Origin: Patescibacteria group bacterium
GTDB taxonomy: Bacteria > Patescibacteriota > Patescibacteriia > 2-12-FULL-60-25
Direction of reading: 5' to 3'
DNA length: 64,000 nucleotides
Assembly (NCBI GenBank): GCA_041665165.1
Contig: JBAYJJ010000001.1
Coordinates: 7,210 to 71,209, forward strand
Every line of letters begins with the position of its first letter. Positions within the stretch are counted from its first letter, which is position 1. Below the pieces are notes generated by a model. The model made no database searches, was not told the origin of the DNA, and saw only the letters and a list, made by a program, of their open reading frames with translations. Below, piece by piece: positions 1 to 64,000 of this stretch. Position numbers and translations under genes: made by a program.

Positions 1-691
1 GCATCATGCTCAGGATAACGACTGATGAAAGGATGGCTACACTGCCATATGCCTTAAGGTCGAGCGGTTTGCCGGCTTCAGCCTTGCCCATCAGCTTGGC
101 CACGAGCAAAGATCCGATGGTGGATCCGCCATACCAAGCAAAGATGAACTGGAAAACCGTCAAACCCTTGAGCGCGAAATACCTTTCGGCAAAACCCACG
201 ACTCCCCAGATGACGCTGTAAATTGCGATCCAGCCGAAGATCTTGAGCGGATAGCCTTTTTGGGACTTATCTCGGTTGCGCATGACCGTGAAAACCAGGG
301 CTCCGCCCAAGCACAATGCCACGCCCAGCAAAAGAACTGGTTTGACCAAGCTGCCCTCGCCCAGGATGATGAGTCCCAAGGAAATGGCGATCAGGTCATC
401 GGCCTGCGTGAACAATGACGTGCCGCTCAGGCTGATATCCATAGCCCTCCATTGGGCATAGGCACCGAAACTGTTGGCGATCCCCAAGCCTGCCACGAGC
501 AGCATGGTGTGGCCCAAGGTCAAAGGCGTCCTTGTCACAAGCAGGAGAATCGCGGACAGGATGAAGCAGAACAGGAACTGGAACGTCAACCGTCTGGTCC
601 GCGAAGGAAGGCCCACCATTCTTTTCAGGATAATGGGAGCAACGCAATAGACAAAAAAGACTCCACAGATAACTACTGCTTGCCACGGCAT
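1..691 (-). CDS. EamA/DMT-family permease; N-terminal ~230 aa, 3' end lies beyond the left edge
   Basis: The minus-strand frame is open from the ATG at 691-689 (preceded by GGAGGAAAGCC) to the window edge. It is absent from the ORF track because it has no stop in the window. Hand translation MPWQAVVICGVFFVYCVAPIILKRMVGLPS...LVAGLGIANSFGAYAQWRAMDISLSGTSLFTQADDLIAISLGLIILGEG is multi-pass hydrophobic and EamA-like. Confidence 0.55.
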   Translation of the reverse strand, partial: MPWQAVVICGVFFVYCVAPIILKRMVGLPSRTRRLTFQFLFCFILSAILLLVTRTPLTLGHTMLLVAGLGIANSFGAYAQWRAMDISLSGTSLFTQADDLIAISLGLIILGEGSLVKPVLLLGVALCLGGALVFTVMRNRDKSQKGYPLKIFGWIAIYSVIWGVVGFAERYFALKGLTVFQFIFAWYGGSTIGSLLVAKLMGKAEAGKPLDLKAYGSVAILSSVVILSMM

Positions 692-816
692 GGCTTTCCT
701 CCAAGTTTCTTATTTCGATGTCCGGCCTCAGCTTACACTCTAAACCGCTTTTGTCAAGGGCAAAACCACTCGAATTTTTGTAATTCTAGCCTTTTTTCGC
801 TTTCATAGAGTTCAGC

Positions 817-845
817 TTGCTTTTAGCCTTGTTTTGGGCTAAGAT
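817..845 (+). promoter_or_regulatory. Possible sigma70-type promoter for the pseI operon
   Basis: TTGCTT (817-822), a 17-nt spacer, then TAAGAT (840-845), 20 nt upstream of the ATG at 866. Confidence 0.3.
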
Positions 846-865
846 TAGAGAATTCATCAAGAGAT

Positions 866-1951
866 ATGCCCCAGCCCATGTTAATCAAAACGCCCAAAGG
901 AGACAGGAAAATCGGGCCTGGATATCCGACTTTTATAATTGCCGAACTTTCTGGTAACCACCAGCAAAGTTATGAGCGCATACTCAAACTGATCGACGCA
1001 GCGATTGAGGCTGGAGTGGATGCCGTAAAGACCCAAACATTCAAACCTGAAACCATAACCCTGGAATCTGACAAAGAATATTTTCAAGTCAAAGTCAATG
1101 ATGCCTGGGCAGGCCAGACCTTGTTCAGCCTTTATCAAAAAGTCGTCACGCCCTGGGAATGGCAGCCGAAGATGAAAGAATATTGCGAATCACGCGGCGT
1201 CTTGTTTTTCTCCACGCCTTTTGACCCTTCGGCTGTAGATTTTTTGGAAAGCTTGGATGTCCCTTTGTATAAAATCGCATCGTTCGAGACCGGCGACATC
1301 GGGCTTCTGCGCAAAATCGGACAGACAAAAAAGCCAGTCATCATGTCGCGCGGCTTATCGACCGAAGAGGATATCAAGCTCGCGTTAGAGACTTTGAAAC
1401 AGGCCGGTTCTCCCAGCGTCTCGGTTCTGCATTGCGTCAGCTCTTACCCAGCCACGATAGACCAGATGAACATAGCCACCATCCCGGATATTACAAAGCG
1501 TTTTGACGTGGTGTCCGGATTGTCCGATCACTCCTTGGGGACGACCGCGGCCGTGGCCAGTGTTGCGCTCGGGGCCAGCATCATAGAAAAGCATCTGACC
1601 CTGCGCCGGACTGACGGCGGACCAGATGCGGCCTTCTCGCTTGAACCCGAGGAAATGAAAGATTTGGTAAAGACTATTCGCGAGGTTGAATCAGCTATAG
1701 GTGTTCCATCATACACACCAGATAAAAAAGAATCCGAAAATATTATCTTTAGGCGTTCTCTTTTTGTGACCAAAGACATCAAGAAAGGTGAAAAATTCAC
1801 AAACGAGAATGTGCGCTCAATCCGCCCGGGCAATGGCCTGCACCCCAAATTCCTGGACGATGTGCTTGGGAAGTCAGCCACGCAAGACATTGAATATGCG
1901 ACTCCTTTAGCCTGGGAAATGGTGGACAAAGAATCAAATAAAAAAATATGA
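866..1951 (+). CDS. pseI: Pseudaminic acid synthase (NeuB/PseI family, with C-terminal SAF domain)
   Basis: 361 aa. Motifs IAELSGNH, KTQTF, YKIASFE and GLSDHSLG are present. The C-terminal RSLFVTKDIKKGEKFTNENVRSIRPGNGLHPKF closely resembles PseI proteins. pseB and pseC lie in the same locus. Confidence 0.8.
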   Translation: MPQPMLIKTPKGDRKIGPGYPTFIIAELSGNHQQSYERILKLIDAAIEAGVDAVKTQTFKPETITLESDKEYFQVKVNDAWAGQTLFSLYQKVVTPWEWQPKMKEYCESRGVLFFSTPFDPSAVDFLESLDVPLYKIASFETGDIGLLRKIGQTKKPVIMSRGLSTEEDIKLALETLKQAGSPSVSVLHCVSSYPATIDQMNIATIPDITKRFDVVSGLSDHSLGTTAAVASVALGASIIEKHLTLRRTDGGPDAAFSLEPEEMKDLVKTIREVESAIGVPSYTPDKKESENIIFRRSLFVTKDIKKGEKFTNENVRSIRPGNGLHPKFLDDVLGKSATQDIEYATPLAWEMVDKESNKKI

Positions 1952-2880
1952 AAAAAATAAACCGAATACTTTTCACTTGTGCCGGCGGCAGCGGCCCGTT
2001 GTACTTGGCAAAAAAGATGCGGAAAAAATACAAAGTCTTTTTGGTTGATGCCAGCCCCAATTCCCCTGCCCCGCAGCTTGGTTTGCCCTTCAGGGTCGTG
2101 CCCTTCGGCAGCGACCCCAAATACATAAATAAACTCAGTGCCTTGATCCGCCAGTGGCGCATCCAGTGCATCGTGCCTGGTGCGGATGAGGAGCTTTTGC
2201 CGGTCAGGCAGCTGTGCGAAAAAATCCCTGGCTTAATGGCTGTGATGCCCAGCGCCAGTTTCACCCGGCTTTGCCTAAACAAAAAAAATCTCATGGTGGC
2301 GCTCGAAAAACTCGGGATTTCATCCATCGAAACTTACCGCAGCCCAGGCCAAGTCAGATATCCGGCCATCATCAAGCCCATTTTTGGGCGCGGCTCAAGA
2401 GGCGTGCACACGGTCAAGGATAAAAAACAACTCTCTGGATATTTGGCGCTTTACAATAAAAAATTCAATGACCTGTTGGTCCAGCCCTATATCCCTGGCG
2501 ACGAGTATACTGTTTCTTTGATAGTAAACAATCGCAACCAATTGCAAGGCATTGCACCCAAGAAAATCATCCAAAAAACCGGGATTACCAAAGCCGCTGT
2601 TTCCCAAGGCCAGCCTGCGATAACGAAAGCCTGCAAAAAAATCGTGGAAAAACTAAAACCTATGGGGCCATGCAACATCCAGCTCAAGATCTGGAAAGGC
2701 AAAGCCTATATCTTCGAAATCAATCCCCGTTTATCGACCACTTCAGTATTGACGGACAAGTGCATGGGCAATGAGGTTGAGCTTTACATCCAATCCTATG
2801 ATGCGCAACCTAAAAAGATGGGCTTTATTCAGGGCATCAAGCTTTTCAGATACGATGAAAATGTTTTTCAGAATCCATGA
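1948..2880 (+). CDS. ATP-grasp domain protein (carboxylate-amine ligase type)
   Basis: 310 aa with a 4-nt ATGA overlap onto pseI. YPAIIKPIFGRGSRGV...LVQPYIPGDEYTV...IFEINPRLSTT matches the ATP-grasp fold pattern. Confidence 0.7.
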   Translation: MKKINRILFTCAGGSGPLYLAKKMRKKYKVFLVDASPNSPAPQLGLPFRVVPFGSDPKYINKLSALIRQWRIQCIVPGADEELLPVRQLCEKIPGLMAVMPSASFTRLCLNKKNLMVALEKLGISSIETYRSPGQVRYPAIIKPIFGRGSRGVHTVKDKKQLSGYLALYNKKFNDLLVQPYIPGDEYTVSLIVNNRNQLQGIAPKKIIQKTGITKAAVSQGQPAITKACKKIVEKLKPMGPCNIQLKIWKGKAYIFEINPRLSTTSVLTDKCMGNEVELYIQSYDAQPKKMGFIQGIKLFRYDENVFQNP

Positions 2881-3569
2881 ACTACATAATTGGAGACATC
2901 CACGGCAATTTTACGGAACTGGAAAAACTACTGACCATCATAAAACCCCAGGCGAACGACCGACTGATTTTTCTTGGTGACTACCTAGACAAGAACTCAG
3001 GCACGAAACGTACGCTAGACCTGCTTCACCAGCTCGCTGATACTCATGACTGCGTTTTCCTTAAAGGCAACCATGAATACGTGTGGGAAAAATATTTGCT
3101 TGGCCATGAATTGCAGCGTCGGGATTTCTTGCTGAAGTTCGGCGGACTTGAGATGCTCAAGGAATTTTCGCCTGAAGCAGAGCGTTTATTGCTCGAGGAC
3201 AAGATTGATGCTATTTCGGTATTTCTAAAGGAATATCTAAATCTACTTCCGCACATGAAAAATTATGCGACTGTTGGATCTTATTTAGCACTTCATGCAG
3301 GAATCACGGATGAACAAATGGATTCGACCCCTCTGGTCTTTGATGAACCTAACTACTTTTTGCGGCCTGATCACATTCCGACTGAGCTCAAATATCTCGG
3401 CCAATACACACTAGTGGCCGGCCATACGCATTTAAGCCCAGAGCCAGTAAAGCTCCCGGGCTACATTAATGTTGATTTAGGCGCTGGCTTTGGCAAATAT
3501 CTAGGCGCTTTTTGCCCTGAAACAAGCCAAGTCATCCGGTCTGACGGCAAAATCTTTGAACTGGGCTAG
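2877..3569 (+). CDS. Metallophosphoesterase (calcineurin-like, PP1/ApaH type)
   Basis: 230 aa. Carries the canonical GDIHGN...GDYLDKN...GNHE...GHTH motif series and has a 4-nt overlap with the upstream gene. Confidence 0.8.
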   Translation: MNYIIGDIHGNFTELEKLLTIIKPQANDRLIFLGDYLDKNSGTKRTLDLLHQLADTHDCVFLKGNHEYVWEKYLLGHELQRRDFLLKFGGLEMLKEFSPEAERLLLEDKIDAISVFLKEYLNLLPHMKNYATVGSYLALHAGITDEQMDSTPLVFDEPNYFLRPDHIPTELKYLGQYTLVAGHTHLSPEPVKLPGYINVDLGAGFGKYLGAFCPETSQVIRSDGKIFELG

Positions 3570-3613
3570 CCCTTGAACTTGTTTGATGGATATGGTAATA
3601 AAAGACAGACATT

Positions 3614-4288
3614 ATGCCTAAAAACATACTAGTCGTAGCCGCCCATCCGGATGACGAGCTGCTGGGAGCCGGGGCCACGCTCCGCAGACATGTCGAGAAC
3701 AACGACCAGGTTTTTGTATTGATACTGGGCCAGGGTGCTTTATCGCGCGATCCCAAGGCGCAAGACGAGGTAAAGAACCTGCAGGAACAAACTCGCCGAG
3801 CAAGCGAGATCATCGGTTTCAAAGGAATATTTTTTGCAGGTCTACCGGACAATGCTTTTGATGCAGTAAGCCTTCTTTCGATCACAAAAGAGATTGAAGA
3901 AGTTTTGGCCAAAATCAAACCTGCGATAGTCTACACTCATCATGAATACGATTTAAATATAGACCACCAACTTGCTTTCCAAGCCGTGCTCACAGCCTGC
4001 CGCCCGTGCAACCCCTGTGCGCCCAAAACAATCTATTCTTTCGAAACTTTGTCCTCGACAGAGTGGCAGACCAAAGACAGCAAGCAGTTCGCACCGAATG
4101 TTTATGTTGATATCGGGCAGCAACTCGAGAAAAAAATCCAGGCGCTCAAATGCTACACATCTGAAATGAGGGAATATCCGCACTCCAGGTCCGAGCAAGG
4201 CGTGCGCATTCTTGCCCAATATCGCGGGCTGGAATCAGGTTTGCGCGCAGCCGAGGCTTTTCGCTTAATCCGCAAAATACAGAAATGA
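3614..4288 (+). CDS. PIG-L/LmbE-family N-acetyl-sugar deacetylase
   Basis: 224 aa. The N-terminal VVAAHPDDELLGAGATL motif and a later HHEYDLNIDH motif are typical of the PIG-L family. Confidence 0.8.
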   Translation: MPKNILVVAAHPDDELLGAGATLRRHVENNDQVFVLILGQGALSRDPKAQDEVKNLQEQTRRASEIIGFKGIFFAGLPDNAFDAVSLLSITKEIEEVLAKIKPAIVYTHHEYDLNIDHQLAFQAVLTACRPCNPCAPKTIYSFETLSSTEWQTKDSKQFAPNVYVDIGQQLEKKIQALKCYTSEMREYPHSRSEQGVRILAQYRGLESGLRAAEAFRLIRKIQK

Positions 4289-4872
4289 ACTCTTTAGCCG
4301 CAGAACTCCAAGACATGGTGCTGGCACAGCCTCCTTGCAAAGCTGACGCCATTATTTGGCTCCAAGGGGACAGGTTTAATCGCGCCCAAAAATGCCTGAA
4401 TCTTTATCAGGCTGGCTTTGCGCCATTACTGGTGCTGACTGGAAACAATCAACTTTTAGGAAAAGACGTACGGCCCGAAGAAGACAATGTCTCGCTCCAA
4501 CAGATGCAAGACTGGCTGATGGAGCGCGGCGTTCCAGAGGGCGACATCTTGATCGAAGATAAATCCTTGAACACACGGGATCAGGCTGTCCAGATGATCG
4601 ACTTGGCAGTTTCAAGAAACTGGTCTGCCTTGCTTTTGGTCGGCTCATCCTACTATCAGATGCGCGCCTTCCTGACTTTCTTGAAATACGCGCAAGAAAT
4701 GAATTGGACAGGAAGAATAGTGAATCAACCTGTCATCATCCCGACTGAATCTATTCCCCAAGGACGCGAAAAAACCGCAGCCGAATATTTTACGCTTGAA
4801 TTGGAAAAAATAAACAAGTACCAAGACCACGTGGCCAGCATCCAGGCTGGCGTGGACTATTTGAACAAATAA
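4285..4872 (+). CDS. DUF218/YdcF-like protein
   Basis: 195 aa. ADAIIWLQGD...LLVLTGN...DKSLNTRDQA...LLLVGSSYYQMRAF fits the DUF218 pattern (E/D-x-S-x-NT...A, then H/Y-x-x-R). Confidence 0.6.
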   Translation: MNSLAAELQDMVLAQPPCKADAIIWLQGDRFNRAQKCLNLYQAGFAPLLVLTGNNQLLGKDVRPEEDNVSLQQMQDWLMERGVPEGDILIEDKSLNTRDQAVQMIDLAVSRNWSALLLVGSSYYQMRAFLTFLKYAQEMNWTGRIVNQPVIIPTESIPQGREKTAAEYFTLELEKINKYQDHVASIQAGVDYLNK

Positions 4873-4896
4873 AAAACCCGGGATTTGGCACCGGGC
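4871..4896 (-). terminator. Hairpin plus T-run downstream of the GNAT gene
   Basis: CCCGG (4877-4881) pairs with CCGGG (4891-4895). On the minus strand this is followed by TTTTTT (the complement of 4871-4876). It lies directly after the GNAT stop codon at 4900-4902. Confidence 0.45.
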
Positions 4897-4899
4897 AAG

Positions 4900-5349
4900 C
4901 TACCGCAGATTCAGGCGGTAATAATTGACATCAAGGCGTTCGAAGCCCAACGAAAGGTAGAGCCTGTTCGCAGCCTCGCGGTCCGGCCAAGTCGTGAGCA
5001 CGACCCTCTTTACGCCCCGCACTTGGGCGATTTTGAGCAACTGCAGCATCATTTCTTTGCCGATTCCGCGGCCTTCATAAGACTGGCTGACAACAACGTC
5101 CTCAACGACTGCTTCATGGCCAACCAGCATCGGCACTTCGATGAGGCGCGCCATGCCGACAAGCAAGCCATTAGCTTCCGGGTCCTTGGCCAATACAATG
5201 TGCATGCCAACAATGGCGCTGATCCGCTTCAGGTCAGCCTCAGTAAGTACCGGGCTATTCGGGCTCAAGCGCTTCAGGAGGCTGTTGATAGCCTCCAGAT
5301 CCTCGTGGCCAATGGAGCTCGGGCTTTCGCTCAGTAAAAGGTAAATCAT
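4900..5349 (-). CDS. GNAT-family N-acetyltransferase (candidate PseH-like step)
   Basis: 149 aa. Has the acetyl-CoA motif YEGRGIGKEMMLQLLKIAQVRG and a GAGGAG ribosome-binding site 4 nt upstream of the ATG. Confidence 0.75.
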   Translation of the reverse strand: MIYLLLSESPSSIGHEDLEAINSLLKRLSPNSPVLTEADLKRISAIVGMHIVLAKDPEANGLLVGMARLIEVPMLVGHEAVVEDVVVSQSYEGRGIGKEMMLQLLKIAQVRGVKRVVLTTWPDREAANRLYLSLGFERLDVNYYRLNLR

Positions 5350-5363
5350 AACTCCTCTTGGGC

Positions 5364-6656
5364 TTATCTGACCTTAAAAATATTGGTTATCGGTTCACCG
5401 ACCAGCTCTTTTTTGAGCGTGCCTTTTTCAAGCACTTGCTTCAGCTTGGGCAGGACTTTGGCATAAGCCCGGATGGTCGTATCCAGATCTTTCTGCGAAT
5501 GGCTGAAGCTCATGTTGTGCTGGCCATACCAAAGGATGCCTTCTTGCAAAATTTCCTGTTGCACATAGCTCTTTATCTCTAAGTCTGAAAAACCATTTGA
5601 CGGCGTAAAGAAAATAACTTGCCAGCATGGTTTGCCTTTTATTTTGATGACCGAGTCCAGGCCGTTCTTCTTGATGAGCGCATTCACTTTCTCCTTAAGA
5701 TATGTGCCTTTTTTCCAGATAGTCGGAATCACATTCTTTTTTTCCATTTCCTTGATGGTGGCAATGGCCGCAGCCAACGAAAGCGCCTCACCTCCATTGG
5801 TGAAAGAATAGAATATGTCTGCCACGCGCTTCATATATATCTTTTTTCCGACCAAGGCGGAGATAGGCATACCATTAGCCATGGATTTTCCGAAAGTCGC
5901 AAGGTCAGGCGTAATCCCGAAATATTTTTGGGCGCCGCCCAGGCCCCAGCGGAAACCGGTTATGACTTCGTCAAAAACCAGGAGCGCTCCGTTTTTATGC
6001 GCGATTTCCTTGACCTGCTTCAAAAAATCCTTGTCCGGCTCATAATAATTCATGGGTTCCATTATTACAGCCGCGATTTTCCCGTGATATTTCTTGAAAA
6101 GCTTTTTAAGCGAGGCAATGTCATTGTAGGCGAACGGGTGGGTCAATTTTTGGGTCGACACCGGAACGCCCAGTTTCCTGGTCGTGGATCCGATATACCA
6201 ATCGTGCCAGCCGTGATAACCGCAAGCAGCCACGTGTTCGCGGCCTGTGACTGCCCTGGCCACGCGAATCGCTCCGGAAGTGACATCGCTGCCGTTCTTT
6301 CCGTAGCGCACCATCTCAGCGCAAGGGATGTGCTTTATGAGAAGCTTGGCCAGCTCATCTTCCAAGGGCGAAGGCAATGGGAAAGCAATCCCCTTTTTAA
6401 GTTGTTTTTTTATGGCCTCGTCCACCGGCCCGTAGCAATGGCCCAAAATGACAGGCAAAAGCCCGTTGATGAAATCAATATACTCATTCCCATCCACATC
6501 CCAGACATGCGAGCCTTTGGCATGGGTCACGAACAACGGAGAGCCGCCTTTGACGTATTGCAGATAGCATTTACTGAAAGTCTGCGCAGCCAAAGGGATC
6601 CTCTCCTTGACAGAGCTGAACATCTTTTGGCTTTTGGCAAATGAACGTTTTTTCAT
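5364..6656 (-). CDS. Class III PLP aminotransferase (glutamate-1-semialdehyde aminomutase-like)
   Basis: The track ORF begins at a TTG at 6740 and overlaps the upstream gene. The first ATG at 6656 gives MKKRSFAKS.... Motifs GSHVWDVDGNEYIDF, EPMNYY, LVFDEVITGFR and FGKSMANG (the PLP lysine) are present. Confidence 0.8.
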   Translation of the reverse strand: MKKRSFAKSQKMFSSVKERIPLAAQTFSKCYLQYVKGGSPLFVTHAKGSHVWDVDGNEYIDFINGLLPVILGHCYGPVDEAIKKQLKKGIAFPLPSPLEDELAKLLIKHIPCAEMVRYGKNGSDVTSGAIRVARAVTGREHVAACGYHGWHDWYIGSTTRKLGVPVSTQKLTHPFAYNDIASLKKLFKKYHGKIAAVIMEPMNYYEPDKDFLKQVKEIAHKNGALLVFDEVITGFRWGLGGAQKYFGITPDLATFGKSMANGMPISALVGKKIYMKRVADIFYSFTNGGEALSLAAAIATIKEMEKKNVIPTIWKKGTYLKEKVNALIKKNGLDSVIKIKGKPCWQVIFFTPSNGFSDLEIKSYVQQEILQEGILWYGQHNMSFSHSQKDLDTTIRAYAKVLPKLKQVLEKGTLKKELVGEPITNIFKVR

Positions 6657-6664
6657 ATTTTCGG

Positions 6665-7621
6665 TTAAGAAAGAATATTTTCTAAAGTCATGGTAGCAAA
6701 AGCGATGGGATTTTGCGAGGCTTTTCTTGTGTTGATGCAAGATAAAAATTCCGACACTTCCTTCAGATACATGTTGTTGTTGTCCGCTTTTTTGAACTCA
6801 ACTATTTTTTTTGTGGTATTTTTTGTTTCCAGCCAGACTGCATTCTGGTTCATATCCCAATTCAAGCTGCCTTTTTCTCCGATGACCCTGCATTTGCGCG
6901 AGTAAGACTGCTGCAGATAATCGCAGGATACGGAACCGATGACCTTGTTCTTGAATTGATAAGCGGCAATGCACATATCCTCGGTCTGGATGCTCAATCC
7001 CCCGACCTTATCGGAAATCAGCGCGCGCTTCTGGACAGGCGAGAAACCATTCAACCAAAACAGCAGATCAAACTCATGGATATCATCCAGGATTATGCCG
7101 CCGCCCGTAGATTTTTTGGCTGCATAGTTCTTCCTGTAATCCTGATGCGGCCTCCAATACGGCAAAAAATAACCAAACTCGTGCCTGATGCTGTAGATTT
7201 TACCCAGCCTGCCTGAATCCAGGTATTTCTTGATGAAGGCTGGCCCAGGATGAAACCTTATGTTGCATCCTACCATGGTAATAAGTTTCTTCCTCTTGCA
7301 TTCGTCGCCCAGCGCCCGGACTCCGTTCAGGTTATGGGACAGTGGTTTTTCAATGAACAAATCGCACCCAGCCTTGGCGCAGATGGCAGCATGTTTGATG
7401 TGCAGGTTATTCGGCGTGCATATAAAAGCGACCTTGAATTTCTTGGCTGTCGCAATATCAAATTTCTGGATCCGGCCGATGACAGCTTGGCTATCAAAAG
7501 CCGAATCCAGCGGGTCAAAGACCGCGATATTCGTGTAGCCCAAAGCCATCAGATTGCTATAATGCCTTTTGCCGATAGACCCGAAGCCTGCGATTAAGAT
7601 TGGCGTAGATTTGCTCAGCAT
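6665..7621 (-). CDS. Gfo/Idh/MocA-family NAD(P) oxidoreductase
   Basis: The track start at 7633 is a TTG; the ATG at 7621 sits right after the pseC stop. Has the N-terminal Rossmann motif ILIAGFGSIGKRH, the EKP motif (LFIEKPL) and a C-terminal alpha/beta domain. Confidence 0.8.
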   Translation of the reverse strand: MLSKSTPILIAGFGSIGKRHYSNLMALGYTNIAVFDPLDSAFDSQAVIGRIQKFDIATAKKFKVAFICTPNNLHIKHAAICAKAGCDLFIEKPLSHNLNGVRALGDECKRKKLITMVGCNIRFHPGPAFIKKYLDSGRLGKIYSIRHEFGYFLPYWRPHQDYRKNYAAKKSTGGGIILDDIHEFDLLFWLNGFSPVQKRALISDKVGGLSIQTEDMCIAAYQFKNKVIGSVSCDYLQQSYSRKCRVIGEKGSLNWDMNQNAVWLETKNTTKKIVEFKKADNNNMYLKEVSEFLSCINTRKASQNPIAFATMTLENILS

Positions 7622-7622
7622 A

Positions 7623-8753
7623 TTATTGGGCAAGGATGTTTTTTAGAGTCTGGATCACAAAATCCTGATCTGTTCCGCTCAGCCCCGGAAACATGGGCAA
7701 AGATATTTCAGCCGCATAATAGTCCTCGGCCTTGGGGCACAGGCCTTTGGCATAGCCGAGCTTTTGGTAGTATGGATGCAGATGAACCGGGATATAATGG
7801 ACTTGTACACCGATGTTGGCCGCGCGCAGGGCTTCAAACACCTCTCTACGGCGCTTGATCCATTCACCCTGCAAGCGCACAGGGTACAAGTGCCAGCCCG
7901 AACGTGCGCCCTGGTGGACTGTCGGCAACTTTAATTCTTTGATGTCTTGGAAGGCTTCGTCGTATCTTAAAGCGATCTTCTCGCGCGCAGAAATGAACTG
8001 ATCGAGTTTTTTCAGCTGGCTCAGACCCAAAGCGCATTGGAAGTCAGTCAGCCTGAAATTTTCTCCCAAAGCCTGCATTTCATAATACCAAGGCCCGTCT
8101 GGCTCGTGTTCAAAATTCTCTTTTGTTATTCCGTGCGTCCGGAAAAGCTTCAGTCTGCGCGCAAAATCAGGATTGTCCGTCAGCACTGCGCCGCCTTCGC
8201 CTGTAGTGATGGGTTTGACCGGATGGAAACTGAAAACCGTCATATCAGACAAGGTTCCGACTTTTTTTCCGTTTTGCGAGGCGCCGAGCGCATGGCAAGC
8301 ATCTTCGATGACGATCAACCCGTGTTCTTTCGCGATTTTATTTATTTCCTCGTGCTGGATCGGGTTGCCTGAATAGTCTATGGGCACGATAGCCTTTGTT
8401 TTCGGCGTAATCAAAACCTTGATCTTTTCAGGATCAATGTTCCCCGTCTCAGGATCAATATCCGCAAATATTGGTTTGCCGCCCTGCCAGATGCCGGCAT
8501 TGGATGTGGCAGCAAAAGTCAGAGGTGAAGTGATGAACTCATCGCCCGGCTGGAAATCAGCGGCAAAATAAGCTGCCTGGAGCGCAGACGTGCCGTTGTT
8601 GAAGACGATTGCGAAAGAAGCTCCGCAATAATCTGCCAGCGCTTTTTCGAATTCTTCGACTTTAGGCCCCTGGGTCAGCCAATCAGAACGCAAAACATCG
8701 GCAACAGCCTTAATGTCCTCTTCGTCTATGGATTGGTGGCCGTAAGGAATCAT
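7623..8753 (-). CDS. pseC: UDP-4-amino-4,6-dideoxy-N-acetyl-beta-L-altrosamine transaminase (DegT/PseC type)
   Basis: 376 aa. Features are IPYGHQSIDEEDIKAV..VLRSDWLTQGPKV, FSFHPVKPITTGEGG (the PLP lysine), NFRLTDFQCALGLSQLKKL, and a C-terminal AEISLPMFPGL. Confidence 0.8.
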   Translation of the reverse strand: MIPYGHQSIDEEDIKAVADVLRSDWLTQGPKVEEFEKALADYCGASFAIVFNNGTSALQAAYFAADFQPGDEFITSPLTFAATSNAGIWQGGKPIFADIDPETGNIDPEKIKVLITPKTKAIVPIDYSGNPIQHEEINKIAKEHGLIVIEDACHALGASQNGKKVGTLSDMTVFSFHPVKPITTGEGGAVLTDNPDFARRLKLFRTHGITKENFEHEPDGPWYYEMQALGENFRLTDFQCALGLSQLKKLDQFISAREKIALRYDEAFQDIKELKLPTVHQGARSGWHLYPVRLQGEWIKRRREVFEALRAANIGVQVHYIPVHLHPYYQKLGYAKGLCPKAEDYYAAEISLPMFPGLSGTDQDFVIQTLKNILAQ

Positions 8754-8754
8754 A

Positions 8755-9933
8755 TTATTTGCTCCCGATTAAATATTTAATCTCGCTGTTTTCTTCAAAG
8801 ATTTTTTTTACGGATATTATCCGCATCTTTCCGCCCAGGCCCTCAAGGAAACTTGTGATTTCGCGGTCATAATCTATGGCGCAGACGAAAATCACGTCTA
8901 CTGGGTCGGACAGCAGATTCTGCGGAGGCTCCACAGGCTGGGCTGAGCACGACATGAACTTGCCTTGCTTGGCCGCGTCCGTGTCGAACAATCGCGGCTC
9001 TACCTTGAATTCAAGCGACCCAATCAATACGTCGCTGCCGGCATACATACCGATTGTCTTGCCGTTATTTTCAAAAACATCAATCAGGGCCTGCAAGCCA
9101 GAAAGATTCTTCTTGAGATTCTGCTGAAAGCTCTCAAATATCTCAAGACCGTCCGCCTGGACAAGATTCTCGCTTTTTTTTGCGTCCTTATTCGAGCCCC
9201 AAGCATAGAGCATGGACCGTTCATCTGAGCTGATGACTTCAACCTCAGAAAATCCGGCGGCTTCCAGGATATTCGTCAGCGAACTTTTTGTGAAATAATT
9301 CAAGTGCTGGTGCGAGATGATGGAAGGATCGCCGATGCGCAATTTCTTCTCGCAATCCGGGACAGCGAAAAAAGCCAAGCCATCGGGAGCTAATATCCGC
9401 TTCATTTCTTGGATAAAAACTTCGGGCTGCTCGACATGCTCCAGCACAAGGTGAGTCAAAGCCACGTCATACTTTTCAATTATCTGATCTGAAGGAAAAA
9501 AATCCCTGAGCATGGGAATGTGATACTTTTCTGAGCCACTTATCCCCTCTTTCCCGGGCTCCACTCCAAGTATTGATTTGGCGCCGGCTTTTCCCAAAAG
9601 ATGCAGCAAATACCCATAAGCGCAGCCTATTTCGATGAAGCTTGAGCCCTGAATTGTTTTATCGGCTTTTTCCAGAGCCTGCTCCAAAATCAAATAGACC
9701 TGGTCTGCCTGTTTGCTGGCGAACTCGCCTTCGCCCAAAGGGGTAGATCCATAGCCGCCCTGTTCATAATATTTGCGCAAGGCTGATTTGGTTTCCTGGT
9801 CAGGCACCTGAGTTATCAAACCGGTTTCTTCGTCAACCTGCAAAGTAAAAGGCAAAAACCGCGGAAAAACAATGCTCCTTTCAGCGCAATACCCGACATC
9901 GAACGGAAGGCGTGAAAGAAAGAGCTGCTTCAT
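8755..9933 (-). CDS. SAM-dependent methyltransferase with an NDP-hexose C-methyltransferase-type C-terminal domain
   Basis: 392 aa. Has the SAM motif FIEIGCAYGYLLHLL. The C-terminal ...FDTDAAKQGKFMSCSAQPVEPPQNLLSDPVDVIFVCAIDYDREI resembles the TylCIII-like C-methyltransferase tail. Confidence 0.6.
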   Translation of the reverse strand: MKQLFLSRLPFDVGYCAERSIVFPRFLPFTLQVDEETGLITQVPDQETKSALRKYYEQGGYGSTPLGEGEFASKQADQVYLILEQALEKADKTIQGSSFIEIGCAYGYLLHLLGKAGAKSILGVEPGKEGISGSEKYHIPMLRDFFPSDQIIEKYDVALTHLVLEHVEQPEVFIQEMKRILAPDGLAFFAVPDCEKKLRIGDPSIISHQHLNYFTKSSLTNILEAAGFSEVEVISSDERSMLYAWGSNKDAKKSENLVQADGLEIFESFQQNLKKNLSGLQALIDVFENNGKTIGMYAGSDVLIGSLEFKVEPRLFDTDAAKQGKFMSCSAQPVEPPQNLLSDPVDVIFVCAIDYDREITSFLEGLGGKMRIISVKKIFEENSEIKYLIGSK

Positions 9934-9936
9934 AAC

Positions 9937-10938
9937 TTATGAACGGATCAGGGCCAATAGCTCCTTCAGGCCAGCATCGTCCAGCCAGTTCGGATTTGTA
10001 TCGCTGCAAAAAGAGAACCCGCTCTCAAGCATCCGGCCGCCTACCCTTTCTTTTGCCTGCTGGTCAAACGAAAACTCCGGATAGATGACATATGTGCTTT
10101 CGAGTTCGACCGCATGGTGCGATTCTTCGGGCGTTATCAAGACTTCGTGCAGCTTCTCGCCAGGCCTGATGCCGATGATCTTCAATTCGCATTCAGGCGC
10201 CAAAGATGTAAGCAAGTCCTTTACCCGCATGCTCGGGATCTTTGGTATGAAAATCTCTCCGCCGTTCATGCATTCCATGCTGTTCATCACCAGCTCGACT
10301 CCTTGGTCCAGGGTAATCCAAAAACGCGTCATGTCCTCGTGAGTCAAAAGGACCACGCCTGTCTTGCGCTGGTCTTCGACCAATTTAAGCAAGCTGCCGC
10401 GGCTGCCCAGCACGTTACCGTATCTGACGGCGCTGAAAAGCGTCTTGTTGTTGGAATAGACGTTGGCGCTTATGCACAAACGTTCGGCGCAAAGTTTGGT
10501 TGCGCCATAAAGGTTCGCCGGATTGGCGGCTTTGTCCGTGGAAATCAACAGCACTTTTTCGACGCCGTTGTTTATGGCCGCAGTGATTACATTTTGAGTG
10601 CCGATGATATTCGTCTGAATGGCTTCAAACGGGTTGTATTCCAAAGCCGGGACTTGTTTGAGCGCGGCCGTATGGATCACAAAATCCACGTCGCGGAAAG
10701 CCAGCTGGAGGCGCGGCAGGTCGCGGACATCGCCCAGAAAAAAGCGAAGGTTGCTGTCCATGCCTTTGAAGGCAGTCTGCATCTGCGATTGCTTCAGCTC
10801 GTCGCGGCTGAAAACGATGATGCGCCTGGCCTGTGATTTTTCGATCAAAGTCCTGACTAGCCTCTGGCCCAATGAGCCTGTGCCGCCGGTCACCAAGATG
10901 GATTTGCCGTTGAGATATTCTAAGTTCATATGTTTCAT
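9937..10938 (-). CDS. pseB: UDP-N-acetylglucosamine 4,6-dehydratase, inverting (PseB/FlaA1 type)
   Basis: The track start at 10950 is a TTG; ATGs occur at 10938 and 10929. Motifs ILVTGGTGSLG, IIVFSRDELKQ, STDKAANPANLYGATK, MTRFWITL and GGEIFIPKIPS match PseB rather than CapE. Confidence 0.85.
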   Translation of the reverse strand: MKHMNLEYLNGKSILVTGGTGSLGQRLVRTLIEKSQARRIIVFSRDELKQSQMQTAFKGMDSNLRFFLGDVRDLPRLQLAFRDVDFVIHTAALKQVPALEYNPFEAIQTNIIGTQNVITAAINNGVEKVLLISTDKAANPANLYGATKLCAERLCISANVYSNNKTLFSAVRYGNVLGSRGSLLKLVEDQRKTGVVLLTHEDMTRFWITLDQGVELVMNSMECMNGGEIFIPKIPSMRVKDLLTSLAPECELKIIGIRPGEKLHEVLITPEESHHAVELESTYVIYPEFSFDQQAKERVGGRMLESGFSFCSDTNPNWLDDAGLKELLALIRS

Positions 10939-10952
10939 TTTAGAAGGCAAGA

Positions 10953-11954
10953 TTAGACGTTTTTCAGCACAATGTCAACAATTTTCAGGATAGTGCTTTC
11001 AGTGATTTCTTGGTGGCAAGGCAAACCGACGCATACCCGATAGTCAGGCTTAAGCATGTTCTGTCGAATGTCAAAATGGTAAAGCCCTGTTTCAATGCCG
11101 CTGGCCTTCAATTTATCAACTACACGTTTGGCTGAGCTGGGCTTCAGGAACAAAGGCATGGCCCAAGGCAAGACATCATCAACATATAAGGAGTGCACGT
11201 CGAACCGGGCAAAAGCCGACCTTAAAAGTTCATAATTTCTTTTCCGCTTCGCCAGCGCCCCTTCGTTCAAGCCTTGGCGTACGATGTTCAGCGATATCCC
11301 TGGGCAAGGAAACAGCCTGTCATAAATCGCGTAGTTCCTCTCGAGTTCGATGCTGTTTTCATGAGTGGAATTCTTTTCGCATAAGAATCTGCGCAAAAAA
11401 ACTTGTTTGGACAGTTTGTCTTCGTGTATTTTTAATTTATCAGCCACAAATCTTTTCAATGCCCTGTTTCTTGTCCAGATAGCGCCTCCGACCACGCTTG
11501 GGAAAAATTTAGCCAAGCTGAAGATTGAAGCGTCCCCCAGCGTGCCCAACCTCTGGTCTTGATAGTTGCTGAAAGCCGCGTGCGCGCAATCTTCTATGCA
11601 GAACAGATTCTTATCCGAACAGAATGCCTTAATGGCTTTCATGTCCTGCGGAAAGCCCCATTGGTGATAGACCAGGATGCCTTTCACTTTTTTATTGAAA
11701 ACCGTGGTCGGGAAACAATGCTTATGCATGGTCATGTACACCCAATAGCCTATCCATTCCGGGACTAAAACCTGCTCTGACTTATCTTTCAAGCGGCCTA
11801 TGCTCCGATAATATTGGAGCAAAATGGCCAGCGCTGACTTTCCGGAAAATGTATACAAGATATCCTTGTCGAGCCCGGCCCCAAAAATGTTGCCTGACAA
11901 GCGGGGCTTGATGGGTTTTATGGCCACTGGAAAAGGGTTGAAATTTATCCTCAT
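10953..11954 (-). CDS. Divergent DegT-like PLP enzyme (fold type I)
   Basis: 333 aa. ILVYHQWGFPQDMKAIKAF...FCIEDCAHA...GTLGDASIFSLAKFFPSVVGGAIWT follows the DegT pattern (vh..G.p.dm, iEDaAhA, fSf..K). It is shorter than canonical members. Confidence 0.55.
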   Translation of the reverse strand: MRINFNPFPVAIKPIKPRLSGNIFGAGLDKDILYTFSGKSALAILLQYYRSIGRLKDKSEQVLVPEWIGYWVYMTMHKHCFPTTVFNKKVKGILVYHQWGFPQDMKAIKAFCSDKNLFCIEDCAHAAFSNYQDQRLGTLGDASIFSLAKFFPSVVGGAIWTRNRALKRFVADKLKIHEDKLSKQVFLRRFLCEKNSTHENSIELERNYAIYDRLFPCPGISLNIVRQGLNEGALAKRKRNYELLRSAFARFDVHSLYVDDVLPWAMPLFLKPSSAKRVVDKLKASGIETGLYHFDIRQNMLKPDYRVCVGLPCHQEITESTILKIVDIVLKNV

Positions 11955-13075
11955 ATTTGCTCAGGCATCGAAAACAACAAAGCGTTATCAACGAACTGGC
12001 CTGTTTTCTGTTTTAATTCGGCTCTCATGGCACCATTGTCCAAATACCCCATCCATTTTATTTTTGGCAAAAACATGCCCCCGTACCGCTCCTTGAAAAC
12101 GCTGATGGAAAGCTCCTTTGCGCTGGGAACATGATAAAGCTGGGGCGTAAAATACCTCTCGCCGATTTCATAGTATTTGAAACCTTTTTGTTTGTAATAC
12201 AGTATCGCTTCCCATTCCAACAAATGCCGTGGTGAATACTCTTTCTCGAATTCATCCAAATTGATTTGGGACCAGCCAAAGGCCATGCAATCGAATTCGC
12301 CGCAATACAAAAAACTGATTGCCTCGTCTTTCAGGTATGTTACGAACAGCGTGGCCTTGCCCTGGCGCATGCCGTCAAGCATGGAATCCCACGTCGCTTG
12401 CGGCCTGGTCATGCGGCCAGCCGACTTGATGTGCGTATCTTCGAAAATCTTGAAGATCCGATCGATTTGGTCCGCGTTGTTCTCTCTATTGAATACACGG
12501 ACCGCTAAGCCCTTTTTGTAACCGCGCTTTATATGCCTCAAATGGTACTTGCTCACATCCGCGCTCAAGTCCTCGATTTTCTTTTCCAGATCAACAGCGA
12601 TTGTGTTCTCGACCTCATAAATCAGGTTGTAGCGGAGCAGCTCGAACGTCGCGGGCTGGATGACTCCTCCCTCGTGCATAAACAGAGTGTTTAACGGATC
12701 CCAAAAAAAAGAAACTTCACTCGCCTTGTTTTCTTTGGCGAAGGCAAGGATTTCCGAAATAATGTTGTCCAGTATTTTCTTACGGTCTTGCCTGGGCATA
12801 GGCGCTACCACCGGCACGCCGCAAGGAGCATGGCCGAACGAAATAGAATGCACGCCCCTGTCTTTCAGATAACTGGACGCCAAGCTACAGATGGCGAGCG
12901 GCTTGCCTGTATGGTCGATGAACGCGAAAGAAGCGTTTTTTTCCACTTCCTCGAATTTCGAAAAATAGTCCAGCAGAGCCGCGGAATGAAAATGACAAGA
13001 ACCTGGCACGTTCAGCACCCAGGCATCCCACTCTTTTGCCGAAACATCAGAAAAAAGTACTTTTTTATACTCCAT
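11951..13075 (-). CDS. FemAB-like / BioF2-like GNAT-fold acyl(aminoacyl)transferase
   Basis: 374 aa with an ATGA overlap onto the next gene. The layout is W..W....HF.....L, then YHLRHIKRGYKKGL, then ATLFVTYLKDEAISFLYCGE....SPRHLLEWEAILYYKQKGFKYYEIGE. This is typical of the FemX/FemAB fold. Confidence 0.6.
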   Translation of the reverse strand: MEYKKVLFSDVSAKEWDAWVLNVPGSCHFHSAALLDYFSKFEEVEKNASFAFIDHTGKPLAICSLASSYLKDRGVHSISFGHAPCGVPVVAPMPRQDRKKILDNIISEILAFAKENKASEVSFFWDPLNTLFMHEGGVIQPATFELLRYNLIYEVENTIAVDLEKKIEDLSADVSKYHLRHIKRGYKKGLAVRVFNRENNADQIDRIFKIFEDTHIKSAGRMTRPQATWDSMLDGMRQGKATLFVTYLKDEAISFLYCGEFDCMAFGWSQINLDEFEKEYSPRHLLEWEAILYYKQKGFKYYEIGERYFTPQLYHVPSAKELSISVFKERYGGMFLPKIKWMGYLDNGAMRAELKQKTGQFVDNALLFSMPEQI

Positions 13076-13077
13076 AC

Positions 13078-14868
13078 CTACTGCCTTACATTATATACCT
13101 TATAAAAATATGATTCTGGATCTTTGAGCAAGTCCTGCGGTGCTCCTTGTTCGATGATTTTCCCTTCGGATAAAGCCATAATCCTATCCGCGCACAATAC
13201 GGTCGAGAGTCTGTGGGCGATGATGAGCACGGTTATCTTGCCCTTGAGCGACTCGATTACGTTTTGGATCTGCACCTCGGACTCGTTGTCCAATGCGCTC
13301 GTAGCCTCGTCCAAAACAAGCAACTTCGGCTTGCGGGCAAGGATTCTTGCGATAATGATCCTCTGGCGCTGCCCGTTCGAGAGCATGGTCCCGCGTTCGC
13401 CGACCAGCGTCTCGAATTTATTCGGCAAAGTCTGGATGAAATCGTATATATTGGCGCTCTTCGCCGCTTCCTCGATCTCGGCGTCGGAAATGCGCTTGTA
13501 GAAACGGATATTCTCCGCAATGGTGCCGTTCAGCAAAAACATGTCCTGTGATACATAGCCGATGCTGTTGCGCCATTTATCGAGGTTTATTTCGCTCACA
13601 TCGCGGCCATCCAACAGGATTTTTCCGGATGACGGATCAAGCAAACGCAAGGCCAAATCCATAAGCGTTGTCTTGCCCGCACCTGAAGGCCCGACTATGC
13701 CCACTATCTCTCCCCGCTTCACCGAAAAACTGACGCTGTTCAAGATTGGCCTGTCTTGGGCATAGGCAAAACCGACATCATCGAAATCAAAACTTTTCTT
13801 GAAGACAAAATCCGAAGCCGAACCCGTCTTTTCCTTACGTGATTTCATCTCATCTTCCAGCATATTCACTGACTGGAGGTAAGGCGCATACTCATTCAAC
13901 GCCCGATAATTGGATTGCATGGCCTGAAAATAAGTAAAAATGCGCTGGATCAAATAGACAATGGCTGCAAAAGCGCCGAGCTGGAAAGCTGCGGTCTTAT
14001 AATAAAATGCGAACAAGAAACAAATAAAGACAACCCCCATCGGCTGCATCAAGGCATCTCCCAGGGAGCGCTGAAATGCGATCTTGACGTAAGCATTCCG
14101 GTACTGTTCAAAATCATTTTTGCCCACGGTCGCGATTGAGTTGGCCACGGCCATGGTCTTGACAGTTTTCATGCCCATGACATTCTCGTTCAAAAAATGG
14201 GCAATGGTTTTGTTAACGGTTTCCATAATCCGCGAATTTTTGCGTGTTTTTCCGAAACTGGATTTCAAGAACCAGAAAAATACGACCCCGAGAATCAAGG
14301 TCATGGCCGTAATCGGCGCAGAGATGCTGAAAGCGATCAGCACATATACGGCCAAATTAGTGACGATTATGATTAGGGAACTGGTGTTCTCCAGAACCAA
14401 GGTCGCATAACGGACATTGGTCATTAAGACAGTTTCCAAATGACCCAAGCGCTGTTTGAGCAAAAACGACCAATCCGCATCCAAAAACAGTTCAAGCAAG
14501 GCCTGCCGCTTGTGATACTCATAGTTTGCCGAAATTCTGACTTTTATCCAGTTGCTCAAAATCAACATCAATGACCTTAAGATAAACAGACCGGCTATGA
14601 AAAGCAAAAGATATTTGAGGGTAAAACTCAATCCCAAAAGATTAAAAAAGCTTCCGATGAATTGGGTGAGCGCGTCTTGAGCGCCTGGGCCGCCAGAACT
14701 TTTGGTCAACAGCGAGAACAGCGGTATGAGCGAGCCCACGCCCACGCCTTCGAGCAAGCCGCTGAAAAAACCCAAAAAGACCATGACCCCGATACCCCAT
14801 TTGTATTTGCCAAATCCGTTGCTGACAAGCTTGATGAAGCGGACTGCGCGCAGTTGGTTCCAAGACAT
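13078..14868 (-). CDS. ABC exporter, fused permease-ATPase (MsbA/PglK type)
   Basis: The track start at 14892 is a GTG; the ATG at 14868 avoids overlap. It has six N-terminal hydrophobic segments, Walker A GPSGAGKTT, signature LSNGQRQR and Walker B LLVLDEATSALD. Confidence 0.85.
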   Translation of the reverse strand: MSWNQLRAVRFIKLVSNGFGKYKWGIGVMVFLGFFSGLLEGVGVGSLIPLFSLLTKSSGGPGAQDALTQFIGSFFNLLGLSFTLKYLLLFIAGLFILRSLMLILSNWIKVRISANYEYHKRQALLELFLDADWSFLLKQRLGHLETVLMTNVRYATLVLENTSSLIIIVTNLAVYVLIAFSISAPITAMTLILGVVFFWFLKSSFGKTRKNSRIMETVNKTIAHFLNENVMGMKTVKTMAVANSIATVGKNDFEQYRNAYVKIAFQRSLGDALMQPMGVVFICFLFAFYYKTAAFQLGAFAAIVYLIQRIFTYFQAMQSNYRALNEYAPYLQSVNMLEDEMKSRKEKTGSASDFVFKKSFDFDDVGFAYAQDRPILNSVSFSVKRGEIVGIVGPSGAGKTTLMDLALRLLDPSSGKILLDGRDVSEINLDKWRNSIGYVSQDMFLLNGTIAENIRFYKRISDAEIEEAAKSANIYDFIQTLPNKFETLVGERGTMLSNGQRQRIIIARILARKPKLLVLDEATSALDNESEVQIQNVIESLKGKITVLIIAHRLSTVLCADRIMALSEGKIIEQGAPQDLLKDPESYFYKVYNVRQ

Positions 14869-14872
14869 AGGT

Positions 14873-15124
14873 TTACCATTTATTGATTTCACTCACGACT
14901 TTGCTCTTGACCTTCAGGTATGATTTCACGGCATTTTTTTCGGCTTCGGGTGAAACCAGCCTCAAGATTTCTTTGCCCAAAATACGGTACTGACGTCCGA
15001 TTTTATTGGCTCTGATCAGGCCCTTTTTCAACAACCTCTTGATTGTACTATTGCTGATGTTAAGAATCGCCTGTGCTTCGCCAGTCGTATAGATAGCCAT
15101 GGGCTTGATTTCTTCTTTAACCAT
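14873..15124 (-). CDS. Small excisionase/MerR-type HTH DNA-binding protein
   Basis: The track start at 15172 is a TTG inside the predicted -35 element; ATGs occur at 15124 and 15100. YTTGEAQAILNISNSTIKRLLKKGLIRANKIGRQYRI is a classic HTH_17-type motif. Confidence 0.6.
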   Translation of the reverse strand: MVKEEIKPMAIYTTGEAQAILNISNSTIKRLLKKGLIRANKIGRQYRILGKEILRLVSPEAEKNAVKSYLKVKSKVVSEINKW

Positions 15125-15143
15125 ACAATAGCAAGTATGGGAC

Positions 15144-15172
15144 AGTTTATCCTGAGTGCCATAAGGTGTCAA
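15144..15172 (-). promoter_or_regulatory. Sigma70-type promoter for the HTH gene and the long minus-strand sugar operon
   Basis: On the minus strand: TTGACA (15172-15167), an exact 17-nt spacer, then TAAACT (15149-15144). Confidence 0.55.
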
Positions 15173-15182
15173 TAAGGTTCAC

Positions 15183-15211
15183 TTGATGCTATATCTTACA
15201 TCTGTTATAGT
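15183..15211 (+). promoter_or_regulatory. Sigma70-type promoter for the kpsS-like operon
   Basis: TTGATG (15183-15188), an exact 17-nt spacer, then TATAGT (15206-15211), 17 nt upstream of the ATG at 15229. Confidence 0.55.
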
Positions 15212-15228
15212 TTTGTTCGAAATAGCAT

Positions 15229-16740
15229 ATGTCTGAACTACAAGGCAAAAAAATCCTCCTTTTACAGCAACGCAGATGGGCCACGAATATCGGCCATTTT
15301 TTAGCCATAAAACTACAGGCCCAAGGTTGCAGGCTCGCTGCGCTGACACTAAAAAGATCTGCCCATGAATTCATCCTTTCGCAAACCGAGGTCCGTTACG
15401 ATTTGGTGATAGGCAACGACGAAATCATGGATGACCCAAAAAAATATCTTGGTAACGACAACATTACCCTTAAGCAGGTCTGTGACGATTTAGGGATTGA
15501 CTCGGTTTGGCCGATAGCAAATGCGCTCAGGAACCATGTGCGCACATACCGCGATAAATTTTATTATGGCTACATGCAGAACGTATCCGATGAAGGAATC
15601 GCGGATTATGTTAAAGCTGTTTATAAATATACTGTATTGATATTTAATGAGTTCAGCCCTGATATAATAATCTCGCCGAACTTCGTATCCCTGCCCCATA
15701 TAATGCTCAGGCTGTATGCTGCAAAAAAAGGAATCAAGATGTTCGGACTGACGGATTCGAAAGTCAAGCACGTTAATATTTTCACTTACGGTGAATACGA
15801 CGACCGAGGTCCTTTTTTCGACCGTTTAGATGACCTGAACAACGGAAAAGCTACGAGCGACAACTTAGAAAAAGCTATCTCATACATCTCGGACTTCAGG
15901 CAACAATTCAGACAACCTACCTACGCTGTCAATCCGGATGCCAAAAAAACCTTGTACCGCGCGATCCGCAACGAACTGAGCCCTTATAAACAGATTTGGT
16001 CATGGTATACCAAGCCGCAAAAAAATTATCTCAAAAGTACTGGCATAACTTTGGATTACCGCCCCCCACGCATTATATTGCGCGATTTTTACTATAGTAA
16101 ATACTACCGGCATGCTGCAAAAAAATTCCCTTACGAGAAAATTGAAAACATCGATAAATGTATTTATTTCCCACTCCAGTTCCAGCCAGAAATTTCAATA
16201 GAAGTCATGGCGCCTTATTTCTGCAATCAGCTGGAAGTAGCGAGGCAGATAGCTATGTCCCTCCCGGACGATTACACTCTGATGGTGAAAGAACACCCGG
16301 CAATGGTAGGCTTAAGACCGCCTTCATCCATGATAAAACTCTCCAGGACACCAAACGTCAAAGTCATTGATTATCATGTCCCGAGCGATGTCGCCCTGAA
16401 AAAAGCCGACTTAGTCATAAGCCCAAACAGCACGGCGCTTGTTGAGGCCTCGTTCTACCATAAGCCAGCAATCCAATTAGGTAATCTTGGCACAACACAG
16501 ATGCTGCCGAATGTAGTCAGACATACGGACATGACTACCCTCTCAGGCACCATTAAACGGCTTTTGACGACCGACTTCAAGACCGAAGATTACGAGATGC
16601 GGTTAAGAAATTATATTGCAGCGGCTTATGATACGGGTTTTTCCATCGATTACACTGCTATCTGGGAAGAGGGCAACAAAAAAGAACTGGAAACGCTGCT
16701 GAATATCTACATAGAGGAAGTTAGGAAAAATATAAAATGA
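15229..16740 (+). CDS. KpsS/KpsC-like capsule-synthesis-family transferase (ulosonic acid transferase family)
   Basis: 503 aa. GKKILLLQQRRWATNIGHFLAIKL at the N-terminus and IYFPLQFQPEISI....LMVKEHPAMVG match the FPLQ...D/E and KEHP signatures of the capsule polysaccharide biosynthesis (KpsS/LpsZ) family. Confidence 0.55.
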   Translation: MSELQGKKILLLQQRRWATNIGHFLAIKLQAQGCRLAALTLKRSAHEFILSQTEVRYDLVIGNDEIMDDPKKYLGNDNITLKQVCDDLGIDSVWPIANALRNHVRTYRDKFYYGYMQNVSDEGIADYVKAVYKYTVLIFNEFSPDIIISPNFVSLPHIMLRLYAAKKGIKMFGLTDSKVKHVNIFTYGEYDDRGPFFDRLDDLNNGKATSDNLEKAISYISDFRQQFRQPTYAVNPDAKKTLYRAIRNELSPYKQIWSWYTKPQKNYLKSTGITLDYRPPRIILRDFYYSKYYRHAAKKFPYEKIENIDKCIYFPLQFQPEISIEVMAPYFCNQLEVARQIAMSLPDDYTLMVKEHPAMVGLRPPSSMIKLSRTPNVKVIDYHVPSDVALKKADLVISPNSTALVEASFYHKPAIQLGNLGTTQMLPNVVRHTDMTTLSGTIKRLLTTDFKTEDYEMRLRNYIAAAYDTGFSIDYTAIWEEGNKKELETLLNIYIEEVRKNIK

Positions 16741-16747
16741 GTATTTT

Positions 16748-18646
16748 ATGATGAACCCTGAACAGATACTGAGTTGCCCAAACTGCAAAAATAATTTCAC
16801 ACAGAACACATGCCGAAATTGCGGTTTTATTCTGGATCAAGTCAACGGCGGCATCTATCAGATGGCTAAAAACAAGAACTTCTATTTCCGCGAGAAAATG
16901 CCCCAACCGATCTTGGCGGAAATAAATAAGTCCGAGGATATATTCGCGGCGACTTATGCGGCATTCAAAAAAACCTTGCCTTGGAAGTACGACTTTTATG
17001 CGCTCGAATCAAACCGCGGGGCCGGCACGATTTTGAGCAAATTAGGTCCTGATTCAATCGTATTGGATTACGGAGCAGGCTGGGGCAACTTGGCAAAATT
17101 CGCCTCTTTATACTGCAAGCATGTTTTCGCCATGGACCTGACTTTGGAAAGCCTAGAGTTCTGCGACAAGACGTCGAAGCATGAGAACATGACATTCATC
17201 CACGGCGGAGACTACAAATATCTTCCTTTCAAGGATAAGTCGCTTGATGCCGTATTTTTGAATGGTGTTTTGGAATGGATACCGGAATATGACCTTTCAG
17301 CGCCCCCGCGCACGATTCAACTCAATTTTCTGAAAGAAATCCGTCGGGCGTTGAAAGATGATGGCCAAGTATTCATCGGCATCGAAAATCGTATCGGATT
17401 CCCCTATTTTTTCGGAAAGTCAGACGAACACTCTAAAATCAGGTTCGGCACTCTCATGCCCCGTGTTCTGGCGGACTTAGTCTCCAGGATAAAATTCCAC
17501 AAACCCTACCGTACATTTACTTATGGGCCTCGCGGCTATAAGCATCTTTTGAAAGAAGCTGGCTTTGAAGACAACGCCATAAATGTCCCCGCGTCTGACT
17601 ACAGGGAAATCATACAGATATTTTTACCTGAAGCTAAAAAAAGCTCAGTCTCGGCTCCGGAAGGTGACCTTAATTGGAAAAGGAAGGTCAAAAACCTTGC
17701 CCGGCGCTTATTCTACCCCTCATTTTTATCCAAATACTTTGCCCACGCGTTCTTGATAACTTCGAACTGGCACGAACCAAACCTGCTTAAAGATGTCTTG
17801 CTTATGAAAGGAGAGCATCTTAAAGATGCCAAAAAAGTGGTCAATAACAATCTCAAAGGCACAATCTTGGTTGAAACGGAAAATTATATCTATAAAATCC
17901 CAGCTCACTCAAAAGCCAGCGCAAATCTTAAAACCGAAATCAACACAATCGAAGAACTCGCAAAATCAGGCTGGATAAGCCCTTATTTGCCGAAGATCGA
18001 GCTTGCATCCATCAACAGCACGAACATCCAAATAATCACTAAGGAAAAACAGGTTAAAAAAGATAAAGGATATTTCGTGGAGATAAAAAAGTTCCTTGAC
18101 CTAAAAAACCGTGACGCTCAATATAAATCGCTTTCAGACGCAATCCAAGACCTGGATCTGCAAAATGTGAGGGGATATCTAAGACTGAACGAAAAAAGCG
18201 ATTTGATTGATCGGCTCATAGCCAAATCCACTGAAATAAAAACTCCAGTCGCGTTCGCTCATGGAGACCTCCATACTAACAATATTTTGGCGACCGCTGG
18301 AGGCATCAAAATCATAGACTGGGAATTTTATGCTAAAAAGGCGCCTACGGAATTCGATTTGATCAGCTTGGTCCTATATGAGGAGACCTTTGTCAAAAAA
18401 ACTCCTTATCACGATTTGATGGAGCGGTTCTTAAACCAGACATTTGTCCCGTCGCCTGAAAATAATTTCTCTGAACTTTTTCCAATCATCAAGGCAGCGC
18501 ATCCCCTGGTGCTGGTTGGACATTTCCTATATCAACTCAGCCAAGCACTAGGAAGATATGAAAACGTGGCGTTCGTACCTTATCAAAAAGATCAAAAATA
18601 TAAGAAAACCTTGGAAATCATCGAAAAATACATGGAATCCATATGA
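16748..18646 (+). CDS. Fusion protein: Zn-ribbon + class I SAM methyltransferase + APH/choline-kinase-like kinase
   Basis: 632 aa. Contains CPNCKNNFTQNTCRNCGF, the methyltransferase motif I VLDYGAGWGNL with LDAVFLNGVLEWIP, and a C-terminal kinase catalytic loop HGDLHTNNIL...IKIIDWEF. Confidence 0.7.
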   Translation: MMNPEQILSCPNCKNNFTQNTCRNCGFILDQVNGGIYQMAKNKNFYFREKMPQPILAEINKSEDIFAATYAAFKKTLPWKYDFYALESNRGAGTILSKLGPDSIVLDYGAGWGNLAKFASLYCKHVFAMDLTLESLEFCDKTSKHENMTFIHGGDYKYLPFKDKSLDAVFLNGVLEWIPEYDLSAPPRTIQLNFLKEIRRALKDDGQVFIGIENRIGFPYFFGKSDEHSKIRFGTLMPRVLADLVSRIKFHKPYRTFTYGPRGYKHLLKEAGFEDNAINVPASDYREIIQIFLPEAKKSSVSAPEGDLNWKRKVKNLARRLFYPSFLSKYFAHAFLITSNWHEPNLLKDVLLMKGEHLKDAKKVVNNNLKGTILVETENYIYKIPAHSKASANLKTEINTIEELAKSGWISPYLPKIELASINSTNIQIITKEKQVKKDKGYFVEIKKFLDLKNRDAQYKSLSDAIQDLDLQNVRGYLRLNEKSDLIDRLIAKSTEIKTPVAFAHGDLHTNNILATAGGIKIIDWEFYAKKAPTEFDLISLVLYEETFVKKTPYHDLMERFLNQTFVPSPENNFSELFPIIKAAHPLVLVGHFLYQLSQALGRYENVAFVPYQKDQKYKKTLEIIEKYMESI

Positions 18647-21333
18647 TTAATTCTATCCTGCTGATAAGGCCTTTCGCAGCGGAGAAAAAACAATTTCCTT
18701 TAGGCTTGCTGTATGTAGGCACTGCCTTAAAGCGCAAAGGCTATCAAGTCCAGATAATCGATTTGCAGGACGAACCCGAGCGTGAGAACGAAATCATCGA
18801 AACACTCAAGTCCCGGCCAGACATGCTGCTCGGCATAAGCGCACTAGCCCCCCAATATCATTGGGTAAAGCGTTTTACGCTCCGCCTGAAACAGATCATC
18901 CCACAGACCCCCGTGGTCATCGGCGGCCATATCGCAATCTGTCGCAAACAACTCCTGGAAAATACTGGGATTGATTATGTGTGCGTAGGCGAAGGCGAAG
19001 AAATGCTCCCCGAGCTGATTGAGGCGCTGAACAATGGTTCTTCGCTCGAAAATATCACAGGAATGGCTTTTAGAGGCAAGGATAGTGCGATGCTGAAAAC
19101 CGCTTGGCGACCACAGATAAAGGATTTCGGATTGCCGGATTACGACCTGATCAATGTCGAAAAATATATAATCCATCCGGATGAGGACAGTTTTTTCCAT
19201 AAATCAACCGAATACCAGAAACAAGCCACTCCGCAAGATAAGTCGTGCGTGATCATGTTCTCAAGAGGCTGTATCGGGCATTGCGGCTTCTGCTACAGGC
19301 ATCATGCTGGCTATCGGCAGCTCACGATTGAGGAAAGCTGGGAGAACCTGATGATCCTTTACCATAAGTATGGGGTCAGATATTTCAGGATCGATGATGA
19401 GCTCTTCACGAATAATCCGGAATGGCTAAAGGCGATTTGCGAAAAAATCCGCGAATCCGGGCTTGGCATAATGTTCAGGATCACCGGGTTGCGTGTTGAT
19501 ACTGTTGACGATGAACGCCTAGAAATACTCAAACAATCCGGCTGTATCGCTATCAATTATGGCATCGAATCCCTGTCCCAAACCACGCTGAACACTATGC
19601 TTAAAGGCGTGTCAGTCCAGCAAAACGAGGACGCTTTGCGCAAGACCCTGGCTCATGGCATGGCGACCATGGCTTATATCATTTGGGGTTACCAGGGAGA
19701 AAACAAAAAAACCATCCTGGAAACCATCGATACCCTGATTTCTTTAGGGCTCCCACCCCACCTGGTATCTATCTTTTATCTTGTCGCCCTGCCTGGCACT
19801 ACCATGTACGCCTATGCTTTGCGCACCAAAAAAATCACGGACGAAGATGCTTACTTGGATTCTTTGAACATACTCATGCAGAAGTGGGGCGGATTCCATA
19901 AACGATATCTCATCAACTATTCCGAGTTGTCGCGCAAAGAACTCAAAAAATACGAAGAGATGCTGATGCTCATCCTTAAGCTGCGCGTTCGTTTCGGAAA
20001 GAATAGTATCTTGTCGAAAATCGTACGCCAAACAGTTCCGAGCCTGCCAGCCAGCCTCTTTCTGGGCCTCACGAACGCCACATACTCGATTTTCAGGAAA
20101 ACTAAATCTTTTTTCGCCCCTAAAAAACCAAGAGCACAAAAAAAACCTGGTTCGCCTCTCTGTGTCTTATGCCTGTCGTTCAGGACCCCTCCTGCCGTGC
20201 GGCCGCAAGCGATATTGATCGGCAAAATGATACCCGAGTGGATCAGGCAAGGTGTCCAGCCTGTTATCGTCAACTACGACAACAATGGCGACTGGGGCAT
20301 TGACGTGCCGATATACAGCGTCCCCTTTTTCAGGATCAACCGTTTCGCAGCCAAGCTGCCTTTTGTGCGCGAAACTTTGGAATACATATATTTGAGGCGC
20401 CTGTGCCGAAAGCTCAAGCCCATAATCCATGAACATGAAATAGATCTGATTTTTTCCTTTGCCAATCCACAAGCCAGCAACGCGCTTGGAGCAATGTTGA
20501 AAAAACAGACCCGTTTGCCGTTCGTAGCCCATTTCAGCGACCCTTGGTATGACATGCCTCTTGAAAAAAAATCCTGGGTTTCCAACCGGCTGGTGCGGGC
20601 TTGGGAAAAATATGTCATCAAGAACAGTGATCGCGTAATTTTTGTTAACCCTATTTTGCGCGATTTGGTCATGAAAAAATATCCGACGGCTTGGGCTGAA
20701 AAAACCAGCATCATACCCCACTGCTTCGATCCTAAGCTATATGCCAAGGTTGAAAAACCAGCCGGTCGTCCTTTCCTCTTCAGCCATCTTGGGGCTTTTT
20801 ATGAGCAGCGTCGGCCAGAGCCTTTGCTGGAAGTCATGTCTAGAGTCGAAAAATCCGGCTTGAATAACTTCAAACTCGAACTCGTGGGCGCAGATCAGGC
20901 CTATACAGGCTTCGCGACCAAAGAGTTGAGCGGTTCTATCCAAAGCTTCGGACTTGCAGACATGGTTGAGGTCAAGCCGGCCGTTAACTATATCGAAAGC
21001 CTGAGGTTGATGTCCGAAGCCGACTGTTTGCTGGTCATGGACGCCAACTTGGCCTCAAGCCCGTTCTTGCCGTCCAAGCTGATTGATTATGCGGGTAGCG
21101 GCACAATGATCGTGGGCTTTACGCCACAGGGCAGCCCGACCCAGCACTTCCTGGAGAAGCTTGGTTACAGATCTTTCAACTATCAACAGATCGACCAAGC
21201 AGCCCAATATCTGGCTGACCTAGTCCAGACAAAAAAACAAATCATTCCGAACCGCGAATACCTGGAAGCTTTCGACGTGAAGCAAACCACCTCTGGATTG
21301 ATTGATGTTTTCAAACAAGCGCAAAAAAGATAG
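18643..21333 (+). CDS. Fusion protein: B12-binding radical SAM enzyme + GT-B (GT4-like) glycosyltransferase
   Basis: 896 aa. The N-terminal B12-binding-like domain is LLIRPF...GLLYVGTAL...VVIGGH. The radical SAM cluster motif is SRGCIGHCGFCY (CxxxCxxC). The C-terminal ~390 aa (DLIFSFANPQASN...FLPSKLIDYAGSG) is GT-B-like. Confidence 0.7.
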   Translation: MINSILLIRPFAAEKKQFPLGLLYVGTALKRKGYQVQIIDLQDEPERENEIIETLKSRPDMLLGISALAPQYHWVKRFTLRLKQIIPQTPVVIGGHIAICRKQLLENTGIDYVCVGEGEEMLPELIEALNNGSSLENITGMAFRGKDSAMLKTAWRPQIKDFGLPDYDLINVEKYIIHPDEDSFFHKSTEYQKQATPQDKSCVIMFSRGCIGHCGFCYRHHAGYRQLTIEESWENLMILYHKYGVRYFRIDDELFTNNPEWLKAICEKIRESGLGIMFRITGLRVDTVDDERLEILKQSGCIAINYGIESLSQTTLNTMLKGVSVQQNEDALRKTLAHGMATMAYIIWGYQGENKKTILETIDTLISLGLPPHLVSIFYLVALPGTTMYAYALRTKKITDEDAYLDSLNILMQKWGGFHKRYLINYSELSRKELKKYEEMLMLILKLRVRFGKNSILSKIVRQTVPSLPASLFLGLTNATYSIFRKTKSFFAPKKPRAQKKPGSPLCVLCLSFRTPPAVRPQAILIGKMIPEWIRQGVQPVIVNYDNNGDWGIDVPIYSVPFFRINRFAAKLPFVRETLEYIYLRRLCRKLKPIIHEHEIDLIFSFANPQASNALGAMLKKQTRLPFVAHFSDPWYDMPLEKKSWVSNRLVRAWEKYVIKNSDRVIFVNPILRDLVMKKYPTAWAEKTSIIPHCFDPKLYAKVEKPAGRPFLFSHLGAFYEQRRPEPLLEVMSRVEKSGLNNFKLELVGADQAYTGFATKELSGSIQSFGLADMVEVKPAVNYIESLRLMSEADCLLVMDANLASSPFLPSKLIDYAGSGTMIVGFTPQGSPTQHFLEKLGYRSFNYQQIDQAAQYLADLVQTKKQIIPNREYLEAFDVKQTTSGLIDVFKQAQKR

Positions 21334-21342
21334 AATCAGTCT

Positions 21343-22440
21343 ATGAAAGTCGCAATCATAATCGGCACTAGGCCTGAAATAATCAAAATGTCCCCCTTGA
21401 TTAGGACCTGCACCGAAAAAAGGCTTGATTTTTTTATTGTCCATACCGGCCAGCACTATGATTATGAGCTTGACGGAAAAATGTTCAAGGACCTTGGCCT
21501 GCCCAAGCCAAAATACAATCTGAACGTCGGCGGCAAGCCATACCGCATCCAAAAAAGCCTGATGATCAGGGAGATGGCTGATATTTTTAAACGCGAAGGA
21601 GTTGATGTAGTAGTGGTCCAAGGCGATACCAACAGCGTGCTGGCCGGGACCCTGGCCGGCCTCAAGACCAATTGCAGGGTCGCCCACCACGAGGCTGGTT
21701 TACGCAGCCACGATCTGGGTATGCTGGAAGAAGTGAATCGCATTATCACGGATAACGTGGCTGATTATCTATTCGCTCCGACCAAGACAGCGCTGAAGAA
21801 CCTCGAGCAAGAGGGTTTGAAAAAGCATTCTTATTTGACAGGCAACACGATTACTGACGCGGTTATCCAGAACTCAGAAATTGCCCGAAAAAAATCCATG
21901 ATCTTGCGCAAACTGAAACTGAAAAAATCAAGCTTTGTCTTGGTCACGACCCATCGTGCCGAAAACGTCGATGACAAAAATAAGCTCAGTAATATTTTGG
22001 CTGGATTGGACGCAGTCTCCAAAAAACTAAAACTCCCGGTCATTCTCCCCTTGCACCCGCGCACAAAATCCAATATCGAAAAATTCAGCCTCAAAAAACC
22101 CAAATCCATCAAATTCATCAAGCCTTTAGGCTATTTGGACTTCCTTAATCTGGAAGCTAATGCCAAATTGATAATCACCGACTCCGGCGGCATCCAGGAA
22201 GAGGCTAGTATCCTGAAAATACCCTGCGTGACCATCCGCGAGAATACTGAACGGCCTGAAACCATAAAAGCCGGGATAAACTTATTGGCCGGCACTGACC
22301 CGAAAAAAATCCTGGCATGTTCTGAACGGATCATAAAAAACAAAAAAAAATGGGGCAACTTGTACGGCAATGGCGATGCAGCTGAAAAAATAATGGACCA
22401 TATCATAAGGTTGGAAGCAGAATATGGCAATTTATATTAG
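21343..22440 (+). CDS. wecB: UDP-N-acetylglucosamine 2-epimerase
   Basis: 365 aa. Motifs are MKVAIIIGTRPEIIKMSPLI, VVVQGDTNS, HHEAGLRS and TDSGGIQEE. Whether it is hydrolysing or non-hydrolysing cannot be decided by eye. Confidence 0.85.
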   Translation: MKVAIIIGTRPEIIKMSPLIRTCTEKRLDFFIVHTGQHYDYELDGKMFKDLGLPKPKYNLNVGGKPYRIQKSLMIREMADIFKREGVDVVVVQGDTNSVLAGTLAGLKTNCRVAHHEAGLRSHDLGMLEEVNRIITDNVADYLFAPTKTALKNLEQEGLKKHSYLTGNTITDAVIQNSEIARKKSMILRKLKLKKSSFVLVTTHRAENVDDKNKLSNILAGLDAVSKKLKLPVILPLHPRTKSNIEKFSLKKPKSIKFIKPLGYLDFLNLEANAKLIITDSGGIQEEASILKIPCVTIRENTERPETIKAGINLLAGTDPKKILACSERIIKNKKKWGNLYGNGDAAEKIMDHIIRLEAEYGNLY

Positions 22441-23146
22441 GCCGTCAAAAACATTCTTTTTCTCTTTCCTGACGAAAGAGATCCAAACCGTAGGCAACGG
22501 CATAGGCTTGGACGCTGCCTGCGCAAACATGAAAAACAGGCACATGTTCAGGACTGCAAGTTATTACGGGGTTGATATCAATCTTGAACTCGTCAAAACC
22601 GGTCTAAACAAATATCAAGATTCCTCGACTTTTGGCATCTTGGCTGACATGTCCAAGCTCAATCCTATCCCCGAAGGCAGCGTTGATCTGATTGTTTCAA
22701 GCAATACTTTGTATACGATACCTGATGCGCAAAGGATTGATGCTATCCAACATTTGATTCGCATCACTGCTCCATCAGGCAAGCTGATATTAGAAGTTCC
22801 GATAGCAAATGATTTTGTGACTATACAAAAATTGACGAACGAATACTTTGAGCAAGTCCAAATAGTCCATTACCAAAACTTCCTGAGCTTAGCTTATGAA
22901 AAGATCTTTGAAAGAAACGGGAACTTAGGATCTCACCCGATTGCCGGATCCAAACCCTTTCTAGTACTGTCTTGGCTGATTAGCCGAGCCGAGTATCTGA
23001 CCAGGTATTTCAGATTCTTGAATAAGCATGTCGTTTTTATTTGCACGCACAAAAAATCACAAATCAAAAATGAGTTTGACTTAAAAAACCTGCCTGTATT
23101 GTCTGATAAAATCTACGTCCTCCCTGGGGTCAAAGCCACTTCCTGA
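22424..23146 (+). CDS. Class I SAM-dependent methyltransferase (tentative)
   Basis: 240 aa with a 17-nt overlap onto wecB. GIGLDAACAN (motif I-like) and VDLIVSSNTLYTIPDAQRIDAIQHLIRITAPSGKLILEVP (motifs II-III) are present. Confidence 0.5.
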   Translation: MAIYIRPSKTFFFSFLTKEIQTVGNGIGLDAACANMKNRHMFRTASYYGVDINLELVKTGLNKYQDSSTFGILADMSKLNPIPEGSVDLIVSSNTLYTIPDAQRIDAIQHLIRITAPSGKLILEVPIANDFVTIQKLTNEYFEQVQIVHYQNFLSLAYEKIFERNGNLGSHPIAGSKPFLVLSWLISRAEYLTRYFRFLNKHVVFICTHKKSQIKNEFDLKNLPVLSDKIYVLPGVKATS

Positions 23147-26039
23147 GCCAAGCCTTCAATTTTTCTGGTGGCTTGATATTGCTTTGGCGCAAACTGCGGC
23201 TCAAACGTTTGAAAGATGTCACTAAGACGATTGATACCGGACTTACGACACTTGCCCAAACTCTCCAAAAACCTTTGGCACGTCCCAAAGAATCAAGGCT
23301 AAGCTTATTTTTGCTTAAAACGTATTCGCCCTGTTTTAAGGCGCTTAAAATCGCGCCAGGATTTAAGTTTGCAGCGTTGACCTTAATTGACGGTCCGCCC
23401 AAATGTTCCTTGCGGTGCATATCCAAACCAGCAAAAGCTTTGAGCTCTGGATCGCTCTTGCGCAAAGTATCCAAGAGCTTGATGGCCTTGGTACGCGGCG
23501 CGTATTTGCCGTCATAATGCGCGTTCCAGATTTCTATGCCATCAAGCAATGCGCCGAATTGTCCTGTCGTAAATTTGTTTCTGTGCGGATGAGCTAGGAC
23601 CACAAGCGCTCCGTCTTTTTTCGCTGTCTCAATCATCTCAAGCGGCGACAGGTTGAGATCCAAATCAGTAACATTGATGAGCATCACGTGCTGGCCATTG
23701 CATGGCACCTCAAAACCAGGGATGAAAACAAAATCCGGATCGCTCTGCTCATGACAGCGACGAATATACTCCTGGACTTTGTCTTGAGCAAAATTCTCAA
23801 TATGCTCAGTCAAACATACAAAAGATACTCCTCGGGACTTAAAAATAGACTTTAGTTGCTCCAGATCCAGTTTCGCATCATAAGAATAGGCTGAATGCAC
23901 ATGCATCACGCCTTTATATCCAGTCTCCGTAGATTTTCCCCGCTGCATCACATCAAACGGTTCAACCAAAGCAGGCTTTAGATCAACCCAAGAAAAAATA
24001 TCACCTTTTGATTCGCTTCTGAAAAAATCAAAAATAAAATCTTTCAAAGAAACCCACTTTGACGGTTGGGGTAAGCCGCTTATTTTTCCACCAAACCAAA
24101 CAGACGTCAGATGCTTTACGTCAGCCAACAAGTGTCGCGAGGTAACTCCCTTCCTATATCCGGACGCGACAACATTGTGTCCTTGAGCCATTCCTAGGAG
24201 CAAAGCCGGAAAATCAACTCCAGAATGGATAGCCAAGGGCAAAGACCCCCAGAAACGCCCATTGATTTCCATGAGCACAAGCTTGCCAAATGCATCTCTC
24301 TTGAACTCGACCATGGCCACACCCGTCCAATCCAGAGCTTTGAGCAGATCAAGCGATGCTTTTCTCATATCTGCCGGCATTTCAATACTCTCACGCACAC
24401 AGCTCGCACCACCATAAGGCGAAATAGATCGGACGCGGCGATGAGCGAATTCTGACTTGACTTCTCCGTTCTGCATAAGGAAAAAGGCTCCGAATTCCTC
24501 GCCTTGGACATATCTCTGGATCAGCGGCCACTCCCCTGTCTTGTCTGCGATCTCTTGGGCTTTTTCTCCCAATTCCTGGGCATTTTGGATAGTGATTGTC
24601 CTACCCGAGGCTCCGCGACCGTTTTTCCACTGACAACTGTGTCGAGGTTTCAGTATGCAAGGAAAATTGACCTCAACTCCCGCAGCTTCTGCTTGTTCGC
24701 GGGATTCTGGCTTTTTTGTCCCAGGAATCGCAATCCCAAGTCTTTGAGCAAGCTCAAGCGTCTTAGACTTATCGAACGCGACCTCAACGCTTTCCGGCGT
24801 GGGCAATATTTTTTCTAAACCTGTAAATAGGTTTCTGTTTTTTGAAAGTGGCAAAAATGTAGCGTCGCTGCACGATAGAACCATCATATTCCCGCCATTG
24901 TCATCGTAGACTTGTTTGATTGCCTTGATAAAACCTTCCGGATCTGTGATTGGCGACGGATAAACAAAGGATTGCGTGCAATATCTTGAATGCAAGGCCA
25001 TGCCTGTTTTTCTTTCTGCTCCGCAAATGACTCTTATGTCTTTCGACCCCAGTGACCTCACAATAGCTAATGCGCTTTGCACACTTCCATCCAAAACCAT
25101 GACAGACTGTCTTGCTGTCGCGAGTTGACCAATTTCGCCCATCACGACCTGATCCATCAAACCCTGACGTTTAAGCTCAGCCACGCGCGCAAATATTTGG
25201 TCCAAGCCGCGCAATAATTCATCCGGGTTTGATGCCAAATTGAACGGATGGAACCAAAGATGAAAAACTTTTTTCTCTTTGACAGCTCGATCTATTCCAA
25301 GCAGGACTTTAGAAACCCGAAATGAAACCGGAAGATATTTCGCCCAGCCGCGTGCATGCGGATAAAAATAACTGCCTGGAATTGACGTCAAGCCGTCTTG
25401 TTGTTTTGGCGATACTGATCGGACTGGAAACACAAGGTAGTTGTCCAAAACGTGCGCAAGTCTTTTTAAGATGCCGGACAACCCCGCGTACCAATTCTCA
25501 TCAGGGGCGCGAAAGACCTCAATCCCCTGCTCTTTCAAGATCGAAGTATGAGCTACATGATTTTTTGGATAAACAAAAGACCTCAACTCCAAGCCTCTAC
25601 TTGAGGCCAAGTTCTTACACGCGATAAGCTCTGACCTGAACCATTCAGGGGTACAGGCAGGATCATCAGCAATGACATGCGAGAAAGTGTGGCACCCGAT
25701 TTCTTGTTTGACCGGACAGGAAAGGATCCGATCGATGATATCTTTGCCATACCAAATCGGATCGGATTGGATGTTTGAATGCGGGTCAATATCAAACCAA
25801 TTCGCTGGTGCAAAAATTTCAGGATGATTGTTGCATGAATCCAAAAATAAATGCCCGACCGTTGCCCAAGTGGCCTTGATGTCGTATTTGACGAACAGTT
25901 CCAGCAAACGAGTGATGGCTTGTCTCGTGTTCAGATAATCGTTTTTCAGATGGTCTGCGCCGCGCGTGCCCCAGGCTAATTCAAAATCAAGAGACAAAAC
26001 AAATGCTCCTTTTTTCAGCTCCAAATCGCGGCTTTGCAT
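23130..26039 (-). CDS. Three-domain protein: CE4 polysaccharide deacetylase + ATP-grasp + PHP phosphoesterase
   Basis: 969 aa. The N-terminal LSLDFELAWG...ATWATVGHLF...CHTFSH is NodB/CE4-like. The middle ILKPRHS...LIQRYVQGEEFGAFF...VAMVEFK...LMEINGRFWGS is ATP-grasp. The C-terminal VMHVHSAYSYD...LTEHIE...LAHPHR is PHP-like. Confidence 0.7.
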   Translation of the reverse strand: MQSRDLELKKGAFVLSLDFELAWGTRGADHLKNDYLNTRQAITRLLELFVKYDIKATWATVGHLFLDSCNNHPEIFAPANWFDIDPHSNIQSDPIWYGKDIIDRILSCPVKQEIGCHTFSHVIADDPACTPEWFRSELIACKNLASSRGLELRSFVYPKNHVAHTSILKEQGIEVFRAPDENWYAGLSGILKRLAHVLDNYLVFPVRSVSPKQQDGLTSIPGSYFYPHARGWAKYLPVSFRVSKVLLGIDRAVKEKKVFHLWFHPFNLASNPDELLRGLDQIFARVAELKRQGLMDQVVMGEIGQLATARQSVMVLDGSVQSALAIVRSLGSKDIRVICGAERKTGMALHSRYCTQSFVYPSPITDPEGFIKAIKQVYDDNGGNMMVLSCSDATFLPLSKNRNLFTGLEKILPTPESVEVAFDKSKTLELAQRLGIAIPGTKKPESREQAEAAGVEVNFPCILKPRHSCQWKNGRGASGRTITIQNAQELGEKAQEIADKTGEWPLIQRYVQGEEFGAFFLMQNGEVKSEFAHRRVRSISPYGGASCVRESIEMPADMRKASLDLLKALDWTGVAMVEFKRDAFGKLVLMEINGRFWGSLPLAIHSGVDFPALLLGMAQGHNVVASGYRKGVTSRHLLADVKHLTSVWFGGKISGLPQPSKWVSLKDFIFDFFRSESKGDIFSWVDLKPALVEPFDVMQRGKSTETGYKGVMHVHSAYSYDAKLDLEQLKSIFKSRGVSFVCLTEHIENFAQDKVQEYIRRCHEQSDPDFVFIPGFEVPCNGQHVMLINVTDLDLNLSPLEMIETAKKDGALVVLAHPHRNKFTTGQFGALLDGIEIWNAHYDGKYAPRTKAIKLLDTLRKSDPELKAFAGLDMHRKEHLGGPSIKVNAANLNPGAILSALKQGEYVLSKNKLSLDSLGRAKGFWRVWASVVSPVSIVLVTSFKRLSRSLRQSNIKPPEKLKAWLRKWL

Positions 26040-26040
26040 A

Positions 26041-28122
26041 TTAAGCGCTCATTTCGTCAATCAATTTGTTGATCAACCTCTTCAAATCATGCTCTTGCAC
26101 GATTCCCTGCCTGGCTCGTTCATCAGTGATTGGATTGGACAACAACCCTGCGAGTTTAACCAGAGCCGCCTCGTGATCAATCAAGGATGTGACTCCTGGC
26201 AATCCAAAATATTCTTCACCTTGAGCGAACACGGGCGTACCACAAGCCAAAGCCTCAAGCACGACCTTATCCAAGCTCCCGGTTTGGCTGGTGCTAATAA
26301 AGGCTGTTGCGCGCGCATAAATTTCCGGAAGATCCTCGCGCTTAATCGCACCAGTAAAAATCAGATGACCATCAACCCCAAGCTCGATTGCTTTTTTCTT
26401 CATCAGCTCCAGATAATCTTCGTGTCCCTCTGCTGTTCCGATCACTTTTAGTTTCCAATTAACATCCGGATGTTTGTGTTTAAACTCAGACATGAACTCC
26501 AGAGTATCTTCCAAGTGCTTGCGCGGATGAATGCGTGAAATCCAAAGAAGTTGAGGTTCGCGTTTCACGTCGAGTACTTTGAATTGTTCTGTGTCGATGC
26601 CATGGCCTACAATCGTCTTTTTCGGATGAGGAAGTCGTAAGCTCAAATCTGAAGCTGTAAAAGTCTTTTTGTTGAACCAGAGCGCGACCTTCAGCCACCA
26701 GGTGACGCTGCGGTGCATATACCACATGTACTTGCGCTTACCCAGCAAAATCCAAATAGGCGCGCCCAAAACCATAAGCTGGGGCGTCATATGCACCAGC
26801 ACAGCATCATATTGTTTGCGCAAGCGGAATGAGTAGTACCAGAGCTTCAGAACGCGCATGATTACTGATTTGCCCAAATCCTGACCCACAGCACCGCGCG
26901 GAAGGTCGGCAACCACCATGTGCCGCGTAAAGACAGCCATCTCACAGCCAGCATCCAAGAATTCTTGGATCCAACCGGCTGTAAACGCCAAAATCGGGTC
27001 ATTCTTATCAACAGACTGAGTCACGAACAATAATCGCAATTTTTTGTGGTTTTGGATTGCTGTTTGTAAAAAATCCATCATCTTGAACTGCGACGCGTTC
27101 CAAACAAATTCTTGTGCGCCTTGTTTGAATGCTTCTTGATTTTGGACAAGCGATTCCATGGCCTCAGCGAATTTTAGGGCATTGTCGATTGGCACAATCA
27201 GCCCGTTCTTCCCTGGCATGATGATTTCTTCAGCGCACCCCACGTCAGTCATGATCACAGGCGTTTTGTTTATCAATGATTCCAAGGCTGTCATGCCAAA
27301 ACCTTCGCGATCTGAAGTGATTAAGGTCGCGGTTGCGTTTCGGTAATAATCCGTCAAACTGTCTGCCCAAGGAATCAATTCAACCCTGTCCTCGAGTTTA
27401 AAATCCGCAATCAAACTTTTGATTTCAGCTACAAGCTGCCCAGATCCGATAATCAGCAGCTTGTATTCAGGCTGATTCGCTGAAAAAATCTTAAAAGCCT
27501 GGATGGCCAGGTCGATGCGTTTGATTTTAGTAAATCTGGCAACCAATAGAAAATACGGTTTCTTGTCTTCTAAATTAAGGCCGACTGGAACTGAATGAGT
27601 ATTCATCAAAGCTACCGGGAACCTCATAATTTTGTCTTGGCGAACTCCAAGCCTTAGCAAAGCTAGTTCTGTTTTTTTGCTTACAGCCCTGATCGCATCG
27701 GCGCGCTTTATTGCCCAGTGCGCAAAAATCGAGCGCAATCGGTTTGAGAATGATTCGCGCGCATAATAATCTCTATGAAAATGGTAGCCATGGTCTTGGA
27801 TGGCGAGCGCGCACTTAAAATATTTAGACGCGAACCAGCCTGCCAAAGCCGATTCTGCCGGGTCATATGTTGTCACAACATCAAACTTTTCTTGGCGCAT
27901 ACGGCGCGCGATCCGAATCGCGTCCCAGACATAAAACCAGCGGCTTTTTGAATTGGTCGAGATTATCCTGGTATTGCCGATGGCTTGGTCGAATTTGTTT
28001 TTAGCAAAAACCAAAATGACTGCTTTCTCAACTTCGTCCAGCTGCTCCAAAATCCTGCGCCTGATCGGCCCATCTTCAAACAGCTTTTTTTCTATGCTGA
28101 TGGATAAGACGCGGATTGCCAT
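26041..28122 (-). CDS. Two-module glycosyltransferase (GT4-like N-terminal half plus second GT-B module)
   Basis: The ATG at 28122 (MAIRVLS...) sits directly after the upstream stop at 28124; the track start at 28173 overlaps. The first module ends with ...LITSDREGFGMTALESL...PVIMTDVGCAEE. The second ends with ...STSQTGSLDKVVLEALACGTPVF. Confidence 0.7.
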   Translation of the reverse strand: MAIRVLSISIEKKLFEDGPIRRRILEQLDEVEKAVILVFAKNKFDQAIGNTRIISTNSKSRWFYVWDAIRIARRMRQEKFDVVTTYDPAESALAGWFASKYFKCALAIQDHGYHFHRDYYARESFSNRLRSIFAHWAIKRADAIRAVSKKTELALLRLGVRQDKIMRFPVALMNTHSVPVGLNLEDKKPYFLLVARFTKIKRIDLAIQAFKIFSANQPEYKLLIIGSGQLVAEIKSLIADFKLEDRVELIPWADSLTDYYRNATATLITSDREGFGMTALESLINKTPVIMTDVGCAEEIIMPGKNGLIVPIDNALKFAEAMESLVQNQEAFKQGAQEFVWNASQFKMMDFLQTAIQNHKKLRLLFVTQSVDKNDPILAFTAGWIQEFLDAGCEMAVFTRHMVVADLPRGAVGQDLGKSVIMRVLKLWYYSFRLRKQYDAVLVHMTPQLMVLGAPIWILLGKRKYMWYMHRSVTWWLKVALWFNKKTFTASDLSLRLPHPKKTIVGHGIDTEQFKVLDVKREPQLLWISRIHPRKHLEDTLEFMSEFKHKHPDVNWKLKVIGTAEGHEDYLELMKKKAIELGVDGHLIFTGAIKREDLPEIYARATAFISTSQTGSLDKVVLEALACGTPVFAQGEEYFGLPGVTSLIDHEAALVKLAGLLSNPITDERARQGIVQEHDLKRLINKLIDEMSA

Positions 28123-28123
28123 A

Positions 28124-30358
28124 TTAAATTTCGCTGACCAAAACCTCCAAAGTTGATTTGGCCATGTCCTCAAAACTATTTTGCTTCATGTTTTGCCCTG
28201 ATATAGAGTTCTGGGCTTGCAAAGCCTCAACCCAGGCCCGCTGGTCCAGATAAGGCAAGACCTTTACGCATCCAGGAAACAATTCAGCGGTTTCAGGATT
28301 GCCTCCGCGATCGCTCACCAAGCAAAATAGATTTTTAGAAACCGCCTCGACTACCACATGCGGAAAACCTTCATAGCCAGACGGCAAAACAAACACATCC
28401 GCGGCTGTGTACCATTTTGCCATTTGGTCCCTGGAGACACGGCCTAAAAACTTGACCCGATTGGAAACGTTTTTCGTTTCTGCAGAGTGTTTCAGATCTT
28501 CCAGCAAGGGGCCGTCGCCAGCCACGATAAGTATATAGTCGCTCGGCAAATCAGCGATGCATGAAACCAAAAAATCAACGTTCTTCCAAGGCACTGCCCT
28601 GACAGCAGTCAAGATCGCTTTTTTGCCGACAAGGCCGAACTCTTGCCTTATCTGCTCGCGGTCTGCGGTCAAAGCCAAAGGCGCAATGCTGTTGTAAATG
28701 ACTTTGATCTTGTCTGGCTTTACTCCCCACTTTTCCACGATTGTCTTCAAGTATTTGCTCGGCACAATCACAGCATCAGACCTTTTTGCCACAAATCTCT
28801 CAATCCCTTCCAAAATCCTGATGCTTCCTGAATGTTTGTGCGCGACAAACTCATCCAACAATTCTAATTTACGTCCTGCGTCGCTCGTCCCACGTCCTGC
28901 GTCAGTTTGATACTTTTCCCAAGCTTGGTCGCCGACGACTTTGATGACAAAACGGACGTTGCGGAGACGCGCGGCAAAATACGCCGGAAGACCGTCTGAG
29001 GCCGCACCCATGGCATATACTACATCCGCGCCTTTGACCTGTTTATAGACTTCCTTGAAAAACCGCCAAAACCTTAGTGCGGATTTGCGCCCAATCCTGA
29101 TGACTGGAAACTCTGTGTTGGTTTTTTCCGGCCTGTCTCCATATGCAACTACAAATGGAGCGTGCCCTATTTTCACAAGCTCTGTTGAAAAGCCTTTGAC
29201 ATATCCAGCTGGCCCGCCAATATCCGGCGGATAAATGCTGGAGGCAAACACAATCCTTTTTTGCGCAGCAAGCTTATCCCAAAGCGTATGGTATTTTGAG
29301 ATACAGGCTGCCCAATCGAAGTTCTCGGCGAATAACTGACCCTCTTTGCCCATTTGTTCTGCGAGTTGTTGGTCGTTGAGCAAAGTGATTAATTTCTCGG
29401 CCGCGGCCTGGTAATCATCGCGTTCGACGAGATAACCAGTCTTGCCATCAATCAATGCTTCTGGGATTCCGCCGACCCTTGTTGCTACTGTCGGCAAACC
29501 CGCAGCCGCGGCCTCAAGCAAAACAATACCTTGACCTTCGCCGCGCGACAAAAGCGAGAAGACAGAGCCTGTACGCAACACGCGCATTGCACCTTCATGA
29601 TCTTTTTTGCCGGTGAATGTCACTTTCTCAGAACAGCCCTGATCTTTTGCAAGCTGCTCAAGTGATGATTGCTCATCACCGTATCCGACCAAGTAGAGCT
29701 CTGCTTGCGGAACTTGTTTCAAGACCAGTGCAAAAGCTTTTATCAGACAGTCCACGCCTTTTTCTTTGGAGTAGCGCGCAATGCACACGATGCGATTTGG
29801 AGTTTTTTGTTCAGGAAGATTCTTGACCAAGTTCAAATCAACGCCATTGGGGATGACCTCGACATTACCGCCACCCCTGATCTTAAGTGCGCGATTTGCC
29901 AAAAATTGGCTGATGGCCGTGACTTCATCTGGCACGGTGTGGATTTTTTCCCAAAGCCAACTCATGGGCCATTTTCTCAATTTAGGATCTTCATCCAAAT
30001 TGCCGCTTTGCAAAGTCAGGACTGCACGGATTTTCGGTCTCAGCCATTTGATCAAAATCAAACCCATGGCCGCATGGCTTTCCATGACTGCATGCACGAT
30101 TTGCGGCTTGAGCTTCAAAACCGGGATTACGCACAAAAACGGATATAGAAACTTATCGAAAAGATGCCCTACCCCAACCCGGATAATAAGCACCCCATTG
30201 TCATTTTCGCGCCTGGCCAGGCTCCTGTCCCTAAGGCCGGCTATGACCACAATCTGCCTGTCGCCATGCCTGTCTGCCAGCTCCTGGACGCATAATTCAG
30301 CCCCGCTGATGAAGGGCTTATAGAACGTGGTTAAGATGACAATCGGACTTTTTTGCAT
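28124..30358 (-). CDS. Two-module GT4 glycosyltransferase
   Basis: 744 aa. Module 1 carries ...LLSRGEGQGIVLLEAAAAGLPTVATRVGGIPE and module 2 carries ...LPSGYEGFPHVVVEAVSKNLFCLVSDRGGNPE (two EX7E-type motifs). The modules are joined by a linker that carries a heptamer array. Confidence 0.75.
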   Translation of the reverse strand: MQKSPIVILTTFYKPFISGAELCVQELADRHGDRQIVVIAGLRDRSLARRENDNGVLIIRVGVGHLFDKFLYPFLCVIPVLKLKPQIVHAVMESHAAMGLILIKWLRPKIRAVLTLQSGNLDEDPKLRKWPMSWLWEKIHTVPDEVTAISQFLANRALKIRGGGNVEVIPNGVDLNLVKNLPEQKTPNRIVCIARYSKEKGVDCLIKAFALVLKQVPQAELYLVGYGDEQSSLEQLAKDQGCSEKVTFTGKKDHEGAMRVLRTGSVFSLLSRGEGQGIVLLEAAAAGLPTVATRVGGIPEALIDGKTGYLVERDDYQAAAEKLITLLNDQQLAEQMGKEGQLFAENFDWAACISKYHTLWDKLAAQKRIVFASSIYPPDIGGPAGYVKGFSTELVKIGHAPFVVAYGDRPEKTNTEFPVIRIGRKSALRFWRFFKEVYKQVKGADVVYAMGAASDGLPAYFAARLRNVRFVIKVVGDQAWEKYQTDAGRGTSDAGRKLELLDEFVAHKHSGSIRILEGIERFVAKRSDAVIVPSKYLKTIVEKWGVKPDKIKVIYNSIAPLALTADREQIRQEFGLVGKKAILTAVRAVPWKNVDFLVSCIADLPSDYILIVAGDGPLLEDLKHSAETKNVSNRVKFLGRVSRDQMAKWYTAADVFVLPSGYEGFPHVVVEAVSKNLFCLVSDRGGNPETAELFPGCVKVLPYLDQRAWVEALQAQNSISGQNMKQNSFEDMAKSTLEVLVSEI
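28869..28903. repeat. Degenerate heptamer tandem array inside a CDS linker
   Basis: Plus-strand units are TTACGTC CTGCGTC GCTCGTC CCACGTC CTGCGTC. On the coding strand these read GACGCAG GACGTGG GACGAGC GACGCAG GACGTAA and encode TDAGRGTSDAGRK between the two GT modules. Confidence 0.7.
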
Positions 30359-30413
30359 ATTTTAGCCAAAAATCAGGCTTTAGCTTGAACTTATTCTACA
30401 GCCAATTAAGCGA

Positions 30414-30442
30414 AAAATACACTAGATTGCGCAATTAATCAA
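30414..30442 (-). promoter_or_regulatory. Possible promoter for the large glycosyltransferase operon
   Basis: On the minus strand: TTGATT (30442-30437), a 17-nt spacer, then TATTTT (30419-30414). Confidence 0.35.
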
Positions 30443-30456
30443 GACTGTTGCCAATT

Positions 30457-31953
30457 ATGCCTTTTCAGGACATAATGCCAAAAGATATGACCATCCTCAT
30501 CACTGGCGGAGCCGGCGCTTTAGGGTCTTACCTAGTCCGCAAATACCTGGCCGAAGGGCACAGGGTTATTTGTTTGGACAATCTGATGAAAACGCGGAAT
30601 ACGGAAAATATCGATGCATTCATGCACGACAAGAACTTCACGTTCATCAAACACGACATAAACGACAAAATAGACTTCTCGGAAAAAATCGATTGGATTT
30701 TCAATGCCGCTTGCCCGGTCTCGTGCATTTCTCTGCAGATCGATCCGATCCACACGGTCCAATCCTGCACAACCGGGGTAATCAACATGCTTGAGCTGGC
30801 GCGCAAGCACAACGCAAAGTTTTTGCAATGCTCTTCGGCTGATATTTATGGCGAGATGGGCGACCATCCGTTCAAGGAGACTGACCGCGGCTCAACCAAT
30901 ACCCTCTCCCCTCGCGCCTGTTATGAAGAGGGAAAAAGAATTGCCGAGACTCTTTGCATGGATTTCCACCGCAAATACGGAGTGGAAATCAAGATCGCAC
31001 GCATCTTCAACACTGCTGGTCCGCACACGCAGATGACGGACGGCCGCATACCTTCGATTTTCATCTACAATGCCTTGGCTCAACGCCCGCTCAGGATCTA
31101 TGGCGATGGAACACAAACACGCTGCTTTCAGCATGTAGAAGATTTGGTTGAGGGCATGGATAAATTCATGAAGACATCAGCTGACGTGACCGGCCCGATC
31201 AATATCGGCAACACGCAAGAAATCACAGTACTGGAGCTGGCCAAAAAGATAGTCGAAAAGACCAGATCAAAATCAGAGATAATCTTCGATCGTGCGGACG
31301 ATGCTCCGAAATTGCGCAAGCCTGACACGTCATTGGCCAAATCTGTTTTGAATTGGGAGCCAAAAAAATCTTTGGATGAATTATTGGATGACATGATTGC
31401 GCACTACAGGTCAAAAGGCCTGCCCGAAAGCACAGTGCTGGTTTTCGCGGTCACCTATTACCCGAACAACGGCCCAGCAGAAAATGCGCTCATGGCTTTG
31501 GCGCGTCAAATGCCAGAAACAGAGTTCCATGTCGTGACTACGCGCTTCAGCCGTGACAACCGCGCATTTGATCATTACGACAATGTCACGGTCTACCGCG
31601 TTGGCTTTGGCTCGCCTTTTGACAGGTTTTTGCTGCCGATTTTGGGCGCAATCAAAGCCAGAAGCCTTAACCGCAAATACCATTACCGTTTCATGTGGTC
31701 TATCATGGCCAGCTATGGCGCACTGATAGGGTTATTTTTAAAACTCCTGGGCAACAAAGCTTCGTTCATCCTCATGCACGATGACAGCGAAAAAATCTCA
31801 GGCTGGCGCAAAAAATTGGCAAACTATATTGAGAAGCGCTCAGACTCTGTGGTAGACAAGGCGCTCGAGACCGACATTTTTATCCATAAAATCCGCGAAA
31901 CATATCACGAGCTGACCGCCAAACAGGAAGGCAAATTACTGAGGCCACTGTAA
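30457..31953 (+). CDS. UDP-glucuronate decarboxylase-like SDR fused to a GT4 N-terminal-type half domain
   Basis: The track start at 30448 is a TTG; ATGs occur at 30457, 30475 and 30487 (MTILITGGAG). The SDR part has GGAGALGS and YEEGKR (YxxxK) with a UXS-like overall pattern. The last ~180 aa (VLVFAVTYYPNNGPAEN...HVVTTR...) resemble only the N-terminal half of a GT-B enzyme. Confidence 0.7.
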   Translation: MPFQDIMPKDMTILITGGAGALGSYLVRKYLAEGHRVICLDNLMKTRNTENIDAFMHDKNFTFIKHDINDKIDFSEKIDWIFNAACPVSCISLQIDPIHTVQSCTTGVINMLELARKHNAKFLQCSSADIYGEMGDHPFKETDRGSTNTLSPRACYEEGKRIAETLCMDFHRKYGVEIKIARIFNTAGPHTQMTDGRIPSIFIYNALAQRPLRIYGDGTQTRCFQHVEDLVEGMDKFMKTSADVTGPINIGNTQEITVLELAKKIVEKTRSKSEIIFDRADDAPKLRKPDTSLAKSVLNWEPKKSLDELLDDMIAHYRSKGLPESTVLVFAVTYYPNNGPAENALMALARQMPETEFHVVTTRFSRDNRAFDHYDNVTVYRVGFGSPFDRFLLPILGAIKARSLNRKYHYRFMWSIMASYGALIGLFLKLLGNKASFILMHDDSEKISGWRKKLANYIEKRSDSVVDKALETDIFIHKIRETYHELTAKQEGKLLRPL

Positions 31954-31965
31954 TTTAGATTTAAT

Positions 31966-32041
31966 CCTCTTCGCTTCTCCTTTTTGTAATTAATCAGTCA
32001 GTCCAGCTTTCAATTAATTAGGAAAGGAGACTTTAACGCAC
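31966..32041 (-). repeat. Repeat family B, copy 3 (reverse orientation, with an insert in the loop)
   Basis: CCTCTTCGCTTCTCCTTT (31966-31983) and AAAGGAGACTTTAACGCAC (32024-32041) are reverse complements of the two ends of the core GTACGTTAAAGTCTCCTT..AAAGGAGAAGCGAAGAGG found at 57385-57420 and 58268-58306. The two ends are separated by a 40-nt AT-rich palindromic insert. Confidence 0.6.
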
Positions 32042-32045
32042 AGGA

Positions 32046-32073
32046 AACAAAAAAGCCGCGAGAAGTTGCGGCT
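32046..32073 (-). terminator. Rho-independent terminator overlapping the stop codon
   Basis: Stem AGCCGCG/TGCGGCT (32054-32060 / 32067-32073). On the minus strand it is followed by TTTTTGTT. The stop codon of the 32072 gene lies inside the stem. Confidence 0.6.
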
Positions 32074-32773
32074 ACGATTCCAGCAGATGCGCCATATATT
32101 GGCGCATCTTTTCGAGATCAGCGAGGTGACCCTTGTCCGTGTAAGTCAGGCGCCGATCGACTTCGGCCTCAGCGGTCTTGACCAACCCGTCGATCCCCGA
32201 GGCGTATCCGGACTGTTTGTGGAGCTCGGAGGCGGCCTTGATCTGCGATCCGATGCCCGTGTCCACCAGCAACGGATAAATCCGCGGAAGCGGCAGACGC
32301 GCCTCGTCGAAGAGCTCAATGCAAGCCTGGATGAACGTGAGATATGAGCGCGGCGTATGCCACGAACCGCCGGTCTGCAGAACTATGCCAGTGGGCGGCT
32401 CGGCGACCAACCTCTTGGCCGCATTCATGGACTGCATGCGTGCGTGGTTTCCGACTTCGTCGGCTTCGATGCGGAAAAAGGGTGGATGAGCGACACCGCC
32501 AACAGCGGCCCACAACTTGTTAATGAGCTCTTTGTTGTACAATTCGCCCTTTTCCCTCTCCTCGGGATTGGTGCCAGTACAGATGAAGCGCTTGGCTTGA
32601 ACACGTTCTGCACACTTAAGCGCCTGGGATACTCGATTGCGCTCAAACACACCAGGCATGACCACCAAAATTTCCGCCCGGCGAATCGTGTTCGCATGAG
32701 TCATAAGGCACATAAGCAAACCGTCGATGATGGCGAGATCTTTCAAGGCCTTGAATTCGGCTTCTGTAGACAT
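32072..32773 (-). CDS. Hypothetical protein, weakly DUF218-like; G+C-rich single gene
   Basis: The start at ATG 32773 is preceded by GAAGGAGG, 6 nt upstream; the track start at 32818 is less likely. It has its own consensus promoter. ILVVMPG...EADEVGNHARMQSMNAAK...LQTGGSWHTPRSYLTF loosely follows the DUF218 pattern. A hand count on 32161-32220 gives 37/60 G+C. Confidence 0.55.
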   Translation of the reverse strand: MSTEAEFKALKDLAIIDGLLMCLMTHANTIRRAEILVVMPGVFERNRVSQALKCAERVQAKRFICTGTNPEEREKGELYNKELINKLWAAVGGVAHPPFFRIEADEVGNHARMQSMNAAKRLVAEPPTGIVLQTGGSWHTPRSYLTFIQACIELFDEARLPLPRIYPLLVDTGIGSQIKAASELHKQSGYASGIDGLVKTAEAEVDRRLTYTDKGHLADLEKMRQYMAHLLES

Positions 32774-32816
32774 CTTGTACCTCCTTCTGGTTGATGGGTC
32801 GAAACAGCGATTCCGC

Positions 32817-32845
32817 ATTTAAGCACTGTTTTTAAGGTTTGTCAA
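32817..32845 (-). promoter_or_regulatory. Sigma70-type promoter of the 32072-32773 gene
   Basis: On the minus strand: TTGACA (32845-32840), an exact 17-nt spacer, then TTAAAT (32822-32817). Confidence 0.5.
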
Positions 32846-32913
32846 TGGAGAAACCACATCAAATATAAGTAAAAATTTGACTAAATACAGCGTTTTCCTG
32901 TCTAATAGGCAGC

Positions 32914-34101
32914 ATGGACCAAAAAGGCCTGACAATGATCCTGGTCACGAGCCAGGATTGGGGCGGCGTACAAGCCTATGTTTTGGATTTGGCTCTGGCT
33001 CTAAAGTCACGGGGTTTGCCGGTGATTGTTTGTGCAGGAAGACCCGAGAAGTTAGAAGTTAGAAGTTTGAAGTTAGACGTAGGACGAGAACTGGGCGATA
33101 AATGTCTAGAAGCAGGAATTGAGTTTATCGAGTTAAAAAGAATGATCCGTGACATTAACCCGATCTCAAATACGCGCGCTTTATTTGAATTGATCTCTTT
33201 GTTTAAAAAACATCAGCCGCATACAGTCCACTTGAACTCCAGCATGATGGGCGCAGTCGGATCTTTGGCAGCAAGAATCGCTGGTATTCAGCGCGTTGTA
33301 TATTGCATTGGCGGCTGGGCATTCAATGAGCAGATCTCCAGCTGGAAAAAAAGTCTTTACATAACAATCGAAAAAATCTCAGCGCGCTGGAAAGATGTGA
33401 TCATCTGCGTACACCCTGGCGATGAAAAACTGGCGTTGGACATAAAAATCAAACCGCGCGAAAAAGTCATGACCATCCCAAATGGCATTGACGTCAACTT
33501 ATTCCAATCTCAACTTCGTGATCGCGAAACCGCGCATTCGTTGTTAGCTGAACGATGTACGATGTACGATGTACGATGTACGGTTGTTGGCACGGTCGCC
33601 AATTCTTATCCACCGAAAAATCTTTTTTGGTATCTTGAAGTGTGCAAAACAATCACAGACAAGCACCCTGATTTCAAATTCGTGATTATCGGAGATGGCC
33701 CGCAGTTTGAAGAGTTGAAAGCCAAGCATGCGTCTCTGAATCTACAAGACAAGGTGATTCTGACAGGCCGCTTTGAATCAAAACTGCTTTACACGGCTTT
33801 TGATATTTCTGTCTTGCCTTCAACCAAAGAAGGCATGCCACTTGCAGTCTTAGAATCCATGGCTGCCAAAGTCCCCTGCGTCGTGACTGACGTCGGCGGG
33901 TGCAGATGGATGCTGCAGGACGAACAAGGCAGCGCTGGACTCGTGATCCCGCCAAACGACGACAAAGCCCTTGAGCAAGCTATCGAAAAACTTGCGTCAA
34001 ATTCCCTATTACGCCAAGAATTAAGCCAGCGCGCCTACAACCTAGTCACTGAGAAATTTAACTTGCAGGACACTCTGAACAAAACAATTGAAACACTGTG
34101 A
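32914..34101 (+). CDS. GT4 glycosyltransferase carrying two in-frame heptamer arrays
   Basis: 395 aa. MILVTSQDWGGVQAYV (an alternative start at 32935 is possible), then ...LPSTKEGMPLAVLESMAAKVPCVVTDVGG (EX7E). Two low-complexity inserts, KLEVRSLKLDVGRE and ERCTMYDVRCTVVG, are encoded by period-7 DNA. Confidence 0.8.
   Translation: MDQKGLTMILVTSQDWGGVQAYVLDLALALKSRGLPVIVCAGRPEKLEVRSLKLDVGRELGDKCLEAGIEFIELKRMIRDINPISNTRALFELISLFKKHQPHTVHLNSSMMGAVGSLAARIAGIQRVVYCIGGWAFNEQISSWKKSLYITIEKISARWKDVIICVHPGDEKLALDIKIKPREKVMTIPNGIDVNLFQSQLRDRETAHSLLAERCTMYDVRCTVVGTVANSYPPKNLFWYLEVCKTITDKHPDFKFVIIGDGPQFEELKAKHASLNLQDKVILTGRFESKLLYTAFDISVLPSTKEGMPLAVLESMAAKVPCVVTDVGGCRWMLQDEQGSAGLVIPPNDDKALEQAIEKLASNSLLRQELSQRAYNLVTEKFNLQDTLNKTIETL
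33048..33089. repeat. Heptamer array, 6 units (42 nt, in frame)
   Basis: GAAGTTA GAAGTTA GAAGTTT GAAGTTA GACGTAG GACGAGA. Confidence 0.8.
33552..33586. repeat. Heptamer array: (ACGATGT)x4 perfect plus one degenerate unit
   Basis: ACGATGT ACGATGT ACGATGT ACGATGT ACGGTTG, inside the GT4 coding frame. Confidence 0.85.
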
Positions 34102-34123
34102 TTTGCACTAGTTTCGAATCTTG

Positions 34124-34151
34124 AGTTACAAGTTACGAGCTACGAGTATTA
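34124..34151. repeat. Heptamer array in a spacer, reaching the stop codon of the convergent gene
   Basis: AGTTACA AGTTACG AGCTACG AGTATTA. The last unit contains the TAA (34149-34151, minus strand) of the Wzy_C-TPR gene. Confidence 0.7.
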
Positions 34152-36545
34152 GCGTCTCGGTCCGCCCTGGGTCGGTTCCTGGACAGTAGTGACAGGCGAA
34201 GCTTGAGTCTGGACTACGTTTATGCCTGTTGGCAACTGAGAAGTGCCGGGCGTGGTGGTAGTAGCCAACTTGATGGATTCATCTATTGTCTTAGCGCGTC
34301 CGTCAATCAAAGCCTGAAATTTAGGCTGGGATGTCGGGTCCATTTTGATGACTGCGCCCAAAATCATATCCCTTTGTTCCATAAGGCCCTGGTGTTCCAT
34401 GCTCTTGGCGATTTCTATATAACTTGCGGCCGGAGCAGCGGCTAAATTAGGAAGCATATCAAAAAGTTTTTTCAATCCTTCTTTGTCGTTTTCCATATCA
34501 TAAGCTTGAGCTACTAAAACCGCATCCTGGCCGCCGCGTAAACTAAACGGATGGGCAGCACTCATGGATTTGATTATATATTTTGCGCCCTCTTTCTGGT
34601 TGCCTAGGTCAAACCAGGTGCTCACGCCCACATACCACCAGCCCTCACCGATGCTCTCGTCAAACGAAGCAGCTTCTTTATATTTGTCCAAACCCTCTTG
34701 CGCTCTGCCCATTTGTATGAGCAGGCGGCCGTAGGCGAAGTACAACTGCTGTCTTTTCGGGCTCGTTTCAATAGCTCGCTTAAAATACGTCTCAGCTTCC
34801 TGATATAGTGCCGTGTTGTTAGTGGCCTGGCCTACGCTTTGTAAAAGGCTGGCATAAATAAACAGCGGATGGGTATTCATTCCATGCGATGCCAAGTGCC
34901 TCTTTGAAACATCCTGGATTAGGGCAAACATCTCTTTCCATTTCGGCCACTGCTGCAATGCTCCTCCATCTATCATGTTGATCATGTTCCTGGAATGCAG
35001 GAACGTCTGTTCATCCAGATACGGGGTTTGAATGACTGCTGCTTCTTTTGCATATGCCAACCACGATTCAGCATCTCCGCTTGCAAACGCATTATTGGAT
35101 TTTATACTCAGATACGAAGCATACGCAGGTAGTACTGAGGTGAAATACGCGATTAGGATAAAAATAACCTGCAAAATACCGAACGTAATCCAGGGTACTG
35201 GTTTTTGGGACGGAACTTTTTGAACGGCATTCGGGTCGGGCTGGCCTGAGAATATCGGAAACCCGATGCAAATCACAAAAGCATATAAGAGGAAGCTCAT
35301 GCTGAACGCAGCCGGATGGTCGAACACGAACAGGTTCTGCAGAAAATATCCGGCAGGCAAACCCATGAGAATTGCCGTGGTCGTAATGTCTATGAAGCGT
35401 TTTTTACGTGCACGAATGATTGACGCGTAAAGCAGGACCCAAACAGCAGCAAAAGTCAGGAAGCCCACGATGCCTGTCATGCTGATAACATCAAAAACCG
35501 TATTGTGCGCCCGGTCAAACCAGGTTTCATAATATCCGCTTTCCAAAGATTTTGGATTATAGTATTTATTGAACAGGATGTGAAAATCATCAAGGCCCCA
35601 GCCTGTTAAAGGCCGGGCTATAAAGCCCTCCCAGGCAATATTCCAGGCAATAAACCGCCCGGTTGTGCCGGTCTGCAAGCTGAACATGCGGGAAGCGGTT
35701 GGAAATTCTTTTGAAAACGATTGGAAAGCTTGGGTCTTGATGCCAACGGTCACAATTCCGACGTAACACAAGACGCCGGCAAAAATCACGGAAAATAGTA
35801 TTATCTTGATTTTTTTACTGCCCACCAGCACACCGACAGTGATTGCGGAAACGGCAATACCGAAAATCAAACCCATGAAAGGGCCTCTGGAACCGGCCGC
35901 GAACATGGCTCCCATGGAAAAAATAAAGGCCACGACATACCAAGCCCTCCATGCTACGGATTTATTTTTTACCCAGAGCAAGGCCAAGAAAAATAAGATG
36001 AAAATCTGGTATGCCCCCATGTAAATCGGGTTGTCCAGCAAGCCCCCTACTCTGCTGGCGGCCGGAAAAAGCAATAAGGCCGGGTAAGGTTTTTGGAGCA
36101 AAGCGACAATGGCCATGAACACGCCGAGAATCACTTGGTAATTCAGGAGCTTGTTCCACTGGGTCCAAGTTTTGATCACTGAAACCGTCATTGTCAGCCA
36201 AATGAAGAAATGCAAAAGCGTAAAAAAGCCGTTCATCCTTTCTTGATTTCCCCACCAGGCACGCACAGGATCCACAGCAAAGATAACCGACAAAAGCAGG
36301 GCTAAAAAATAGGCGCAGATGGCCAGATACAACATAGACTTTTTTGGCCGGAATTCAGGTTCGATCCAGGCTAAAATAATATATGCCGGAAAAGTCAGGC
36401 CGATCAAAACCTGGAAAAAAATCAATTTGGAGAAAACGAACGGGAAGATCACGACCGGCACAAACATCAGAGGCATAAGCAAGCCTCCGTAAATCCCTAC
36501 GTAAACCAATGCTTTCAGCATTTTAATGGCAGATTGTCTTTGCAT
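34149..36545 (-). CDS. O-antigen ligase/Wzy_C-domain membrane protein with C-terminal TPR repeats
   Basis: 798 aa. It has about 12 hydrophobic segments and a central FAAGSRGPFMGLI... region typical of Wzy_C. A soluble C-terminal TPR-like region (AETYFKRAIETSPKRQQLYFAYGRLLIQMGRAQEGLDKYKEA...) and a T/P/Q-rich tail follow. Confidence 0.7.
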   Translation of the reverse strand: MQRQSAIKMLKALVYVGIYGGLLMPLMFVPVVIFPFVFSKLIFFQVLIGLTFPAYIILAWIEPEFRPKKSMLYLAICAYFLALLLSVIFAVDPVRAWWGNQERMNGFFTLLHFFIWLTMTVSVIKTWTQWNKLLNYQVILGVFMAIVALLQKPYPALLLFPAASRVGGLLDNPIYMGAYQIFILFFLALLWVKNKSVAWRAWYVVAFIFSMGAMFAAGSRGPFMGLIFGIAVSAITVGVLVGSKKIKIILFSVIFAGVLCYVGIVTVGIKTQAFQSFSKEFPTASRMFSLQTGTTGRFIAWNIAWEGFIARPLTGWGLDDFHILFNKYYNPKSLESGYYETWFDRAHNTVFDVISMTGIVGFLTFAAVWVLLYASIIRARKKRFIDITTTAILMGLPAGYFLQNLFVFDHPAAFSMSFLLYAFVICIGFPIFSGQPDPNAVQKVPSQKPVPWITFGILQVIFILIAYFTSVLPAYASYLSIKSNNAFASGDAESWLAYAKEAAVIQTPYLDEQTFLHSRNMINMIDGGALQQWPKWKEMFALIQDVSKRHLASHGMNTHPLFIYASLLQSVGQATNNTALYQEAETYFKRAIETSPKRQQLYFAYGRLLIQMGRAQEGLDKYKEAASFDESIGEGWWYVGVSTWFDLGNQKEGAKYIIKSMSAAHPFSLRGGQDAVLVAQAYDMENDKEGLKKLFDMLPNLAAAPAASYIEIAKSMEHQGLMEQRDMILGAVIKMDPTSQPKFQALIDGRAKTIDESIKLATTTTPGTSQLPTGINVVQTQASPVTTVQEPTQGGPRR

Positions 36546-36574
36546 ATGGGCAATAGAATAACAGCCGGTATATA

Positions 36575-36608
36575 CAAAAACAAGACCCTTTGCAGGGTCT
36601 TGTTTTTT
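36575..36608 (-). terminator. Rho-independent terminator after the giant surface-protein gene (bidirectional shape)
   Basis: 8-bp stem CAAGACCC/GGGTCTTG (36581-36602) flanked by A5 and T6 runs. A second small hairpin TGCTTC-TTGC-GAAGCA sits next to it. Confidence 0.7.
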
Positions 36609-36643
36609 GCTTCTTGCGAAGCAGAGCCTATTTCCTTGCGGAA

Positions 36644-39600
36644 TTAGTTGCTCAATGAAGCGCTCGATGAGAGGTCTTCGACGTTGACGTCGTTGGACCA
36701 GTCGCGAGAGATGGTCGAAGGAATGCTACCCACTAATACTGCCGTTGAGGCATGTGGGACTTCCGAGTTGTCTGACCAGACAAACGTACCGAGCTTGAGG
36801 CTTGCACCTGGTGCACCGCCAGCAGCAGATTGATCTAAGTTGAAGATCGATGTGCTGGAGACAGCGAAGATGCCCGTGCTCTTGGTTGACAAGTAGCCAG
36901 TGACCACCGGGGCCGTTGGGTCGCGGTAGAATGAAGTGGTTACGTTGTTACCAGTGCCAGTGTAGGCCACAGTGGCGCGGAGCGAATAGATATTGCCCGA
37001 GCCGCTGATTGAATCCTCACCAGTGAAAGCAACGATAGCCTTAAAGCTGTTGACGCCAGCTTGGGTCTCCTGCTGCGCTGCCTTGATATCCGTGGCCGAA
37101 GTTGAGTTCACGATTGTGTACTCACCGGTCGGGACCAAGGTTGAGCCGCGATACAACCTGAATGAGCTCAAGCCCACGTTGGCTGACTTGGAGATGTTGA
37201 ACACCATCTGTTTCAAGGCAATGGAACCGGCTGAATCAGCGCCCACCTGAGCGCGATAGAGTTCGAGTTCACCGGCCGAGAGAACAGTGTTGGTCAAGTT
37301 CTGCTTGGTGACAACAGGCTTTGTCTTGCGGATGACCTGGGTGTTGCCAGCTGCTGCGCCTGAAGCTGCGTACACGCGCTCACCAGACGAAACGCCTGTG
37401 GTGCGGATGTTGAGCTTGGAAGCATAGTTGGTATCCCATTCACCAGTCTGCAAGTTGTCGCGGATGCCGATGCCAGGAGCATGGCCAGAGCGAGCCACAT
37501 TGGTGGTTGCGCCGTTGACCGAAGATGATGGCGAGACATTGGAAAGCTTGGCCCACAATTCAAAGTTGGTCGAGCTATCCTTAAGAACCGTGAACTCATT
37601 GCCTGTTAAATCAATGTCCACGCTGCCAATTGCGCCAGACGATAATACGTTGGAGCTCTTGATTGCGCCGCCTGTAGCTATGCCGATGGCTACGAAGTCT
37701 GCGTTATCGCCGCCGGTGGTCGAGCTGACCGTGATGCGATCGATCTGCATGTCTTCGTACTGAGCTGTAGCCTTATAGCGAGCAAACGGTACCCAGACGT
37801 CCTTACCAGCCACGACGATTGAAGTGGAAGGATGAGCGTCAGCAGACACCGTAATGTTACCCTTGGACAAGATTGTGGTGTAGACAGAAGGAGCGGCGCC
37901 CAACTGAGTGGTCTTCAAAGCGGTTGAAACGCTTGCAGTCACTGTGTTGGCGTCGTCGTCCTGAGCTGTGATATCACCGTTTGCAGCAATACCGACTTCA
38001 ACCTTGTCAAACGGTGCCGTTGTAGCTGCCGTTGAGGTGAAGGTGGCTTTGACTGTCAAATCCTTGGTCGTGCCCTTGAGAACCTTCAAATTCATGTTTG
38101 TGATTTGTGCGGTTCCAAGAGTCGTGTCCGGAGCCTTGGCAATACCGACTTGCGTGGCGCCATCCCACAGGGAGAGCGAAGCAACGCGGCTTACGCAAGA
38201 ACCAACGGCATAAGCCACACCAGCCAAGCTAGCCTTACAAGTCAAGGTCAGGTTAGTGATCGTGACATCAGACTGAGCACCGGCTGAGAGGGAAATGCCG
38301 ACTACTGACTTATTGATGGACTTTTTAACCACAGTGGCTGACACCGGGTTAGAGGCCAAATCAGCAGTCAAACTGGATGACTTGATGGTTTGCACGTTAC
38401 CAGCTGTTGAAGCATTCGGGACGATCTTGGTGATATCCAGGCTTTCACCAGTGGATACGACCTTGACATCGCCAGCGATGAACGGGCTGAAAGTAGCCTT
38501 GTACTTGTGCGTGCCATTCAAGTAGAACTCGTTGATTACATCTTCAGTGTTAGAGAGGTCAGCGGCCAGAGCCAAATTTAAGGTCGTGCCAGCCTTCAGG
38601 GTGAAGGTGTCATTGAAGACCAAAGCCTCGCTGGTTGAAGAAGCTGCCGAGGTCAATTCCTTGGGACCCATTATTGTTGCGCCCGTATCAAGATTATAAA
38701 TCTTGATGTTGCGGAAGTACTTTGTGCTGGCTGAGCCTACGATCAAGTCGTTGGCTGAGTTGCCGGCCAAAGTAAAGCGCAGATAGCGGATTTCCAAATC
38801 ATTGTCAGCAGATGTGAGTGCGAACTTGTAGAACGGAACTGACAATTTGCCCTTGGCTACGTTAGCCGACGGAGGACCGTTGAAAGCAAATGACAAGTTG
38901 CCGCCCTGAGTTGTGACTGATACGCCCTCAGCTGAAGTATCGAACGCAGAAATCGTGATGCTTGCACCTGAGTTATAGACAGTGTCTGTGGCGTTGATAT
39001 CAGCAGCGTACTCAATGTAGGTAACGATTGTGCGACCAGAGCGGCCAGCCACATCGCCACGGAGTGAGAATACGCGCGTCACACCATTCGGGATGAGATA
39101 CGCAGTGTCGAAAGTGAGCACGATCTGGCCCTTGGCATTGATCGAAGCGGCAGAAGCCACCTTGGTCGAACCCTGGTACAGTTCAAAGTTGCTCAAATCC
39201 GAGTTGTCCACCGTGCCGCCCTGATACAGAGCCACGCGGTTGACGCGGATATCATTGGTGTTGGCTGTGAGTTTGAAGCTTGAGATCTCAACATTCTTGG
39301 AACCGATGACCGGGTTGGCCGGGGTCGGGCCTGGTTGAATGGTGAGTGTGCCGGCCGATGAAGCACCGATGACAAACACATTGCCGCGGACCGGGAAAGA
39401 ACCCGAGACCGTGCCTGTGCCTGTGAGCACTACACTGGCTGCATCAACCAATTCGAAAGCATGATTGCCTCCGGTTACGGTTGGGCTGTTGAAGTCAGCA
39501 TAAACATAGTATGACTTCATGCCTCCAGCCGGAATCGTGACGTTCAACGAGTTGAACTCAGTGACATTGGTGGTGGCATTTACCGAGCGGCCCGTGGTTA

Positions 39601-40519
39601 AACGGTTGCCGTCCTGGTCATACAAGTAGACGTTGGCGAAATCTGAAGTTGAACCGACACCTACGCGATGGAAGCGCATGCCGGAGACCAAAGCGTCAGC
39701 ACTGCCGGCAGTCAAGTTGACCTTGACCATCGGGACGCCCATGGCGTTCTTCGGAACTGTTGCGCCAGACGGGGTATCAGAGGCCAAGGCCACTGTTACG
39801 CTGCCGTTGACTGAAGTTGAACCGCTGCCGCATGAAACGGACCAGAAGTTATCAGCTTCCAAGCCAGTCACGTCTGCACCGTCAGGATACGAGATCGTGG
39901 TGGTGATGACATTGATGGCATTGAACTTGTTGTCTGTTAAAGCAGTACCAGCAAGCTTGCGCTTCTGTCCATTCATTACTACGTAGCGATTTGCATCGCC
40001 GGCATAGGTAACGAGCGAACCATCCGGGTGGACGTTCGATGAGACTGAAGCACCAGTCGTGTAGTTGACGAAGAATGAATCAGGCACGTCGATGACGCGC
40101 GTGGCCCAAGCATCTCCATAGAGGGCCTTGGCAATGGCTTCGGATTCGATCCAATGCAAGGTTCCGCACTTGGTGACGGCATAGGTCTTAGGGTCTGTGG
40201 TGATCTTCACGAGCTTGGTGCCCGGGCGGACCGTCACATTGCCCCCAATCATGATGGCAGCGAGTTCTGCATCTGTAATTGTTTTAACAGCTGAGAAATC
40301 GTTATACCAAGAGAAGTACGTCTTTTCATCTGGGAAAACATAGCGTTTTCCATCGGTGGCGTAGAAGTACACTGCTGGACCCGAAGCCTTGATCAAGTCG
40401 CCATTTACTAAAGTGGCTGCCTGAGCTGAGACTGGGAAAGCTAATGCACCGGCTCCGACTGACCAAAGAATGGTCACGAAAGAGACGACCGCGGAAAAGA
40501 CTTTCTTTAATGAATTCAT
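36644..40519 (-). CDS. Giant secreted surface protein (S-layer/adhesin-like, S/T/A/G/V/N-rich)
   Basis: 1291 aa. Has an N-terminal signal peptide MNSLKKVFSAVVSFVTILWSVGAGALAFPVSAQA and no other hydrophobic segments. Beta-rich repetitive modules are of the type (...SGATV...VKVNLTA..., ...FKLTAN..., ...FALTSAD...). It is moderately G+C-rich (33/60 on 37081-37140). Confidence 0.8.
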   Translation of the reverse strand: MNSLKKVFSAVVSFVTILWSVGAGALAFPVSAQAATLVNGDLIKASGPAVYFYATDGKRYVFPDEKTYFSWYNDFSAVKTITDAELAAIMIGGNVTVRPGTKLVKITTDPKTYAVTKCGTLHWIESEAIAKALYGDAWATRVIDVPDSFFVNYTTGASVSSNVHPDGSLVTYAGDANRYVVMNGQKRKLAGTALTDNKFNAINVITTTISYPDGADVTGLEADNFWSVSCGSGSTSVNGSVTVALASDTPSGATVPKNAMGVPMVKVNLTAGSADALVSGMRFHRVGVGSTSDFANVYLYDQDGNRLTTGRSVNATTNVTEFNSLNVTIPAGGMKSYYVYADFNSPTVTGGNHAFELVDAASVVLTGTGTVSGSFPVRGNVFVIGASSAGTLTIQPGPTPANPVIGSKNVEISSFKLTANTNDIRVNRVALYQGGTVDNSDLSNFELYQGSTKVASAASINAKGQIVLTFDTAYLIPNGVTRVFSLRGDVAGRSGRTIVTYIEYAADINATDTVYNSGASITISAFDTSAEGVSVTTQGGNLSFAFNGPPSANVAKGKLSVPFYKFALTSADNDLEIRYLRFTLAGNSANDLIVGSASTKYFRNIKIYNLDTGATIMGPKELTSAASSTSEALVFNDTFTLKAGTTLNLALAADLSNTEDVINEFYLNGTHKYKATFSPFIAGDVKVVSTGESLDITKIVPNASTAGNVQTIKSSSLTADLASNPVSATVVKKSINKSVVGISLSAGAQSDVTITNLTLTCKASLAGVAYAVGSCVSRVASLSLWDGATQVGIAKAPDTTLGTAQITNMNLKVLKGTTKDLTVKATFTSTAATTAPFDKVEVGIAANGDITAQDDDANTVTASVSTALKTTQLGAAPSVYTTILSKGNITVSADAHPSTSIVVAGKDVWVPFARYKATAQYEDMQIDRITVSSTTGGDNADFVAIGIATGGAIKSSNVLSSGAIGSVDIDLTGNEFTVLKDSSTNFELWAKLSNVSPSSSVNGATTNVARSGHAPGIGIRDNLQTGEWDTNYASKLNIRTTGVSSGERVYAASGAAAGNTQVIRKTKPVVTKQNLTNTVLSAGELELYRAQVGADSAGSIALKQMVFNISKSANVGLSSFRLYRGSTLVPTGEYTIVNSTSATDIKAAQQETQAGVNSFKAIVAFTGEDSISGSGNIYSLRATVAYTGTGNNVTTSFYRDPTAPVVTGYLSTKSTGIFAVSSTSIFNLDQSAAGGAPGASLKLGTFVWSDNSEVPHASTAVLVGSIPSTISRDWSNDVNVEDLSSSASLSN

Positions 40520-40822
40520 AATAATACTAATGTATTGTTGTTTTGCAGGAATAAATTTCCCGCTAATTTTGAATGAGTGACCCTTCCCTCCCGCCGTTGG
40601 CGGGAATCGACCTTTTTTGGAGGATCGTGGTACGTCATTTTTACGAACGACGTGTCGTGGCGAGGATTTAACATCTGCGGGCGCTGGAGTTCGAGATCCC
40701 TGTGTTTGTGGGAGTCCGGCAAGGATACGTTCAAGGCAAACGCCGAGTCCGCAACCAAGCTCTTCTTCCCCCGCCCGTCAAGGCATCCGTCTGAGACAGG
40801 TGCCTTGTTTAGAGGGGAAGAC
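40520..40822 (-). other. 303-nt G+C-rich untranslated spacer upstream of the surface-protein gene (candidate structured leader)
   Basis: There is no convincing ORF. On the minus strand, nested hairpins are CTTCCCC..AAGGCA-loop-TGCCTT..GGGGAAG and CCCGCC-AA-CGGCGGG. There is no Shine-Dalgarno sequence before the ATG, and TAGTAT lies 4 nt upstream of the ATG. Confidence 0.4.
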
Positions 40823-41959
40823 TTATTTTGTTTGTGTTTGTGTTGAGCTGGATGTGTTAACGGGCGATGTGCTGCTGCCTGACGCTGTGCCAGGAAGCGC
40901 CCCCGACGTACTCGAGGCTGCTCCAGCCACCAATTTCACATCGCTTTCCTCTAATGTTTTTTGGGCCGTGAAGACTTGCGTGGTTCCGGTTTTTATTAAA
41001 TCCACTGCTTCATCAATTTTATTTTCTGATACGAGCTTATCTGCACTGGAAAATGTTTTCTGAGCCTCTGCAACCTGCTTGATGGCTGTGCTGGCTGGCG
41101 TTGATGTGCCAGACGCTTGCAACAGATTGCAATTACCGCAAGTAGTGCTGGTCGCCAAACTCAAAGTCTCGGCGATTGTGCGCACCACAGATTCATTGTG
41201 GTTCTTTATGGCATCAACCATATCTTGCTGGGTGACTGCGCCTGAATCTTGCTGATGAGCGTCGGCTAGCACTTCCAAAGCTTTCACAGCCGTATCAGAT
41301 GCGGCCATTTGCGCTTCAGAAACTTTTGCCTTATCTTCGGGAGACAAGTCCTGCTTGCTCTCCTGCAAAGTCTGGACAACCGTAGCAGCCTGTTGATCAA
41401 CAACCTTGGCCACGTCTTTAACCTTGTCCGGCGAAACAACATTCTTCGTATCTTCCAATTGCTGCTTCAGTGTATGCAAATCGCGCTTGAGAACCTCAGC
41501 GGTTTGGACAATTTTATTTGACCTGTCAGCCGAGGGCTTGGCAATCGCCAGCTTCATTTCATCAACGCGGCGGCCCGTAAATTCGGATTTAAGCAAAACT
41601 TTATCTTCTGGATTTTTAGCCAAAGCCAAGCGCGCTTGTTCGGTTGCGAGCTTGACGCTGTATAAAAGATCACCAGGCAAAGATTGTTCTGCCGCAGAAA
41701 CAGAAAGCAACGAGCCGCCGAAAAGGGCTAGCAAAATGCCGACGATCGCGAATGCAGGAGTGCGCAACCATTTGAACGAAAAAACCGGAGCTAAATATTT
41801 CATCAGATCCAAAGGTGAGCTGGCTGTTTCTTTCGGCAATGTATTTTTTACCTGCATCAACAAAATAGACCGAGTGTCTTTCTTCCACTGTTCGTTCGGT
41901 TCGACTTGGCGCACGGCCAGTCTTATATCTTTAATTTTCTTGAAAAGATTGTAGTTCAT
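40823..41959 (-). CDS. DUF5667-type membrane-anchored protein (putative anti-sigma partner)
   Basis: 378 aa with an ATGA overlap onto the sigma gene. It has one TM segment (FAIVGILLALFGGSLLSV) followed by the hallmark LPGDLLYSVKLATEQARLAL, a coiled-coil-like extracytoplasmic region, and an S/T-rich tail. Confidence 0.55.
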   Translation of the reverse strand: MNYNLFKKIKDIRLAVRQVEPNEQWKKDTRSILLMQVKNTLPKETASSPLDLMKYLAPVFSFKWLRTPAFAIVGILLALFGGSLLSVSAAEQSLPGDLLYSVKLATEQARLALAKNPEDKVLLKSEFTGRRVDEMKLAIAKPSADRSNKIVQTAEVLKRDLHTLKQQLEDTKNVVSPDKVKDVAKVVDQQAATVVQTLQESKQDLSPEDKAKVSEAQMAASDTAVKALEVLADAHQQDSGAVTQQDMVDAIKNHNESVVRTIAETLSLATSTTCGNCNLLQASGTSTPASTAIKQVAEAQKTFSSADKLVSENKIDEAVDLIKTGTTQVFTAQKTLEESDVKLVAGAASSTSGALPGTASGSSTSPVNTSSSTQTQTK

Positions 41960-42519
41960 GTTTCAAAACCTTTCATGGCTTTTAAAGCTTTCATGCCCCG
42001 GTGATAAATGACCCTGACATTCCCTGGCGCCTTGCCCAAGACAATGCCGATATCAGAGAATGACAACTGGTCAATCAACCTCAAGGCAAGCACGTCGCGA
42101 TAATCTTCCTTTAACATCTCTAACTGTTTAAGAATCAATGACACCTCTGATCTGGCTTCCATAATCTCTTTACCGCGGCCTACGTCATCTAACAGAGTAG
42201 ACGCGAATTCAGCCTGTTCTGTTACAGAGTCCAAACTAGTAGTCTTGTCTGAGTTGCGATAAAAATCAGCTATTTGGTTCCTGCAAATCCTGTAGAGTAG
42301 GGCCCGAATATTAGTAACTGGCTTAGGTTGTTGCAAAAATTGCCATAATTTAGTAAAAACTTCAGCCGTAATATCCTGTGCATCTTCTTGCTTAGGCAGC
42401 TTCAAAATCGCGAATCTATAAATAGAGGACACGTAGTTATCGTAAATTTTAGCAAAAGCTTCAGGGTCCTTCTTGACCTTAAGCCGGTATAATAAATAAC
42501 GGTCTATTAATTGGCTCAT
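41956..42519 (-). CDS. ECF-type sigma-70 family RNA polymerase sigma factor
   Basis: The track start at 42546 is a GTG lying inside a heptamer array; the ATG at 42519 gives MSQLIDRYLL.... Region 2 is SSIYRFAILKL...AQDITAEVFTKLW and region 4 is DVLALRLIDQLSFSDIGIVLGKAPGNVRVIYHRGMKALK. Confidence 0.8.
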   Translation of the reverse strand: MSQLIDRYLLYRLKVKKDPEAFAKIYDNYVSSIYRFAILKLPKQEDAQDITAEVFTKLWQFLQQPKPVTNIRALLYRICRNQIADFYRNSDKTTSLDSVTEQAEFASTLLDDVGRGKEIMEARSEVSLILKQLEMLKEDYRDVLALRLIDQLSFSDIGIVLGKAPGNVRVIYHRGMKALKAMKGFET

Positions 42520-42530
42520 TTTGCTTATCT

Positions 42531-42607
42531 TAAACGCTGAACGCACAACGCTAAACCCTAAACGCGTCGAAGCCTAAGGGTTAAGGGTTAAGCTTTAAGG
42601 GTTAAGC
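42531..42607. repeat. Heptamer array, 11 units in two sub-arrays, immediately upstream of the sigma gene
   Basis: TAAACGC TGAACGC ACAACGC TAAACCC TAAACGC GTCGAAG CCTAAGG GTTAAGG GTTAAGC TTTAAGG GTTAAGC. Confidence 0.8.
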
Positions 42608-42678
42608 TGATTTAGTAGGTCTAGATTGCCAGAAAAACCCATAAATATCAATGCCTAAAGCACTTATTTTGATGATAC

Positions 42679-42718
42679 TTGACGTTTTTTCTTTTTATGT
42701 CTAATCTATTCTAGACAT
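42679..42718 (+). promoter_or_regulatory. Sigma70-type promoter with an overlapping inverted repeat (possible operator) for the HTH gene
   Basis: TTGACG (42679-42684), an exact 17-nt spacer, then TAATCT (42702-42707). The inverted repeat ATGTCTA-N8-TAGACAT (42697-42718) overlaps the -10 element. Confidence 0.5.
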
Positions 42719-42722
42719 AACT

Positions 42723-42995
42723 ATGGAAAACTCGCCTATCCGTTTAAGTATTTCCCAGGCCGCACGCCTTTTTGGCATATCTGATCGCACTCTGCGCCGA
42801 GCAATCAGCTCTAACCAAATTAGATATGTAGTCGTGAAAAATCGATATCAACTTAACTTCGAATCCGTGCTGTCTTGGTCACAATCCAAACCCAAAGTTT
42901 TAAATAAACTTGAAAAGCAAGGCATAGGCCAATGGGTGGAGAAGTGGAAGATCAAAAATCCAAAATTCTCTCCTCGTCCGCCCCAAACCAACTGA
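42723..42995 (+). CDS. Small excisionase/MerR-type HTH DNA-binding protein
   Basis: 90 aa. LSISQAARLFGISDRTLRRAISSNQIRY is a helix-turn-helix, and the C-terminal tail is basic. Confidence 0.6.
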   Translation: MENSPIRLSISQAARLFGISDRTLRRAISSNQIRYVVVKNRYQLNFESVLSWSQSKPKVLNKLEKQGIGQWVEKWKIKNPKFSPRPPQTN

Positions 42996-43059
42996 CAACT
43001 CTAAACTTACAACTTACAAGAGCGTTCTGGTTACTCTTGTCAGTTGTACGTTGTCAGTT
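42990..43059. repeat. Inverted pair of heptamer arrays forming a long imperfect hairpin between convergent genes
   Basis: The left array is AACTGAC AACTCTA AACTTAC AACTTAC AAGAG and the right array is CTCTT GTCAGTT GTACGTT GTCAGTT. The reverse complement of the right array (AACTGAC AACGTAC AACTGAC) mirrors the left one. The left array includes the TGA at 42993-42995. Confidence 0.75.
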
Positions 43060-43071
43060 TTTGGTGTTTGA

Positions 43072-44289
43072 TCAAATAATTGACTTGTAGATTTTTTCGA
43101 GTTTATCGAGATGGTCATTCCAATTGAATTTTTTAACAAATTCTCCAGCCGCTTTTCCCATTGCGATCCTTTCGCCTTGATACATCCTTTCCATTTTTGA
43201 GATTGCAGCCACCCAAGATTCTACCTGGCCTGGTTCGGCCAAGAAGCCGGTCTTGCCATCCTCAACCATTTCTGGCAGGCCGCCGATTCTTGATGCAATC
43301 ACCGGCAGATTCATGCCCATGGCTTCGAGGACCGTGAGCGGCGCATTTTCATACCAGACCGACGGTATGAGCATGGCCTTTGCATTCACCCGAATGTTTT
43401 CCAGATCTTTGCCTGTTTTAAATCCCAAAAATTCTATGCACCCAGGCGCCAATCCGCGCGCCAAAGTCTCAAGCCTGATTTTTTCCGGGCCCGAACCTAT
43501 GATCTGAACTTTTATGTCTTTCAATAAAGCTGCGGCGCGAATTATTGTTTCAACGCCTTTTTCAGGGTACAGCCGGCCGACAAAAATATACGATCCATTC
43601 TCATTCCCCAGCGCTTTGACAGAATTTTCGTCAGCTGGATTCGGCACATACTGAAATTTGCCGGGTGGCTCGCCCCATTCAACCATCTTGTCCATCAAAA
43701 AGCGCGAAGGCGAAATAAACGTTGAGATTGTTTTTTCGTATGACTGAGAAACTTTAGTCATGCCCATTTCTAAAGCGCCCAAAATATTCGGCGCTATTCC
43801 GTTGAATAAGCATTGATGTGCGATCGCCTGATAATATTTCCCTCCCTTGCATCTTTCGCAAACTTGGCCTTGTGTGAACATCTTATAATTCGGACAAGCC
43901 AGCTTGTAATCATGCAAAGTCTGGACTGCTGGCACTTGCTTTTGCCTGATCACTTTAAGGATGCTGCTTGATAGATGGTGATAGATGTTGTGCAAATGAA
44001 CCACATCCGGCTTGACTTCATCGATCATCCTGGCAAGTTCGCGCGCCGCCTCGCTGTTCCATAAAAAGTTTTTAGCTTTTTTCGCATCTTTCGCCAGACC
44101 TTCGCGCTTGTCATAGGCATAGCGCGTAACGAAGTACTGGCTATCAAGGGATGGACGATTGCCTTCGCTCTTGGTGGAAAATATATGGACTTCATGCCCT
44201 CTGGCCTTTAATTTTTCCATCAAGGCAGGTATGTAAAACTCCGGCCCGCCGCGGTAATCAAAAAATTTATTTACTTGCAAGATTTTCAT
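43072..44289 (-). CDS. GT4 glycosyltransferase with a Cys-rich insertion
   Basis: 405 aa. MKILQVNKFFDYRGGPE, a CPNYK...CERCKGGKYYQAIAHQC insertion, and ...IPSVWYENAPLTVLEAMGMNLPVIASRIGGLPE (EX7E). Confidence 0.8.
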   Translation of the reverse strand: MKILQVNKFFDYRGGPEFYIPALMEKLKARGHEVHIFSTKSEGNRPSLDSQYFVTRYAYDKREGLAKDAKKAKNFLWNSEAARELARMIDEVKPDVVHLHNIYHHLSSSILKVIRQKQVPAVQTLHDYKLACPNYKMFTQGQVCERCKGGKYYQAIAHQCLFNGIAPNILGALEMGMTKVSQSYEKTISTFISPSRFLMDKMVEWGEPPGKFQYVPNPADENSVKALGNENGSYIFVGRLYPEKGVETIIRAAALLKDIKVQIIGSGPEKIRLETLARGLAPGCIEFLGFKTGKDLENIRVNAKAMLIPSVWYENAPLTVLEAMGMNLPVIASRIGGLPEMVEDGKTGFLAEPGQVESWVAAISKMERMYQGERIAMGKAAGEFVKKFNWNDHLDKLEKIYKSII

Positions 44290-46037
44290 ACATGGAAGAT
44301 GGTTGATGTTTTAATGGCTTCGGCCGAAAAAGGCGCCGGTAAATCCCCTTGTCCCAACATTTTTCGATAGAGGCCGGCATAGGCCTGAGCCATTTTTTCT
44401 TCGGAAAACTCATTCCACTTTTCTTTCATGGCCGTGGCATTGGCTTTAGCCACAAAATACATTGGCTTGTTCAGTACCTCTGCCAGCGCCTGCTGCAAAT
44501 CCTCCTCGCTGTTCGGTTTAACGAAAAGGACTTCATCTTGGTCAAATAGTTCTTTCAGCGGCCCTATGTCCGAAGCCACAATCGGCAAGCCAGCGACTGC
44601 AGCTTCAATCACAGCCAGGCCCAAGCCCTCCCACAAAGAGGGGAAGACAAAGACATCGTATTCAGCATACAAGTCAGCTGTGCTCACATTGCCCAAAAAT
44701 CTGACCCTGGCTTCAAGACTGAGCTGAGCGACTAAGCCTTCGAGCGCTGGTCGCAAACTGCCGCTGCCAGCGATATCCAATTTCCAGGGTCGTTTGATAT
44801 TGGCCAAAGCGCGCAAAAGCAGGATTGGATTTTTTTGTTCTTCCAGCCGTCCGACAAACAAGACGCGCGGCACGTCATGGAAAGGGCTAGCTGACCTTTT
44901 TTTGATTTTTGATAGGTCAATGCCGTTGTAAATGACTTTTATCTTTTCCTTTTTTATCCAGTAATCGCGCGCCATGTGTATTTTGACCTGATTGGAAACC
45001 GCCACATATGCGTCGCTGAAGCCGGAAAGCAGAATCAAGCTGACGCGCCCCAAAGTTCCATAATCGCAAAAAACATTATGCTCGGTCGTGATAACTCTTT
45101 CTGCTCCGGCAAACTTGGCTGCCAGCCTGCCCCAAGTATCAGACGCGAAAAGATGGGTATGCACGATCTGCGGCTTAAGATTTTTCAGGATATTGATCAG
45201 CTCGAAAAATATCTTGATTCGGCCATAACCTGGCACACGCTCAAGCTTGATGTAGTTTATGCCTTTGCTTTTTATCCTAGATTCAAGCGCGCCGCCGCTG
45301 ACTAAGCTGAGCATCATTGTCTCAAAACCGAGCTCTGGCAGTTTCTCGGACAGGTTCATGGCCACGATTTCTGCGCCGCCCATCAAAAAAGTCGGGAGCA
45401 CTTGCAAAACCAACGGGGATTCGGAAGAAGGGAAGAGCTCCAAGAGCCAGGCCCTGGAAAAATATTCAGGCAAACAGGCGGCAGTCAGCCCGTCCAGCCA
45501 ATCTGTAAGATGGAAATATTTATCTTTTTTCAAGCCTTTGCTACCGGACGCAATCCCTAAATTCATTGATCTAAAAACTCTAAAAGCATGTCCTCTTGTC
45601 GCATCTCTGATTTTTTCAAGCTTTTCCTTTTTCGATTCGACTTTGACGAACAGCCGGCCATTGTCTTTGATCTTGTTTTTTAATGCATCCAAAACAGACA
45701 AATCAAAATCAGGGGACACGATTGAATTGAATGTCTTGTTCGGCAGCTGCTCAAAATTGCCGATTATTCCGTTGAGTTCCAAGCCCGCGGCCGCAGCGAT
45801 TTCCTTGGCTTGTTCAAGATCCTTGTCCGAATCAAATGTCGCGGTCACTTGCATGCCCAAGGCCAAAAACGGAAGCGCGAGCTGAGGATCTTTGTTGCAC
45901 AAAATCGCGATGCCACAAGCTTCGTCGCTTGATTCCCAATGCCGGAGCGCGCCTTGCACGTAAAAATCCAACTCGCGCAGACCACCGAGCCGACGGTAGT
46001 GATTGCTTAAAGAGTGATAAGGTTGAGTTGGACGCAT
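44286..46037 (-). CDS. GT4 glycosyltransferase with an N-terminal Rossmann/methyltransferase-like domain
   Basis: The track start at 46046 is a TTG; the first ATG is at 46037. The N-terminal ~200 aa is GIAILCNKD...LGMQVTATFDSDKDLEQAKEI.... The C-terminal part is LQVLPTFLMGGAE...FPSLWEGLGLAVIEAAVAGLPIVASDIGPLKE. Confidence 0.7.
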   Translation of the reverse strand: MRPTQPYHSLSNHYRRLGGLRELDFYVQGALRHWESSDEACGIAILCNKDPQLALPFLALGMQVTATFDSDKDLEQAKEIAAAAGLELNGIIGNFEQLPNKTFNSIVSPDFDLSVLDALKNKIKDNGRLFVKVESKKEKLEKIRDATRGHAFRVFRSMNLGIASGSKGLKKDKYFHLTDWLDGLTAACLPEYFSRAWLLELFPSSESPLVLQVLPTFLMGGAEIVAMNLSEKLPELGFETMMLSLVSGGALESRIKSKGINYIKLERVPGYGRIKIFFELINILKNLKPQIVHTHLFASDTWGRLAAKFAGAERVITTEHNVFCDYGTLGRVSLILLSGFSDAYVAVSNQVKIHMARDYWIKKEKIKVIYNGIDLSKIKKRSASPFHDVPRVLFVGRLEEQKNPILLLRALANIKRPWKLDIAGSGSLRPALEGLVAQLSLEARVRFLGNVSTADLYAEYDVFVFPSLWEGLGLAVIEAAVAGLPIVASDIGPLKELFDQDEVLFVKPNSEEDLQQALAEVLNKPMYFVAKANATAMKEKWNEFSEEKMAQAYAGLYRKMLGQGDLPAPFSAEAIKTSTIFHV

Positions 46038-46043
46038 AACTAT

Positions 46044-46155
46044 CAATTAAAAATTCAAAATTGATAATTCAAAATTCAGGAGGCCTTTGGCTTTTATCTG
46101 GTAATCCGCGAAGCGGCACATGAACTTTGAATTTTGCATTTTTAATTTTGAATTA
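46044..46155. repeat. Inverted pair of AT-rich heptamer arrays flanking a 42-nt core
   Basis: The left array (46044-46078) is CAATTAA AAATTCA AAATTGA TAATTCA AAATTCA. The right array (46121-46155) is TGAACTT TGAATTT TGCATTT TTAATTT TGAATTA. TGAATTT is the exact reverse complement of AAATTCA. The right array covers the stop codon and last codons of the 46142 gene. Confidence 0.75.
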
Positions 46156-47647
46156 TTTCAGTTTCATTCGTCTCAAATATCTTAAGCGCAGCGAACAGGA
46201 TTCCGATGGGCAGCCAAAGATGGGCCGTCCAATAAGCTGTGTTGAAAAACTGATAGATGACAGCGCCCGCGGCACTGGCCGCCAAAATCACGCACACAAT
46301 CCGGGCCGTATCCTTCATGGGCTTGATTTTGGAAAACGCCAGCCAAAAACTTTCCAAAAGCACTAAGGCATAGGCAATGAGCCCCAGCGCGCCGGTTTCA
46401 GTCATAAGCTTTTGCGCAAACCCGTGCGCATCCAGCGGGGCGCCGAATTCCTGGGCAAACACTTGGGCATTAGCCACGCGCCCCAAAAAAGTGCCGGCAC
46501 CGCTGCCAATGACGGGCTGTTCCAAAAAAGAATAATAAGCGATTTCAGACAGCATCAAGCGCGTTGCATTTGAATCTTGCGCTGTGCGCGAAAAACTGAA
46601 ATATAATTGGAAGATGGCGAGCGGCGTGATGATCAAAATCAAAGTCGCGATCTCAAAAGCATATTGTTTTATCTTGTGCCTCCACAGAGTCAGCATCAAA
46701 AACACGATCTGGATGATCAGCACGATCCAGGCTGTGCGCGCCAAAGTCAGCAATGCGACAAGAGCTTGGAGGGCCGCCGCACCATACAGAAGATGGCGCG
46801 TGCGTGATTTTTTCGCCAGATATGCCAAAGCCAAAGTGCTCGGCGCAGTGAACAATAAAGTCTCAGCCAAAAGATTATGATTGTTGCCGAACAAATCAAA
46901 TCCAAACAAAGGTATGGGATGGGCGCGCCTGATTGTTTGGTTTGTGAACTCAAGGCTTACCAAAGACAACAACCCATCAACAGATGCGATAAGCCCAACT
47001 GTTGTCAAAATGCCCAGCGCGGCTTTAAGGCGCCGCAGAGATCTGATCAAATTGGCTGGCAAAGCAATGAATGCCACATAGCAAAAAACTACGGGTCGTA
47101 AAATAAATTTCAAGATTAAAACCGGATCCGGGCCATACGAGCTAAAAATTGAAATCAGATGTGCTGCAACCAATCCCAGATACGAACGCCAGATTGGCAA
47201 TTGAGGTTTCCAATTCGTGTCCCTGCGTCTGAACCAAAGAATGAAAACTTTAATGGCCCACGCCCCTATCACTAAGACCAAAAAGATTTCCCCCAGAAAA
47301 AGATCAATTGATCCGGCAAAGGCACTTTCTGCTGTGTCTGAAGTTCCTAATGGCACAGATACGGTCAAACCCAGCATGCAAGACAAAAAAAGCGCTATAT
47401 ATAGAAAAAAATACGTATATCTGTATGCCAAAATCATGCCTAAAATGGCGCAACCCAGCAAAACTGGGCCAAAAGGTAGGCCAAAAGCGACTAAAACTGA
47501 ACCAATGAACAAGACTAAAAACACTCCCCAGGAAAGCAAGGGCAAACTCCTGATTTTTTCGCTCAACCAAGGCGTTTTTAAGGCTTTAACGCTTTCCTCC
47601 ATTGTCCTAAAAGCATACCATGAGTTAGCCCTGGTAAAAAAGTGCAT
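46142..47647 (-). CDS. O-antigen ligase/polymerase-like (Wzy_C) membrane protein
   Basis: 501 aa with at least 10 hydrophobic segments. The central LTLARTAWIVLIIQ... region is typical of the O-antigen ligase family. Confidence 0.65.
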   Translation of the reverse strand: MHFFTRANSWYAFRTMEESVKALKTPWLSEKIRSLPLLSWGVFLVLFIGSVLVAFGLPFGPVLLGCAILGMILAYRYTYFFLYIALFLSCMLGLTVSVPLGTSDTAESAFAGSIDLFLGEIFLVLVIGAWAIKVFILWFRRRDTNWKPQLPIWRSYLGLVAAHLISIFSSYGPDPVLILKFILRPVVFCYVAFIALPANLIRSLRRLKAALGILTTVGLIASVDGLLSLVSLEFTNQTIRRAHPIPLFGFDLFGNNHNLLAETLLFTAPSTLALAYLAKKSRTRHLLYGAAALQALVALLTLARTAWIVLIIQIVFLMLTLWRHKIKQYAFEIATLILIITPLAIFQLYFSFSRTAQDSNATRLMLSEIAYYSFLEQPVIGSGAGTFLGRVANAQVFAQEFGAPLDAHGFAQKLMTETGALGLIAYALVLLESFWLAFSKIKPMKDTARIVCVILAASAAGAVIYQFFNTAYWTAHLWLPIGILFAALKIFETNETEIIQN

Positions 47648-47774
47648 AAACTACTTAAAAAAATGACACAGCTTTCCAAAGCTCCCCTCTTGACAAAGGA
47701 GCCAAATTACTGGTAAGAAGCTCTCACTAGAGATGAAGGAGCGATCCTTCGACAACTCAAACAGGAGGTTGGTG

Positions 47775-49694
47775 ATGCGACGTCAGAATGCGATTCGGTA
47801 CATGTTGTTGGGAGGGATCGTTCTTGCGGGATCGATCGACACCGGGTGCCAAGGGAGCTACGACCACAAGGAGCAGTACAGCCAGGTGCAACAGGCCTTG
47901 TCCTGCGCACCGGGTGTTTTCACCCACGGATGTACCTACGAGCAGCAGAACGAGACTTGCTATTTCGACGGCAAGCCCCTCGTCTGCGCGAACTGCATCT
48001 GGTGGGACCAAGCAGCTCTGACCAAGAGCGGTGGGCACATCCCCGATAATTCCAAATGCCAGCCCAGCGAAGCTGGTGCCGGTGGAACGTCCACGGGCGG
48101 GACTGGTGGAAACCAGGACGCCTCGGCTGGCTCTGGAGGTACGTCTGTCGGAGGAACGGGCGGAACCTCAACCGGAGGCACGGGTGGTACCGACCAGGAT
48201 GCGGCAGCTGGAAGCGCAGGAACCGGTGGAACCGTTTGCTCCTGCACACCAGGAACCAAGTTCGGTCCGTGCGAAGGTGATGGCTGGCAGTACTGTCTTG
48301 CGGACTGCATCAACCTGACCGCTTGTCTCCACACTGGAGCAGGAGGCTCGGGCGGCAGCTCGACCGGCGGCGCAGCAGGCAGCGGCGCTGGCGGGACCAC
48401 GACTGGCGGCAACGCGGGCGCAGCAACCGGAGGCACGGCTGGTGTCGGCGGAACTTCCACAGGTGGATCGTCCGGAACCGGAGGCACAGCAACCGGCGGA
48501 AGCGCAGGTGCAGCTGGTGCTTTGACTGGCGGATCTGGCGGCACGGCTGGCACGGGCGGAACCTCTACCGGAGGAACTGCAGGCCAGGCTGGTGTGGCTG
48601 GAAGTGCGGGGTCCTCGACCGGAGGCACGAACGCTGGCGGCGCTGGCGGGACCACGACTGGCGGCAGTGCAGGCGCAGCAGGTGCTTTGACCGGTGGATC
48701 TGGCGGCACGAGCGCAGGCGGAAGCGCAGGCGCAGCTGGCACGGGCGGAACGTCAGGAGATTGCAAGGGTGGCCAGGAATGCGCCACGTATTCCTTCCCC
48801 CCGGACTACAGCTGCAAGGAAACACTGCCTCAAGAGCCAGGATCAGACGCCGGACTGGAAGTCGTGACGTTCGGCTGCGTCTGTGGCTGGGTTATGTCGA
48901 TCGACGCCATCCCGTACATGGTCTGCCAAGATGGCGGAGCAGGAGGCTCGGGCGGCACCGGAGGCACTTCGTCGACCGGCGGAAGCGCTGGCGCAGCTGG
49001 TGCTTTGACCGGCGGCGCAGGCGGAACGACAGCCGGTGGTTCAGGTGGCACGAGCACGGGTGGCACGGCAGGCAATGCCGGTTCATCCACTGGTGGCACG
49101 TCGGCCGGAGGTGCAGGCGGATCTGGCGGTGTTCTGCCGGACGCAGGTTCCTCGCTCAAGAATCCCGAATTCCTGACCGACCCATGCGTGGACGCGGATC
49201 GCGCGATCTCGCCGACCACGCTCCCCGCAATCGGACTCTGGCTCCAATACCAGGCGCCGATCAAGCTACCGGACACGCTGCTCGGCGAGTACGACTGGAC
49301 CAACTACACTACGCCAGGGTACACGGATACCAAGTGGCAGATTCGAACAGCCACTTCCTCGACCGCGGCCACGAGCATCTTCGCCCTGCTCATCAACACC
49401 CCGGGCCTGTCCTATGACCGCTGGTTCATGGTCAAGCAGATCGACCCTCTGTCCACGCAGGATTGCCTGTTCTACAACAGCGACGGGTACTACTGCAACT
49501 ACTCACCGGATGCCACGCAGACCGGAACCCTGTTCTGCTCTGGCACCTGGACCCTGTGGCTGGACAATGTCCAGGTCACGACCTACACGGATGCGGCAGG
49601 TGTGACACCCGCTCTGCCCTTCGTCAAAACCTTCACGTTCAAGGATGGAAATTGGGCGCCCAAGATCGGCGTCCGTCTCCCCCTCGCTACGTGA
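47775..49694 (+). CDS. Secreted Gly/Thr/Ser/Ala-repeat protein with Cys-rich modules (possible lipoprotein)
   Basis: The ATG at 47775 is preceded by AGGAGG with a 6-nt spacing; the track start at 47733 lacks a ribosome-binding site. It has the signal-like MRRQNAIRYMLLGGIVLAGSIDTGC, then four GGTSTGG/GGSAGAAGALTGG tracts separating Cys-containing modules. It is very G+C-rich. Confidence 0.7.
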   Translation: MRRQNAIRYMLLGGIVLAGSIDTGCQGSYDHKEQYSQVQQALSCAPGVFTHGCTYEQQNETCYFDGKPLVCANCIWWDQAALTKSGGHIPDNSKCQPSEAGAGGTSTGGTGGNQDASAGSGGTSVGGTGGTSTGGTGGTDQDAAAGSAGTGGTVCSCTPGTKFGPCEGDGWQYCLADCINLTACLHTGAGGSGGSSTGGAAGSGAGGTTTGGNAGAATGGTAGVGGTSTGGSSGTGGTATGGSAGAAGALTGGSGGTAGTGGTSTGGTAGQAGVAGSAGSSTGGTNAGGAGGTTTGGSAGAAGALTGGSGGTSAGGSAGAAGTGGTSGDCKGGQECATYSFPPDYSCKETLPQEPGSDAGLEVVTFGCVCGWVMSIDAIPYMVCQDGGAGGSGGTGGTSSTGGSAGAAGALTGGAGGTTAGGSGGTSTGGTAGNAGSSTGGTSAGGAGGSGGVLPDAGSSLKNPEFLTDPCVDADRAISPTTLPAIGLWLQYQAPIKLPDTLLGEYDWTNYTTPGYTDTKWQIRTATSSTAATSIFALLINTPGLSYDRWFMVKQIDPLSTQDCLFYNSDGYYCNYSPDATQTGTLFCSGTWTLWLDNVQVTTYTDAAGVTPALPFVKTFTFKDGNWAPKIGVRLPLAT

Positions 49695-49724
49695 TTCTCG
49701 ACGCGTTCCTAGAACGTGTCTCTC

Positions 49725-49751
49725 GACGCCCTTAAGCAAGGCGTCTTTTTT
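49725..49751 (+). terminator. Rho-independent terminator
   Basis: Stem GACGCC/GGCGTC (49725-49730 / 49740-49745) followed by TTTTTT (49746-49751), 30 nt after the stop codon. Confidence 0.65.
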
Positions 49752-49765
49752 ATTCGCTTCGCTCG

Positions 49766-49799
49766 TACGAATTACGAATTTGTATACGAATATACGAAT
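49766..49799. repeat. Four copies of TACGAAT (two in strict 7-nt tandem)
   Basis: TACGAAT occurs at 49766, 49773, 49785 and 49793. The region is also partly palindromic (ACGAATTCGT). Confidence 0.6.
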
Positions 49800-49824
49800 T
49801 CGTTTGCAAAAAAAACGAGGCATA

Positions 49825-49940
49825 CCAGAGGCTGCCAGTTGGCTCCCCTCCTCCTTCTGTCATTTCGAGCGCTTCCTCCCCTTTTTGTCATTTCGAGCGG
49901 AGTTTGACGGAGTCGAGAAATCGTCGATTCTTGTGTTACC
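49825..49940 (+). repeat. Repeat family A, copy 1 (composite palindromic element)
   Basis: CCAGAGGCTGCCAGTTGGCTCCCCTCCTCC is followed by two TGTCATTTCGAGCG boxes and GAGTCGAGAAATC. It aligns with the reverse complement of 50245-50428 over about the first 75 nt. Confidence 0.7.
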
Positions 49941-49982
49941 ATTTTTCTGCCAAATCTTCCCAAGTCGGATTCATTGAAGTAA

Positions 49983-50216
49983 TCAAATCACCTTCTTTGT
50001 TCTTGACCAGCGCTTTATTTGCTTCTCACGTTCAATTACTGCCATGACATCATTGCCAACTTCAAAATAAACTAGGCGATCACATCCATATTTTTTAGTA
50101 AAACCAGGAACAGCATGCATTCTATGTTCTGCGATACGCCTATTTAGATCATTAGTCATCCCGACATACAAAGTACCCGAAGGAGATGACGTGATATAGA
50201 TAAAATAATCCTTCAT
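49983..50216 (-). CDS. Small GIY-YIG nuclease-family protein
   Basis: The ATG at 50216 gives MKDYFIYITSSPSGTLYVGMTNDLNRRIAEHRMHAVPGFTKKYGCDRLVYFE...AIEREKQIKRWSRTKK, a classic GIY...YVG...R..EH...E.K motif series. The upstream part of the track ORF is read through repeat A and was discarded. Confidence 0.8.
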   Translation of the reverse strand: MKDYFIYITSSPSGTLYVGMTNDLNRRIAEHRMHAVPGFTKKYGCDRLVYFEVGNDVMAVIEREKQIKRWSRTKKVI

Positions 50217-50244
50217 ATAATTAGAATAAACAAAATTTGCATTC

Positions 50245-50428
50245 TTGTCATTTCGAGCGAAACGAAGTGAAGTCGAGAAATCTCCGAATCCAACGTTACC
50301 AAGTAACTTCAGTTTCCGAGATCTCTCGACTGACGCTCGAGATGACAAAAGGGGGTACAGTCGAGATGACAAGGGGAGGAAATAGTCAAGATGACAAAGC
50401 AGGCGGGGAACCAACTAGCAGCCTGTGG
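50245..50428 (-). repeat. Repeat family A, copy 2 (longest copy)
   Basis: Its reverse complement reads CCACAGGCTGCTAGTTGGTTCCCC...TTGTCATCTTGAC...TTGTCATCTCGAC...TTTGTCATCTCGAGCG...GAGAGATCTCGGAAACTGAAGTTACTTGGTAACGTTGGATTCGGAGATTTCTCGAC...CGCTCGAAATGACAAG. Confidence 0.75.
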
Positions 50429-50550
50429 TTATCAAACCGTCCCATTATCAAGGGGACAGCTTTGATGCCCGCATCAAAGCAGGGGATCTTCGGGTATAAA
50501 AAGAGGGCGCGCACAGAGTCGTACGCGCCCAAAGGAAGTTAACTAAGCTT

Positions 50551-52422
50551 TCACCAGTCAGTCACACCGTTGCAGTTCGCATCCGGGCCGCCGACCAAGT
50601 CAGTCGCACCAGGGTGCGTGTCACCGCTCAGGTCATTACAATCGTGAGGAAGAACGAAACCGTCCGTGTCCCAGTCCGTGGCGCCAGAAGCCTGGACCAT
50701 GACCCTGAGATTGCATCCATTGTGCTGGTTGTTCCATACGCCCTGCACTTCGGGAGTGGCATACTTGTTGCCGTTCTTCTCGATGTAGCAGGCGAATTCG
50801 AACTGCAGTTGGGAAGGATTGTCCCACTGACAGCCAGCATACTGCCAGATGTTATTGCTCGGCGGGTCGCGGTAGGTGCTGAACAAGAACTCGTCGTTCT
50901 CCTTGGGGTTCTGCACCGTGAACGTGCCCCACACAGCATTGTATGTTGGCACGGTCTGCGAGCCAGCGCCCCACAGCACGGCATAGTAGTCGTGCTTGGC
51001 AACGTCCGGCAGAAACACGCGGTAGAAGCACACGAGCTTGGTTGCGCTCGGCGTGCCGCAGCCTTCGTCGATCTGCCCGTCGCAATCGTTGTCCTTGCCA
51101 TCGCAGAGCTCAGTCGCGGCTGGCTGATTTCCGTTGGGGCCAAAGATGTTTGCATCGTTGTCGTTGCAATCACCCTGGGCCACGGTCCTGCCGTCGCCAT
51201 CCTTGTCCTGCGAAACGCTGCAGCCTTCGTCCGTCTGGCCGTTGCAGTTGTCGTCGACTCCGTTGCACTGTTCGGCCGCGCCGGGATTGACATCCGACTT
51301 GGTGTCGTCGCAGTCGCCAATCTTGAGGACGTAGCCCTGAGGCTGAAGGTTGGTATACTGCCAGATCGAGCTGACACCATACCCGTCTCCGTCAACATCC
51401 CTGTACCACATCTGTGGCGGAACGCCGCAGCCTTCGTCAACCAACCCGTTGCAGTCATTGTCTTTGCCATCGCAGGACTCGTACGAAACCCCGGGGTTCA
51501 TCGCCGGGTCGTTGTCGTTGCAGTCGCCCTGGGCCACGGTGAAACCGTCACCATCCTTGTCCTGCGAGACACTGCAGCCTTCGTCAATCTGGTTGTTGCA
51601 GTTGTCGTCGACTCCGTTGCAGAGCTCGACGGCCTTGGGATGGACGCTGGCGTTGTTATCGTCGCAATCGTCGTTGCCAGTAATCCAGTTTACGTAGCCC
51701 GGGAGCCACGCGTCGCAGGGGCTGACGAACAAGTAATCGTTCGGGTCCCCGTAGCCATCGCCGTCCTTGTCGTGCAAACGCCGTTCCTTGGTGTTGCAGG
51801 AGTTCCATCCGCCTGTGCCGCCAGTTCCGGATGATCCGCCTTGCGCGGTTCCACCGGTTCCGGACGATCCACCCGTGGGAGTTCCGCCAACACCAGCTGA
51901 ACCTCCTTGCGAGGTCCCTGCTGTGCCGCCAGTCGAGCTTCCGCCCGTGGAAGTTCCGCCGACGCCACTCGATCCTCCTTGTGAGGATCCTCCAGTTGAC
52001 GAGCCTCCAGTCGAGCTTCCGCCCTGACTCGAACCGCCGGCGCCGCCGGCAGACGTGCCGCCGGTTCCACTGGACCCGCCTGTGGAGGGCTGGCCTGACC
52101 CACCCGCACCGGATGTTCCGGCATCGGGCTGGGTGCAATCGCAAGCGCCGTACGTGTTCTGCGCGTTGCAGACCTGAACGCCCTTGAGGCCTCCAGCGCA
52201 ATCACAGACGATCTGCTGTCCCTGCACGCACTTTGCAGGTGTTCCAGCTGATCCGCCTTGTGCGGTTCCGCCGACACCGGACGAGCCTCCGATTGAGGTG
52301 CCGGCGCTTCCTGCACTGCCTGCAGCAGCCGGAAACTCGGCTTCGTCGCCACTGGTGTCGATGCCGCATCCGACTGCAAGAACCGAAAGCACAACCACGG
52401 ACAATGCCTTGATATTTCTCAT
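50551..52422 (-). CDS. Lipoprotein with a Gly/Ser/Thr linker and five MopE-like putative metal-binding motif repeats
   Basis: 623 aa. Has the lipobox MRNIKALSVVVLSVLAVGC and a GGSSGTGGT linker. Repeats follow the pattern D(K/V)DGDG..........DC(D/N)D......PG..E.C(N/D)G.D(D/N)(N/D)C(N/D)G..DEGC, for example DCDDNNASVHPKAVELCNGVDDNCNNQIDEGC. Confidence 0.75.
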   Translation of the reverse strand: MRNIKALSVVVLSVLAVGCGIDTSGDEAEFPAAAGSAGSAGTSIGGSSGVGGTAQGGSAGTPAKCVQGQQIVCDCAGGLKGVQVCNAQNTYGACDCTQPDAGTSGAGGSGQPSTGGSSGTGGTSAGGAGGSSQGGSSTGGSSTGGSSQGGSSGVGGTSTGGSSTGGTAGTSQGGSAGVGGTPTGGSSGTGGTAQGGSSGTGGTGGWNSCNTKERRLHDKDGDGYGDPNDYLFVSPCDAWLPGYVNWITGNDDCDDNNASVHPKAVELCNGVDDNCNNQIDEGCSVSQDKDGDGFTVAQGDCNDNDPAMNPGVSYESCDGKDNDCNGLVDEGCGVPPQMWYRDVDGDGYGVSSIWQYTNLQPQGYVLKIGDCDDTKSDVNPGAAEQCNGVDDNCNGQTDEGCSVSQDKDGDGRTVAQGDCNDNDANIFGPNGNQPAATELCDGKDNDCDGQIDEGCGTPSATKLVCFYRVFLPDVAKHDYYAVLWGAGSQTVPTYNAVWGTFTVQNPKENDEFLFSTYRDPPSNNIWQYAGCQWDNPSQLQFEFACYIEKNGNKYATPEVQGVWNNQHNGCNLRVMVQASGATDWDTDGFVLPHDCNDLSGDTHPGATDLVGGPDANCNGVTDW

Positions 52423-52492
52423 CTCTCACTCAGCCTTTCAAGGTGCTTTTTGCACCAATCTGCCAGTTGTAATCCATTACTGTTAACGCGTC

Positions 52493-52521
52493 AATATAGC
52501 ACAAAATGAAGGTTTTGTCAA
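52493..52521 (-). promoter_or_regulatory. Near-consensus sigma70 promoter of the lipoprotein gene
   Basis: On the minus strand: TTGACA (52521-52516), an exact 17-nt spacer, then TATATT (52498-52493). The leader is about 65 nt and contains the hairpin GGTGC-AAAAA-GCACC. Confidence 0.6.
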
Positions 52522-52638
52522 CCCTCTATGCCAGAATTTGGCTAATTATACACAACCTATAAAATGTCTATTTTATAACAAAAATTGAGTTTTTGGCTCA
52601 ATCATGCGCATTCTTCTTCCAATGTCTGTTAGCGCTGG

Positions 52639-52667
52639 TTGACAATAAGGCAAAATGGTGTTAAATT
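52639..52667 (+). promoter_or_regulatory. Near-consensus extended -10 promoter with no annotated gene downstream
   Basis: TTGACA (52639-52644), an exact 17-nt spacer ending in TGT, then TAAATT (52662-52667). It is divergent from the lipoprotein promoter. Confidence 0.5.
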
Positions 52668-52673
52668 CGAAAC

Positions 52674-53040
52674 GTCCCTCAAAAGGTACCTGATGAATTC
52701 GGGACATGCTCGTTAGGAGAAGTGTCATGTTGTAACTAGCGCCATTGCAAAATATTTTCCGCCGGATCCACAAGTACAGCTGCGGCTTGGAAAGCGGGTC
52801 CAACTCAATGGAATGACATCTCCCGAAAGGGGGAGGCCATGGACTACATTTTGCTCGATGGACAAAAGATACGGGACGGCAAACGTCCCCGAAAACCGTG
52901 GATGAATCTAGTTCGAGCTCCAGGAAGCCCTCTCGGGGGTTAGCCAGGCTCGCATTGAATATAAGCGCGGAAAAGGCCGTTCACTCGTGCCGACGCGCTC
53001 ACTCCAATTGGTACACTCGTTCATTTTTTCAACCTCAGAG
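52674..53040 (+). ncRNA. Candidate structured non-coding transcript or small-peptide RNA (class unknown)
   Basis: It lies downstream of the orphan promoter and has no ORF of 60 aa or more with coding character. Tetraloop-capped hairpins are TCTCCC-GAAA-GGGGGA (52819-52834) and GGGACG-GCAAA-CGTCCC (52873-52889). The box AAACGTCCC occurs twice (52670, 52881). A T-run lies at 53024-53029. Confidence 0.3.
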
Positions 53041-53050
53041 TTTGACGAAC

Positions 53051-53076
53051 AAAAATAAATCCCGGCCCTCCGGGAT
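53051..53076 (-). terminator. Rho-independent terminator of the TrmB/GT4 operon
   Basis: 7-bp stem ATCCCGG/CCGGGAT (53059-53076) with a 4-nt loop. On the minus strand it is followed by TTATTTTT. Confidence 0.65.
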
Positions 53077-53120
53077 CTGTCCTCAAGCGCCTACATGCGC
53101 ACCCTGCGCAACCAGGCGCT

Positions 53121-53894
53121 TTATTTGTTTTCCGATTCAATTGGTTTTGCAATTCTCCAGGCAGATTCAAACATTGCCCTCAATAAATTGTATATTTCTT
53201 TGCTTTCAATCAAAAATATGATTGGCTTAGCTTTCATTACATCAAGCGTTACTTTGTTTCCGTCAAAAAAAATCACTTCGCCTGTAAAAGGAAACTCGGC
53301 ATATGGGATTTCGCGCGTGGGAAAGTTCTTAAAATTGACCCAAGGGAGCTTAGAGCCTTGTTTTATGGCGACTATATTCCTTCCTCTGAGATTATTGTTC
53401 AATTCTATTCTTCTTTGTTCATCAACCCTGATTGAATACGCTTCGGCCGTTTCATCAATAGCTAAAAAACAAAGCATTTCATCTTTTGTCTGCGCATACA
53501 TTTCGCGAACTGTCTTGAACCCCTCATCACCCTCAAAAAACCTGATGGCTGGCTTTTCCTGAGACGAGGAATTGAAAAGCGCCATGAAATTCGGCATTAT
53601 GTTGGCCAAGCGATCTTCTTTTTCCTGAGCCGCGTGCAATTCCGTATCTGCCAAGCGCTTTAATTTGTCTGGTGACTCTGCGACAAATACCGTCTTCCTG
53701 CCCTTTTCATAAGTTGACATCAATCCCCTCTTTTTCAAGGCTTCTATCATCACATATGTTGTCGCGCGATTCACGCCGGCTTTTTTCGCGATGTCCTGGA
53801 CGCTAGCCGGGCCAAGCTCCAACATGGACAAATAAACTTTGGACTCTTTGTCCGAAAGTCCATACTCAGCCAGGATGTCGATTAATTCTTTCAT
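53121..53894 (-). CDS. TrmB-family transcriptional regulator
   Basis: 257 aa. The N-terminal winged helix is LSDKESKVYLSMLELGPASVQDIAKKAGVNRATTYVMIEALKKRGL, followed by a C-terminal effector-type domain. Confidence 0.7.
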   Translation of the reverse strand: MKELIDILAEYGLSDKESKVYLSMLELGPASVQDIAKKAGVNRATTYVMIEALKKRGLMSTYEKGRKTVFVAESPDKLKRLADTELHAAQEKEDRLANIMPNFMALFNSSSQEKPAIRFFEGDEGFKTVREMYAQTKDEMLCFLAIDETAEAYSIRVDEQRRIELNNNLRGRNIVAIKQGSKLPWVNFKNFPTREIPYAEFPFTGEVIFFDGNKVTLDVMKAKPIIFLIESKEIYNLLRAMFESAWRIAKPIESENK

Positions 53895-53903
53895 ATGTTT
53901 AGA

Positions 53904-55034
53904 TTAATTCCATGTTGTTAAAACAGGCAAAGTTTTTTGGGCCGTATTTTTCCAAGTAAAGATTGCGGCACGACTCAACCCGGCAGTCCGTAATTTCTGG
54001 CGCAATTCAGGTTCGCTTAAAATGCGATTCATGCAATTGGCCATTGGTTCAAGCTGGTCTGGCGGAAAAAACAAACCTGCATCCGGCCCGATTACTTCGG
54101 GCAAAGATGCGGCGTTGGATGATAATACTGGACAGCCGCAAGCCATGGCTTGCACTGGCGGAATGCCAAAACCCTCATACCAAGATGGATGGATGAGCGC
54201 TTCAGCCGCATTGATCAAAGCCGGCAAATCAACCTCAGGCACATAGCCGAGCTGGATGATATCCTGCTTCACAGGCGATGTCTCAATTTCTTTTTTGATT
54301 TCTTCGTATCTGAAACCAGGGTTACCGATCAAGACCAGTTTGACTGGATCGCCAATGCCGCGCCGCGCTTTGAGCAGATTGAATGCGCGCACCAAGTTCA
54401 CGATATTTTTTTTGGCTTCCAAGCGGCCGATGCACAAAAAATAAGGCTTGGGCACTTGGTAGCGCCTGAGCTTATCCTCTATCTCAAACATGTCTGCGAT
54501 CGGGCGGTACACATCATGGTCAACTCCATTGTAGGTGATAGCAATGCGAGAAGGATCGATCCCATAGGCCTGGGAGATTTCGCGGCCGGAAAATTCTGAG
54601 ACTGTGATGATCCTGGCTGCGCGCTTGGCAATATCCTTAGTGCTCCATTCATGGAAAGCTTTGTCGCGCGGTTTGTACAGCGCTGGAAATTTATGGAAAC
54701 CAATGTCATGGACAGTGACCACGGATTTTTTCGGACACACGCGCGGCAGAACATGGGCTGGCACGAAAAATACTTCAGTCGGCCTGCGCCACAGTTCCCA
54801 CGAGAGCCTGACCTGGGTCCAGCCTTTGCCTACTGGCCAGTGCGCGCGCACTTCATACCAAGCCTCAGGCAATTTTTCCAAGCCGTTTTTGAGCATTTCA
54901 TTGGTATACAAAACCCAAGAATTGCCATCCCCTGGTGTAATCTTTTTCAATTCCTGGATCAAGTGCCAAGAATACCATTCCACCCCGGTCTTATTGCTTT
55001 TGTTGGCGCGTGAAGCATCAATGCCGATTAACAT
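53904..55034 (-). CDS. GT4 glycosyltransferase (mannosyltransferase-like)
   Basis: 376 aa. MLIGIDASRANKSNKTGVEWYSWHL and ...HPSWYEGFGIPPVQAMACGCPVLSSNAASLPE (EX7E). Confidence 0.8.
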   Translation of the reverse strand: MLIGIDASRANKSNKTGVEWYSWHLIQELKKITPGDGNSWVLYTNEMLKNGLEKLPEAWYEVRAHWPVGKGWTQVRLSWELWRRPTEVFFVPAHVLPRVCPKKSVVTVHDIGFHKFPALYKPRDKAFHEWSTKDIAKRAARIITVSEFSGREISQAYGIDPSRIAITYNGVDHDVYRPIADMFEIEDKLRRYQVPKPYFLCIGRLEAKKNIVNLVRAFNLLKARRGIGDPVKLVLIGNPGFRYEEIKKEIETSPVKQDIIQLGYVPEVDLPALINAAEALIHPSWYEGFGIPPVQAMACGCPVLSSNAASLPEVIGPDAGLFFPPDQLEPMANCMNRILSEPELRQKLRTAGLSRAAIFTWKNTAQKTLPVLTTWN

Positions 55035-55126
55035 GTCAACATTATAACATACCCCCTCTATCCGTCCCTCTATTTACTATACTGCGGGACTGCCTTTCCC
55101 CCCGCCGCAGGGGAAAGGCTGGTTAA

Positions 55127-55155
55127 CCAGAGGCGGCTAGTTGGTTCCCCTCCTC
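55127..55155 (+). repeat. Repeat family A, terminal fragment (copy 4)
   Basis: CCAGAGGCGGCTAGTTGGTTCCCCTCCTC matches the outer end of copies 1-3. It is flanked by the hairpins CCTTTCCCC..GGGGAAAGG and CCTCCTC-AACT-GAGGAG. Confidence 0.55.
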
Positions 55156-55217
55156 AACTGAGGAGCGGGCTAGGGGTGGTCGATACTAAAAAAGCTCATC
55201 AACTGATGAGCTCGAGA

Positions 55218-56015
55218 CTAGGATTTGACCGTGATGTAGCCGTGCGGCTTGAGCCAGCGTTCGGTCACGATTGCGTGATTGATGAGGCCGATGATGCCGC
55301 CGGCCAGCGCGCCAATGATGGCATGGTGTGCCATGTAACCAATGGCCGTGCCAAGCATGGCATCCACTCCGCAGATCAAACGCTTCTCCGAATGGATGCG
55401 GATGAACATCTGCCAGGCAAAGCGTTTGCAGAAACGGGCGAGCCCACCCACGGCCCAGGCTATGCTCATGCAAATAGCAATGGCTGCGCCAGGCAATTTG
55501 CGAGCAAACCAGACCAGTGCGCGCGGAATGTGCCAAAAAACCACGACCGGAGGGAAAGTGGCAATTGCGATTTTCCGTACCTTGGGCCAATCATCTTTCA
55601 TGTCCTCATGGACTGTGCTCACAAACAACATCACTGTGAAGATGCACGCGGAAATGGAGAAGGGCAAGATGATGAGGACCTTGAATAAGGGCGACGTATA
55701 TGAAAGGGGCAGTGACTTGAAAATCATTTCAGATGCACACAGGATGGACACCCAAAACATAAAGTTCCAAGTCAAGACGCCCAGCCCAAATGATATCGCG
55801 AAGCCAGGTCTTGGCAGACGGGCTTTTATTGCTGCGCGGAAAGCGTGCGGCACAGCTTGGACCACAGCCTTCCACTCGTATGAGAGATAGCCGACGATTC
55901 CGCCGACCAGCAAACCCACCCACCAGAACCAGTGGCTGAGCTGGAGCGCGACAAGCGACCCGATCCCGGCGCCGAATGCACAAGCCAAAAACACCTTCCA
56001 AGACTCTTTCTGCAT
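55218..56015 (-). CDS. Multi-pass membrane protein of unknown function
   Basis: 265 aa with about 7 hydrophobic segments. The ribosome-binding site AAGGAGGA lies 6 nt upstream of the ATG. No family was recognised. Confidence 0.6.
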   Translation of the reverse strand: MQKESWKVFLACAFGAGIGSLVALQLSHWFWWVGLLVGGIVGYLSYEWKAVVQAVPHAFRAAIKARLPRPGFAISFGLGVLTWNFMFWVSILCASEMIFKSLPLSYTSPLFKVLIILPFSISACIFTVMLFVSTVHEDMKDDWPKVRKIAIATFPPVVVFWHIPRALVWFARKLPGAAIAICMSIAWAVGGLARFCKRFAWQMFIRIHSEKRLICGVDAMLGTAIGYMAHHAIIGALAGGIIGLINHAIVTERWLKPHGYITVKS

Positions 56016-56100
56016 GGCGATCCTCCTTGAGTTGTAGGTACGAAATCAGGAGTATTTAGACTGAAAACAGAAGGGAAGTCAAGTCTGAAACCTGTCCCCA

Positions 56101-56243
56101 CCACAGGCTGCTAGCTAGTTCCACTCCTTTTGTCATCTCGACTGCAGCGGAGCGAAATGGAGAGATCTCGGAAACAGAAGTTACCTGGCCACGTTAGATT
56201 CGGAGATTTCTCGATTACGTCTGACTTCACTCGAAAAGACAGG
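56101..56243 (+). repeat. Repeat family A, copy 3
   Basis: CCACAGGCTGCTAGCTAGTTCC...TTTTGTCATCTCGAC...GAGAGATCTCGGAAACAGAAGTTACCTGGCCACGTTAGATTCGGAGATTTCTCGAT...CACTCGAAAAGACAGG is colinear with the reverse complement of copy 2. Confidence 0.75.
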
Positions 56244-56254
56244 AATGAGGGGCT

Positions 56255-57262
56255 CTATGAATTTCCAAGTATGCTTCTCTTGTAGGACTCGAGGTTCTCA
56301 AGCGCAATGCCTGTGCCTTTGGCCACGCAATATTGGGGCTCATCAGCTACGAAGGCTGGGATGCCTGTGGCCTCGGAAACAATGCGATCAAGATTCCTAA
56401 GTTGAGCTGAGCCACCAGAGAGCACCACGCCCTTTTCCATGACATCAGCCGAAAGCTCTGGCGGCGTGTTGCGCAAAACTTCTTTCATGGTATCGATAAT
56501 GCCTTGGAGCTCATGCTGGATGGCGTCTGTAATATCATCGGAATTGATGCCGACTGTGCGCGGCAAACCAGTGATCATGTCGCGGCCCTTCACATCCATT
56601 TCCAGTTTGTTCTCCAAATACAAGGCTGAGCCGATGCGGATCTTGGCATCTTCAGATGTGCGTTCGCCAATGGCCAAACCATACTTGCGGCGCACATGCT
56701 CTTGGATGGCCAAGTCCATTTTATTGCCTCCAATCCTGACTGAGGCTGAAGAGACAATGCCGCCCAAAGAAATCACAGCGATTTCTGATGTGCCGCCGCC
56801 AATATCTGTAATCATGTGGCCGGACGGTGATCCGATCGGTATATCAGCGCCAATAGCTGCGACGATTGGTTCTTTGATGATATAGGCTGCGCGCGCTCCA
56901 GCCGCGATGGTCGCGTCAATGACAGCGCGGCGTTCAGTTGATGTGATGCCGCCTGGCACTGCGACCATGACCTCGGGGCGGAAAAACCTGACACTGCCCA
57001 AAGCCTTGTTAAGAAAATACCGAAGCATGGCCTCGGTGGTGTGATAGTCGGCGATTACTCCGTCTTTGAGCGGGCGGCGTGCGACAATAGTGTCTGGCGT
57101 GCGCCCAAGCATGTCTTTTGCTTCCTTGCCCACGGCCAGCACGCGCTTGTCAGCCAAAGATATGGCAACAACCGAGGGCTCGTTCATCACAATGCCCTTT
57201 TTCGGGATATAGACCAAAACGGTCGTTGTCCCCAGGTCAATCGCCACCTTTTTGCCAAACAT
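56255..57262 (-). CDS. mreB: Rod shape-determining actin homologue MreB
   Basis: 335 aa. VAIDLGTTTVLVY, NEPSVVA, VMVAVPGGITSTERRAV, ITDIGGGTSEIAVISLGGIV and VLSGGSAQLRNLD form the canonical MreB motif series. Confidence 0.9.
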   Translation of the reverse strand: MFGKKVAIDLGTTTVLVYIPKKGIVMNEPSVVAISLADKRVLAVGKEAKDMLGRTPDTIVARRPLKDGVIADYHTTEAMLRYFLNKALGSVRFFRPEVMVAVPGGITSTERRAVIDATIAAGARAAYIIKEPIVAAIGADIPIGSPSGHMITDIGGGTSEIAVISLGGIVSSASVRIGGNKMDLAIQEHVRRKYGLAIGERTSEDAKIRIGSALYLENKLEMDVKGRDMITGLPRTVGINSDDITDAIQHELQGIIDTMKEVLRNTPPELSADVMEKGVVLSGGSAQLRNLDRIVSEATGIPAFVADEPQYCVAKGTGIALENLESYKRSILGNS

Positions 57263-57317
57263 AACGGCCTCATCTCACCATCTAAACAACCGCCTGGCAA
57301 GACGCTTTATTAACACA

Positions 57318-57428
57318 GAAAACCCTTGGCCCCTTTCTCAAGGGGCTGTGACCCTGCATGTTAAAACTTTATTGATTAGCCAGTACGTAAAAATCTCCTT
57401 GTGAAAGGAGAAGCGAAGAGGTTTTCCG
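57318..57428 (+). repeat. Repeat family B, copy 1
   Basis: GAAAACCC..GCCCCTTTCTCAAGGGGC...GTACGTAAAAATCTCCTTGTGAAAGGAGAAGCGAAGAGGTTTTCCG. It is a direct repeat of 58228-58313 with a ~27-nt indel. Confidence 0.75.
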
Positions 57429-57509
57429 AGTCTTGCGTATTAAAATAACCCCGCAGTTGACGCAAATCCAAGTTTCGGATTTTTGCATCAAACGGGGGTG
57501 AGAGAATGC

Positions 57510-58094
57510 CTAGGCCGCGAGCTCTTCCTCTTTGCGGACACAGAGGAACCGGTCGTTGCCATGCCAGTCACTGTCGAACCAAACCAGGCGGAGGCGCTGG
57601 CCAGCGCCATCGCTCCACAGACACGCGACATTGCGGTGACCGTCAACGTCCGTCTCGGAGCCGAGAGCGACCATCGGAAACTTTATCTTTTCCTCGGGGT
57701 ACTTGGCATCAAGTGCGAGAAGCTCCTCGGGCAGTGCGGACCGGAGACCGCGCTTATCAATCTCAGCCAGCACTTCCTCATAGGATGCGTTACGATTCAT
57801 GCAGACGTACTCGAACTCAACTTCGCGCGTCTCTCGGATGACATTCTCACAGGCCTTGATAGGTTTGAAAGCGATGCCGTCATAGGCCTGGTTGACGTAG
57901 TCCGGGAACCGGCGCTTCAGCTCGTCCATAGCCGGAATGGCGTAGACGACCAAGGCGACGAACTTTTCGGGTTGCCCTACATCCTCCAGCGCAATCCTCT
58001 TGGTTCGGCTGAGTACAGCATCTACTGCTGTCTCACCGCCGATCATATTGAAAACTGCTTCTACCTGACCAAGCGTATACTTTCCATACTTCAT
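57510..58094 (-). CDS. Hypothetical protein (G+C-rich single gene between direct repeats)
   Basis: 194 aa. The ribosome-binding site AAGGAG lies 6 nt upstream of the ATG, and the gene has its own consensus promoter. A hand count on 57541-57600 gives 38/60 G+C. No family was recognised (C-terminal ...WFDSDWHGNDRFLCVRK). Confidence 0.6.
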   Translation of the reverse strand: MKYGKYTLGQVEAVFNMIGGETAVDAVLSRTKRIALEDVGQPEKFVALVVYAIPAMDELKRRFPDYVNQAYDGIAFKPIKACENVIRETREVEFEYVCMNRNASYEEVLAEIDKRGLRSALPEELLALDAKYPEEKIKFPMVALGSETDVDGHRNVACLWSDGAGQRLRLVWFDSDWHGNDRFLCVRKEEELAA

Positions 58095-58182
58095 GGCGCG
58101 CTCCTTTTGGGCTGAAAGCCCATCCGGTCTTTACCCTTGCCCGGGGTCCAGGGCTCTCGACATAGGTGTAAAGAGCAGTGTT

Positions 58183-58211
58183 TGTATAGCAAAAAAAGGA
58201 CGGGGTGTCAA
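58183..58211 (-). promoter_or_regulatory. Sigma70-type promoter of the 57510-58094 gene
   Basis: On the minus strand: TTGACA (58211-58206), an exact 17-nt spacer, then TATACA (58188-58183). Confidence 0.55.
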
Positions 58212-58227
58212 GTGTAGCTATACCCCC

Positions 58228-58313
58228 GAAAACCCCGCAAGCCCCTTTCTCAAGGGGCAGCTTACTTGTACGTTAAAGTCTCCTTGAGAAAGGAGAAGCG
58301 AAGAGGTTTTCCG
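58228..58313 (+). repeat. Repeat family B, copy 2
   Basis: GAAAACCCCGCAAGCCCCTTTCTCAAGGGGCAGCTTACTTGTACGTTAAAGTCTCCTTGAGAAAGGAGAAGCGAAGAGGTTTTCCG. Confidence 0.75.
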
Positions 58314-58317
58314 TTTT

Positions 58318-60420
58318 CTAGTACTGCACTTCAAACATTCTGTCTTCCAGCGTATCAATTCTATATTCGTAGGCGTTATCTCCCCACTTGGCTTCTGCTT
58401 CGGCTGGGTCTGCTTTTTTGACTGTTGTCGGTAAAATTATTTTGACATCAATCTGAGTGTTGTCTGCGCCCGGTTGCTTGGGCCAATCAAGACGATAGTC
58501 GCCGCTCGTAACGTCCAGCGGCGGAAGTTGATAGGTAAAAGATAATTGACCGCTTTTGCCTGGTTCTATGGCCCAAAAAGCACCGTAGACTGTTTTGCCC
58601 AGCTCTTTCATGACATCTACTTTGCCTGCGACGAAGTTGCCGCCCGTGTTATGCAAATCATCGGCCATGGCGCCTTTGGCTGAAACAAAGGTGCTGCCAT
58701 CAGGTACATAAATGCGTGTGTAACTGCGATAGCGCGTATATCTCCAAGTGGATTGCTTGTTTGTATTCTTATAATTGAATGTGACGGTCGCTACTGGCTT
58801 TTGCGGATCGCGCGCATCCAAAACATATGAGACTGACTTTTGCATTACGCCATCAGTCTTAAGCGCCGCGAGATTCGCATCCACCACCCACAAGAAATCA
58901 CCAAGCGTTGGCTTAGCGCGCCCGCTCCAGCCATATTGATCCAGTTTTTTCTCAACATCCGCATTGCGCGAGTAGATGAGAATCTGCTTGCGGTTCAATG
59001 ACGTGGTCACAAGATCCAATAGCTCTGGCCAGCGCGACTTGGGCATATTTTGGATTTTGGCCATTATGGCCTGACCCACTTCGCCCATAAGCACCTTCCT
59101 ATCTTCGACTGAAATGCCTTGCTTGCCAAAACCGATTTCTACCTGATACTGCAAAGTATCAAAAAAGTTCTGGTCATTATATTCCTGGCCGCGGACATTT
59201 ACCGGCCCGGTTATCTTGAGTAGGGCTTCAAAAAACGCCGGCTCAAAAGCAACATAAACCGTTGGCTCAGAAATCTTGTTTCCAGCCAAGATGTTTTCTC
59301 TGGTATAAAAATCCAATACTTTATCGGCTGAAGTCGGGAAATCCGGCGACCAATTCGCATCGCGCATAAACCAAACTTTTGCCTTGAGATAATCCTGCAA
59401 AGGTTTCGGCGGAATTTCTTTCCAAGTTTGCGCTACTGGATTATCAACTTGATACACATCTGAAAAAACCATGTTCGTCATGTCCCCGCCTGTAACCTTG
59501 GCCGTGAACAAACTTCCGATAAAACCGCCCGAAGGGCGAATCTCGTCCGCATTCTGCAAAGCCACAAGATAATCTTGAGCATCTGGATAGCCAGCCAAAG
59601 GCACCATGACGTCGATCAAAGGAACGGCCTGGGTCAATGATTTTTGCATCACTGGCAAAGCATCAGCCAGTGGTTTCAAAGCTTGCTTGATGGGACCGGC
59701 GATCTGATTTTGCGGCAAAGCATTCCACAACCTGTAGGCCAAATCCATTTTGTCCCTGGCAAGCCTGATGTCTGGCAATGAATTGTATAAAACCCGAAGC
59801 AAGCTTAGTTTATTTTCCGGAGTCAGATCTTTCAGCCTGTCGCTGGGCGAAATCGGCACGCCGAGGCTATTGACTGCCTGCTGGCCAGTTGAAGCTGCAT
59901 CAAAAATCGCTGAAGCGACCTTAAGCAAATCCTCCATGCCTTCCATTGAATCCGCACTCACGACCGAGGCATCCTGCAGAATGCGCAACTGCGACCCTAT
60001 ATATGGGACATCTCTCCAAAAGCCCATGCCATTCAAAGCGACCTCCATGTTATTGAGTTCAAGTTTTGCCTTGGCCGAATACGCTTGGGCAGTGGCCATG
60101 TCCCCGGCCAGCAAAGCTGTCTGCATGTTAGAAAGCGCGACTCGGGCATTGTTGGCTGCCAAGCCAGCTTTAGCCAAAGCTATTCCCGGAGGCACGGTTG
60201 CAATCCCCAGCGCTATCACTAAAAACGCGACCACTATCCAAAAAAGCTTACGCTTCTTCCGCGGATTCGTAGCTCGTAGCTCGTAGCTCGTAGCTCGGTC
60301 TTTGTTTGTCGGCTGTGGTCTGTCGTCTGTGGTCTTAGTGTCGCGAAAAGCGTCCGCTTTGTGTGGCGGTTCGAGCTCGGGCACTCCCGGGCAAGTTAAA
60401 AAATTTGGATGCTCTTTCAT
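58318..60420 (-). CDS. DUF4012-type membrane-anchored protein
   Basis: The ATG at 60420 overlaps the upstream TAA by 1 nt (TAATG); the track start at 60540 overlaps 120 nt. It has one TM segment (LFWIVVAFLVIALGIATV) and then ...AKAGLAANNARVALSNMQTALLAGDMATAQAY..., typical of DUF4012. The N-terminal tail is encoded by a heptamer array. Confidence 0.7.
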   Translation of the reverse strand: MKEHPNFLTCPGVPELEPPHKADAFRDTKTTDDRPQPTNKDRATSYELRATNPRKKRKLFWIVVAFLVIALGIATVPPGIALAKAGLAANNARVALSNMQTALLAGDMATAQAYSAKAKLELNNMEVALNGMGFWRDVPYIGSQLRILQDASVVSADSMEGMEDLLKVASAIFDAASTGQQAVNSLGVPISPSDRLKDLTPENKLSLLRVLYNSLPDIRLARDKMDLAYRLWNALPQNQIAGPIKQALKPLADALPVMQKSLTQAVPLIDVMVPLAGYPDAQDYLVALQNADEIRPSGGFIGSLFTAKVTGGDMTNMVFSDVYQVDNPVAQTWKEIPPKPLQDYLKAKVWFMRDANWSPDFPTSADKVLDFYTRENILAGNKISEPTVYVAFEPAFFEALLKITGPVNVRGQEYNDQNFFDTLQYQVEIGFGKQGISVEDRKVLMGEVGQAIMAKIQNMPKSRWPELLDLVTTSLNRKQILIYSRNADVEKKLDQYGWSGRAKPTLGDFLWVVDANLAALKTDGVMQKSVSYVLDARDPQKPVATVTFNYKNTNKQSTWRYTRYRSYTRIYVPDGSTFVSAKGAMADDLHNTGGNFVAGKVDVMKELGKTVYGAFWAIEPGKSGQLSFTYQLPPLDVTSGDYRLDWPKQPGADNTQIDVKIILPTTVKKADPAEAEAKWGDNAYEYRIDTLEDRMFEVQY
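60267..60336. repeat. Heptamer array, 10 units, inside the DUF4012 coding sequence
   Basis: TCGTAGC x4 (perfect), then TCGGTCT TTGTTTG TCGGCTG TGGTCTG TCGTCTG TGGTCTT. On the coding strand the first block is (AGCTACG)n, the same unit as at 34138. It encodes ...TTDDRPQPTNKDRATSYELRATN.... Confidence 0.85.
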
Positions 60421-61298
60421 TAATCGATCGGACGAACGTGGGAATGCGGGTTTTTGGTCCCGCGGTACTTCCAGAAATAGTATACCGCACTTAAGATGTG
60501 TGCGCGCGCCGGCTTGTGGGTAATAAGGTGCCACGGCCAATCAATGGCACTTTCTCTTTGATGGTAATGAACAAGTTTGGCAGATGGCACATGCACCACT
60601 CTCCAGTTATAAACCCATGCCCTGCGGCAGATATCCAGCTCTTCCATGTACATGAAAAACTTTTCATCGAACACGCCAACTTCTTCCAAAGCTTTGCGCC
60701 TGATCATGATAGCCGAACCCATCATGGCATCCACTTCCAAAGGCTTTTGCTCGGACAAGACATCGCGCATGAAATAATGATGCAGATATCTTTTACCGGC
60801 CGATGTCTTACCCAAGATGGTGCGGCGGTAAAACGGCATCATGACTGTCGGGAATCTGTAGCAGGATTCTTGGCGCGTGCTATCCGGGTTATACAAAGCT
60901 GGGCCTGCCATTCCCACATCCGGGTGCGCATCCATAAACTCAACCAACTTCTCCATCTCGCCCGGAAAAATAGTGAGATCCGGATTGACTAGCATCACAT
61001 ACTCTCCCCTAGCTTGCCTTAAGGCCAGATTATTGCCCGCGCCAAAACCAACATTCCTGACAGAATCAATGACCTTGACCCACGAAAATCTTTCTTTGAC
61101 CATCTTGCCTGTGCCATCACCAACTGCGTTGTCCACCAAAAAATATTCAAAAGAAAAATCAAACTTAGCAGCCTCGGCGCCTTTGAGCAGCATACGGATA
61201 AGGCCCGGAGTGCGGAAGCAAACCGTAACAAAAGAAACTTTAGGATCAGGACCCCGCAACGGCTGTTGCGGGACTGAATTTTGGTTTATTTCGTTCAT
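60420..61298 (-). CDS. GT2 glycosyltransferase
   Basis: The track start at 61307 is a TTG; the ATG at 61298 forms an ATGA overlap with the upstream stop. Motifs are VSFVTVCFRT...YFLVDNAVGDGT...NVGFGAGNN...VMLVNPD (DxD). Confidence 0.8.
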   Translation of the reverse strand: MNEINQNSVPQQPLRGPDPKVSFVTVCFRTPGLIRMLLKGAEAAKFDFSFEYFLVDNAVGDGTGKMVKERFSWVKVIDSVRNVGFGAGNNLALRQARGEYVMLVNPDLTIFPGEMEKLVEFMDAHPDVGMAGPALYNPDSTRQESCYRFPTVMMPFYRRTILGKTSAGKRYLHHYFMRDVLSEQKPLEVDAMMGSAIMIRRKALEEVGVFDEKFFMYMEELDICRRAWVYNWRVVHVPSAKLVHYHQRESAIDWPWHLITHKPARAHILSAVYYFWKYRGTKNPHSHVRPID

Positions 61299-62356
61299 AC
61301 GAACCAAGGCCGGATTTTCTGCGCCCCCTCAGTGCAGATAGCCTTTAATTCTTTGCGCTTTTTCAGCATTTTTGGCAAACCGGCCAAAGCCGCTCCATAA
61401 CCCTTGAGCGATGACCATGAAAACAGCGCGGCAAGCATCTTACCTATTTCATACGGTAAAATCCAGAGCCCGTGCCATAAAAGGTCAGAAAAAGCCAGGT
61501 TCTTAGCCAAAACCCAGATATGATTGCGGCTCGAAAGATAGGTTACAAAAGCAGGATGCCCAAATCGCTTGAGCCAGACCGTAAAAACATTGGATCTTGG
61601 GCTGGAAGGCACACGGCGGTAGTGCCAGGCTACGGCCTTGGGCACTAAAGCTGATTTCATGCCCATGCGGCGCATGCGCCAAGCCACATCCACGTCTTCT
61701 TTATATGAATGGAAATCTTCATCAAAAAATTGACCATTGAGGCTGGAGCGCACCAAAGCTGAAGCGCGATAAAAAGCACAAGCGCCGGTCGGACCGAAAA
61801 TTTCCATTTCCTTGTCATACTGGCCCTCGTCGATTTGACCGGCTTTATCATCATAAGCGCGGCGCGCTTTTGTCATGTGTATGCCCAGCGAATCAATCAC
61901 ATTTGTTTTCTCTGTTTCTGCCCTGTCGCCAATGCCTGGACGCAAATGCGCCTTCAGAAGTTTTGGCATGGCGCTATCTATTTCCAAGTGGCTGTCCATG
62001 AAGCTGACCAATTCAAATATACAGTTTTGGTCCAGCACGATATCCGGATTGCATATCAAGATATAAGCGCGCGACAGATCTGAATCCTGCAGGCCTGAGA
62101 GAGCGAGTTGGATGGCCTGATTGTGAGCGCGCGTAAAACCATAGTTGCGCATGTTGCGCAAAACAGTCATACCCGGATATTCACTGGTCAGCCACTGCGC
62201 CACCCCATCAGTTGAGGCATTGTCCACCAAAATTATTCTATGCTGTTCGTTTTGGGCTTCAAGGCTTTCAAACAAGGATGGTAAATAAGCCATGGAGTTC
62301 CAGGCTACGATATTCACGGAAAGTCTTAGCTGATCCATATCTATTTCATGTAACAT
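61295..62356 (-). CDS. GT2 glycosyltransferase (rhamnosyltransferase-like)
   Basis: 353 aa. LSVNIVAWNS...IILVDNASTDG...NYGFTRAHNQ...ILICNPD. Confidence 0.8.
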   Translation of the reverse strand: MLHEIDMDQLRLSVNIVAWNSMAYLPSLFESLEAQNEQHRIILVDNASTDGVAQWLTSEYPGMTVLRNMRNYGFTRAHNQAIQLALSGLQDSDLSRAYILICNPDIVLDQNCIFELVSFMDSHLEIDSAMPKLLKAHLRPGIGDRAETEKTNVIDSLGIHMTKARRAYDDKAGQIDEGQYDKEMEIFGPTGACAFYRASALVRSSLNGQFFDEDFHSYKEDVDVAWRMRRMGMKSALVPKAVAWHYRRVPSSPRSNVFTVWLKRFGHPAFVTYLSSRNHIWVLAKNLAFSDLLWHGLWILPYEIGKMLAALFSWSSLKGYGAALAGLPKMLKKRKELKAICTEGAQKIRPWFV

Positions 62357-62410
62357 GTATCATATAACATATATCATCCGTCATGTTACATGTTGCGTGT
62401 TACATGTTTC
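62348..62410. repeat. Heptamer array, 9 units, spanning a gene junction
   Basis: ATGTAAC ATGTATC ATATAAC ATATATC ATCCGTC ATGTTAC ATGTTGC GTGTTAC ATGTTTC. It covers the start codon of the 61295-62356 gene, the 29-nt spacer, and the stop and last codons of the 62386-63903 gene. Confidence 0.8.
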
Positions 62411-63903
62411 GTGGATTCTTGTACGCGTTTAGGCGAAACATTAAAACCAAGCCGGCCAACACCTAGCATCATTCTGGTTTGGGCATCAATGGCCGGGAAC
62501 GCCCCGAAAATCACGAACGTCACAGGCAAAAGAAGCCACTGCAAGAATACGACTATCGGAGTCTGCCATTTAGAAACATGTTCTGGCCTGGGCGGTAGCA
62601 AAACCGCGGACAAGATAGCTGATGCGAACAAGCCAATCATGGCAAAACGCATAAGCCATTCCAAAGTAAACGGCGTGTTCTGAAAAATCGCATACGAACG
62701 GAAAGGCTCAGGTGCAAACCAAAACGGCAATCTGCCCAATAAAAAGATGAGCAAAGGCACAGTGGCCCAGGTATACATGCCCTCAACTTGCTTGAACATG
62801 AACCTGATTTTGACCATGAAAGGCATGGCCTTATCGCGCGAAAACTCCTGCGCCATGTAGGGAAAGTTTTCTACGCCCCAGGCCCAGCGCCGCATCTGCA
62901 GATACAGAGCTGTGAGAGCTTTTATATAAGATCCAGACATGACTGTGTCCATGGAAACTGGGAGATAAATAGGTGTGACGCGATAGTGGCCGTGGTACTT
63001 AATCAAACCTTTTAGAAAAATCCTGGAATCTTCATTCACCATATCATATGGATGAAAATCCACGTCCACCAGCATGCGCAAAGTCATGCTATGCGAAGAA
63101 AATGTCATCATGCCCTCGGACCTGGCCAACTCAGTCATGAGCCAAAATGTTGTACCGAACATGCAGACGCGCACCACGGCCGGTGATTCCCACAGATTGT
63201 TGTTATACAAAACAACCGGCTGGTAAGAGCTCCTATGCGGCTCAGGTATGGTCAAAAACTTATACGATACACAGGCCAAGTATTGAGGATGAGCCACTGT
63301 GTCAATATCAAAAGCCGAAACAATCACATCATCGATTTCAATGCCCATGCTCTTTATTTTTTCCAGCGCGGCCTGCTCCATCCAACGCATATTTGAACCT
63401 TTGCCCGGAATCTCCCCTGGCAGATCCTTAGGATGTACAGATGTGAGCAGAGCGGCAAATTTACCCCCGTATTCATTTACGATTGCTTTTGATTTTTCTT
63501 CAAAGCTTTCTTTGGCCCGTTCTTCGCCTCCCAACATCACAATCATCCTGTCTTTGGGATAGGTGGATTTAAGCAGCGAGTCCATGCAATCGCGAATTAC
63601 GATCAAATCTTCTTTGACCGTCGGAAGCATTATCAGATGATAGACTTTATCAAACCTGGGCAAAGCGCTGGCGTCTTTCAGCCAGTTACGCTTTGAGTCG
63701 CGACGGTAAGAATACCAGGCAACGACCACAAACGGCAGGTAGTAGATAACGCGGAACAGCCAATACAGATCGTACACGATCACGAAGTACACGATCCAAA
63801 GCGGCTGAAGAAAAGACAAAACCACCATGCCGATGATAGTAATCCAGACAAGAGCGCCTGGAATGATTTCGAAAAATCTTTTTTCCAATCTTGCTTTGTC
63901 CAT
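62386..63903 (-). CDS. Membrane-embedded processive-type GT2 synthase (cellulose/chitin-synthase-like)
   Basis: 505 aa. It has N- and C-terminal TM bundles around a cytoplasmic GT2 domain (VYHLIMLPTVKE...SAFDIDT...) and the QxxRW-type motif LQMRRWAWG. Confidence 0.7.
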   Translation of the reverse strand: MDKARLEKRFFEIIPGALVWITIIGMVVLSFLQPLWIVYFVIVYDLYWLFRVIYYLPFVVVAWYSYRRDSKRNWLKDASALPRFDKVYHLIMLPTVKEDLIVIRDCMDSLLKSTYPKDRMIVMLGGEERAKESFEEKSKAIVNEYGGKFAALLTSVHPKDLPGEIPGKGSNMRWMEQAALEKIKSMGIEIDDVIVSAFDIDTVAHPQYLACVSYKFLTIPEPHRSSYQPVVLYNNNLWESPAVVRVCMFGTTFWLMTELARSEGMMTFSSHSMTLRMLVDVDFHPYDMVNEDSRIFLKGLIKYHGHYRVTPIYLPVSMDTVMSGSYIKALTALYLQMRRWAWGVENFPYMAQEFSRDKAMPFMVKIRFMFKQVEGMYTWATVPLLIFLLGRLPFWFAPEPFRSYAIFQNTPFTLEWLMRFAMIGLFASAILSAVLLPPRPEHVSKWQTPIVVFLQWLLLPVTFVIFGAFPAIDAQTRMMLGVGRLGFNVSPKRVQESTKHVTRNM

Positions 63904-63905
63904 AC

Positions 63906-64000
63906 TTATTTGATGGTTATATTTGGTTCGCGATCGTACTCAGGAGCCACGAAAGCCTGAGGCTTCATGTGCTCGAGGTCCGCATTTGATATTTTACTCT
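63906..64000 (-). CDS. 3' end of an unidentified gene (runs off the right edge)
   Basis: The minus-strand frame ...SKISNADLEHMKPQAFVAPEYDREPNITIK stays open from the window edge to the TAA at 63906-63908. It is too short to classify. Confidence 0.3.
   Translation of the reverse strand, partial: SKISNADLEHMKPQAFVAPEYDREPNITIK

Follow-up and report, generated by a model that had tools for sequence, protein, structure and literature searches.

The window, by which we mean the whole 64-kb stretch of DNA analysed here, carries between two convergent genes a small minus-strand gene for a single-domain GIY-YIG nuclease (ssn), which is surrounded by short directional repeats. Read along the gene, the order is an outer end, two half boxes, a forward unit, a short loop, a reverse unit, a promoter-like site, the gene itself, a reverse unit, a half box and a second outer end. 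The features of the locus, together with two related repeat copies elsewhere in the window, are listed below; units called SRM are of the type of the recognition repeats of Ssn nucleases, and the box-bearing repeats are referred to as family A.

49824..49856, plus strand: left outer end, an inverted-repeat arm with a motif match, putatively the 5' half (ACCAGAGGCTGCCAGTTGGCTCCCCTCCTCC) of a second repeat, family B
49858..49871, plus strand: half SRM box TGTCATTTCGAGCG, not closed by a 3' half; the box and its C/T-rich leader make up a 28-nt tandem copy, missing in the orthologous locus L083
49886..49922, plus strand: full SRM-type unit TGTCAT-TTC...GAA-ATC, downstream of the gene and reversed relative to it
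49936..50216, minus strand: ssn gene, putative single-domain GIY-YIG nuclease of the Ssn family (PF01541, SsnA homology), frameshifted relative to L083
50223..50251, minus strand: promoter-like site ATGACA-17-TATTCT, predicted by consensus match only
50246..50282, plus strand: full SRM unit, the distal member of the doublet that precedes the gene
50271..50331, no strand assigned: long imperfect palindrome (arms 29 nt, loop 3 nt), joining two opposed SRM units into a doublet
50320..50347, minus strand: full SRM unit TGTCAT-CTC...GAG-ATC
50360..50396, minus strand: two half SRM boxes (50360-50371 and 50385-50396), 24-25 nt apart, each with a C/T-rich leader; L083 has a different number of boxes
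50397..50429, minus strand: right outer end, an inverted-repeat arm with a motif match, putatively a family B 5' half inverted with respect to the left one
55122..55188, plus strand: family B repeat without SRM unit and without GIY gene, comprising the outer-end motif, a CCCCTCCTC/GAGGAG hairpin and GGGCTAGGGGTGGTCGATAC
56100..56245, plus strand: gene-free family A copy between a membrane-protein ORF and mreB

The first-pass annotation had described a nuclease gene framed by inverted composite repeats, and the inverted framing was confirmed, since the outer arms, of 33 nt each (49824-49856 and 50397-50429), show 85% complementarity. The end pattern CCASAGGCTGCYAGTTGGYTCCCC has four matches in the 64-kb window at up to three mismatches, against 0.00 expected from 100 dinucleotide shuffles, and the internal box TGTCATYTCGAS has eight against 1.15 expected, a number reached in no shuffle; six of these eight boxes lie inside 49858-50396, three on each strand. 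The gene is also bracketed by a 56-nt direct repeat made of a box and a hairpin arm (49886-49941 and 50246-50301). The motifs also occur elsewhere in the window: an outer end together with two units is found at 56101-56245, and an outer end alone at 55127. The description of a low-G+C unit wedged between G+C-rich genes held in part: the unit has a G+C content of 37-46% against 58-70% in the two convergent neighbours, but the window mean is 48.6%, so that the neighbours and not the unit are the compositional outliers. The products of these neighbours are rich in Gly, Thr and Ser, and one of them carries five MopE-type metal-binding motifs.

The ssn gene and its frameshift

The called ORF (49983-50216, minus strand) encodes 77 aa and not the 78 first reported. 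It is shortened by a 1-nt deletion at about 49985-49987, where one T is gone from a T-run that reads gtgattttgatt in L083 and gtgatttgatt in the window (four T reduced by one), and the C-terminal 16 codons (...LITSMNPTWEDLAEKW*) run on in another frame to a stop at 49936-49938. L083, a 1.9-kb contig from run SRR13723396 with both neighbours and the repeats as in the window, has an intact gene of 93 aa. With the T restored the window product has 93 aa, the DNA being 88% identical to that of L083 with a pN/pS of 0.14. The intact orthologue together with this ratio suggests that the gene was under purifying selection until very recently, or that the frameshift is an assembly error; the window gene would thus be either a very recent pseudogene or a product of misassembly. 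Five residues that are invariant in an 11-sequence alignment of the family (L78, N83, W86, D88 and L89) fall past the frameshift, and the deletion takes away what is predicted to be a conserved C-terminal helix. Given the frameshift and the position of these residues, the system may be inactive in the window genome.

The -35 hexamer of the predicted promoter is the reverse complement of the SRM box, and the stretch from this box to the ATG is nearly invariant between the window and L083. By tblastn across the 64-kb window no further GIY-YIG copy was found, and the gene is present in a single copy.

Relationship of the protein to the Ssn family

The GIY-YIG domain PF01541 was the sole profile above threshold in a Pfam search with the restored sequence (residues 4-75, E 1.9e-14), and the NCBIfam match to TIGR01453 was weak (E 2.8e-4, 21 bits against a cut-off of 56 bits). 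Homologues of about 93-100 aa, 420 in number, were collected from many phyla, and the closest named relatives of the window protein are from Patescibacteria. A sequence search of the PDB gave no Ssn structure, the top match being the UPF0213 entry 1zg2 (E 2.5e-5).

The characterised member of the Ssn family is SsnA of N. meningitidis, a single-domain GIY-YIG protein of 94 aa assigned to CDD family cd10448, with the catalytic residues Y6, Y17 and E64 (Chenal et al. 2025, Nat Commun 16:2388, PMC11893778). In a tblastn search against PLSDB, the window protein matched N. gonorrhoeae NZ_CP119140.1, a chromosome filed as a plasmid, at E 1e-15, which lies below the threshold of E < 1e-10 applied to Ssn homologues in that study. 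The gonococcal ORF has 94 aa and the same Y6, Y17 and E64 as published, and CGTCATTCCCGCGCAGGCGGGAATC repeats flank the gene; the restored window protein is 44% identical to this SsnA orthologue (pairwise BLASTP, E 2e-25). Y7, Y17, R27, H31 and E64 are invariant in the 11-sequence alignment, which includes the gonococcal protein, so that the catalytic Tyr/Tyr/Glu are kept. The restored length of 93 aa agrees with a single-domain protein of about 94 aa as expected of Ssn, and the ORF as encoded has 77 aa. The label of a homing-type nuclease had to be given up: by homology the protein is a single-domain Ssn-type ssDNA nuclease, and a homing endonuclease was rejected because a DNA-binding domain is lacking and the TIGR01453 match is far under the cut-off. 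From these comparisons it is highly probable that the window protein belongs to the Ssn family and that its gene stands among its own hairpin target repeats.

The box repeats are parts of a covarying hairpin

The repeats were compared across 83 loci, namely 80 loci of relatives (49-65% identical) from one-genome-per-species contigs and three loci of closer relatives, sampled from Patescibacteria, Chloroflexota, Acidobacteriota, Pseudomonadota, Bacteroidota, Cyanobacteriota and other phyla. Units such as TGTCATTCTGAGCGAAGCGAAGAATC were found in the gene flanks of nearly all sampled loci, and the TGTCATYTCGAS box proved to be the 5' half of a hairpin with the layout GTC, AT-xxx, loop, x'x'x'-AT, C. 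Boxes are closed by the complementary triplet in 277 of 461 cases, against 50 of 303 in the reversed-triplet control, and eight different triplets are compensated: TCT/AGA (57), TCC/GGA (47), TTC/GAA (35), CCC/GGG (34), CCT/AGG (18), GCT/AGC (14), TGC/GCA (14) and CTC/GAG (11). When 71 units were picked by AT(C/T) at 26-nt spacing alone, ignoring pairing, 96.6% of cells were paired against 80.6% after shuffling and 15-52% in slid controls, and double-change cells numbered 97 against 19 in the shuffles. Two more interior pairs covary, which gives the layout AT-xxx / G.A A.G / GC-GNA-GC. We take the commonest interior, GCGAAGC with tandem G.A flanks, to be the classic hyper-stable DNA mini-hairpin.

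Within the window, TGTCAT-xxx...x'x'x'-ATC can be read at 49886-49922, 50246-50282, 50320-50347 and 56131-56167, in agreement with the flanks and hairpin by which an SRM was described, that is, a directional hairpin near ssn with a GTC(A/T)(C/T) 5' flank and a C after the palindrome (PMC11893778). The window stems are 5 bp long (ATTTC/GAAAT or ATCTC/GAGAT) and enclose interiors of 9-19 nt with no obvious pairing. As ssDNA, single window units folded weakly under nearest-neighbour parameters and no better than shuffles, so the evidence for structure is covariation and not energy; for the doublet stretch 50240-50352 the ssDNA fold has an energy of -27 kcal/mol (z = -4.67). Half boxes consist of the 5' half alone; a C/T-rich leader precedes each of them, and they are spaced 24-28 nt apart. 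The published SRM search string, HGTCWYN(0-2)YYVSBRHN(0-5)WNVSBRGN(0-2)RNCYNB, matched none of the family A units of the window and none of the 71 units with 26-nt spacing, and it does match the gonococcal NTS; its sole match in the window, at 62165, is unrelated (0.36 in shuffles). Since the string misses the units and the layout agrees, the window repeats fit the SRM design but not the published operational definition.

The claim that the gene and the box repeats belong together was borne out. Among the 76 loci with both flanks available, drawn from many phyla, 66 have units within 200 nt of the gene; a forward unit lies upstream in 44 loci and a reverse unit downstream in 52, with both in 35. 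In the background, farther than about 300 nt from the gene, a 100-nt bin contains 0-4 units, in most cases 0-1. Framing by inverted repeats is thus a general property of this GIY-YIG gene family, and the gene appears framed in this way because the units face opposite ways on its two sides. Family A does occur apart from the gene, in the gene-free copy at 56101-56245, which, by the refuting condition set in the first-pass annotation, speaks in part against the proposed minimal element.

The outer ends appear to derive from a second repeat family

Further copies of the outer-end sequence ACCA(G/C)AGGCNGCYAGTTGGYTCCCC are found at 55127, away from any box, and at 56101, where the gene-free doublet follows. 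A scan for the outer-end motif across 241 million metagenome records returned only two loci, and one of them, L085, was set aside as probably a chance match inside a coding-like region. Three copies of the motif lie within 10 kb in L084, beside genes unrelated to those of the window. L084 and one copy of the L081 contig share a JGI sample of origin.

From the L084 copies and 55122-55188 we defined family B, in which a small hairpin (AACCA...TGGTT) is combined with a second one of variable loop (CCCCTCCTC...GAGGAG.GGG) and with the tail GCTAGGGGTGGTCGATAC. In one of the L084 copies the second hairpin contains, in its loop, a degenerate SRM-like insertion. The gene-free copy of the window resembles the 5' half of family B followed by an SRM doublet: the outer end (56101-56124) is degenerate, and a palindromic spacer separates the forward SRM unit (56131-56167) from a reverse unit (56205-56241), which is likewise degenerate. 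L081 lacks the outer-end motif, although its gene has forward units on the upstream side and reverse units on the downstream side. The proposal that composite repeats form the termini of a minimal transposon fails on these copies, as the motif stands alone at 55127 and three times in L084 and is lacking in L081. The motif is thus independent of boxes and gene, and in the supposed composite termini two repeat families are combined into a mosaic that can be compared with BIMEs or neisserial NIMEs; to judge from the sequence, the outer ends are half of an independent intergenic repeat and not the ends of a dedicated element.

Variation among related loci

The indels between the window and L083 all coincide with unit boundaries: an additional half box of exactly 28 nt is present in the window, and in L083 there are a further reverse unit of 52 nt and a loop longer by 9 nt. 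The 50 nt after the stop, with the downstream unit inside, are 100% identical between the two loci, the gene itself having a pS of 0.36, and 43 nt of this stretch are identical in L081, where the protein is 72% identical and the neighbours are different. This identity speaks for a cognate site under strong constraint, or for gene conversion. No flanking genes are common to the window and L081 or L084. In L083 and L084 units are nested within other units or within hairpin loops.

Discussion

The SRM/NTS-ssn architecture has already been published (Chenal et al. 2025, PMC11893778). SsnA binds the NTS hairpin (CGTCATTCCCGCGMAVGCGGGAATCYRG) solely as ssDNA and the cut falls a few nucleotides upstream, dsDNA, RNA and the reverse strand being no substrates; the three nucleotides 5' of the palindrome act in cutting and the C 3' of it in binding (PMC11893778). 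Four Ssn homologues were assayed in vitro, at least one SRM was present in the flanks of 71% of Ssn homologues and on both sides in 42%, and meningococcal SsnA reduced transformation by NTS-bearing DNA (PMC11893778). The word "Patescibacteria" is absent from the main text of that paper, and a literature search on GIY-YIG with MITE, REP or COG2827 gave nothing relevant. The gene-repeat pattern of the window is real, but it is explained by the known Ssn/SRM kind and is not a new kind of mobile element.

Beyond the family membership, motif design, covariation and gene-repeat association observed in this study, the locus can be read as a cluster of Ssn recognition repeats with the cognate ssn gene in its midst. 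The complete unit is a small hairpin with asymmetric flanks (GTC, AT-xxx, loop, x'x'x'-AT, C), which the enzyme, by homology with the SsnA proteins, would bind only in single-stranded DNA, cutting the hairpin-bearing strand a few nucleotides 5' of the motif, with GTC governing cutting and the 3' C binding. We infer ssDNA cleavage by the window protein from this homology, and trimming or restricting SRM-bearing ssDNA, for example in DNA uptake or recombination as in Neisseria, would be its likely cellular role. Where two opposed units have no gene between them, they make a long palindromic doublet, as at 50246-50347 and 56131-56241; tandem half boxes are probably slippage-type duplications of the 5' half with its C/T-rich leader, and SRM units lie beside a family B repeat or within its second hairpin.

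The first-pass annotation saw in 49825-50428 a minimal autonomous mobile element whose own GIY-YIG nuclease recognises and cuts the inverted composite termini; in such an analogue of an IS or of REP/RAYT, 56101-56245 would be a MITE- or REPIN-like derivative. We regard this as unlikely, although several observations are of the kind it calls for: the 33-nt inverted ends, a G+C content below that of the neighbours, a gene-free doublet that shares the end motif, a 72% identical homologue (L081) in another gene context with the same 43-nt downstream unit, the window/L083 indels all at unit boundaries and the nested units in L083 and L084. The authors of the Ssn study themselves likened NTS-ssnA-NTS to an insertion sequence, as a hypothesis, and compared REP/RAYT (PMC11893778). 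Against these stand the occurrence of the end motif without boxes or gene (55127 and three times in L084) and its lack in L081, and the absence of a target-site duplication at the ends, where the flanks ...gaggcat/ACCAGAGG and CCTGTGGT/tatcaaac, inspected as the annotation had advised, share no direct repeat. The empty sites that it hoped to see in relatives were not found either in the comparison, which covered 64 kb of this genome and two related fragments, the sole orthologous locus recovered (L083) being occupied at the same site. Furthermore, ssn loci and their flanks are syntenic at 77-93% nucleotide identity in four lineages (Acidobacteria (Acidobacteriota), Nitrosomonas, Burkholderiales and Bacteroidota), two paralogues of one MAG, L023 and L070, are dissimilar in DNA, and one gene copy is present in 64 kb. 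To our knowledge, the GIY-YIG hydrolytic nucleases have no strand-joining activity. The resemblance to an insertion sequence is real, and gene and repeats are a functional pair, but a transposon is not demonstrated and mobility of the locus is unproven. In a broader form of the idea, SRM-ssn-SRM modules and gene-free doublets are or recently were a ssDNA mobile system run by a hydrolytic GIY-YIG nuclease and host repair, with preferred insertion into the loops of other intergenic hairpin repeats (family B, for instance), immediately 3' of a CCCCTCCTY tract. Such a system, which seems doubtful to us, would explain the nested units, the unit-boundary indels and the identical 43-nt unit beside genes for 72% identical proteins, and if true would be a nuclease-only counterpart of REP/RAYT.

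It might also be argued that the units act as RNA (transcript stabilisers, terminators or regulatory hairpins) and that their linkage to the GIY-YIG gene is incidental. The hairpin covaries, some G-U-type pairs are present, the units are intergenic and follow convergent genes, and the reverse box gives the gene its -35-like hexamer. Rfam searches, of the whole window at gathering thresholds and of the locus, four related loci and a family B copy at relaxed thresholds, yielded chance-level matches only, however, and the units lie on both strands around the gene whatever the direction of transcription. The GCGAAGC interior with its tandem G.A is known as a hyper-stable mini-hairpin of DNA. As gene and unit are linked across phyla, in 66 of the 76 loci, the association cannot be called incidental. 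SsnA binds ssDNA and not RNA (PMC11893778), and an RNA function is highly improbable. The Ssn/SRM reading is the one we retain.

Under the Ssn/SRM reading, the very common "hypothetical GIY-YIG" genes of candidate-phyla genomes and the repeats adjoining them gain a name and a tested biochemical activity. In the 83 sampled loci the most frequent repeat design escapes the published string, and a simpler descriptor, GTCAT plus a covarying 5-bp stem plus ATC, recovers this design in 87% of the loci; the descriptor could widen the catalogue of enzyme-site pairs wanted as ssDNA tools.

Comparison with known systems

The GIY-YIG homing endonucleases of the I-TevI type share the catalytic core with the window protein, which, unlike them, lacks a DNA-binding domain and lies in neither an intron nor an intein; its characterised relatives leave double-stranded DNA uncut. 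The neisserial intergenic mosaic elements (NIME), in which dRS3 repeats alternate with RS elements, are a parallel in repeat organisation: both are composite intergenic arrays of a nuclease-recognised hairpin and other repeats, with copy numbers that vary between strains, but the partner repeat of the window, family B, is unrelated in sequence and is present in a handful of copies in the available DNA.

REP/BIME sequences with their RAYT (TnpA-REP, a Y1 transposase), and REPINs, resemble the locus in their short directional intergenic hairpins, often in inverted doublets, in the single-copy, repeat-flanked gene for a cognate enzyme that binds ssDNA hairpins, and in forming mosaics with other motifs. 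The window enzyme is, however, a GIY-YIG hydrolase and not an HUH/Y1 transposase, GIY-YIG enzymes have no known covalent intermediate or strand transfer, and repeat mobilisation is not in evidence here.

The nearest system is Ssn/NTS-SRM as described for N. meningitidis SsnA (PMC11893778). The neisserial NTS has a continuous 8-bp ATTCCCGC stem, whereas the window units have a 5-bp variable stem with an interior GA...GA and a 9-19-nt loop, and the window further differs in its tandem half boxes, its embedding in a second repeat family, its frameshifted gene and its host, which is probably an organism of the Patescibacteria type. The two systems have in common a single domain of about 94 aa with equivalent catalytic Y, Y and E, directional hairpin repeats with 5' GTCAT and 3' ATC on both sides of the gene, and extra copies of the repeat at other intergenic sites.

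The interior of the SRM hairpin

The alignment of 71 26-nt units from the loci of ssn relatives (L002-L075) showed that the most frequent SRM interior is GA-GCGAAGC-GA, and that the two G-C pairs of GCGAAGC covary (GC 45, AU 17, CG 7). GCGAAGC is the hyper-stable DNA mini-hairpin, here with tandem G.A pairs on either side. This interior design fits recognition of the unit as DNA and not as RNA.

A second intergenic repeat family

The outer-end motif flanking the frameshifted ssn gene was found to be a component of a second intergenic repeat, family B, with copies in the window and in L084, a metagenome locus carrying three copies of the motif:

Window, 55050-55190: family B copy
L084, 1941-2152: family B copy
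L084, 2858-3074: family B copy
L084, 9477-9540: family B copy

Family B comprises the conserved leader ACCCCTCTATCCGTCCCTCT, a long hairpin, GGGACTGCCTTTCCCC...GGGGAAAGGC, with a loop that in L084 exceeds that of the window copy by 36 nt, the outer-end motif, a further hairpin of variable loop (CCCCTCCTC/GAGGAG) and GCTAGGGGTGGTCGATAC. The L084 copies are placed 3' of ORF ends, and two of them are followed by a near-consensus promoter sequence (TTGACA-17-TATAAA/TATGTT). No match for the repeat was found in Rfam.

Surroundings of the ssn locus

The ssn gene lies between two convergent neighbours:

47733-49694 (+): left neighbour
50551-52422 (-): right neighbour

Their G+C content reaches 70%, unusually high against 48.6% for the window, and they encode long, Gly/Thr/Ser-rich products with GGTSTGG-type repeats and Cys-rich C-terminal parts, the right-hand one with five MopE-type metal-binding motifs (PF11617). 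Between its terminator and the right outer end lies a 48-nt segment (50433-50480) containing a perfect 10-bp hairpin (GCTTTGATGC/GCATCAAAGC, 50459-50480), and this segment is missing from the orthologous locus L083. Just beyond the left outer end, 49760-49812 holds short TACGAAT-type repeats and a 13-nt palindrome (ACGAATTTGTATA/TATACGAATTCGT); the portion covered by the L083 contig is identical there, a conservation exceeding that of the GIY-YIG gene itself. Upstream of the gene in L083 (1395-1470), the reverse unit holds a degenerate unit (TGTCCTGAGCGTAGTCGAAGGATC) in its loop. This stretch also has one additional half box, and both features are missing from the window.

Unit arrangement at other ssn loci

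In two Burkholderiales genomes (L028 and L016) the ssn gene occupies the same position, upstream of a gene that, judged by sequence alone, looks like lysS at its 5' end. Three forward and three reverse units flank the ssn gene of L028 in a symmetrical arrangement (2870-3000, 3290-3420). The gonococcal ssnA locus (L086) is on NZ_CP119140.1, a 2.17-Mb N. gonorrhoeae chromosome that PLSDB files as a plasmid, with no annotated features in the ssnA region. Here a reversed unit directly precedes ssnA and forward units directly follow it, an orientation opposite to that of the majority in the other phyla.

Follow-up and report, generated by a model that had tools for sequence, protein, structure and literature searches.

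A dispersed palindromic repeat family and a variable accessory gene beside mreB in a Patescibacteria genome: two probably independent features at one locus

Direct repeats on either side of a single gene raise the question of whether the repeats delivered the gene. Such an arrangement lies in a 64-kb stretch of Patescibacteria DNA (the whole stretch analysed, hereafter the window), where two copies of a palindromic element, here termed R, enclose one open reading frame, orf194 (57510-58094, minus strand, 194 aa), between a DUF4012 gene and mreB. A sequence-only reading had described direct repeats of about 90-110 bp around one G+C-rich gene and proposed a small mobile or recombination-delivered gene cassette. 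The bracket itself is borne out, with repeat positions within 2 nt and both predicted hairpins present. Its explanation is probably another one, namely that two independent things are superimposed, a dispersed R family and an orf194 accessory unit. The features concerned are as follows.

58226-58313, minus strand: R copy B, an 88-nt palindromic intergenic element beginning 4 nt past the DUF4012 stop codon (58318-58320)
58183-58211, minus strand: orf194 promoter, TTGACA (58211-58206), a 17-nt spacer and TATACA (58188-58183)
58095-58182, minus strand: 5' leader of orf194, 88 nt, with ribosome-binding site AAGGAG (58106-58101)
57981-58094, minus strand: orf194 codons 1-38, an N-terminal module (MKYGKYTLGQVEAVFNMIGGETAVDAVL..) also found in the otherwise different 184-aa gene of the L026 slot
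57510-57980, minus strand: orf194 body, codons 39-194 and stop, a domain of ~150 aa from a large uncharacterised family with a predicted C-type-lectin-like fold; this segment is replaced in L026
57531-57656, minus strand: segment homologous to a DGR variable repeat (VR), ETDVDGHRNVACLWSDGAGQRLRLVWFDSDWHGNDRFLCVRK; the L003 TR reads NVNGNRNVAYLWNDDNGRNLNLDWIDNDWNDNDRFLAVRK
57441-57503, minus strand: 3' hairpin/terminator, CCCCCGtttgatGCAAAAATCCgaaacttGGATTTGCgtcaactgCGGGG then TTATTTT, kept in L026, L074 and L075
57316-57428, minus strand: R copy A, 113 nt, of the R family and a subfamily other than that of B
31960-32041, plus strand: R copy C (TTTAATCC subfamily), consisting of the 5' module alone, whose hairpin loop holds a 39-nt insert

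Copies A and B are direct repeats that share the hairpins GCCCCTTTCTCAAGGGGC and TCTCCTT..AAGGAGA, and A carries about 27 nt extra in mid-element. Read on the minus strand, copy B consists of the P1 5' arm CGGAAAACC, the stretch CTCTTCGC, a hairpin TTCTCCTTtctcAAGGAGA, the centre CTTTAACGTAC, a second hairpin GCCCCTTgagaAAGGGGC and the P1 3' arm GGGGTTTTCGG. The 27-nt insert of copy A follows ACGTAC and its 3' end reads GCCCCTTGAGAAAGGGGCCAAGGGTTTTC; this copy is located 81 nt past the orf194 stop and 53 nt ahead of the mreB start. The two copies are identical at 72 of 87 positions, which places each only at rank 10-11 of 21 for the other, with 9-10 closer relatives elsewhere. The closest relatives of A are L047b, L071 and L068 (93%), copy B reaching only 83%, and the ortholog of copy B in L026 is 96.6% identical to it. 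The 18-mer AAAGGAGAAGCGAAGAGG occurs three times in the window against 0.08 expected, with three or more occurrences in 0 of 100 shuffles, and a search with nhmmer (one model per half-element) found no R in the window beyond A, B and C. The presence of two of the three copies in adjacent spacers is not strongly non-random, being expected by chance at about 0.13 for three copies placed randomly among 46 spacers. The third copy, which the sequence-only reading had assigned to an orphan gene at 32072, is real, but it lies on the opposite strand, comprises the 5' module only and starts 7 nt past the stop of a 501-aa epimerase-domain gene (30448-31953). Between it and orf248 stand a hairpin and then a T-run, apparently the terminator of orf248 itself. 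The same subtype also occurs at the non-orthologous sites L019, L029 and L051.

A census of R revealed more than 40 copies in three related genome sources. MAG CAZPAP01 supplies at least 11, and also 10 of the 17 matches to the exact 18-mer in the genome collection; some 22 true copies come from metagenome Ga0172379. Altogether 34 distinct copies were parsed, in addition to more diverged ones. They are ~88-120 nt long, contain no ORF and have 5' and 3' ends that pair over 8-14 bp, and their flanks elsewhere are non-syntenic with the window. The left arm reads (GGAAAA, TTTAAT or TTTATT)CC-TCTTCGC-TTCTCCTTT.., the right arm is degenerate and inverted, ..AAAGGGG-..-GGG(TTTTCC or GGATTAAA), and the conserved centre lies between them. 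The ends are GGAAAACC/GGTTTTCC or TTTAATCC/GGATTAAA. Each arm has a small hairpin of its own, so that a copy folds as a rod or a Y. These two shapes alternate as minimum-energy folds, the rod-like form of inverted palindromic units being found in many copies. In that form P2 and P3 are complementary units, loops included (CACA with GTGA in L048c). The family is a mosaic of subfamilies, optional inserts, half copies, nested copies (L047, L066) and inverted ones (L029, where two 5' modules form a perfect inverted pair), along with a chimera (L058).

The neighbours of R are ordinary genes in either orientation. Housekeeping Pfam domains were found in 21 of 30 tested neighbours, including FtsA/FtsZ, RNase J, aminoacyl-tRNA synthetases, RodA, MurG and others, and one copy sits between ftsA and ftsZ. 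The outcome that the sequence-only reading had named as counting against a cassette, a ubiquitous REP-type intergenic element with no preference for compositionally atypical genes, is the one observed, R being widespread between genes and mostly beside housekeeping ones. No transposase was present among the 30 scanned neighbouring genes in loci of 2-21 kb around the matches, and no RAYT-type (Y1 HUH) gene was seen in these loci. No target-site duplication is evident at copies A and B; in the TTTAATCC subfamily, a TA/TAA/TTAA duplication is indistinguishable from R's own inverted repeat. Mobility of R is suggested by its distribution. Taken together, R is probably a widespread intergenic family of REP/MITE-type palindromes of this Patescibacteria lineage, with orf194 as a separate accessory unit.

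REP/REPIN and BIME elements of proteobacteria are repetitive extragenic palindromes mobilised by RAYT transposases. Like R, they are short extragenic palindromes in tens of copies, built as mosaics of units and linkers in which two inverted units, each a small hairpin, together form a long hairpin, and they occupy spacers between convergent or co-directional genes, in both orientations and frequently right after stop codons. R differs in that a RAYT/Y1 transposase was seen in no locus examined, its sequence is unrelated, its copies so far number dozens as against hundreds, its centre CTTTAACGTAC is the most conserved part and its host belongs to Patescibacteria. A full-text literature search found no paper describing REP/REPIN-like elements in this group. 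R is also comparable to bacterial MITEs, such as Correia/NEMIS of Neisseria, RUP of pneumococcus and MITEAba12 (PMC6382973), which are likewise non-coding, about 100 nt long and equipped with terminal inverted repeats, and which occupy non-orthologous intergenic sites as subfamilies with internal deletions or insertions. Unlike in MITEs, neither a target-site duplication nor a parent insertion sequence was found in the loci examined. Moreover, the outermost pairing bases of R vary by subfamily while the interior is constant, usually the reverse of transposase-bound inverted repeats.

The enclosed gene has the features of an independent unit. The promoter (TTGACA-17-TATACA), AAGGAG ribosome-binding site and downstream hairpin named in the sequence-only reading are all present and conserved in four lineages. 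The promoter is kept in L026, L074 (as TATATA) and L075 (as TAAATA), and promoter and leader together show 89% identity across the four lineages, far above the conservation of the coding region. The fold of the leader is not significant (z = -0.42). The G+C content, earlier put at about 63%, is lower for the whole gene at 56.1% (GC3 67%), compared with 48.6% for the window and a mean of 48.7% (sd 4.7) for its 46 ORFs, or about +1.6 sd; the adjoining mreB has 53%. Pfam, NCBIfam and PHROGs gave no significant match for orf194, orf248, orf265 or the L026 184-aa protein, and a PDB sequence search with orf248 returned nothing. No tRNA or tmRNA that could serve as an integration target is present in the window. 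The view of orf194 as an accessory unit that is specific to the lineage and complete in itself, promoter and terminator being its own and conserved, is supported.

A homology search with the 194-aa protein, as had been suggested, placed it in a large family, with 4152 cluster representatives in a profile search, for which there is no Pfam model. For one homolog, P0003 in L003, TR and VR differ at 20 interior positions, every one of them an adenine in the TR, which makes it a proven DGR target; a gene with RVT_1 adjoins it. Comparison of homologs shows the C-terminal 45 residues to be hypervariable on a fixed scaffold, with differences falling at Asn (AAC) codons of the template. The AlphaFold model of orf194 (pLDDT 76, pTM 0.70) has C-type lectin domains as all of its top 50 PDB fold matches, yet these are weak (E 0.015-0.17, TM 0.3-0.45), and the family appears C-type-lectin-like as modelled. 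A marginal match of the family profile to one IspH domain (E 8e-4) was left uninterpreted. Known DGR variable proteins of C-type-lectin fold include Mtd, TvpA and the CPR 'clade 2' targets (Roux et al. 2021, PMC8144416). As in DGR targets, the last ~40 residues of orf194 are homologous to a proven VR and the protein is modular, with an N-terminal module and a C-terminal lectin-like domain; like the CPR targets, it is small and without a transmembrane or known domain. It differs from them in having no TR, Avd or reverse transcriptase within 64 kb, in showing no current diversification and in belonging to a domain family without a Pfam model. No TR-like copy for orf194 was found in the 64-kb window, nor any reverse transcriptase (tblastn with the L003 enzyme gave a best E of 0.89, and RVT_1 is absent from the 46 window ORFs). 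The A and B repeats are themselves no TR/VR pair, being intergenic with mismatches (A>T, A>G, T>A) that are not adenine-specific.

DGRs with remote targets are known, so that a DGR elsewhere in the genome is compatible with a window free of reverse transcriptase. The orf194 protein is identical in three assemblies of one strain, which gives no sign of ongoing diversification; DGR activity on it at the present day is inferred. The likeliest role of the orf194 protein is ligand binding, by way of a face that a DGR elsewhere in the genome once diversified or still diversifies.

The history of the slot between DUF4012 and mreB can be followed in relatives. It is empty in the more distant L024, L025 and L027. 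In L026, the closest relative, a different gene body follows codon 38 in the same frame and yields the 184-aa protein. Homology with the window covers R and the promoter, breaks off ~115 nt into the coding sequence and picks up again just past the stop; by BLASTP, only residues 1-56 of orf194 align with the L026 protein, most strongly over the first ~36. In L074 an orf194 ortholog fills the same slot; upstream of it lies just the 3' module of R (half R), and downstream a different repeat and no R. L075 carries a gene unit with the same promoter, leader and terminator and no R within its 904-nt contig. The gene bodies may have been swapped by homologous recombination, with the conserved 5' and 3' modules providing the homology. 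R lies on both sides of the slot in two species, the window and L026; this arrangement is therefore old and could have a function there.

Against this background, the cassette proposal holds that R-orf194-R is mobile through R x R recombination, either as a circle integrating into a resident R in Campbell fashion or as a MITE-flanked composite. It draws on the direct orientation of the two R copies that flank one gene equipped with a promoter of its own, on a slot that is empty in more distant relatives and differently filled in the two closest genomes, and on neighbouring slots, in this window and in L024, where direct repeats of other families bracket single genes. The proposal is nevertheless improbable, as A and B belong to different subfamilies (83%, rank 10-11 of 21), the L026 breakpoints fall inside the coding sequence and just past the stop, outside R, and the outer ends (...TAGAAAAC/R(B) and R(A)/TGTGTTAA) have no target-site duplication. 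Furthermore, R lies mostly next to housekeeping genes, and the 46 window ORFs include no recombinase, in agreement with the sequence-only reading, which had seen no integrase or transposase. A MITE-flanked composite at different loci finds no support either, since there is no outer duplication and the cargo occurs with half an R (L074) or none (L075). Integron cassettes (ORF and attC) and MITE-flanked integron mobilisation units do resemble the locus in having one ORF and imperfect palindromes in direct orientation. By contrast, R-orf194-R has no R''/R' core sites at its ends and no IntI, possesses its own promoter, uses a repeat also found beside housekeeping genes and has composite ends without duplication. 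The attC pattern of RYYYAAC and GTTRRRY at the two ends is absent, the sole GTTAAAG sitting in the R centre, and an IntI with attI/Pc and a co-oriented promoterless array is not supported, with no Phage_integrase match in the 46 ORFs and a conserved orf194 promoter. What stands of the cassette idea is a self-contained accessory unit in a variable slot; the repeats as its boundaries do not. A collapsed tandem array of gene-and-spacer units, modelled on L006, where 5-6 tandem units of ~610 bp encode the same protein family and each carry a repeated spacer, is highly improbable as the source of the bracket: the spacers of L006 bear no relation to R, which itself is found at dozens of unrelated loci, the A and B subfamilies differ, and the sequences between R and the gene are unlike on the two sides (promoter and leader as against terminator).

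A somewhat less remote, still doubtful, alternative is that R is a selected structured RNA, acting as a 3'-UTR stabiliser, terminator, insulator or small RNA, with the two copies insulating the accessory unit from DUF4012 and mreB transcription. Three helices show compensatory changes, P1 existing as AAAACC/GGTTTT, TTAATCC/GGATTAA and TTATTCC/GGAATAA subfamilies. Pairing reaches 91.4% in the alignment, compared with 84.4% for shuffles; 10 pairs are altered on both sides, and the covariation score is 0.204 against 0.087. The alignment was N-padded and registered by hand to the structure, with P3 located via its hairpin pattern, so that the pairing is partly built in. The stretches CCTCTTCGCTTCTCC, partly within helices P1 and P2, and CTTTAACGTAC, unpaired in the Y fold, are almost invariant; P3 is closed by GAGA, a tetraloop of GNRA type; six copies start at or within a few nt of a same-strand gene's stop codon; and both the window and L026 have R on either side of the slot. 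Speaking against such an RNA are the mixed orientation, in which about 12 of 30 copies run opposite to the gene upstream of them, and the prevalence of half, nested, inverted and chimeric copies. Both strands fold about equally well, and a strand-specific RNA based on G-U pairs was rejected, the sense strand being more stable in just 11 of 22 copies. Rfam gave no match for the whole window at gathering thresholds; with E allowed to reach 10 over 57250-58350, it returned nothing beyond hairpin noise of microRNA type and, in the leader, a 'uup' match below threshold. Given the compensatory helices and the six copies at stop codons, R may still have some role at the RNA level.

The superposition of two independent features thus remains the probable explanation. 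R copies would have been spread by a trans-acting enzyme that was not seen in the DNA examined, and eroded by recombination and microhomology deletion. The orf194 unit, consisting of a sigma-70-type promoter, the 88-nt leader, the coding sequence and the terminator (about 58211 to 57441), travels together and is lodged in a variable slot; its protein joins the 38-residue N-terminal module to a ~150-aa domain that appears C-type-lectin-like, and its last ~40 residues share homology with the variable region of DGR targets such as P0003. The bracket would then have arisen because the accessory unit creates two non-essential spacers, each tolerating an R copy, through two separate insertions of different subfamilies. 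A more speculative extension, to which a low probability is attached, is that the frame (R, promoter, leader and 38-codon module on one side, terminator and R on the other) serves as a dedicated exchange site for ligand-binding gene bodies, swapped by homologous recombination on the 5' and 3' modules. On this reading the window holds a DGR-type lectin-like body and the sister species an unrelated one, and the flanking palindromes would act as insulators or portable homology.

These results remove a false lead, as the R repeats are not cassette boundaries, and they bring forward an apparently undescribed repeat family that bears on annotation, assembly breaks and recombination in the reduced genomes of Patescibacteria. 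Additionally, an orphan gene is now placed in a large family lacking a Pfam model that includes a proven target of retroelement hypermutation, and the slot by mreB offers a case of a gene body replaced inside a conserved promoter/terminator frame. If the exchange-site frame were real, ultra-small Patescibacteria would possess, besides DGR hypermutation, a means of exchanging cassettes for variable binding proteins. If such replacement is systematic, these organisms, which are thought to rely on attaching to hosts, would have a second way of diversifying their binding proteins.

The accessory gene orf194, which encodes a protein of 194 aa, lies between a DUF4012 gene and mreB. Envelope-glycan genes make up most of the window; DUF4012, mreB and glycosyltransferases come after them. 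The window derives from a Patescibacteria (CPR) genome, and homologs of the window genes carry Patescibacteria annotations. The locus is occupied as follows, R denoting a family of palindromic intergenic repeats:

58318-60540: DUF4012 gene, neighbour of orf194
58313 down to 58226, gene sense: R copy B, 4 nt past the DUF4012 stop codon
58211-58183, gene sense: promoter TTGACA-17-TATACA
58182-58095, gene sense: leader of 88 nt, containing AAGGAG
57510-58094, minus strand: orf194 coding sequence
57503-57441, gene sense: terminator-like nested hairpin with T-run
57428 down to 57316, gene sense: R copy A, followed by 53 nt and mreB
56255-57262: mreB, neighbour of orf194

The direct repeats that the sequence-only reading had noticed around a single ORF are real and not a chance match, since their shared 18-mer occurs three times in the window against 0.08 expected; the promoter, the AAGGAG and the downstream hairpin that it had described are likewise all present. 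The strong G+C excess ascribed to orf194 was overstated: at 56.1% against an ORF average of 48.7% (sd 4.7, 46 window ORFs), the gene falls in the upper tail and is no outlier. The real compositional outliers are the genes at 47733-49694 (plus strand, 64% G+C) and 50551-52422 (minus strand, 61%), which contain long internal Gly/Thr/Ser-type repeats, partly reverse-complementary between the two; the latter also carries four MopE-type Cu-binding motifs.

The earlier reading had given R the part of a cassette boundary. The 18-mer gave 17 matches in a one-genome-per-species scan, 10 of them in the single related MAG CAZPAP01, and 45 loci in a metagenome scan, where about 22 true copies come essentially all from sample Ga0172379. 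The other matches lack the rest of R, and their number equals the chance expectation. Altogether, 34 distinct copies and further diverged ones were parsed, and their architecture is constant:

5' arm: (GGAAAA, TTTAAT or TTTATT)CC
segment after the 5' arm: CTCTTCGC
first hairpin: TTCTCC(T/C)TT-loop-AA(G/A)GGAGA
centre: CTTTAACGTAC, almost invariant
second hairpin: GCCCCTT..AAGGGGC, CCCTCTT..AAGAGGG or CCCCCTTT..AAAGGGGG, varying in sequence with pairing always kept
3' arm: complementary to the 5' arm

Because the right half repeats the left in inverted, degenerate form, a single copy takes either a rod or a Y fold. In a hand-registered alignment, its register imposed by the analyst and its second hairpin placed by means of a hairpin pattern, 91.4% of cells are paired (shuffles: 84.4%), with 10 pairs altered on both sides. 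Sense and antisense strands fold equally well. Moreover, the family is a mosaic in inserts, halves, nesting and orientation, with an optional 27-nt insert (copy A), first-loop inserts of 30-40 nt (copy C, the 5' module at 31960-32041), copies consisting of the 5' half alone, tandem nesting (L047, L066), a chimera (L058) and two 5' halves in inverted orientation (L029). Rfam contains no family that matches R. In its fold, its mosaic structure and its half, nested and inverted copies, it resembles REP/REPIN/BIME-type or MITE-type elements; R is a new family of an already known kind.

The genes adjoining R are of ordinary composition, and R occurs in spacers in both orientations. Among 30 scanned neighbour proteins, 21 carry housekeeping domains, including class II and class I aminoacyl-tRNA synthetases, RNase J, RodA, RseP, EngA, MurG, Dus, ornithine carbamoyltransferase and a XerC/D-like recombinase. 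One copy lies between ftsA and ftsZ, and two further copies adjoin tRNA-gene-like sequence, as judged by eye. A widespread intergenic element with such ordinary neighbours is the outcome that the sequence-only reading had itself named as refuting the cassette. Copies A and B agree at 72 of 87 comparable positions (83%), and each has 9-10 closer relatives elsewhere, the best for A being Ga0172379 contig copies at 93%, and the best non-orthologous one for B lying at 88.5%; judged by these identities, they are not duplicates of one another. No direct repeat flanks the R-orf194-R composite at either outer end, and two adjacent copies would arise by chance with a frequency of about 13% (three copies among about 46 spacers). 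R is a dispersed palindromic element and no cassette boundary. In the TTTAATCC/TTTATTCC subfamilies (L008, L014, L039, L046, L058, L064), the stop of the upstream same-strand gene is, in 5-6 cases, a TAA in the first bases of R. Either R inserts at stop codons or next to them, or it has taken the place of the earlier stop.

The part of the mobile-cassette reading that stands is an accessory, self-contained gene unit in a variable slot, as seen in relatives:

L024 (MreB 94% identical): 98 nt from DUF4012 to mreB, without gene or R
L025 (MreB 89% identical): slot empty
L027 (DUF4012 59% identical): slot empty
L074 (third relative): orf194 ortholog, 58% identity, with the promoter, leader and terminator of the window; upstream, R is present as its 3' half alone, and the downstream repeat is a different one
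L075 (904-nt contig): orf194 homolog, 69% identity; promoter, leader and terminator again the same, R absent

At L074 1310-1350, the 3' half of R directly follows the DUF4012 stop, with the junction in the heptamer GTACTAG. As this heptamer is common to the DUF4012 gene end (CAG TAC TAG) and the R interior (ACGTACTAG|GTCAC), a microhomology-mediated deletion of the 5' half is suggested. Over four lineages, promoter and leader align at 89% identity, whereas the protein reaches only 58-69%; the terminator core is nearly invariant over the same four. The leader has no significant predicted fold (z = -0.42) and only a sub-threshold Rfam match, to 'uup'. In the closest relative, L026 (DUF4012 91% identical), R, promoter, leader and the first ~115 nt of the coding sequence are conserved, as are the terminator and a diverged R carrying compensatory changes, yet the gene is unalignable with orf194 from about codon 39 up to the stop. 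The exchange breakpoints thus lie within the gene unit and not in R. Between these sister species, then, the gene body has been replaced in a conserved promoter, N-terminal and terminator frame; a novel reading of this, as a dedicated exchange site, is given a low probability.

Between the window and contig CAZPAP010000010.1, from the MAG GCA_964584725.1 (CAZPAP01; loci L026 and L007-L023), synteny holds at 83-88% DNA identity. The MAG is titled 'uncultured Gammaproteobacteria bacterium', a label that looks wrong given this synteny and the shared repeat families. A second repeat family, unrelated to R and also present in CAZPAP01 contigs, has copies at 55112-55154 and 56100-56247 and, inverted, at 50240-50443. 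It brackets orf265 (55218-56015, 54.8% G+C, no Pfam match), which occupies the adjacent variable slot, the one from mreB to a GT4 glycosyltransferase gene. The same slot is filled by a 264-aa gene in L026 and by a Cu-oxidase_4 gene in L024; it is empty in L025, and the 143-aa gene found there in L027 is encoded on the opposite strand. The Cu-oxidase_4 gene lies between ~95-nt direct repeats (L024 11037-11135 and 11896-11990) of yet another family (gtcatgccgaac...gatcctgaaacgagttcaggatgac); one gene between direct intergenic repeats thus recurs here with differing repeat families. A small GIY-YIG nuclease-domain ORF (49986-50414, minus strand) overlaps the second family at 50240-50443 with its first ~60 codons, so its start has probably been called too far upstream; a 93-aa GIY-YIG gene lies in the corresponding region of L026.

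The protein itself matches no Pfam, NCBIfam or PHROGs model. A word-indexed search found 16 relatives; when a profile was run against 1.84 billion cluster representatives, there were 4152 family matches at E ≤ 1e-3, 1635 at E ≤ 1e-10 and 110 at E ≤ 1e-30. Some members have two or three domain copies each, and none of ten scanned shows a domain above the Pfam threshold. The family alignment has a fixed scaffold, ALGSE..V.G.R.VACLW.DG.GR.L.L.W....W....RFLAVRK, with hypervariable positions between. In the L003 homolog, the last 136 nt are repeated 483 nt downstream at 88% identity, with an RVT_1 gene next:

10572-10707: variable repeat (VR)
11055-11190: template repeat (TR)
11611-12630: reverse transcriptase

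All 20 interior mismatches fall at TR adenines, and the TR translation is Asn-rich (NVNGNRNVAYLWNDDNGRNLNLDWIDNDWNDNDRFLAVRK). Together with the adjacent RVT_1 gene, these mismatches identify in L003 a complete diversity-generating retroelement (DGR) with the orf194 homolog as its target. The corresponding orf194 segment (DVDGHRNVACLWSDGAGQRLRLVWFDSDWHGNDRFLCVRK) differs mainly at template Asn codons. Matches of its AlphaFold model (pLDDT 76, pTM 0.70) in the PDB are weak but uniform, comprising C-type lectin domains only. Known DGR targets use the C-type lectin fold. Those of CPR are described as modular and without recognisable domains (Roux et al. 2021, PMC8144416), and this fold, weakly matched by the orf194 model, is expected of them too. 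The 64-kb window contains no reverse transcriptase or template repeat, and three assemblies, themselves 100% identical in DNA, encode one and the same protein, so any current diversification of orf194 is putative. At L006 9264-12320, 5-6 tandem ~610-bp units each comprise an orf194-family paralog (149-156 aa), differing mostly in the C-terminal variable segment, and a spacer that carries the hairpin GACAGGAAAG..CTTTCCTGTC. The orf194 product is a new protein of an already known kind.

As a whole, the original observation was largely correct. The cassette reading fails on R and holds for the orf194 unit as a self-contained accessory gene; movement or variation concerns the gene unit and its body. 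Replacement of the body in a conserved frame is the one feature irreducible to the ordinary.

Follow-up and report, generated by a model that had tools for sequence, protein, structure and literature searches.

The heptanucleotide tract near the 5' end of the DUF4012-family gene is most probably tolerated, translated in frame and evolving in place, as part of a class of short heptamer arrays found throughout the lineage; we give this reading a probability of about 0.78. Arrays of this class arise preferentially with a 7-nt period and are largely purged from coding DNA. They persist at sites where any unstructured, hydrophilic sequence is acceptable to the protein; here the site is a hypervariable cytoplasmic linker, between the conserved N-terminal motif and the membrane helix, in a DUF4012 auxiliary protein of envelope polysaccharides. 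The window, that is the whole stretch of DNA analyzed, is 64,000 nucleotides long, and the features discussed are collected in Table 1.

Table 1. Features at and around the heptamer tract (positions in the window).
Feature	Position	Strand	Basis
DUF4012-family gene, 700 aa	58318..60420	-	ORF list; Pfam PF13196; conserved start in orthologues
Upstream family-2 glycosyltransferase gene, operon-like run	60420..61307	-	Pfam Glycos_transf_2 1.1e-16; sequence
Conserved motif P5-N-F-L-T-C-P11, upstream of repeat	60388..60408	-	Alignment of 109 orthologues; seen in genus loci
Six degenerate heptamers, same register as perfect array	60298..60336	-	TRF rows 60307-60335; phase test
Perfect heptamer array	60267..60297	-	TRF score 62, 100% matches; sequence read directly; CDS position
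Basic patch R54-K-K-R-K58, between repeat and membrane helix	60247..60261	-	Translation; orthologues
Single N-terminal membrane helix L59-A83 (LFWIVVAFLVIALGIATVPPGIALA)	60172..60246	-	Hydrophobic stretch; AlphaFold model
Intergenic heptamer array, RAGYTAC family	34123..34147	+	TRF; sequence; ORFs; pattern search

The perfect part of the tract is 31 nt long (TRF). It reads (TCGTAGC)x4.4 on the plus strand and C(GAGCTAC)x4 GA on the coding strand, where it occupies nt 124-154 of the CDS and encodes R42-N52, 'RATSYELRATN'. The adjoining degenerate units, on the plus strand TCGGTCT, TTGTTTG, TCGGCTG, TGGTCTG, TCGTCTG and TGGTCTT, encode K29-D41, 'KTTDDRPQPTNKD'. Their best sub-period is 14 nt, (TGTCGGCTGTGGTC)x2, and at 60307-60335 TRF reports period 7 with 81% matches and period 14 with 93%. 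When the 70 nt at 60267-60336 are cut in one register they give ten in-phase heptamers, four perfect and six degenerate, with a lag-7 autocorrelation of 0.75 (0.73 for the lag 14 harmonic and at most 0.37 for other lags). Agreement of the degenerate units with the perfect one peaks in phase 0, at 19/42 positions, and is 7-17/42 in the other phases. The probability of 24 consecutive lag-7 matches is about 4e-15 per site, which excludes a chance origin of the tract at 60267-60297. The array of four AGCTACG units plus six more heptamers, which the original prediction had read from the letters, is thus real by TRF, autocorrelation and the phase test. The whole tract corresponds to residues 29-52 within the 58-residue N-terminal tail of the protein. 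As 7 and 3 share no common factor, successive copies of GAGCTAC fall into each of the three codon phases in turn, and the resulting seven-residue word is ATSYELR. This orientation contains no stops; the opposite strand has TAG.

Some details of the description have to be adjusted. The four perfect units were placed about 40-50 codons into the gene; the perfect part does begin at codon 42, but the degenerate part begins already at codon 29, and since the gene is on the minus strand the unit there is GAGCTAC. The tract was also said to be the longest perfect repeat in a CDS in the window. Its 31 nt stand, its uniqueness does not, as (ACGATGT)x4.4 at 33552-33582 in the ORF 32914-34101 is also perfect over 31 nt. 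The unit was finally said to be the same as in the array at 34138. This array, GAGTTAC AAGTTAC GAGCTAC GAG between convergent genes, has one identical unit and shares the RAGYTAC family, but its remaining units differ and it is on the opposite strand.

Membership of the protein in the DUF4012 family rests on a match to Pfam PF13196 at residues 282-426 (E=1.3e-22, 81.3 bits against a cut-off of 28), and more than 100 of its homologues are annotated PF13196. At TAATG the ATG of the gene (60420) shares bases with the stop codon of the GT2 gene that precedes it. Each of the residues N6, F7, L8, T9, C10 and P11 reaches at least 90% conservation across 109 aligned orthologues, and since this motif lies upstream of the tract, translation starts upstream of it and the tract is coding and not 5' UTR. 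The claim that the heptamers are translated within the N-terminal tail, upstream of the single membrane helix, is hereby confirmed, and a start downstream of the tract, which was named as the observation that would overturn it, is excluded. For annotation the true start should be taken as the ATG at 60420 and not as the downstream GTG picked by one gene caller. It should be noted that a 638-aa cluster member, P0003, might be mistaken for a frameshift allele; its DNA (L033) matches the window through the tract, and the shorter protein reflects the choice of the downstream GTG by the gene caller.

In the AlphaFold model residues 1-56 have pLDDT <50, the helix begins at residue 57 with pLDDT ~90 and the rest of the model is confident; the 58-residue tail is thus predicted to be disordered. 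A KKKR/RKK patch is found in orthologues at the position equivalent to R54-K58, and by the positive-inside rule the basic patch before the helix supports a cytoplasmic location of the tail. The heptad peptide is best annotated as a repeat-derived linker and not as a domain. A fold search of the model against the PDB gave only weak partial matches (LytR-CpsA-Psr-like, TM ~0.3), and no claim is based on these. No inverted partner of the array, which could form a hairpin with it, is present within 400 nt on either side, and the fold z-score of RNA at the tract, -1.7, is not significant. A programmed ribosomal frameshift site was likewise rejected, as GAGCTAC does not fit the X XXY YYZ pattern.

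The original prediction overlooked that heptamer arrays number in the hundreds in this genome and that the tract is just one of them. The genome surveyed is the 1.18-Mb genome of an Uhrbacteria-like member of Patescibacteria (labelled G000). It contains 112 perfect runs at lag 7 (18 nt or longer), compared to 0-4 runs for each of the lags 5, 6 and 8-11, and 47 perfect tandem repeats of at least three copies have period 7 while any other single period accounts for at most three. TRF gives period 7 in 399 of 919 rows, and after merging there are 401 arrays, whose median length is 30 nt. Of the arrays of at least 21 nt about 176/322 lie in the 106 kb of spacers and about 146/322 in the 1.07 Mb of ORFs, a roughly 12-fold enrichment in spacers, with no spacer type strongly preferred. 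There are 46 distinct units in the 112 arrays; AACGTAC is the commonest (16 arrays), the canonical ACGAGCT, the unit of the DUF4012 tract, is found in five separate arrays, and an identical 31-mer, CGAGCTAC...CGA, is present at C1:67476 and C9:1392. With both direct repeats and a clear over-representation of period 7, the DUF4012 tract belongs to the heptanucleotide LSSR class.

The arrays are uniformly short. Runs with 2, 3, 4 and 5 full units number 65, 27, 20 and 0, the maximum is ~4.7 copies, and the longest perfect run is 33 nt in the genome and 27 nt and 38 nt in two relatives (200 kb of each, from contigs of 0.7-1.3 Mb). An assembly artefact behind the cap at 33 nt was considered and rejected, since the arrays are shorter than the usual assembly k-mers, no contig of the genome ends in periodic sequence and the relatives with long contigs likewise have short arrays. 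Genes split at arrays were looked for as well; a simulated 7-nt change at the 322 arrays merged reading frames at only 14 of them, which is compatible with chance joins of neighbouring genes.

How the array changes with time can be seen by comparison with orthologues, and the comparison was made at the DNA level because a 31-nt array spans only ~1.5 peptide periods. The closest relative, G020 (91% aa identity), has (GTCACAA)x4 at the linker in the same codon phase. The two units differ at 3/7 positions, all transitions and all in each of the four copies, so that ATSYELR corresponds to VTSHKSQ. The divergence between the two genes at four-fold sites is p=0.33 (d=0.44), which means that the unit has changed at about the neutral rate. 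If the copies had decayed independently roughly six substitutions per array per lineage would be expected, and none is observed. More distant orthologues carry other arrays at the same linker, (AGTCACR)x4 in G010, (CCCGAAC)x4.4 in G018 and STC_25 and GACGNGG arrays in G007 and C14-29, and many have no array at all, including the next outgroup P0004. Different or absent arrays at the orthologous linker together with the (GTCACAA)x4 of G020 indicate length-neutral concerted evolution. The degenerate second array resembles a local 14-nt duplication, and its counterpart sequence in G020 is non-repetitive. Across 85 orthologues the linker varies in length from 23 to 106 aa, and the 7-residue periodicity in these linkers is weak (8 matches at lag 7, 3-5 at other lags). 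Concerted length-neutral changes are found in other orthologous arrays too, CTTGTGA to CTTGTAA at C23:12477 and AGTTACA to AGCTACG at C45:4398, and at C15:19449 a whole array has been swapped for unrelated units. Where arrays are present in one ORF and absent from its counterpart the differences are 33, 48, 39, 15, 33, 3, 39 and 45 nt, each of them divisible by 3.

These observations suggest concerted evolution of the DUF4012 array in place, in which the unit would drift approximately neutrally while the four copies stay identical and their number stays fixed. The pattern points to transient misalignment or slippage of neighbouring units combined with mismatch correction as the likely homogenising route. 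Selection would then eliminate those length changes which break the frame. The encoded peptide is probably not itself under selection, and the tract would mainly supply and diversify the length and sequence of the linker.

A tract in the 5' part of a CDS whose unit is not a multiple of 3 nt long could also be a contingency locus, in which slipped-strand mispairing alters the number of units and thereby switches the DUF4012 envelope protein on and off. The claim that a one-unit change truncates the protein is indeed borne out in silico; the stop then falls near codon 59-60, and with one or two units gained or lost translation would end at codon 53-67, ahead of the membrane helix. The gene lies in a surface-glycan biosynthesis cluster with GT2 genes, a classical phase-variable setting which counts against the preferred reading, and DUF4012 genes are known from CPS/EPS loci (PMC6744442, PMC5412050). 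An established case of phase variation by a heptanucleotide repeat is neuO of E. coli K1, but the AAGACTC tract of that gene ranges from 3 to 53 copies with 20 as the commonest number, and it is phase-OFF in 66% of genomes (PMC13001214), whereas there are 4.4 copies here and no perfect run in the genome exceeds 33 nt. The sole independent assembly of the source population, a JGI contig (L033), also has four copies and a tract identical to that in the window, and G020 keeps exactly four copies though its unit has changed. A six-frame search found no out-of-frame allele in 24 same-family orthologues, each with a single open frame without internal stops; among 44 orthologous arrays compared with G020 none differs by a simple multiple of 7; and two pattern scans of metagenome contigs (flank-N{7,37}-flank; conserved left flank alone) gave no matches. 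Similar arrays are moreover found at hundreds of unrelated sites, mostly non-coding. The phase-variable behaviour implied by the original prediction is therefore not supported by the assemblies, and we regard a contingency locus as unlikely, though length variants may exist in a minority of the population. A one-unit change would knock out the DUF4012 gene, yet the tract appears too short and too stable in the available assemblies to serve as a switch.

The abrupt cap at ~4-5 copies is unlike what simple slippage predicts, and the restricted set of 46 units for 112 arrays is unexpected under simple slippage; both count against the preferred reading and would admit a function or a dedicated process. 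The arrays might be written or overwritten by an active process specific for period 7 (ectopic template switching, a dedicated enzyme), or be kept for a function at the DNA or RNA level, e.g. protein binding. The sharing of units by dispersed loci (the 31-mer, the 16 AACGTAC arrays), the sharp cap at ~4.4-4.7 copies with a length distribution that is not geometric, the concerted and length-neutral changes, the replacement of a whole array by unrelated units at C15:19449 and the DUF4012 linker being struck repeatedly across several lineages would all agree with this, but no candidate enzyme or template has been identified, and the arrays of G000 and G020, in one codon phase and separated by transitions only at an approximately neutral rate, fit evolution in place. 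The likeness of the second array to a local duplication and the lack of a hairpin partner or significant RNA structure at the locus also make such a process improbable here. For the lineage as a whole there is a small chance that it has a period-7-specific, length-neutral rewriting or homogenising of permissive linkers, or a selected nucleic-acid role for arrays of 4-5 heptamers. Such rewriting would strike the same linkers again and again, and in the cytoplasmic tail of the DUF4012 protein it would alter the four copies together and keep their number and the frame; the cap near 31-33 nt and the limited, shared units would be signatures of rewriting and not of ordinary slippage. That the peptide (ATSYELR)n is a selected functional motif of the cytoplasmic tail, with the DNA periodicity as a by-product, is hardly credible. 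The tract is in frame, hydrophilic and adjoins the conserved motif and the basic patch, but the orthologue with 91% identity already has a different peptide, most of the 85 orthologues have none or an unrelated one, and the 31 nt hold only ~1.5 peptide periods; identical DNA units are also found in non-coding spacers, and the region is predicted to be disordered.

Seen as a tolerated member of the heptamer array class, the tract alone is an ordinary instance, and its value is mainly for annotation. Together with the genome-wide pattern it exemplifies well how ultra-small bacteria gain and vary the disordered linkers of their envelope proteins through heptamer arrays. The locus also illustrates length-neutral concerted evolution, with 3/7 of the unit changed at a neutral divergence of 0.44 and four identical copies in both lineages. 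If read-level variation existed, it would be the first sign that SSR phase variation acts on a surface-glycan gene in a CPR bacterium.

Heptanucleotide LSSRs of prokaryotes (Mrazek, Guo & Shah 2007) are, in the account given of them in PMC4679880, sporadic and lineage-specific, and an origin by polymerase slippage has been proposed. As in that account the arrays described here are 7-nt tandem direct repeats, with period 7 by far the most over-represented in the genome; unlike the LSSRs presented there they have at most ~4.7 copies and dozens of units, and many are translated in frame. A literature search found no published description of LSSR-type heptamer arrays in Patescibacteria (Uhrbacteria-like). 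The TAACTGA repeats of marine Beggiatoaceae, cyanobacteria and Bacteroidetes were described by MacGregor (2015, PMC4679880), and the cyanobacterial STRR heptamers are a comparable system. Like these, the arrays here occur in small sets (2-6 copies there, a maximum of 4.7 here) and mostly in spacers (~12-fold enriched); the minority within ORFs lies at the protein periphery outside recognised domains, as the DUF4012 tract does in its disordered tail, and coding is possible only in the stop-free orientation. In the TAACTGA and STRR systems, however, one or a few units dominate and related heptamers are rarely repeated, whereas here 46 units make up 112 arrays. TAACTGA arrays furthermore cluster just upstream of start codons, whereas no type of spacer is strongly preferred here, and GAGCTAC is an unrelated unit; no TAACTGA array was seen among the 112 perfect lag-7 runs, the nearest unit being AACTGAC.

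The neuO tract, for which slippage is measurable in culture (PMC13001214), shares several traits with the DUF4012 tract. In each a 7-nt unit recurs early in the coding sequence of a surface-glycan gene, translation of the three phases yields a heptad peptide, and a change that is not a multiple of 3 abolishes full-length translation. The DUF4012 tract differs in having four copies, no variant or out-of-frame orthologue among the assemblies and hundreds of companions in its genome. Rickettsia palindromic elements are dispersed palindromes of ~100-150 bp which insert as units and are read through in host proteins at permissive sites. The heptamer arrays are similarly genome-wide repeat material read as part of host proteins at permissive sites; unlike these elements, the DUF4012 tract is a short tandem heptamer array that apparently arose and evolves in place.

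The repeat tract in the DUF4012 gene belongs to a class of heptamer arrays found throughout the lineage; it is translated and tolerated, and it lies in a disordered and hypervariable linker. Read directly, its 70 nt are ten heptamers in a single register, four perfect and six degenerate. In the window TRF gives (TCGTAGC)x4.4 a score of 62 at 100% matches and lists a second array with period 7/14. The autocorrelation of the tract is 0.75 at lag 7 and 0.73 at the harmonic lag 14, the remaining lags being at most 0.37, and phase 0 is where the degenerate units agree most with the perfect one (19 of 42 matches; 7-17 in other phases). By these three measures the original description of the tract was accurate, far beyond chance. 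The coding orientation follows from the unit, because GAGCTAC has no stops and its complement has TAG. TRF writes the degenerate array best as (TGTCGGCTGTGGTC)x2, and its counterpart in the alignment with the closest relative (G020) is non-repetitive sequence, which together suggest that the second array was born by local duplication. An inverted partner and an RNA structure were sought at the tract locus; no partner and no significant structure was found.

Features of the tract, the DUF4012 gene and comparable arrays in the window
Feature	Position	Strand	Remarks
DUF4012 gene	58318-60420	-	700 aa
TTG opening the longest ORF	60540	-	5' stretch overlaps upstream GT2 gene
ATG	60420	-	overlaps stop codon of upstream GT2 gene (TAATG)
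Residues 1-20			M-K-E-H-PNFLTCP-GVPELEPPH
Residues 5-11	60388-60408	-	within conserved PNFLTCP(x)VPELP
Residues 21-53			variable linker
Residues 54-58			RKKRK basic patch
Residues 59-83			one hydrophobic helix
Whole tract	60267-60336		ten heptamers
Perfect array	60267-60297	+	TCGTAGC x4 from 60267 as read on this strand; gene on the minus strand, CDS nt 124-154, R42-N52, RATSYELRATN
Degenerate units		+	TCGGTCT, TTGTTTG, TCGGCTG, TGGTCTG, TCGTCTG, TGGTCTT; encode K29-D41
Second TRF array	60307-60335
(ACGATGT)x4.4	33552-33582	+	31 nt, in glycosyltransferase-like ORF 32914-34101, as ERCTMYDVRCT
(AGAAGTT)x4.4	33047-33077		near 5' end of ORF 32914-34101
Intergenic array	34123-34147		GAGTTAC AAGTTAC GAGCTAC GAG; 47-nt spacer between convergent genes

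Two further statements of the original prediction hold in part. The tract was called the longest perfect repeat in a CDS; with 31 nt it is joint longest, equalled by (ACGATGT)x4.4. It was also said to use the same unit as the intergenic array at 34138, which is true of one identical unit and of the common RAGYTAC family; the other units differ and the strand is opposite.

The product scores 81 bits against Pfam DUF4012 (cut-off 28). Across 109 aligned orthologues conservation is at least 90% at every one of N6, F7, L8, T9, C10 and P11, and PNFLTCP also heads the DUF4012 gene in the genus loci. Since this motif lies upstream of the tract, translation must start upstream of it as well; a start downstream, which would make the tract a 5' UTR, is excluded, and the reading as a coded N-terminal tail before the single membrane helix is confirmed. 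By the positive-inside rule the tail would be cytoplasmic. An AlphaFold model built on the same alignment is of high confidence as a whole, with a mean pLDDT of 87 and a pTM of 0.83; residues 1-56 are below 50, and a helix begins at residue 57. The longer motif PNFLTCP(x)VPELP, at least 90% conserved in the 109 orthologues despite the hypervariable linker behind it, is not a lipobox, and no signal peptide precedes it; it probably serves for interaction or modification in the cytoplasm.

Orthologues were found in 24/24 same-family genomes searched. From PNFLTCP to the membrane helix the linker is hypervariable, its length ranging over 23-106 aa among 85 orthologues, and there is no conservation of the heptad peptide. 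Heptamer arrays with other units occupy the linker in several lineages: (GTCACAA)x4 in G020, (AGTCACR)x4 followed by GGACGNN units in G010, (CCCGAAC)x4.4 in G018 and STC_25, and two or three GACGNGG arrays in G007 and C14-29. Many orthologues have no linker array, including the next-closest relative, P0004 (61% identity). At the P0004 locus (L134 1385-1500, k141_2418029) GT2 and DUF4012 do not overlap: between them lies a spacer of 115 nt which is largely heptamer arrays of GAATTAA type and CTACATT/CTTCATT type, and the DUF4012 gene starts with GTG.

G020 offers the most informative comparison. Its protein is 91% identical in amino acids and the DNA flanks of the array are 95-98% identical. 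The two arrays align unit for unit in equal codon phase, GCT ACG AGC TAC GAG CTA CGA (ATSYELR) in the source genome and GTC ACA AGT CAC AAG TCA CAA (VTSHKSQ) in G020. Every one of the four copies shows the same three transitions among its 7 positions. The gene's four-fold degenerate sites differ by p=0.33 (d=0.44), so that the unit has changed at about the neutral rate. Had the copies evolved independently, each array would be expected to carry about six substitutions in each lineage, yet both arrays are perfect; the pattern is one of concerted evolution, or repeated renewal, with the copy number unchanged.

The 1.18-Mb assembly (58 contigs, 48.6% G+C) holds 47 perfect tandem repeats of at least three copies with period 7 and at most 3 with any other period. 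Counting runs with 11 or more matches in a row gives 112 at lag 7; at lags 5, 6, 8, 9, 10 and 11 there are 2, 3, 1, 4, 0 and 4. Period 7 accounts for 399/919 TRF rows, and the period-7 rows merge into 401 arrays (median 30 nt, maximum 76 nt). The 112 perfect arrays are built from 46 distinct units, AACGTAC alone making 16, and the tract unit (canonical ACGAGCT) occurs in 5 arrays, one of them an identical 31-mer at C9:1392. Of the 322 arrays with a length of 21 nt or more, about 176 fall in spacers (106 kb in total), roughly 1.7 per kb, against about 0.14 per kb in ORFs, a strong depletion in coding sequence; arrays of this length show no strong preference for one spacer type. Other members of the genus have heptamer arrays too, and in other genera of the class their occurrence is patchy.

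Perfect runs in the genome reach 33 nt at most, with four units and a further 3-5 nt (for example C1:40761, C3:9496, C9:1392, C29:9266 and C31:5234). Runs with 2, 3, 4 and at least 5 full units number 65, 27, 20 and 0, a tail which is not geometric. The cap is not an assembly artefact, since no contig ends in periodic sequence and it holds approximately in relatives whose contigs are long: in 200 kb from each of two such genomes (contigs 0.7-1.3 Mb) the longest runs are 27 and 38 nt.

The tract was also considered as a phase-variation (contingency) locus. In silico, altering the count by one unit (where truncation had been predicted) or by two puts a stop within codons 53-67, ahead of the membrane helix, and a change of three units stays in frame; in principle the tract could switch the gene off. 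The implied on/off switch is not supported, however. The tract has only four copies, the count is identical in one independent assembly (JGI contig Ga0376277_0061227, L033) and again four in the diverged G020, and all 24 orthologues have a single open frame without internal stop. The array class is moreover ubiquitous at unrelated, mostly non-coding sites. Two metagenome scans gave no further alleles. In 316 kb of G020 the orthologous site was found for 44 true period-7 arrays of the source genome: 3 are identical and 4 substituted at equal length, 14 correspond to a period-7 array differing in sequence or length, 23 to a site without one, and none differs by a multiple of 7 nt alone. Where an array is present or absent in an ORF the lengths differ by 33, 48, 39, 15, 33, 3, 39 and 45 nt. 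Each of these is divisible by 3, which is what selection for an intact frame would produce.

Concerted change with length kept was seen at C23:12477 (CTTGTGA to CTTGTAA, same-length group), and AGTTACA became AGCTACG at equal length at C45:4398, which falls among the different arrays. C34:9556 (AAGTAGG to AAGTTGG) also kept its length, and at all three sites every unit changed at the same position; other orthologous sites have an unrelated unit or no array. The public call on L033 (1335-3251, 638 aa) places a GTG start inside the membrane helix and omits the conserved motif and the repeat. It was rejected as a variant allele, being merely a different start choice on identical DNA, and is probably mis-called.

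Upstream of the gene lie three others, which code for a large membrane protein and two glycosyltransferases of family GT2. Published work places DUF4012 genes in CPS/EPS clusters and describes the family as enriched in Gram-positive bacteria and CPR (PMC6744442, PMC5412050). The confident DUF4012 model (m0d22490acfdd) has long N-terminal helices, then an alpha/beta plus beta-rich domain. Foldseek gave weak partial matches only, among them LytR-CpsA-Psr cell-wall glycopolymer ligases (TM ~0.3), a modelled resemblance which may serve as a lead on a role in glycan clusters. A second paralogue of about 900 aa, about 32% identical over the core, occurs in every genome of the genus (C28:3686-4900 in the source genome).

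The literature search found no published description of heptamer arrays in Patescibacteria. In E. coli K1 the gene neuO, an established switch based on a heptanucleotide, has 3-53 copies, is phase-OFF in two thirds of genomes and slips measurably in culture (PMC13001214); our tract, in contrast, has four copies and no variant among the assemblies compared. According to Mrazek et al. (2007), as cited in PMC4679880, long simple-sequence repeats in prokaryotes rich in them most often have heptanucleotide units, and polymerase slippage over a 7-nt contact is proposed there. The TAACTGA sets of MacGregor (PMC4679880), with 2-6 copies in Beggiatoaceae, cyanobacteria and Bacteroidetes, are mostly intergenic, in-ORF copies lying at protein peripheries. 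The tract fits this class of heptanucleotide repeats but differs from it in the host lineage, the many unit types, the tight length cap and the length-neutral concerted change.
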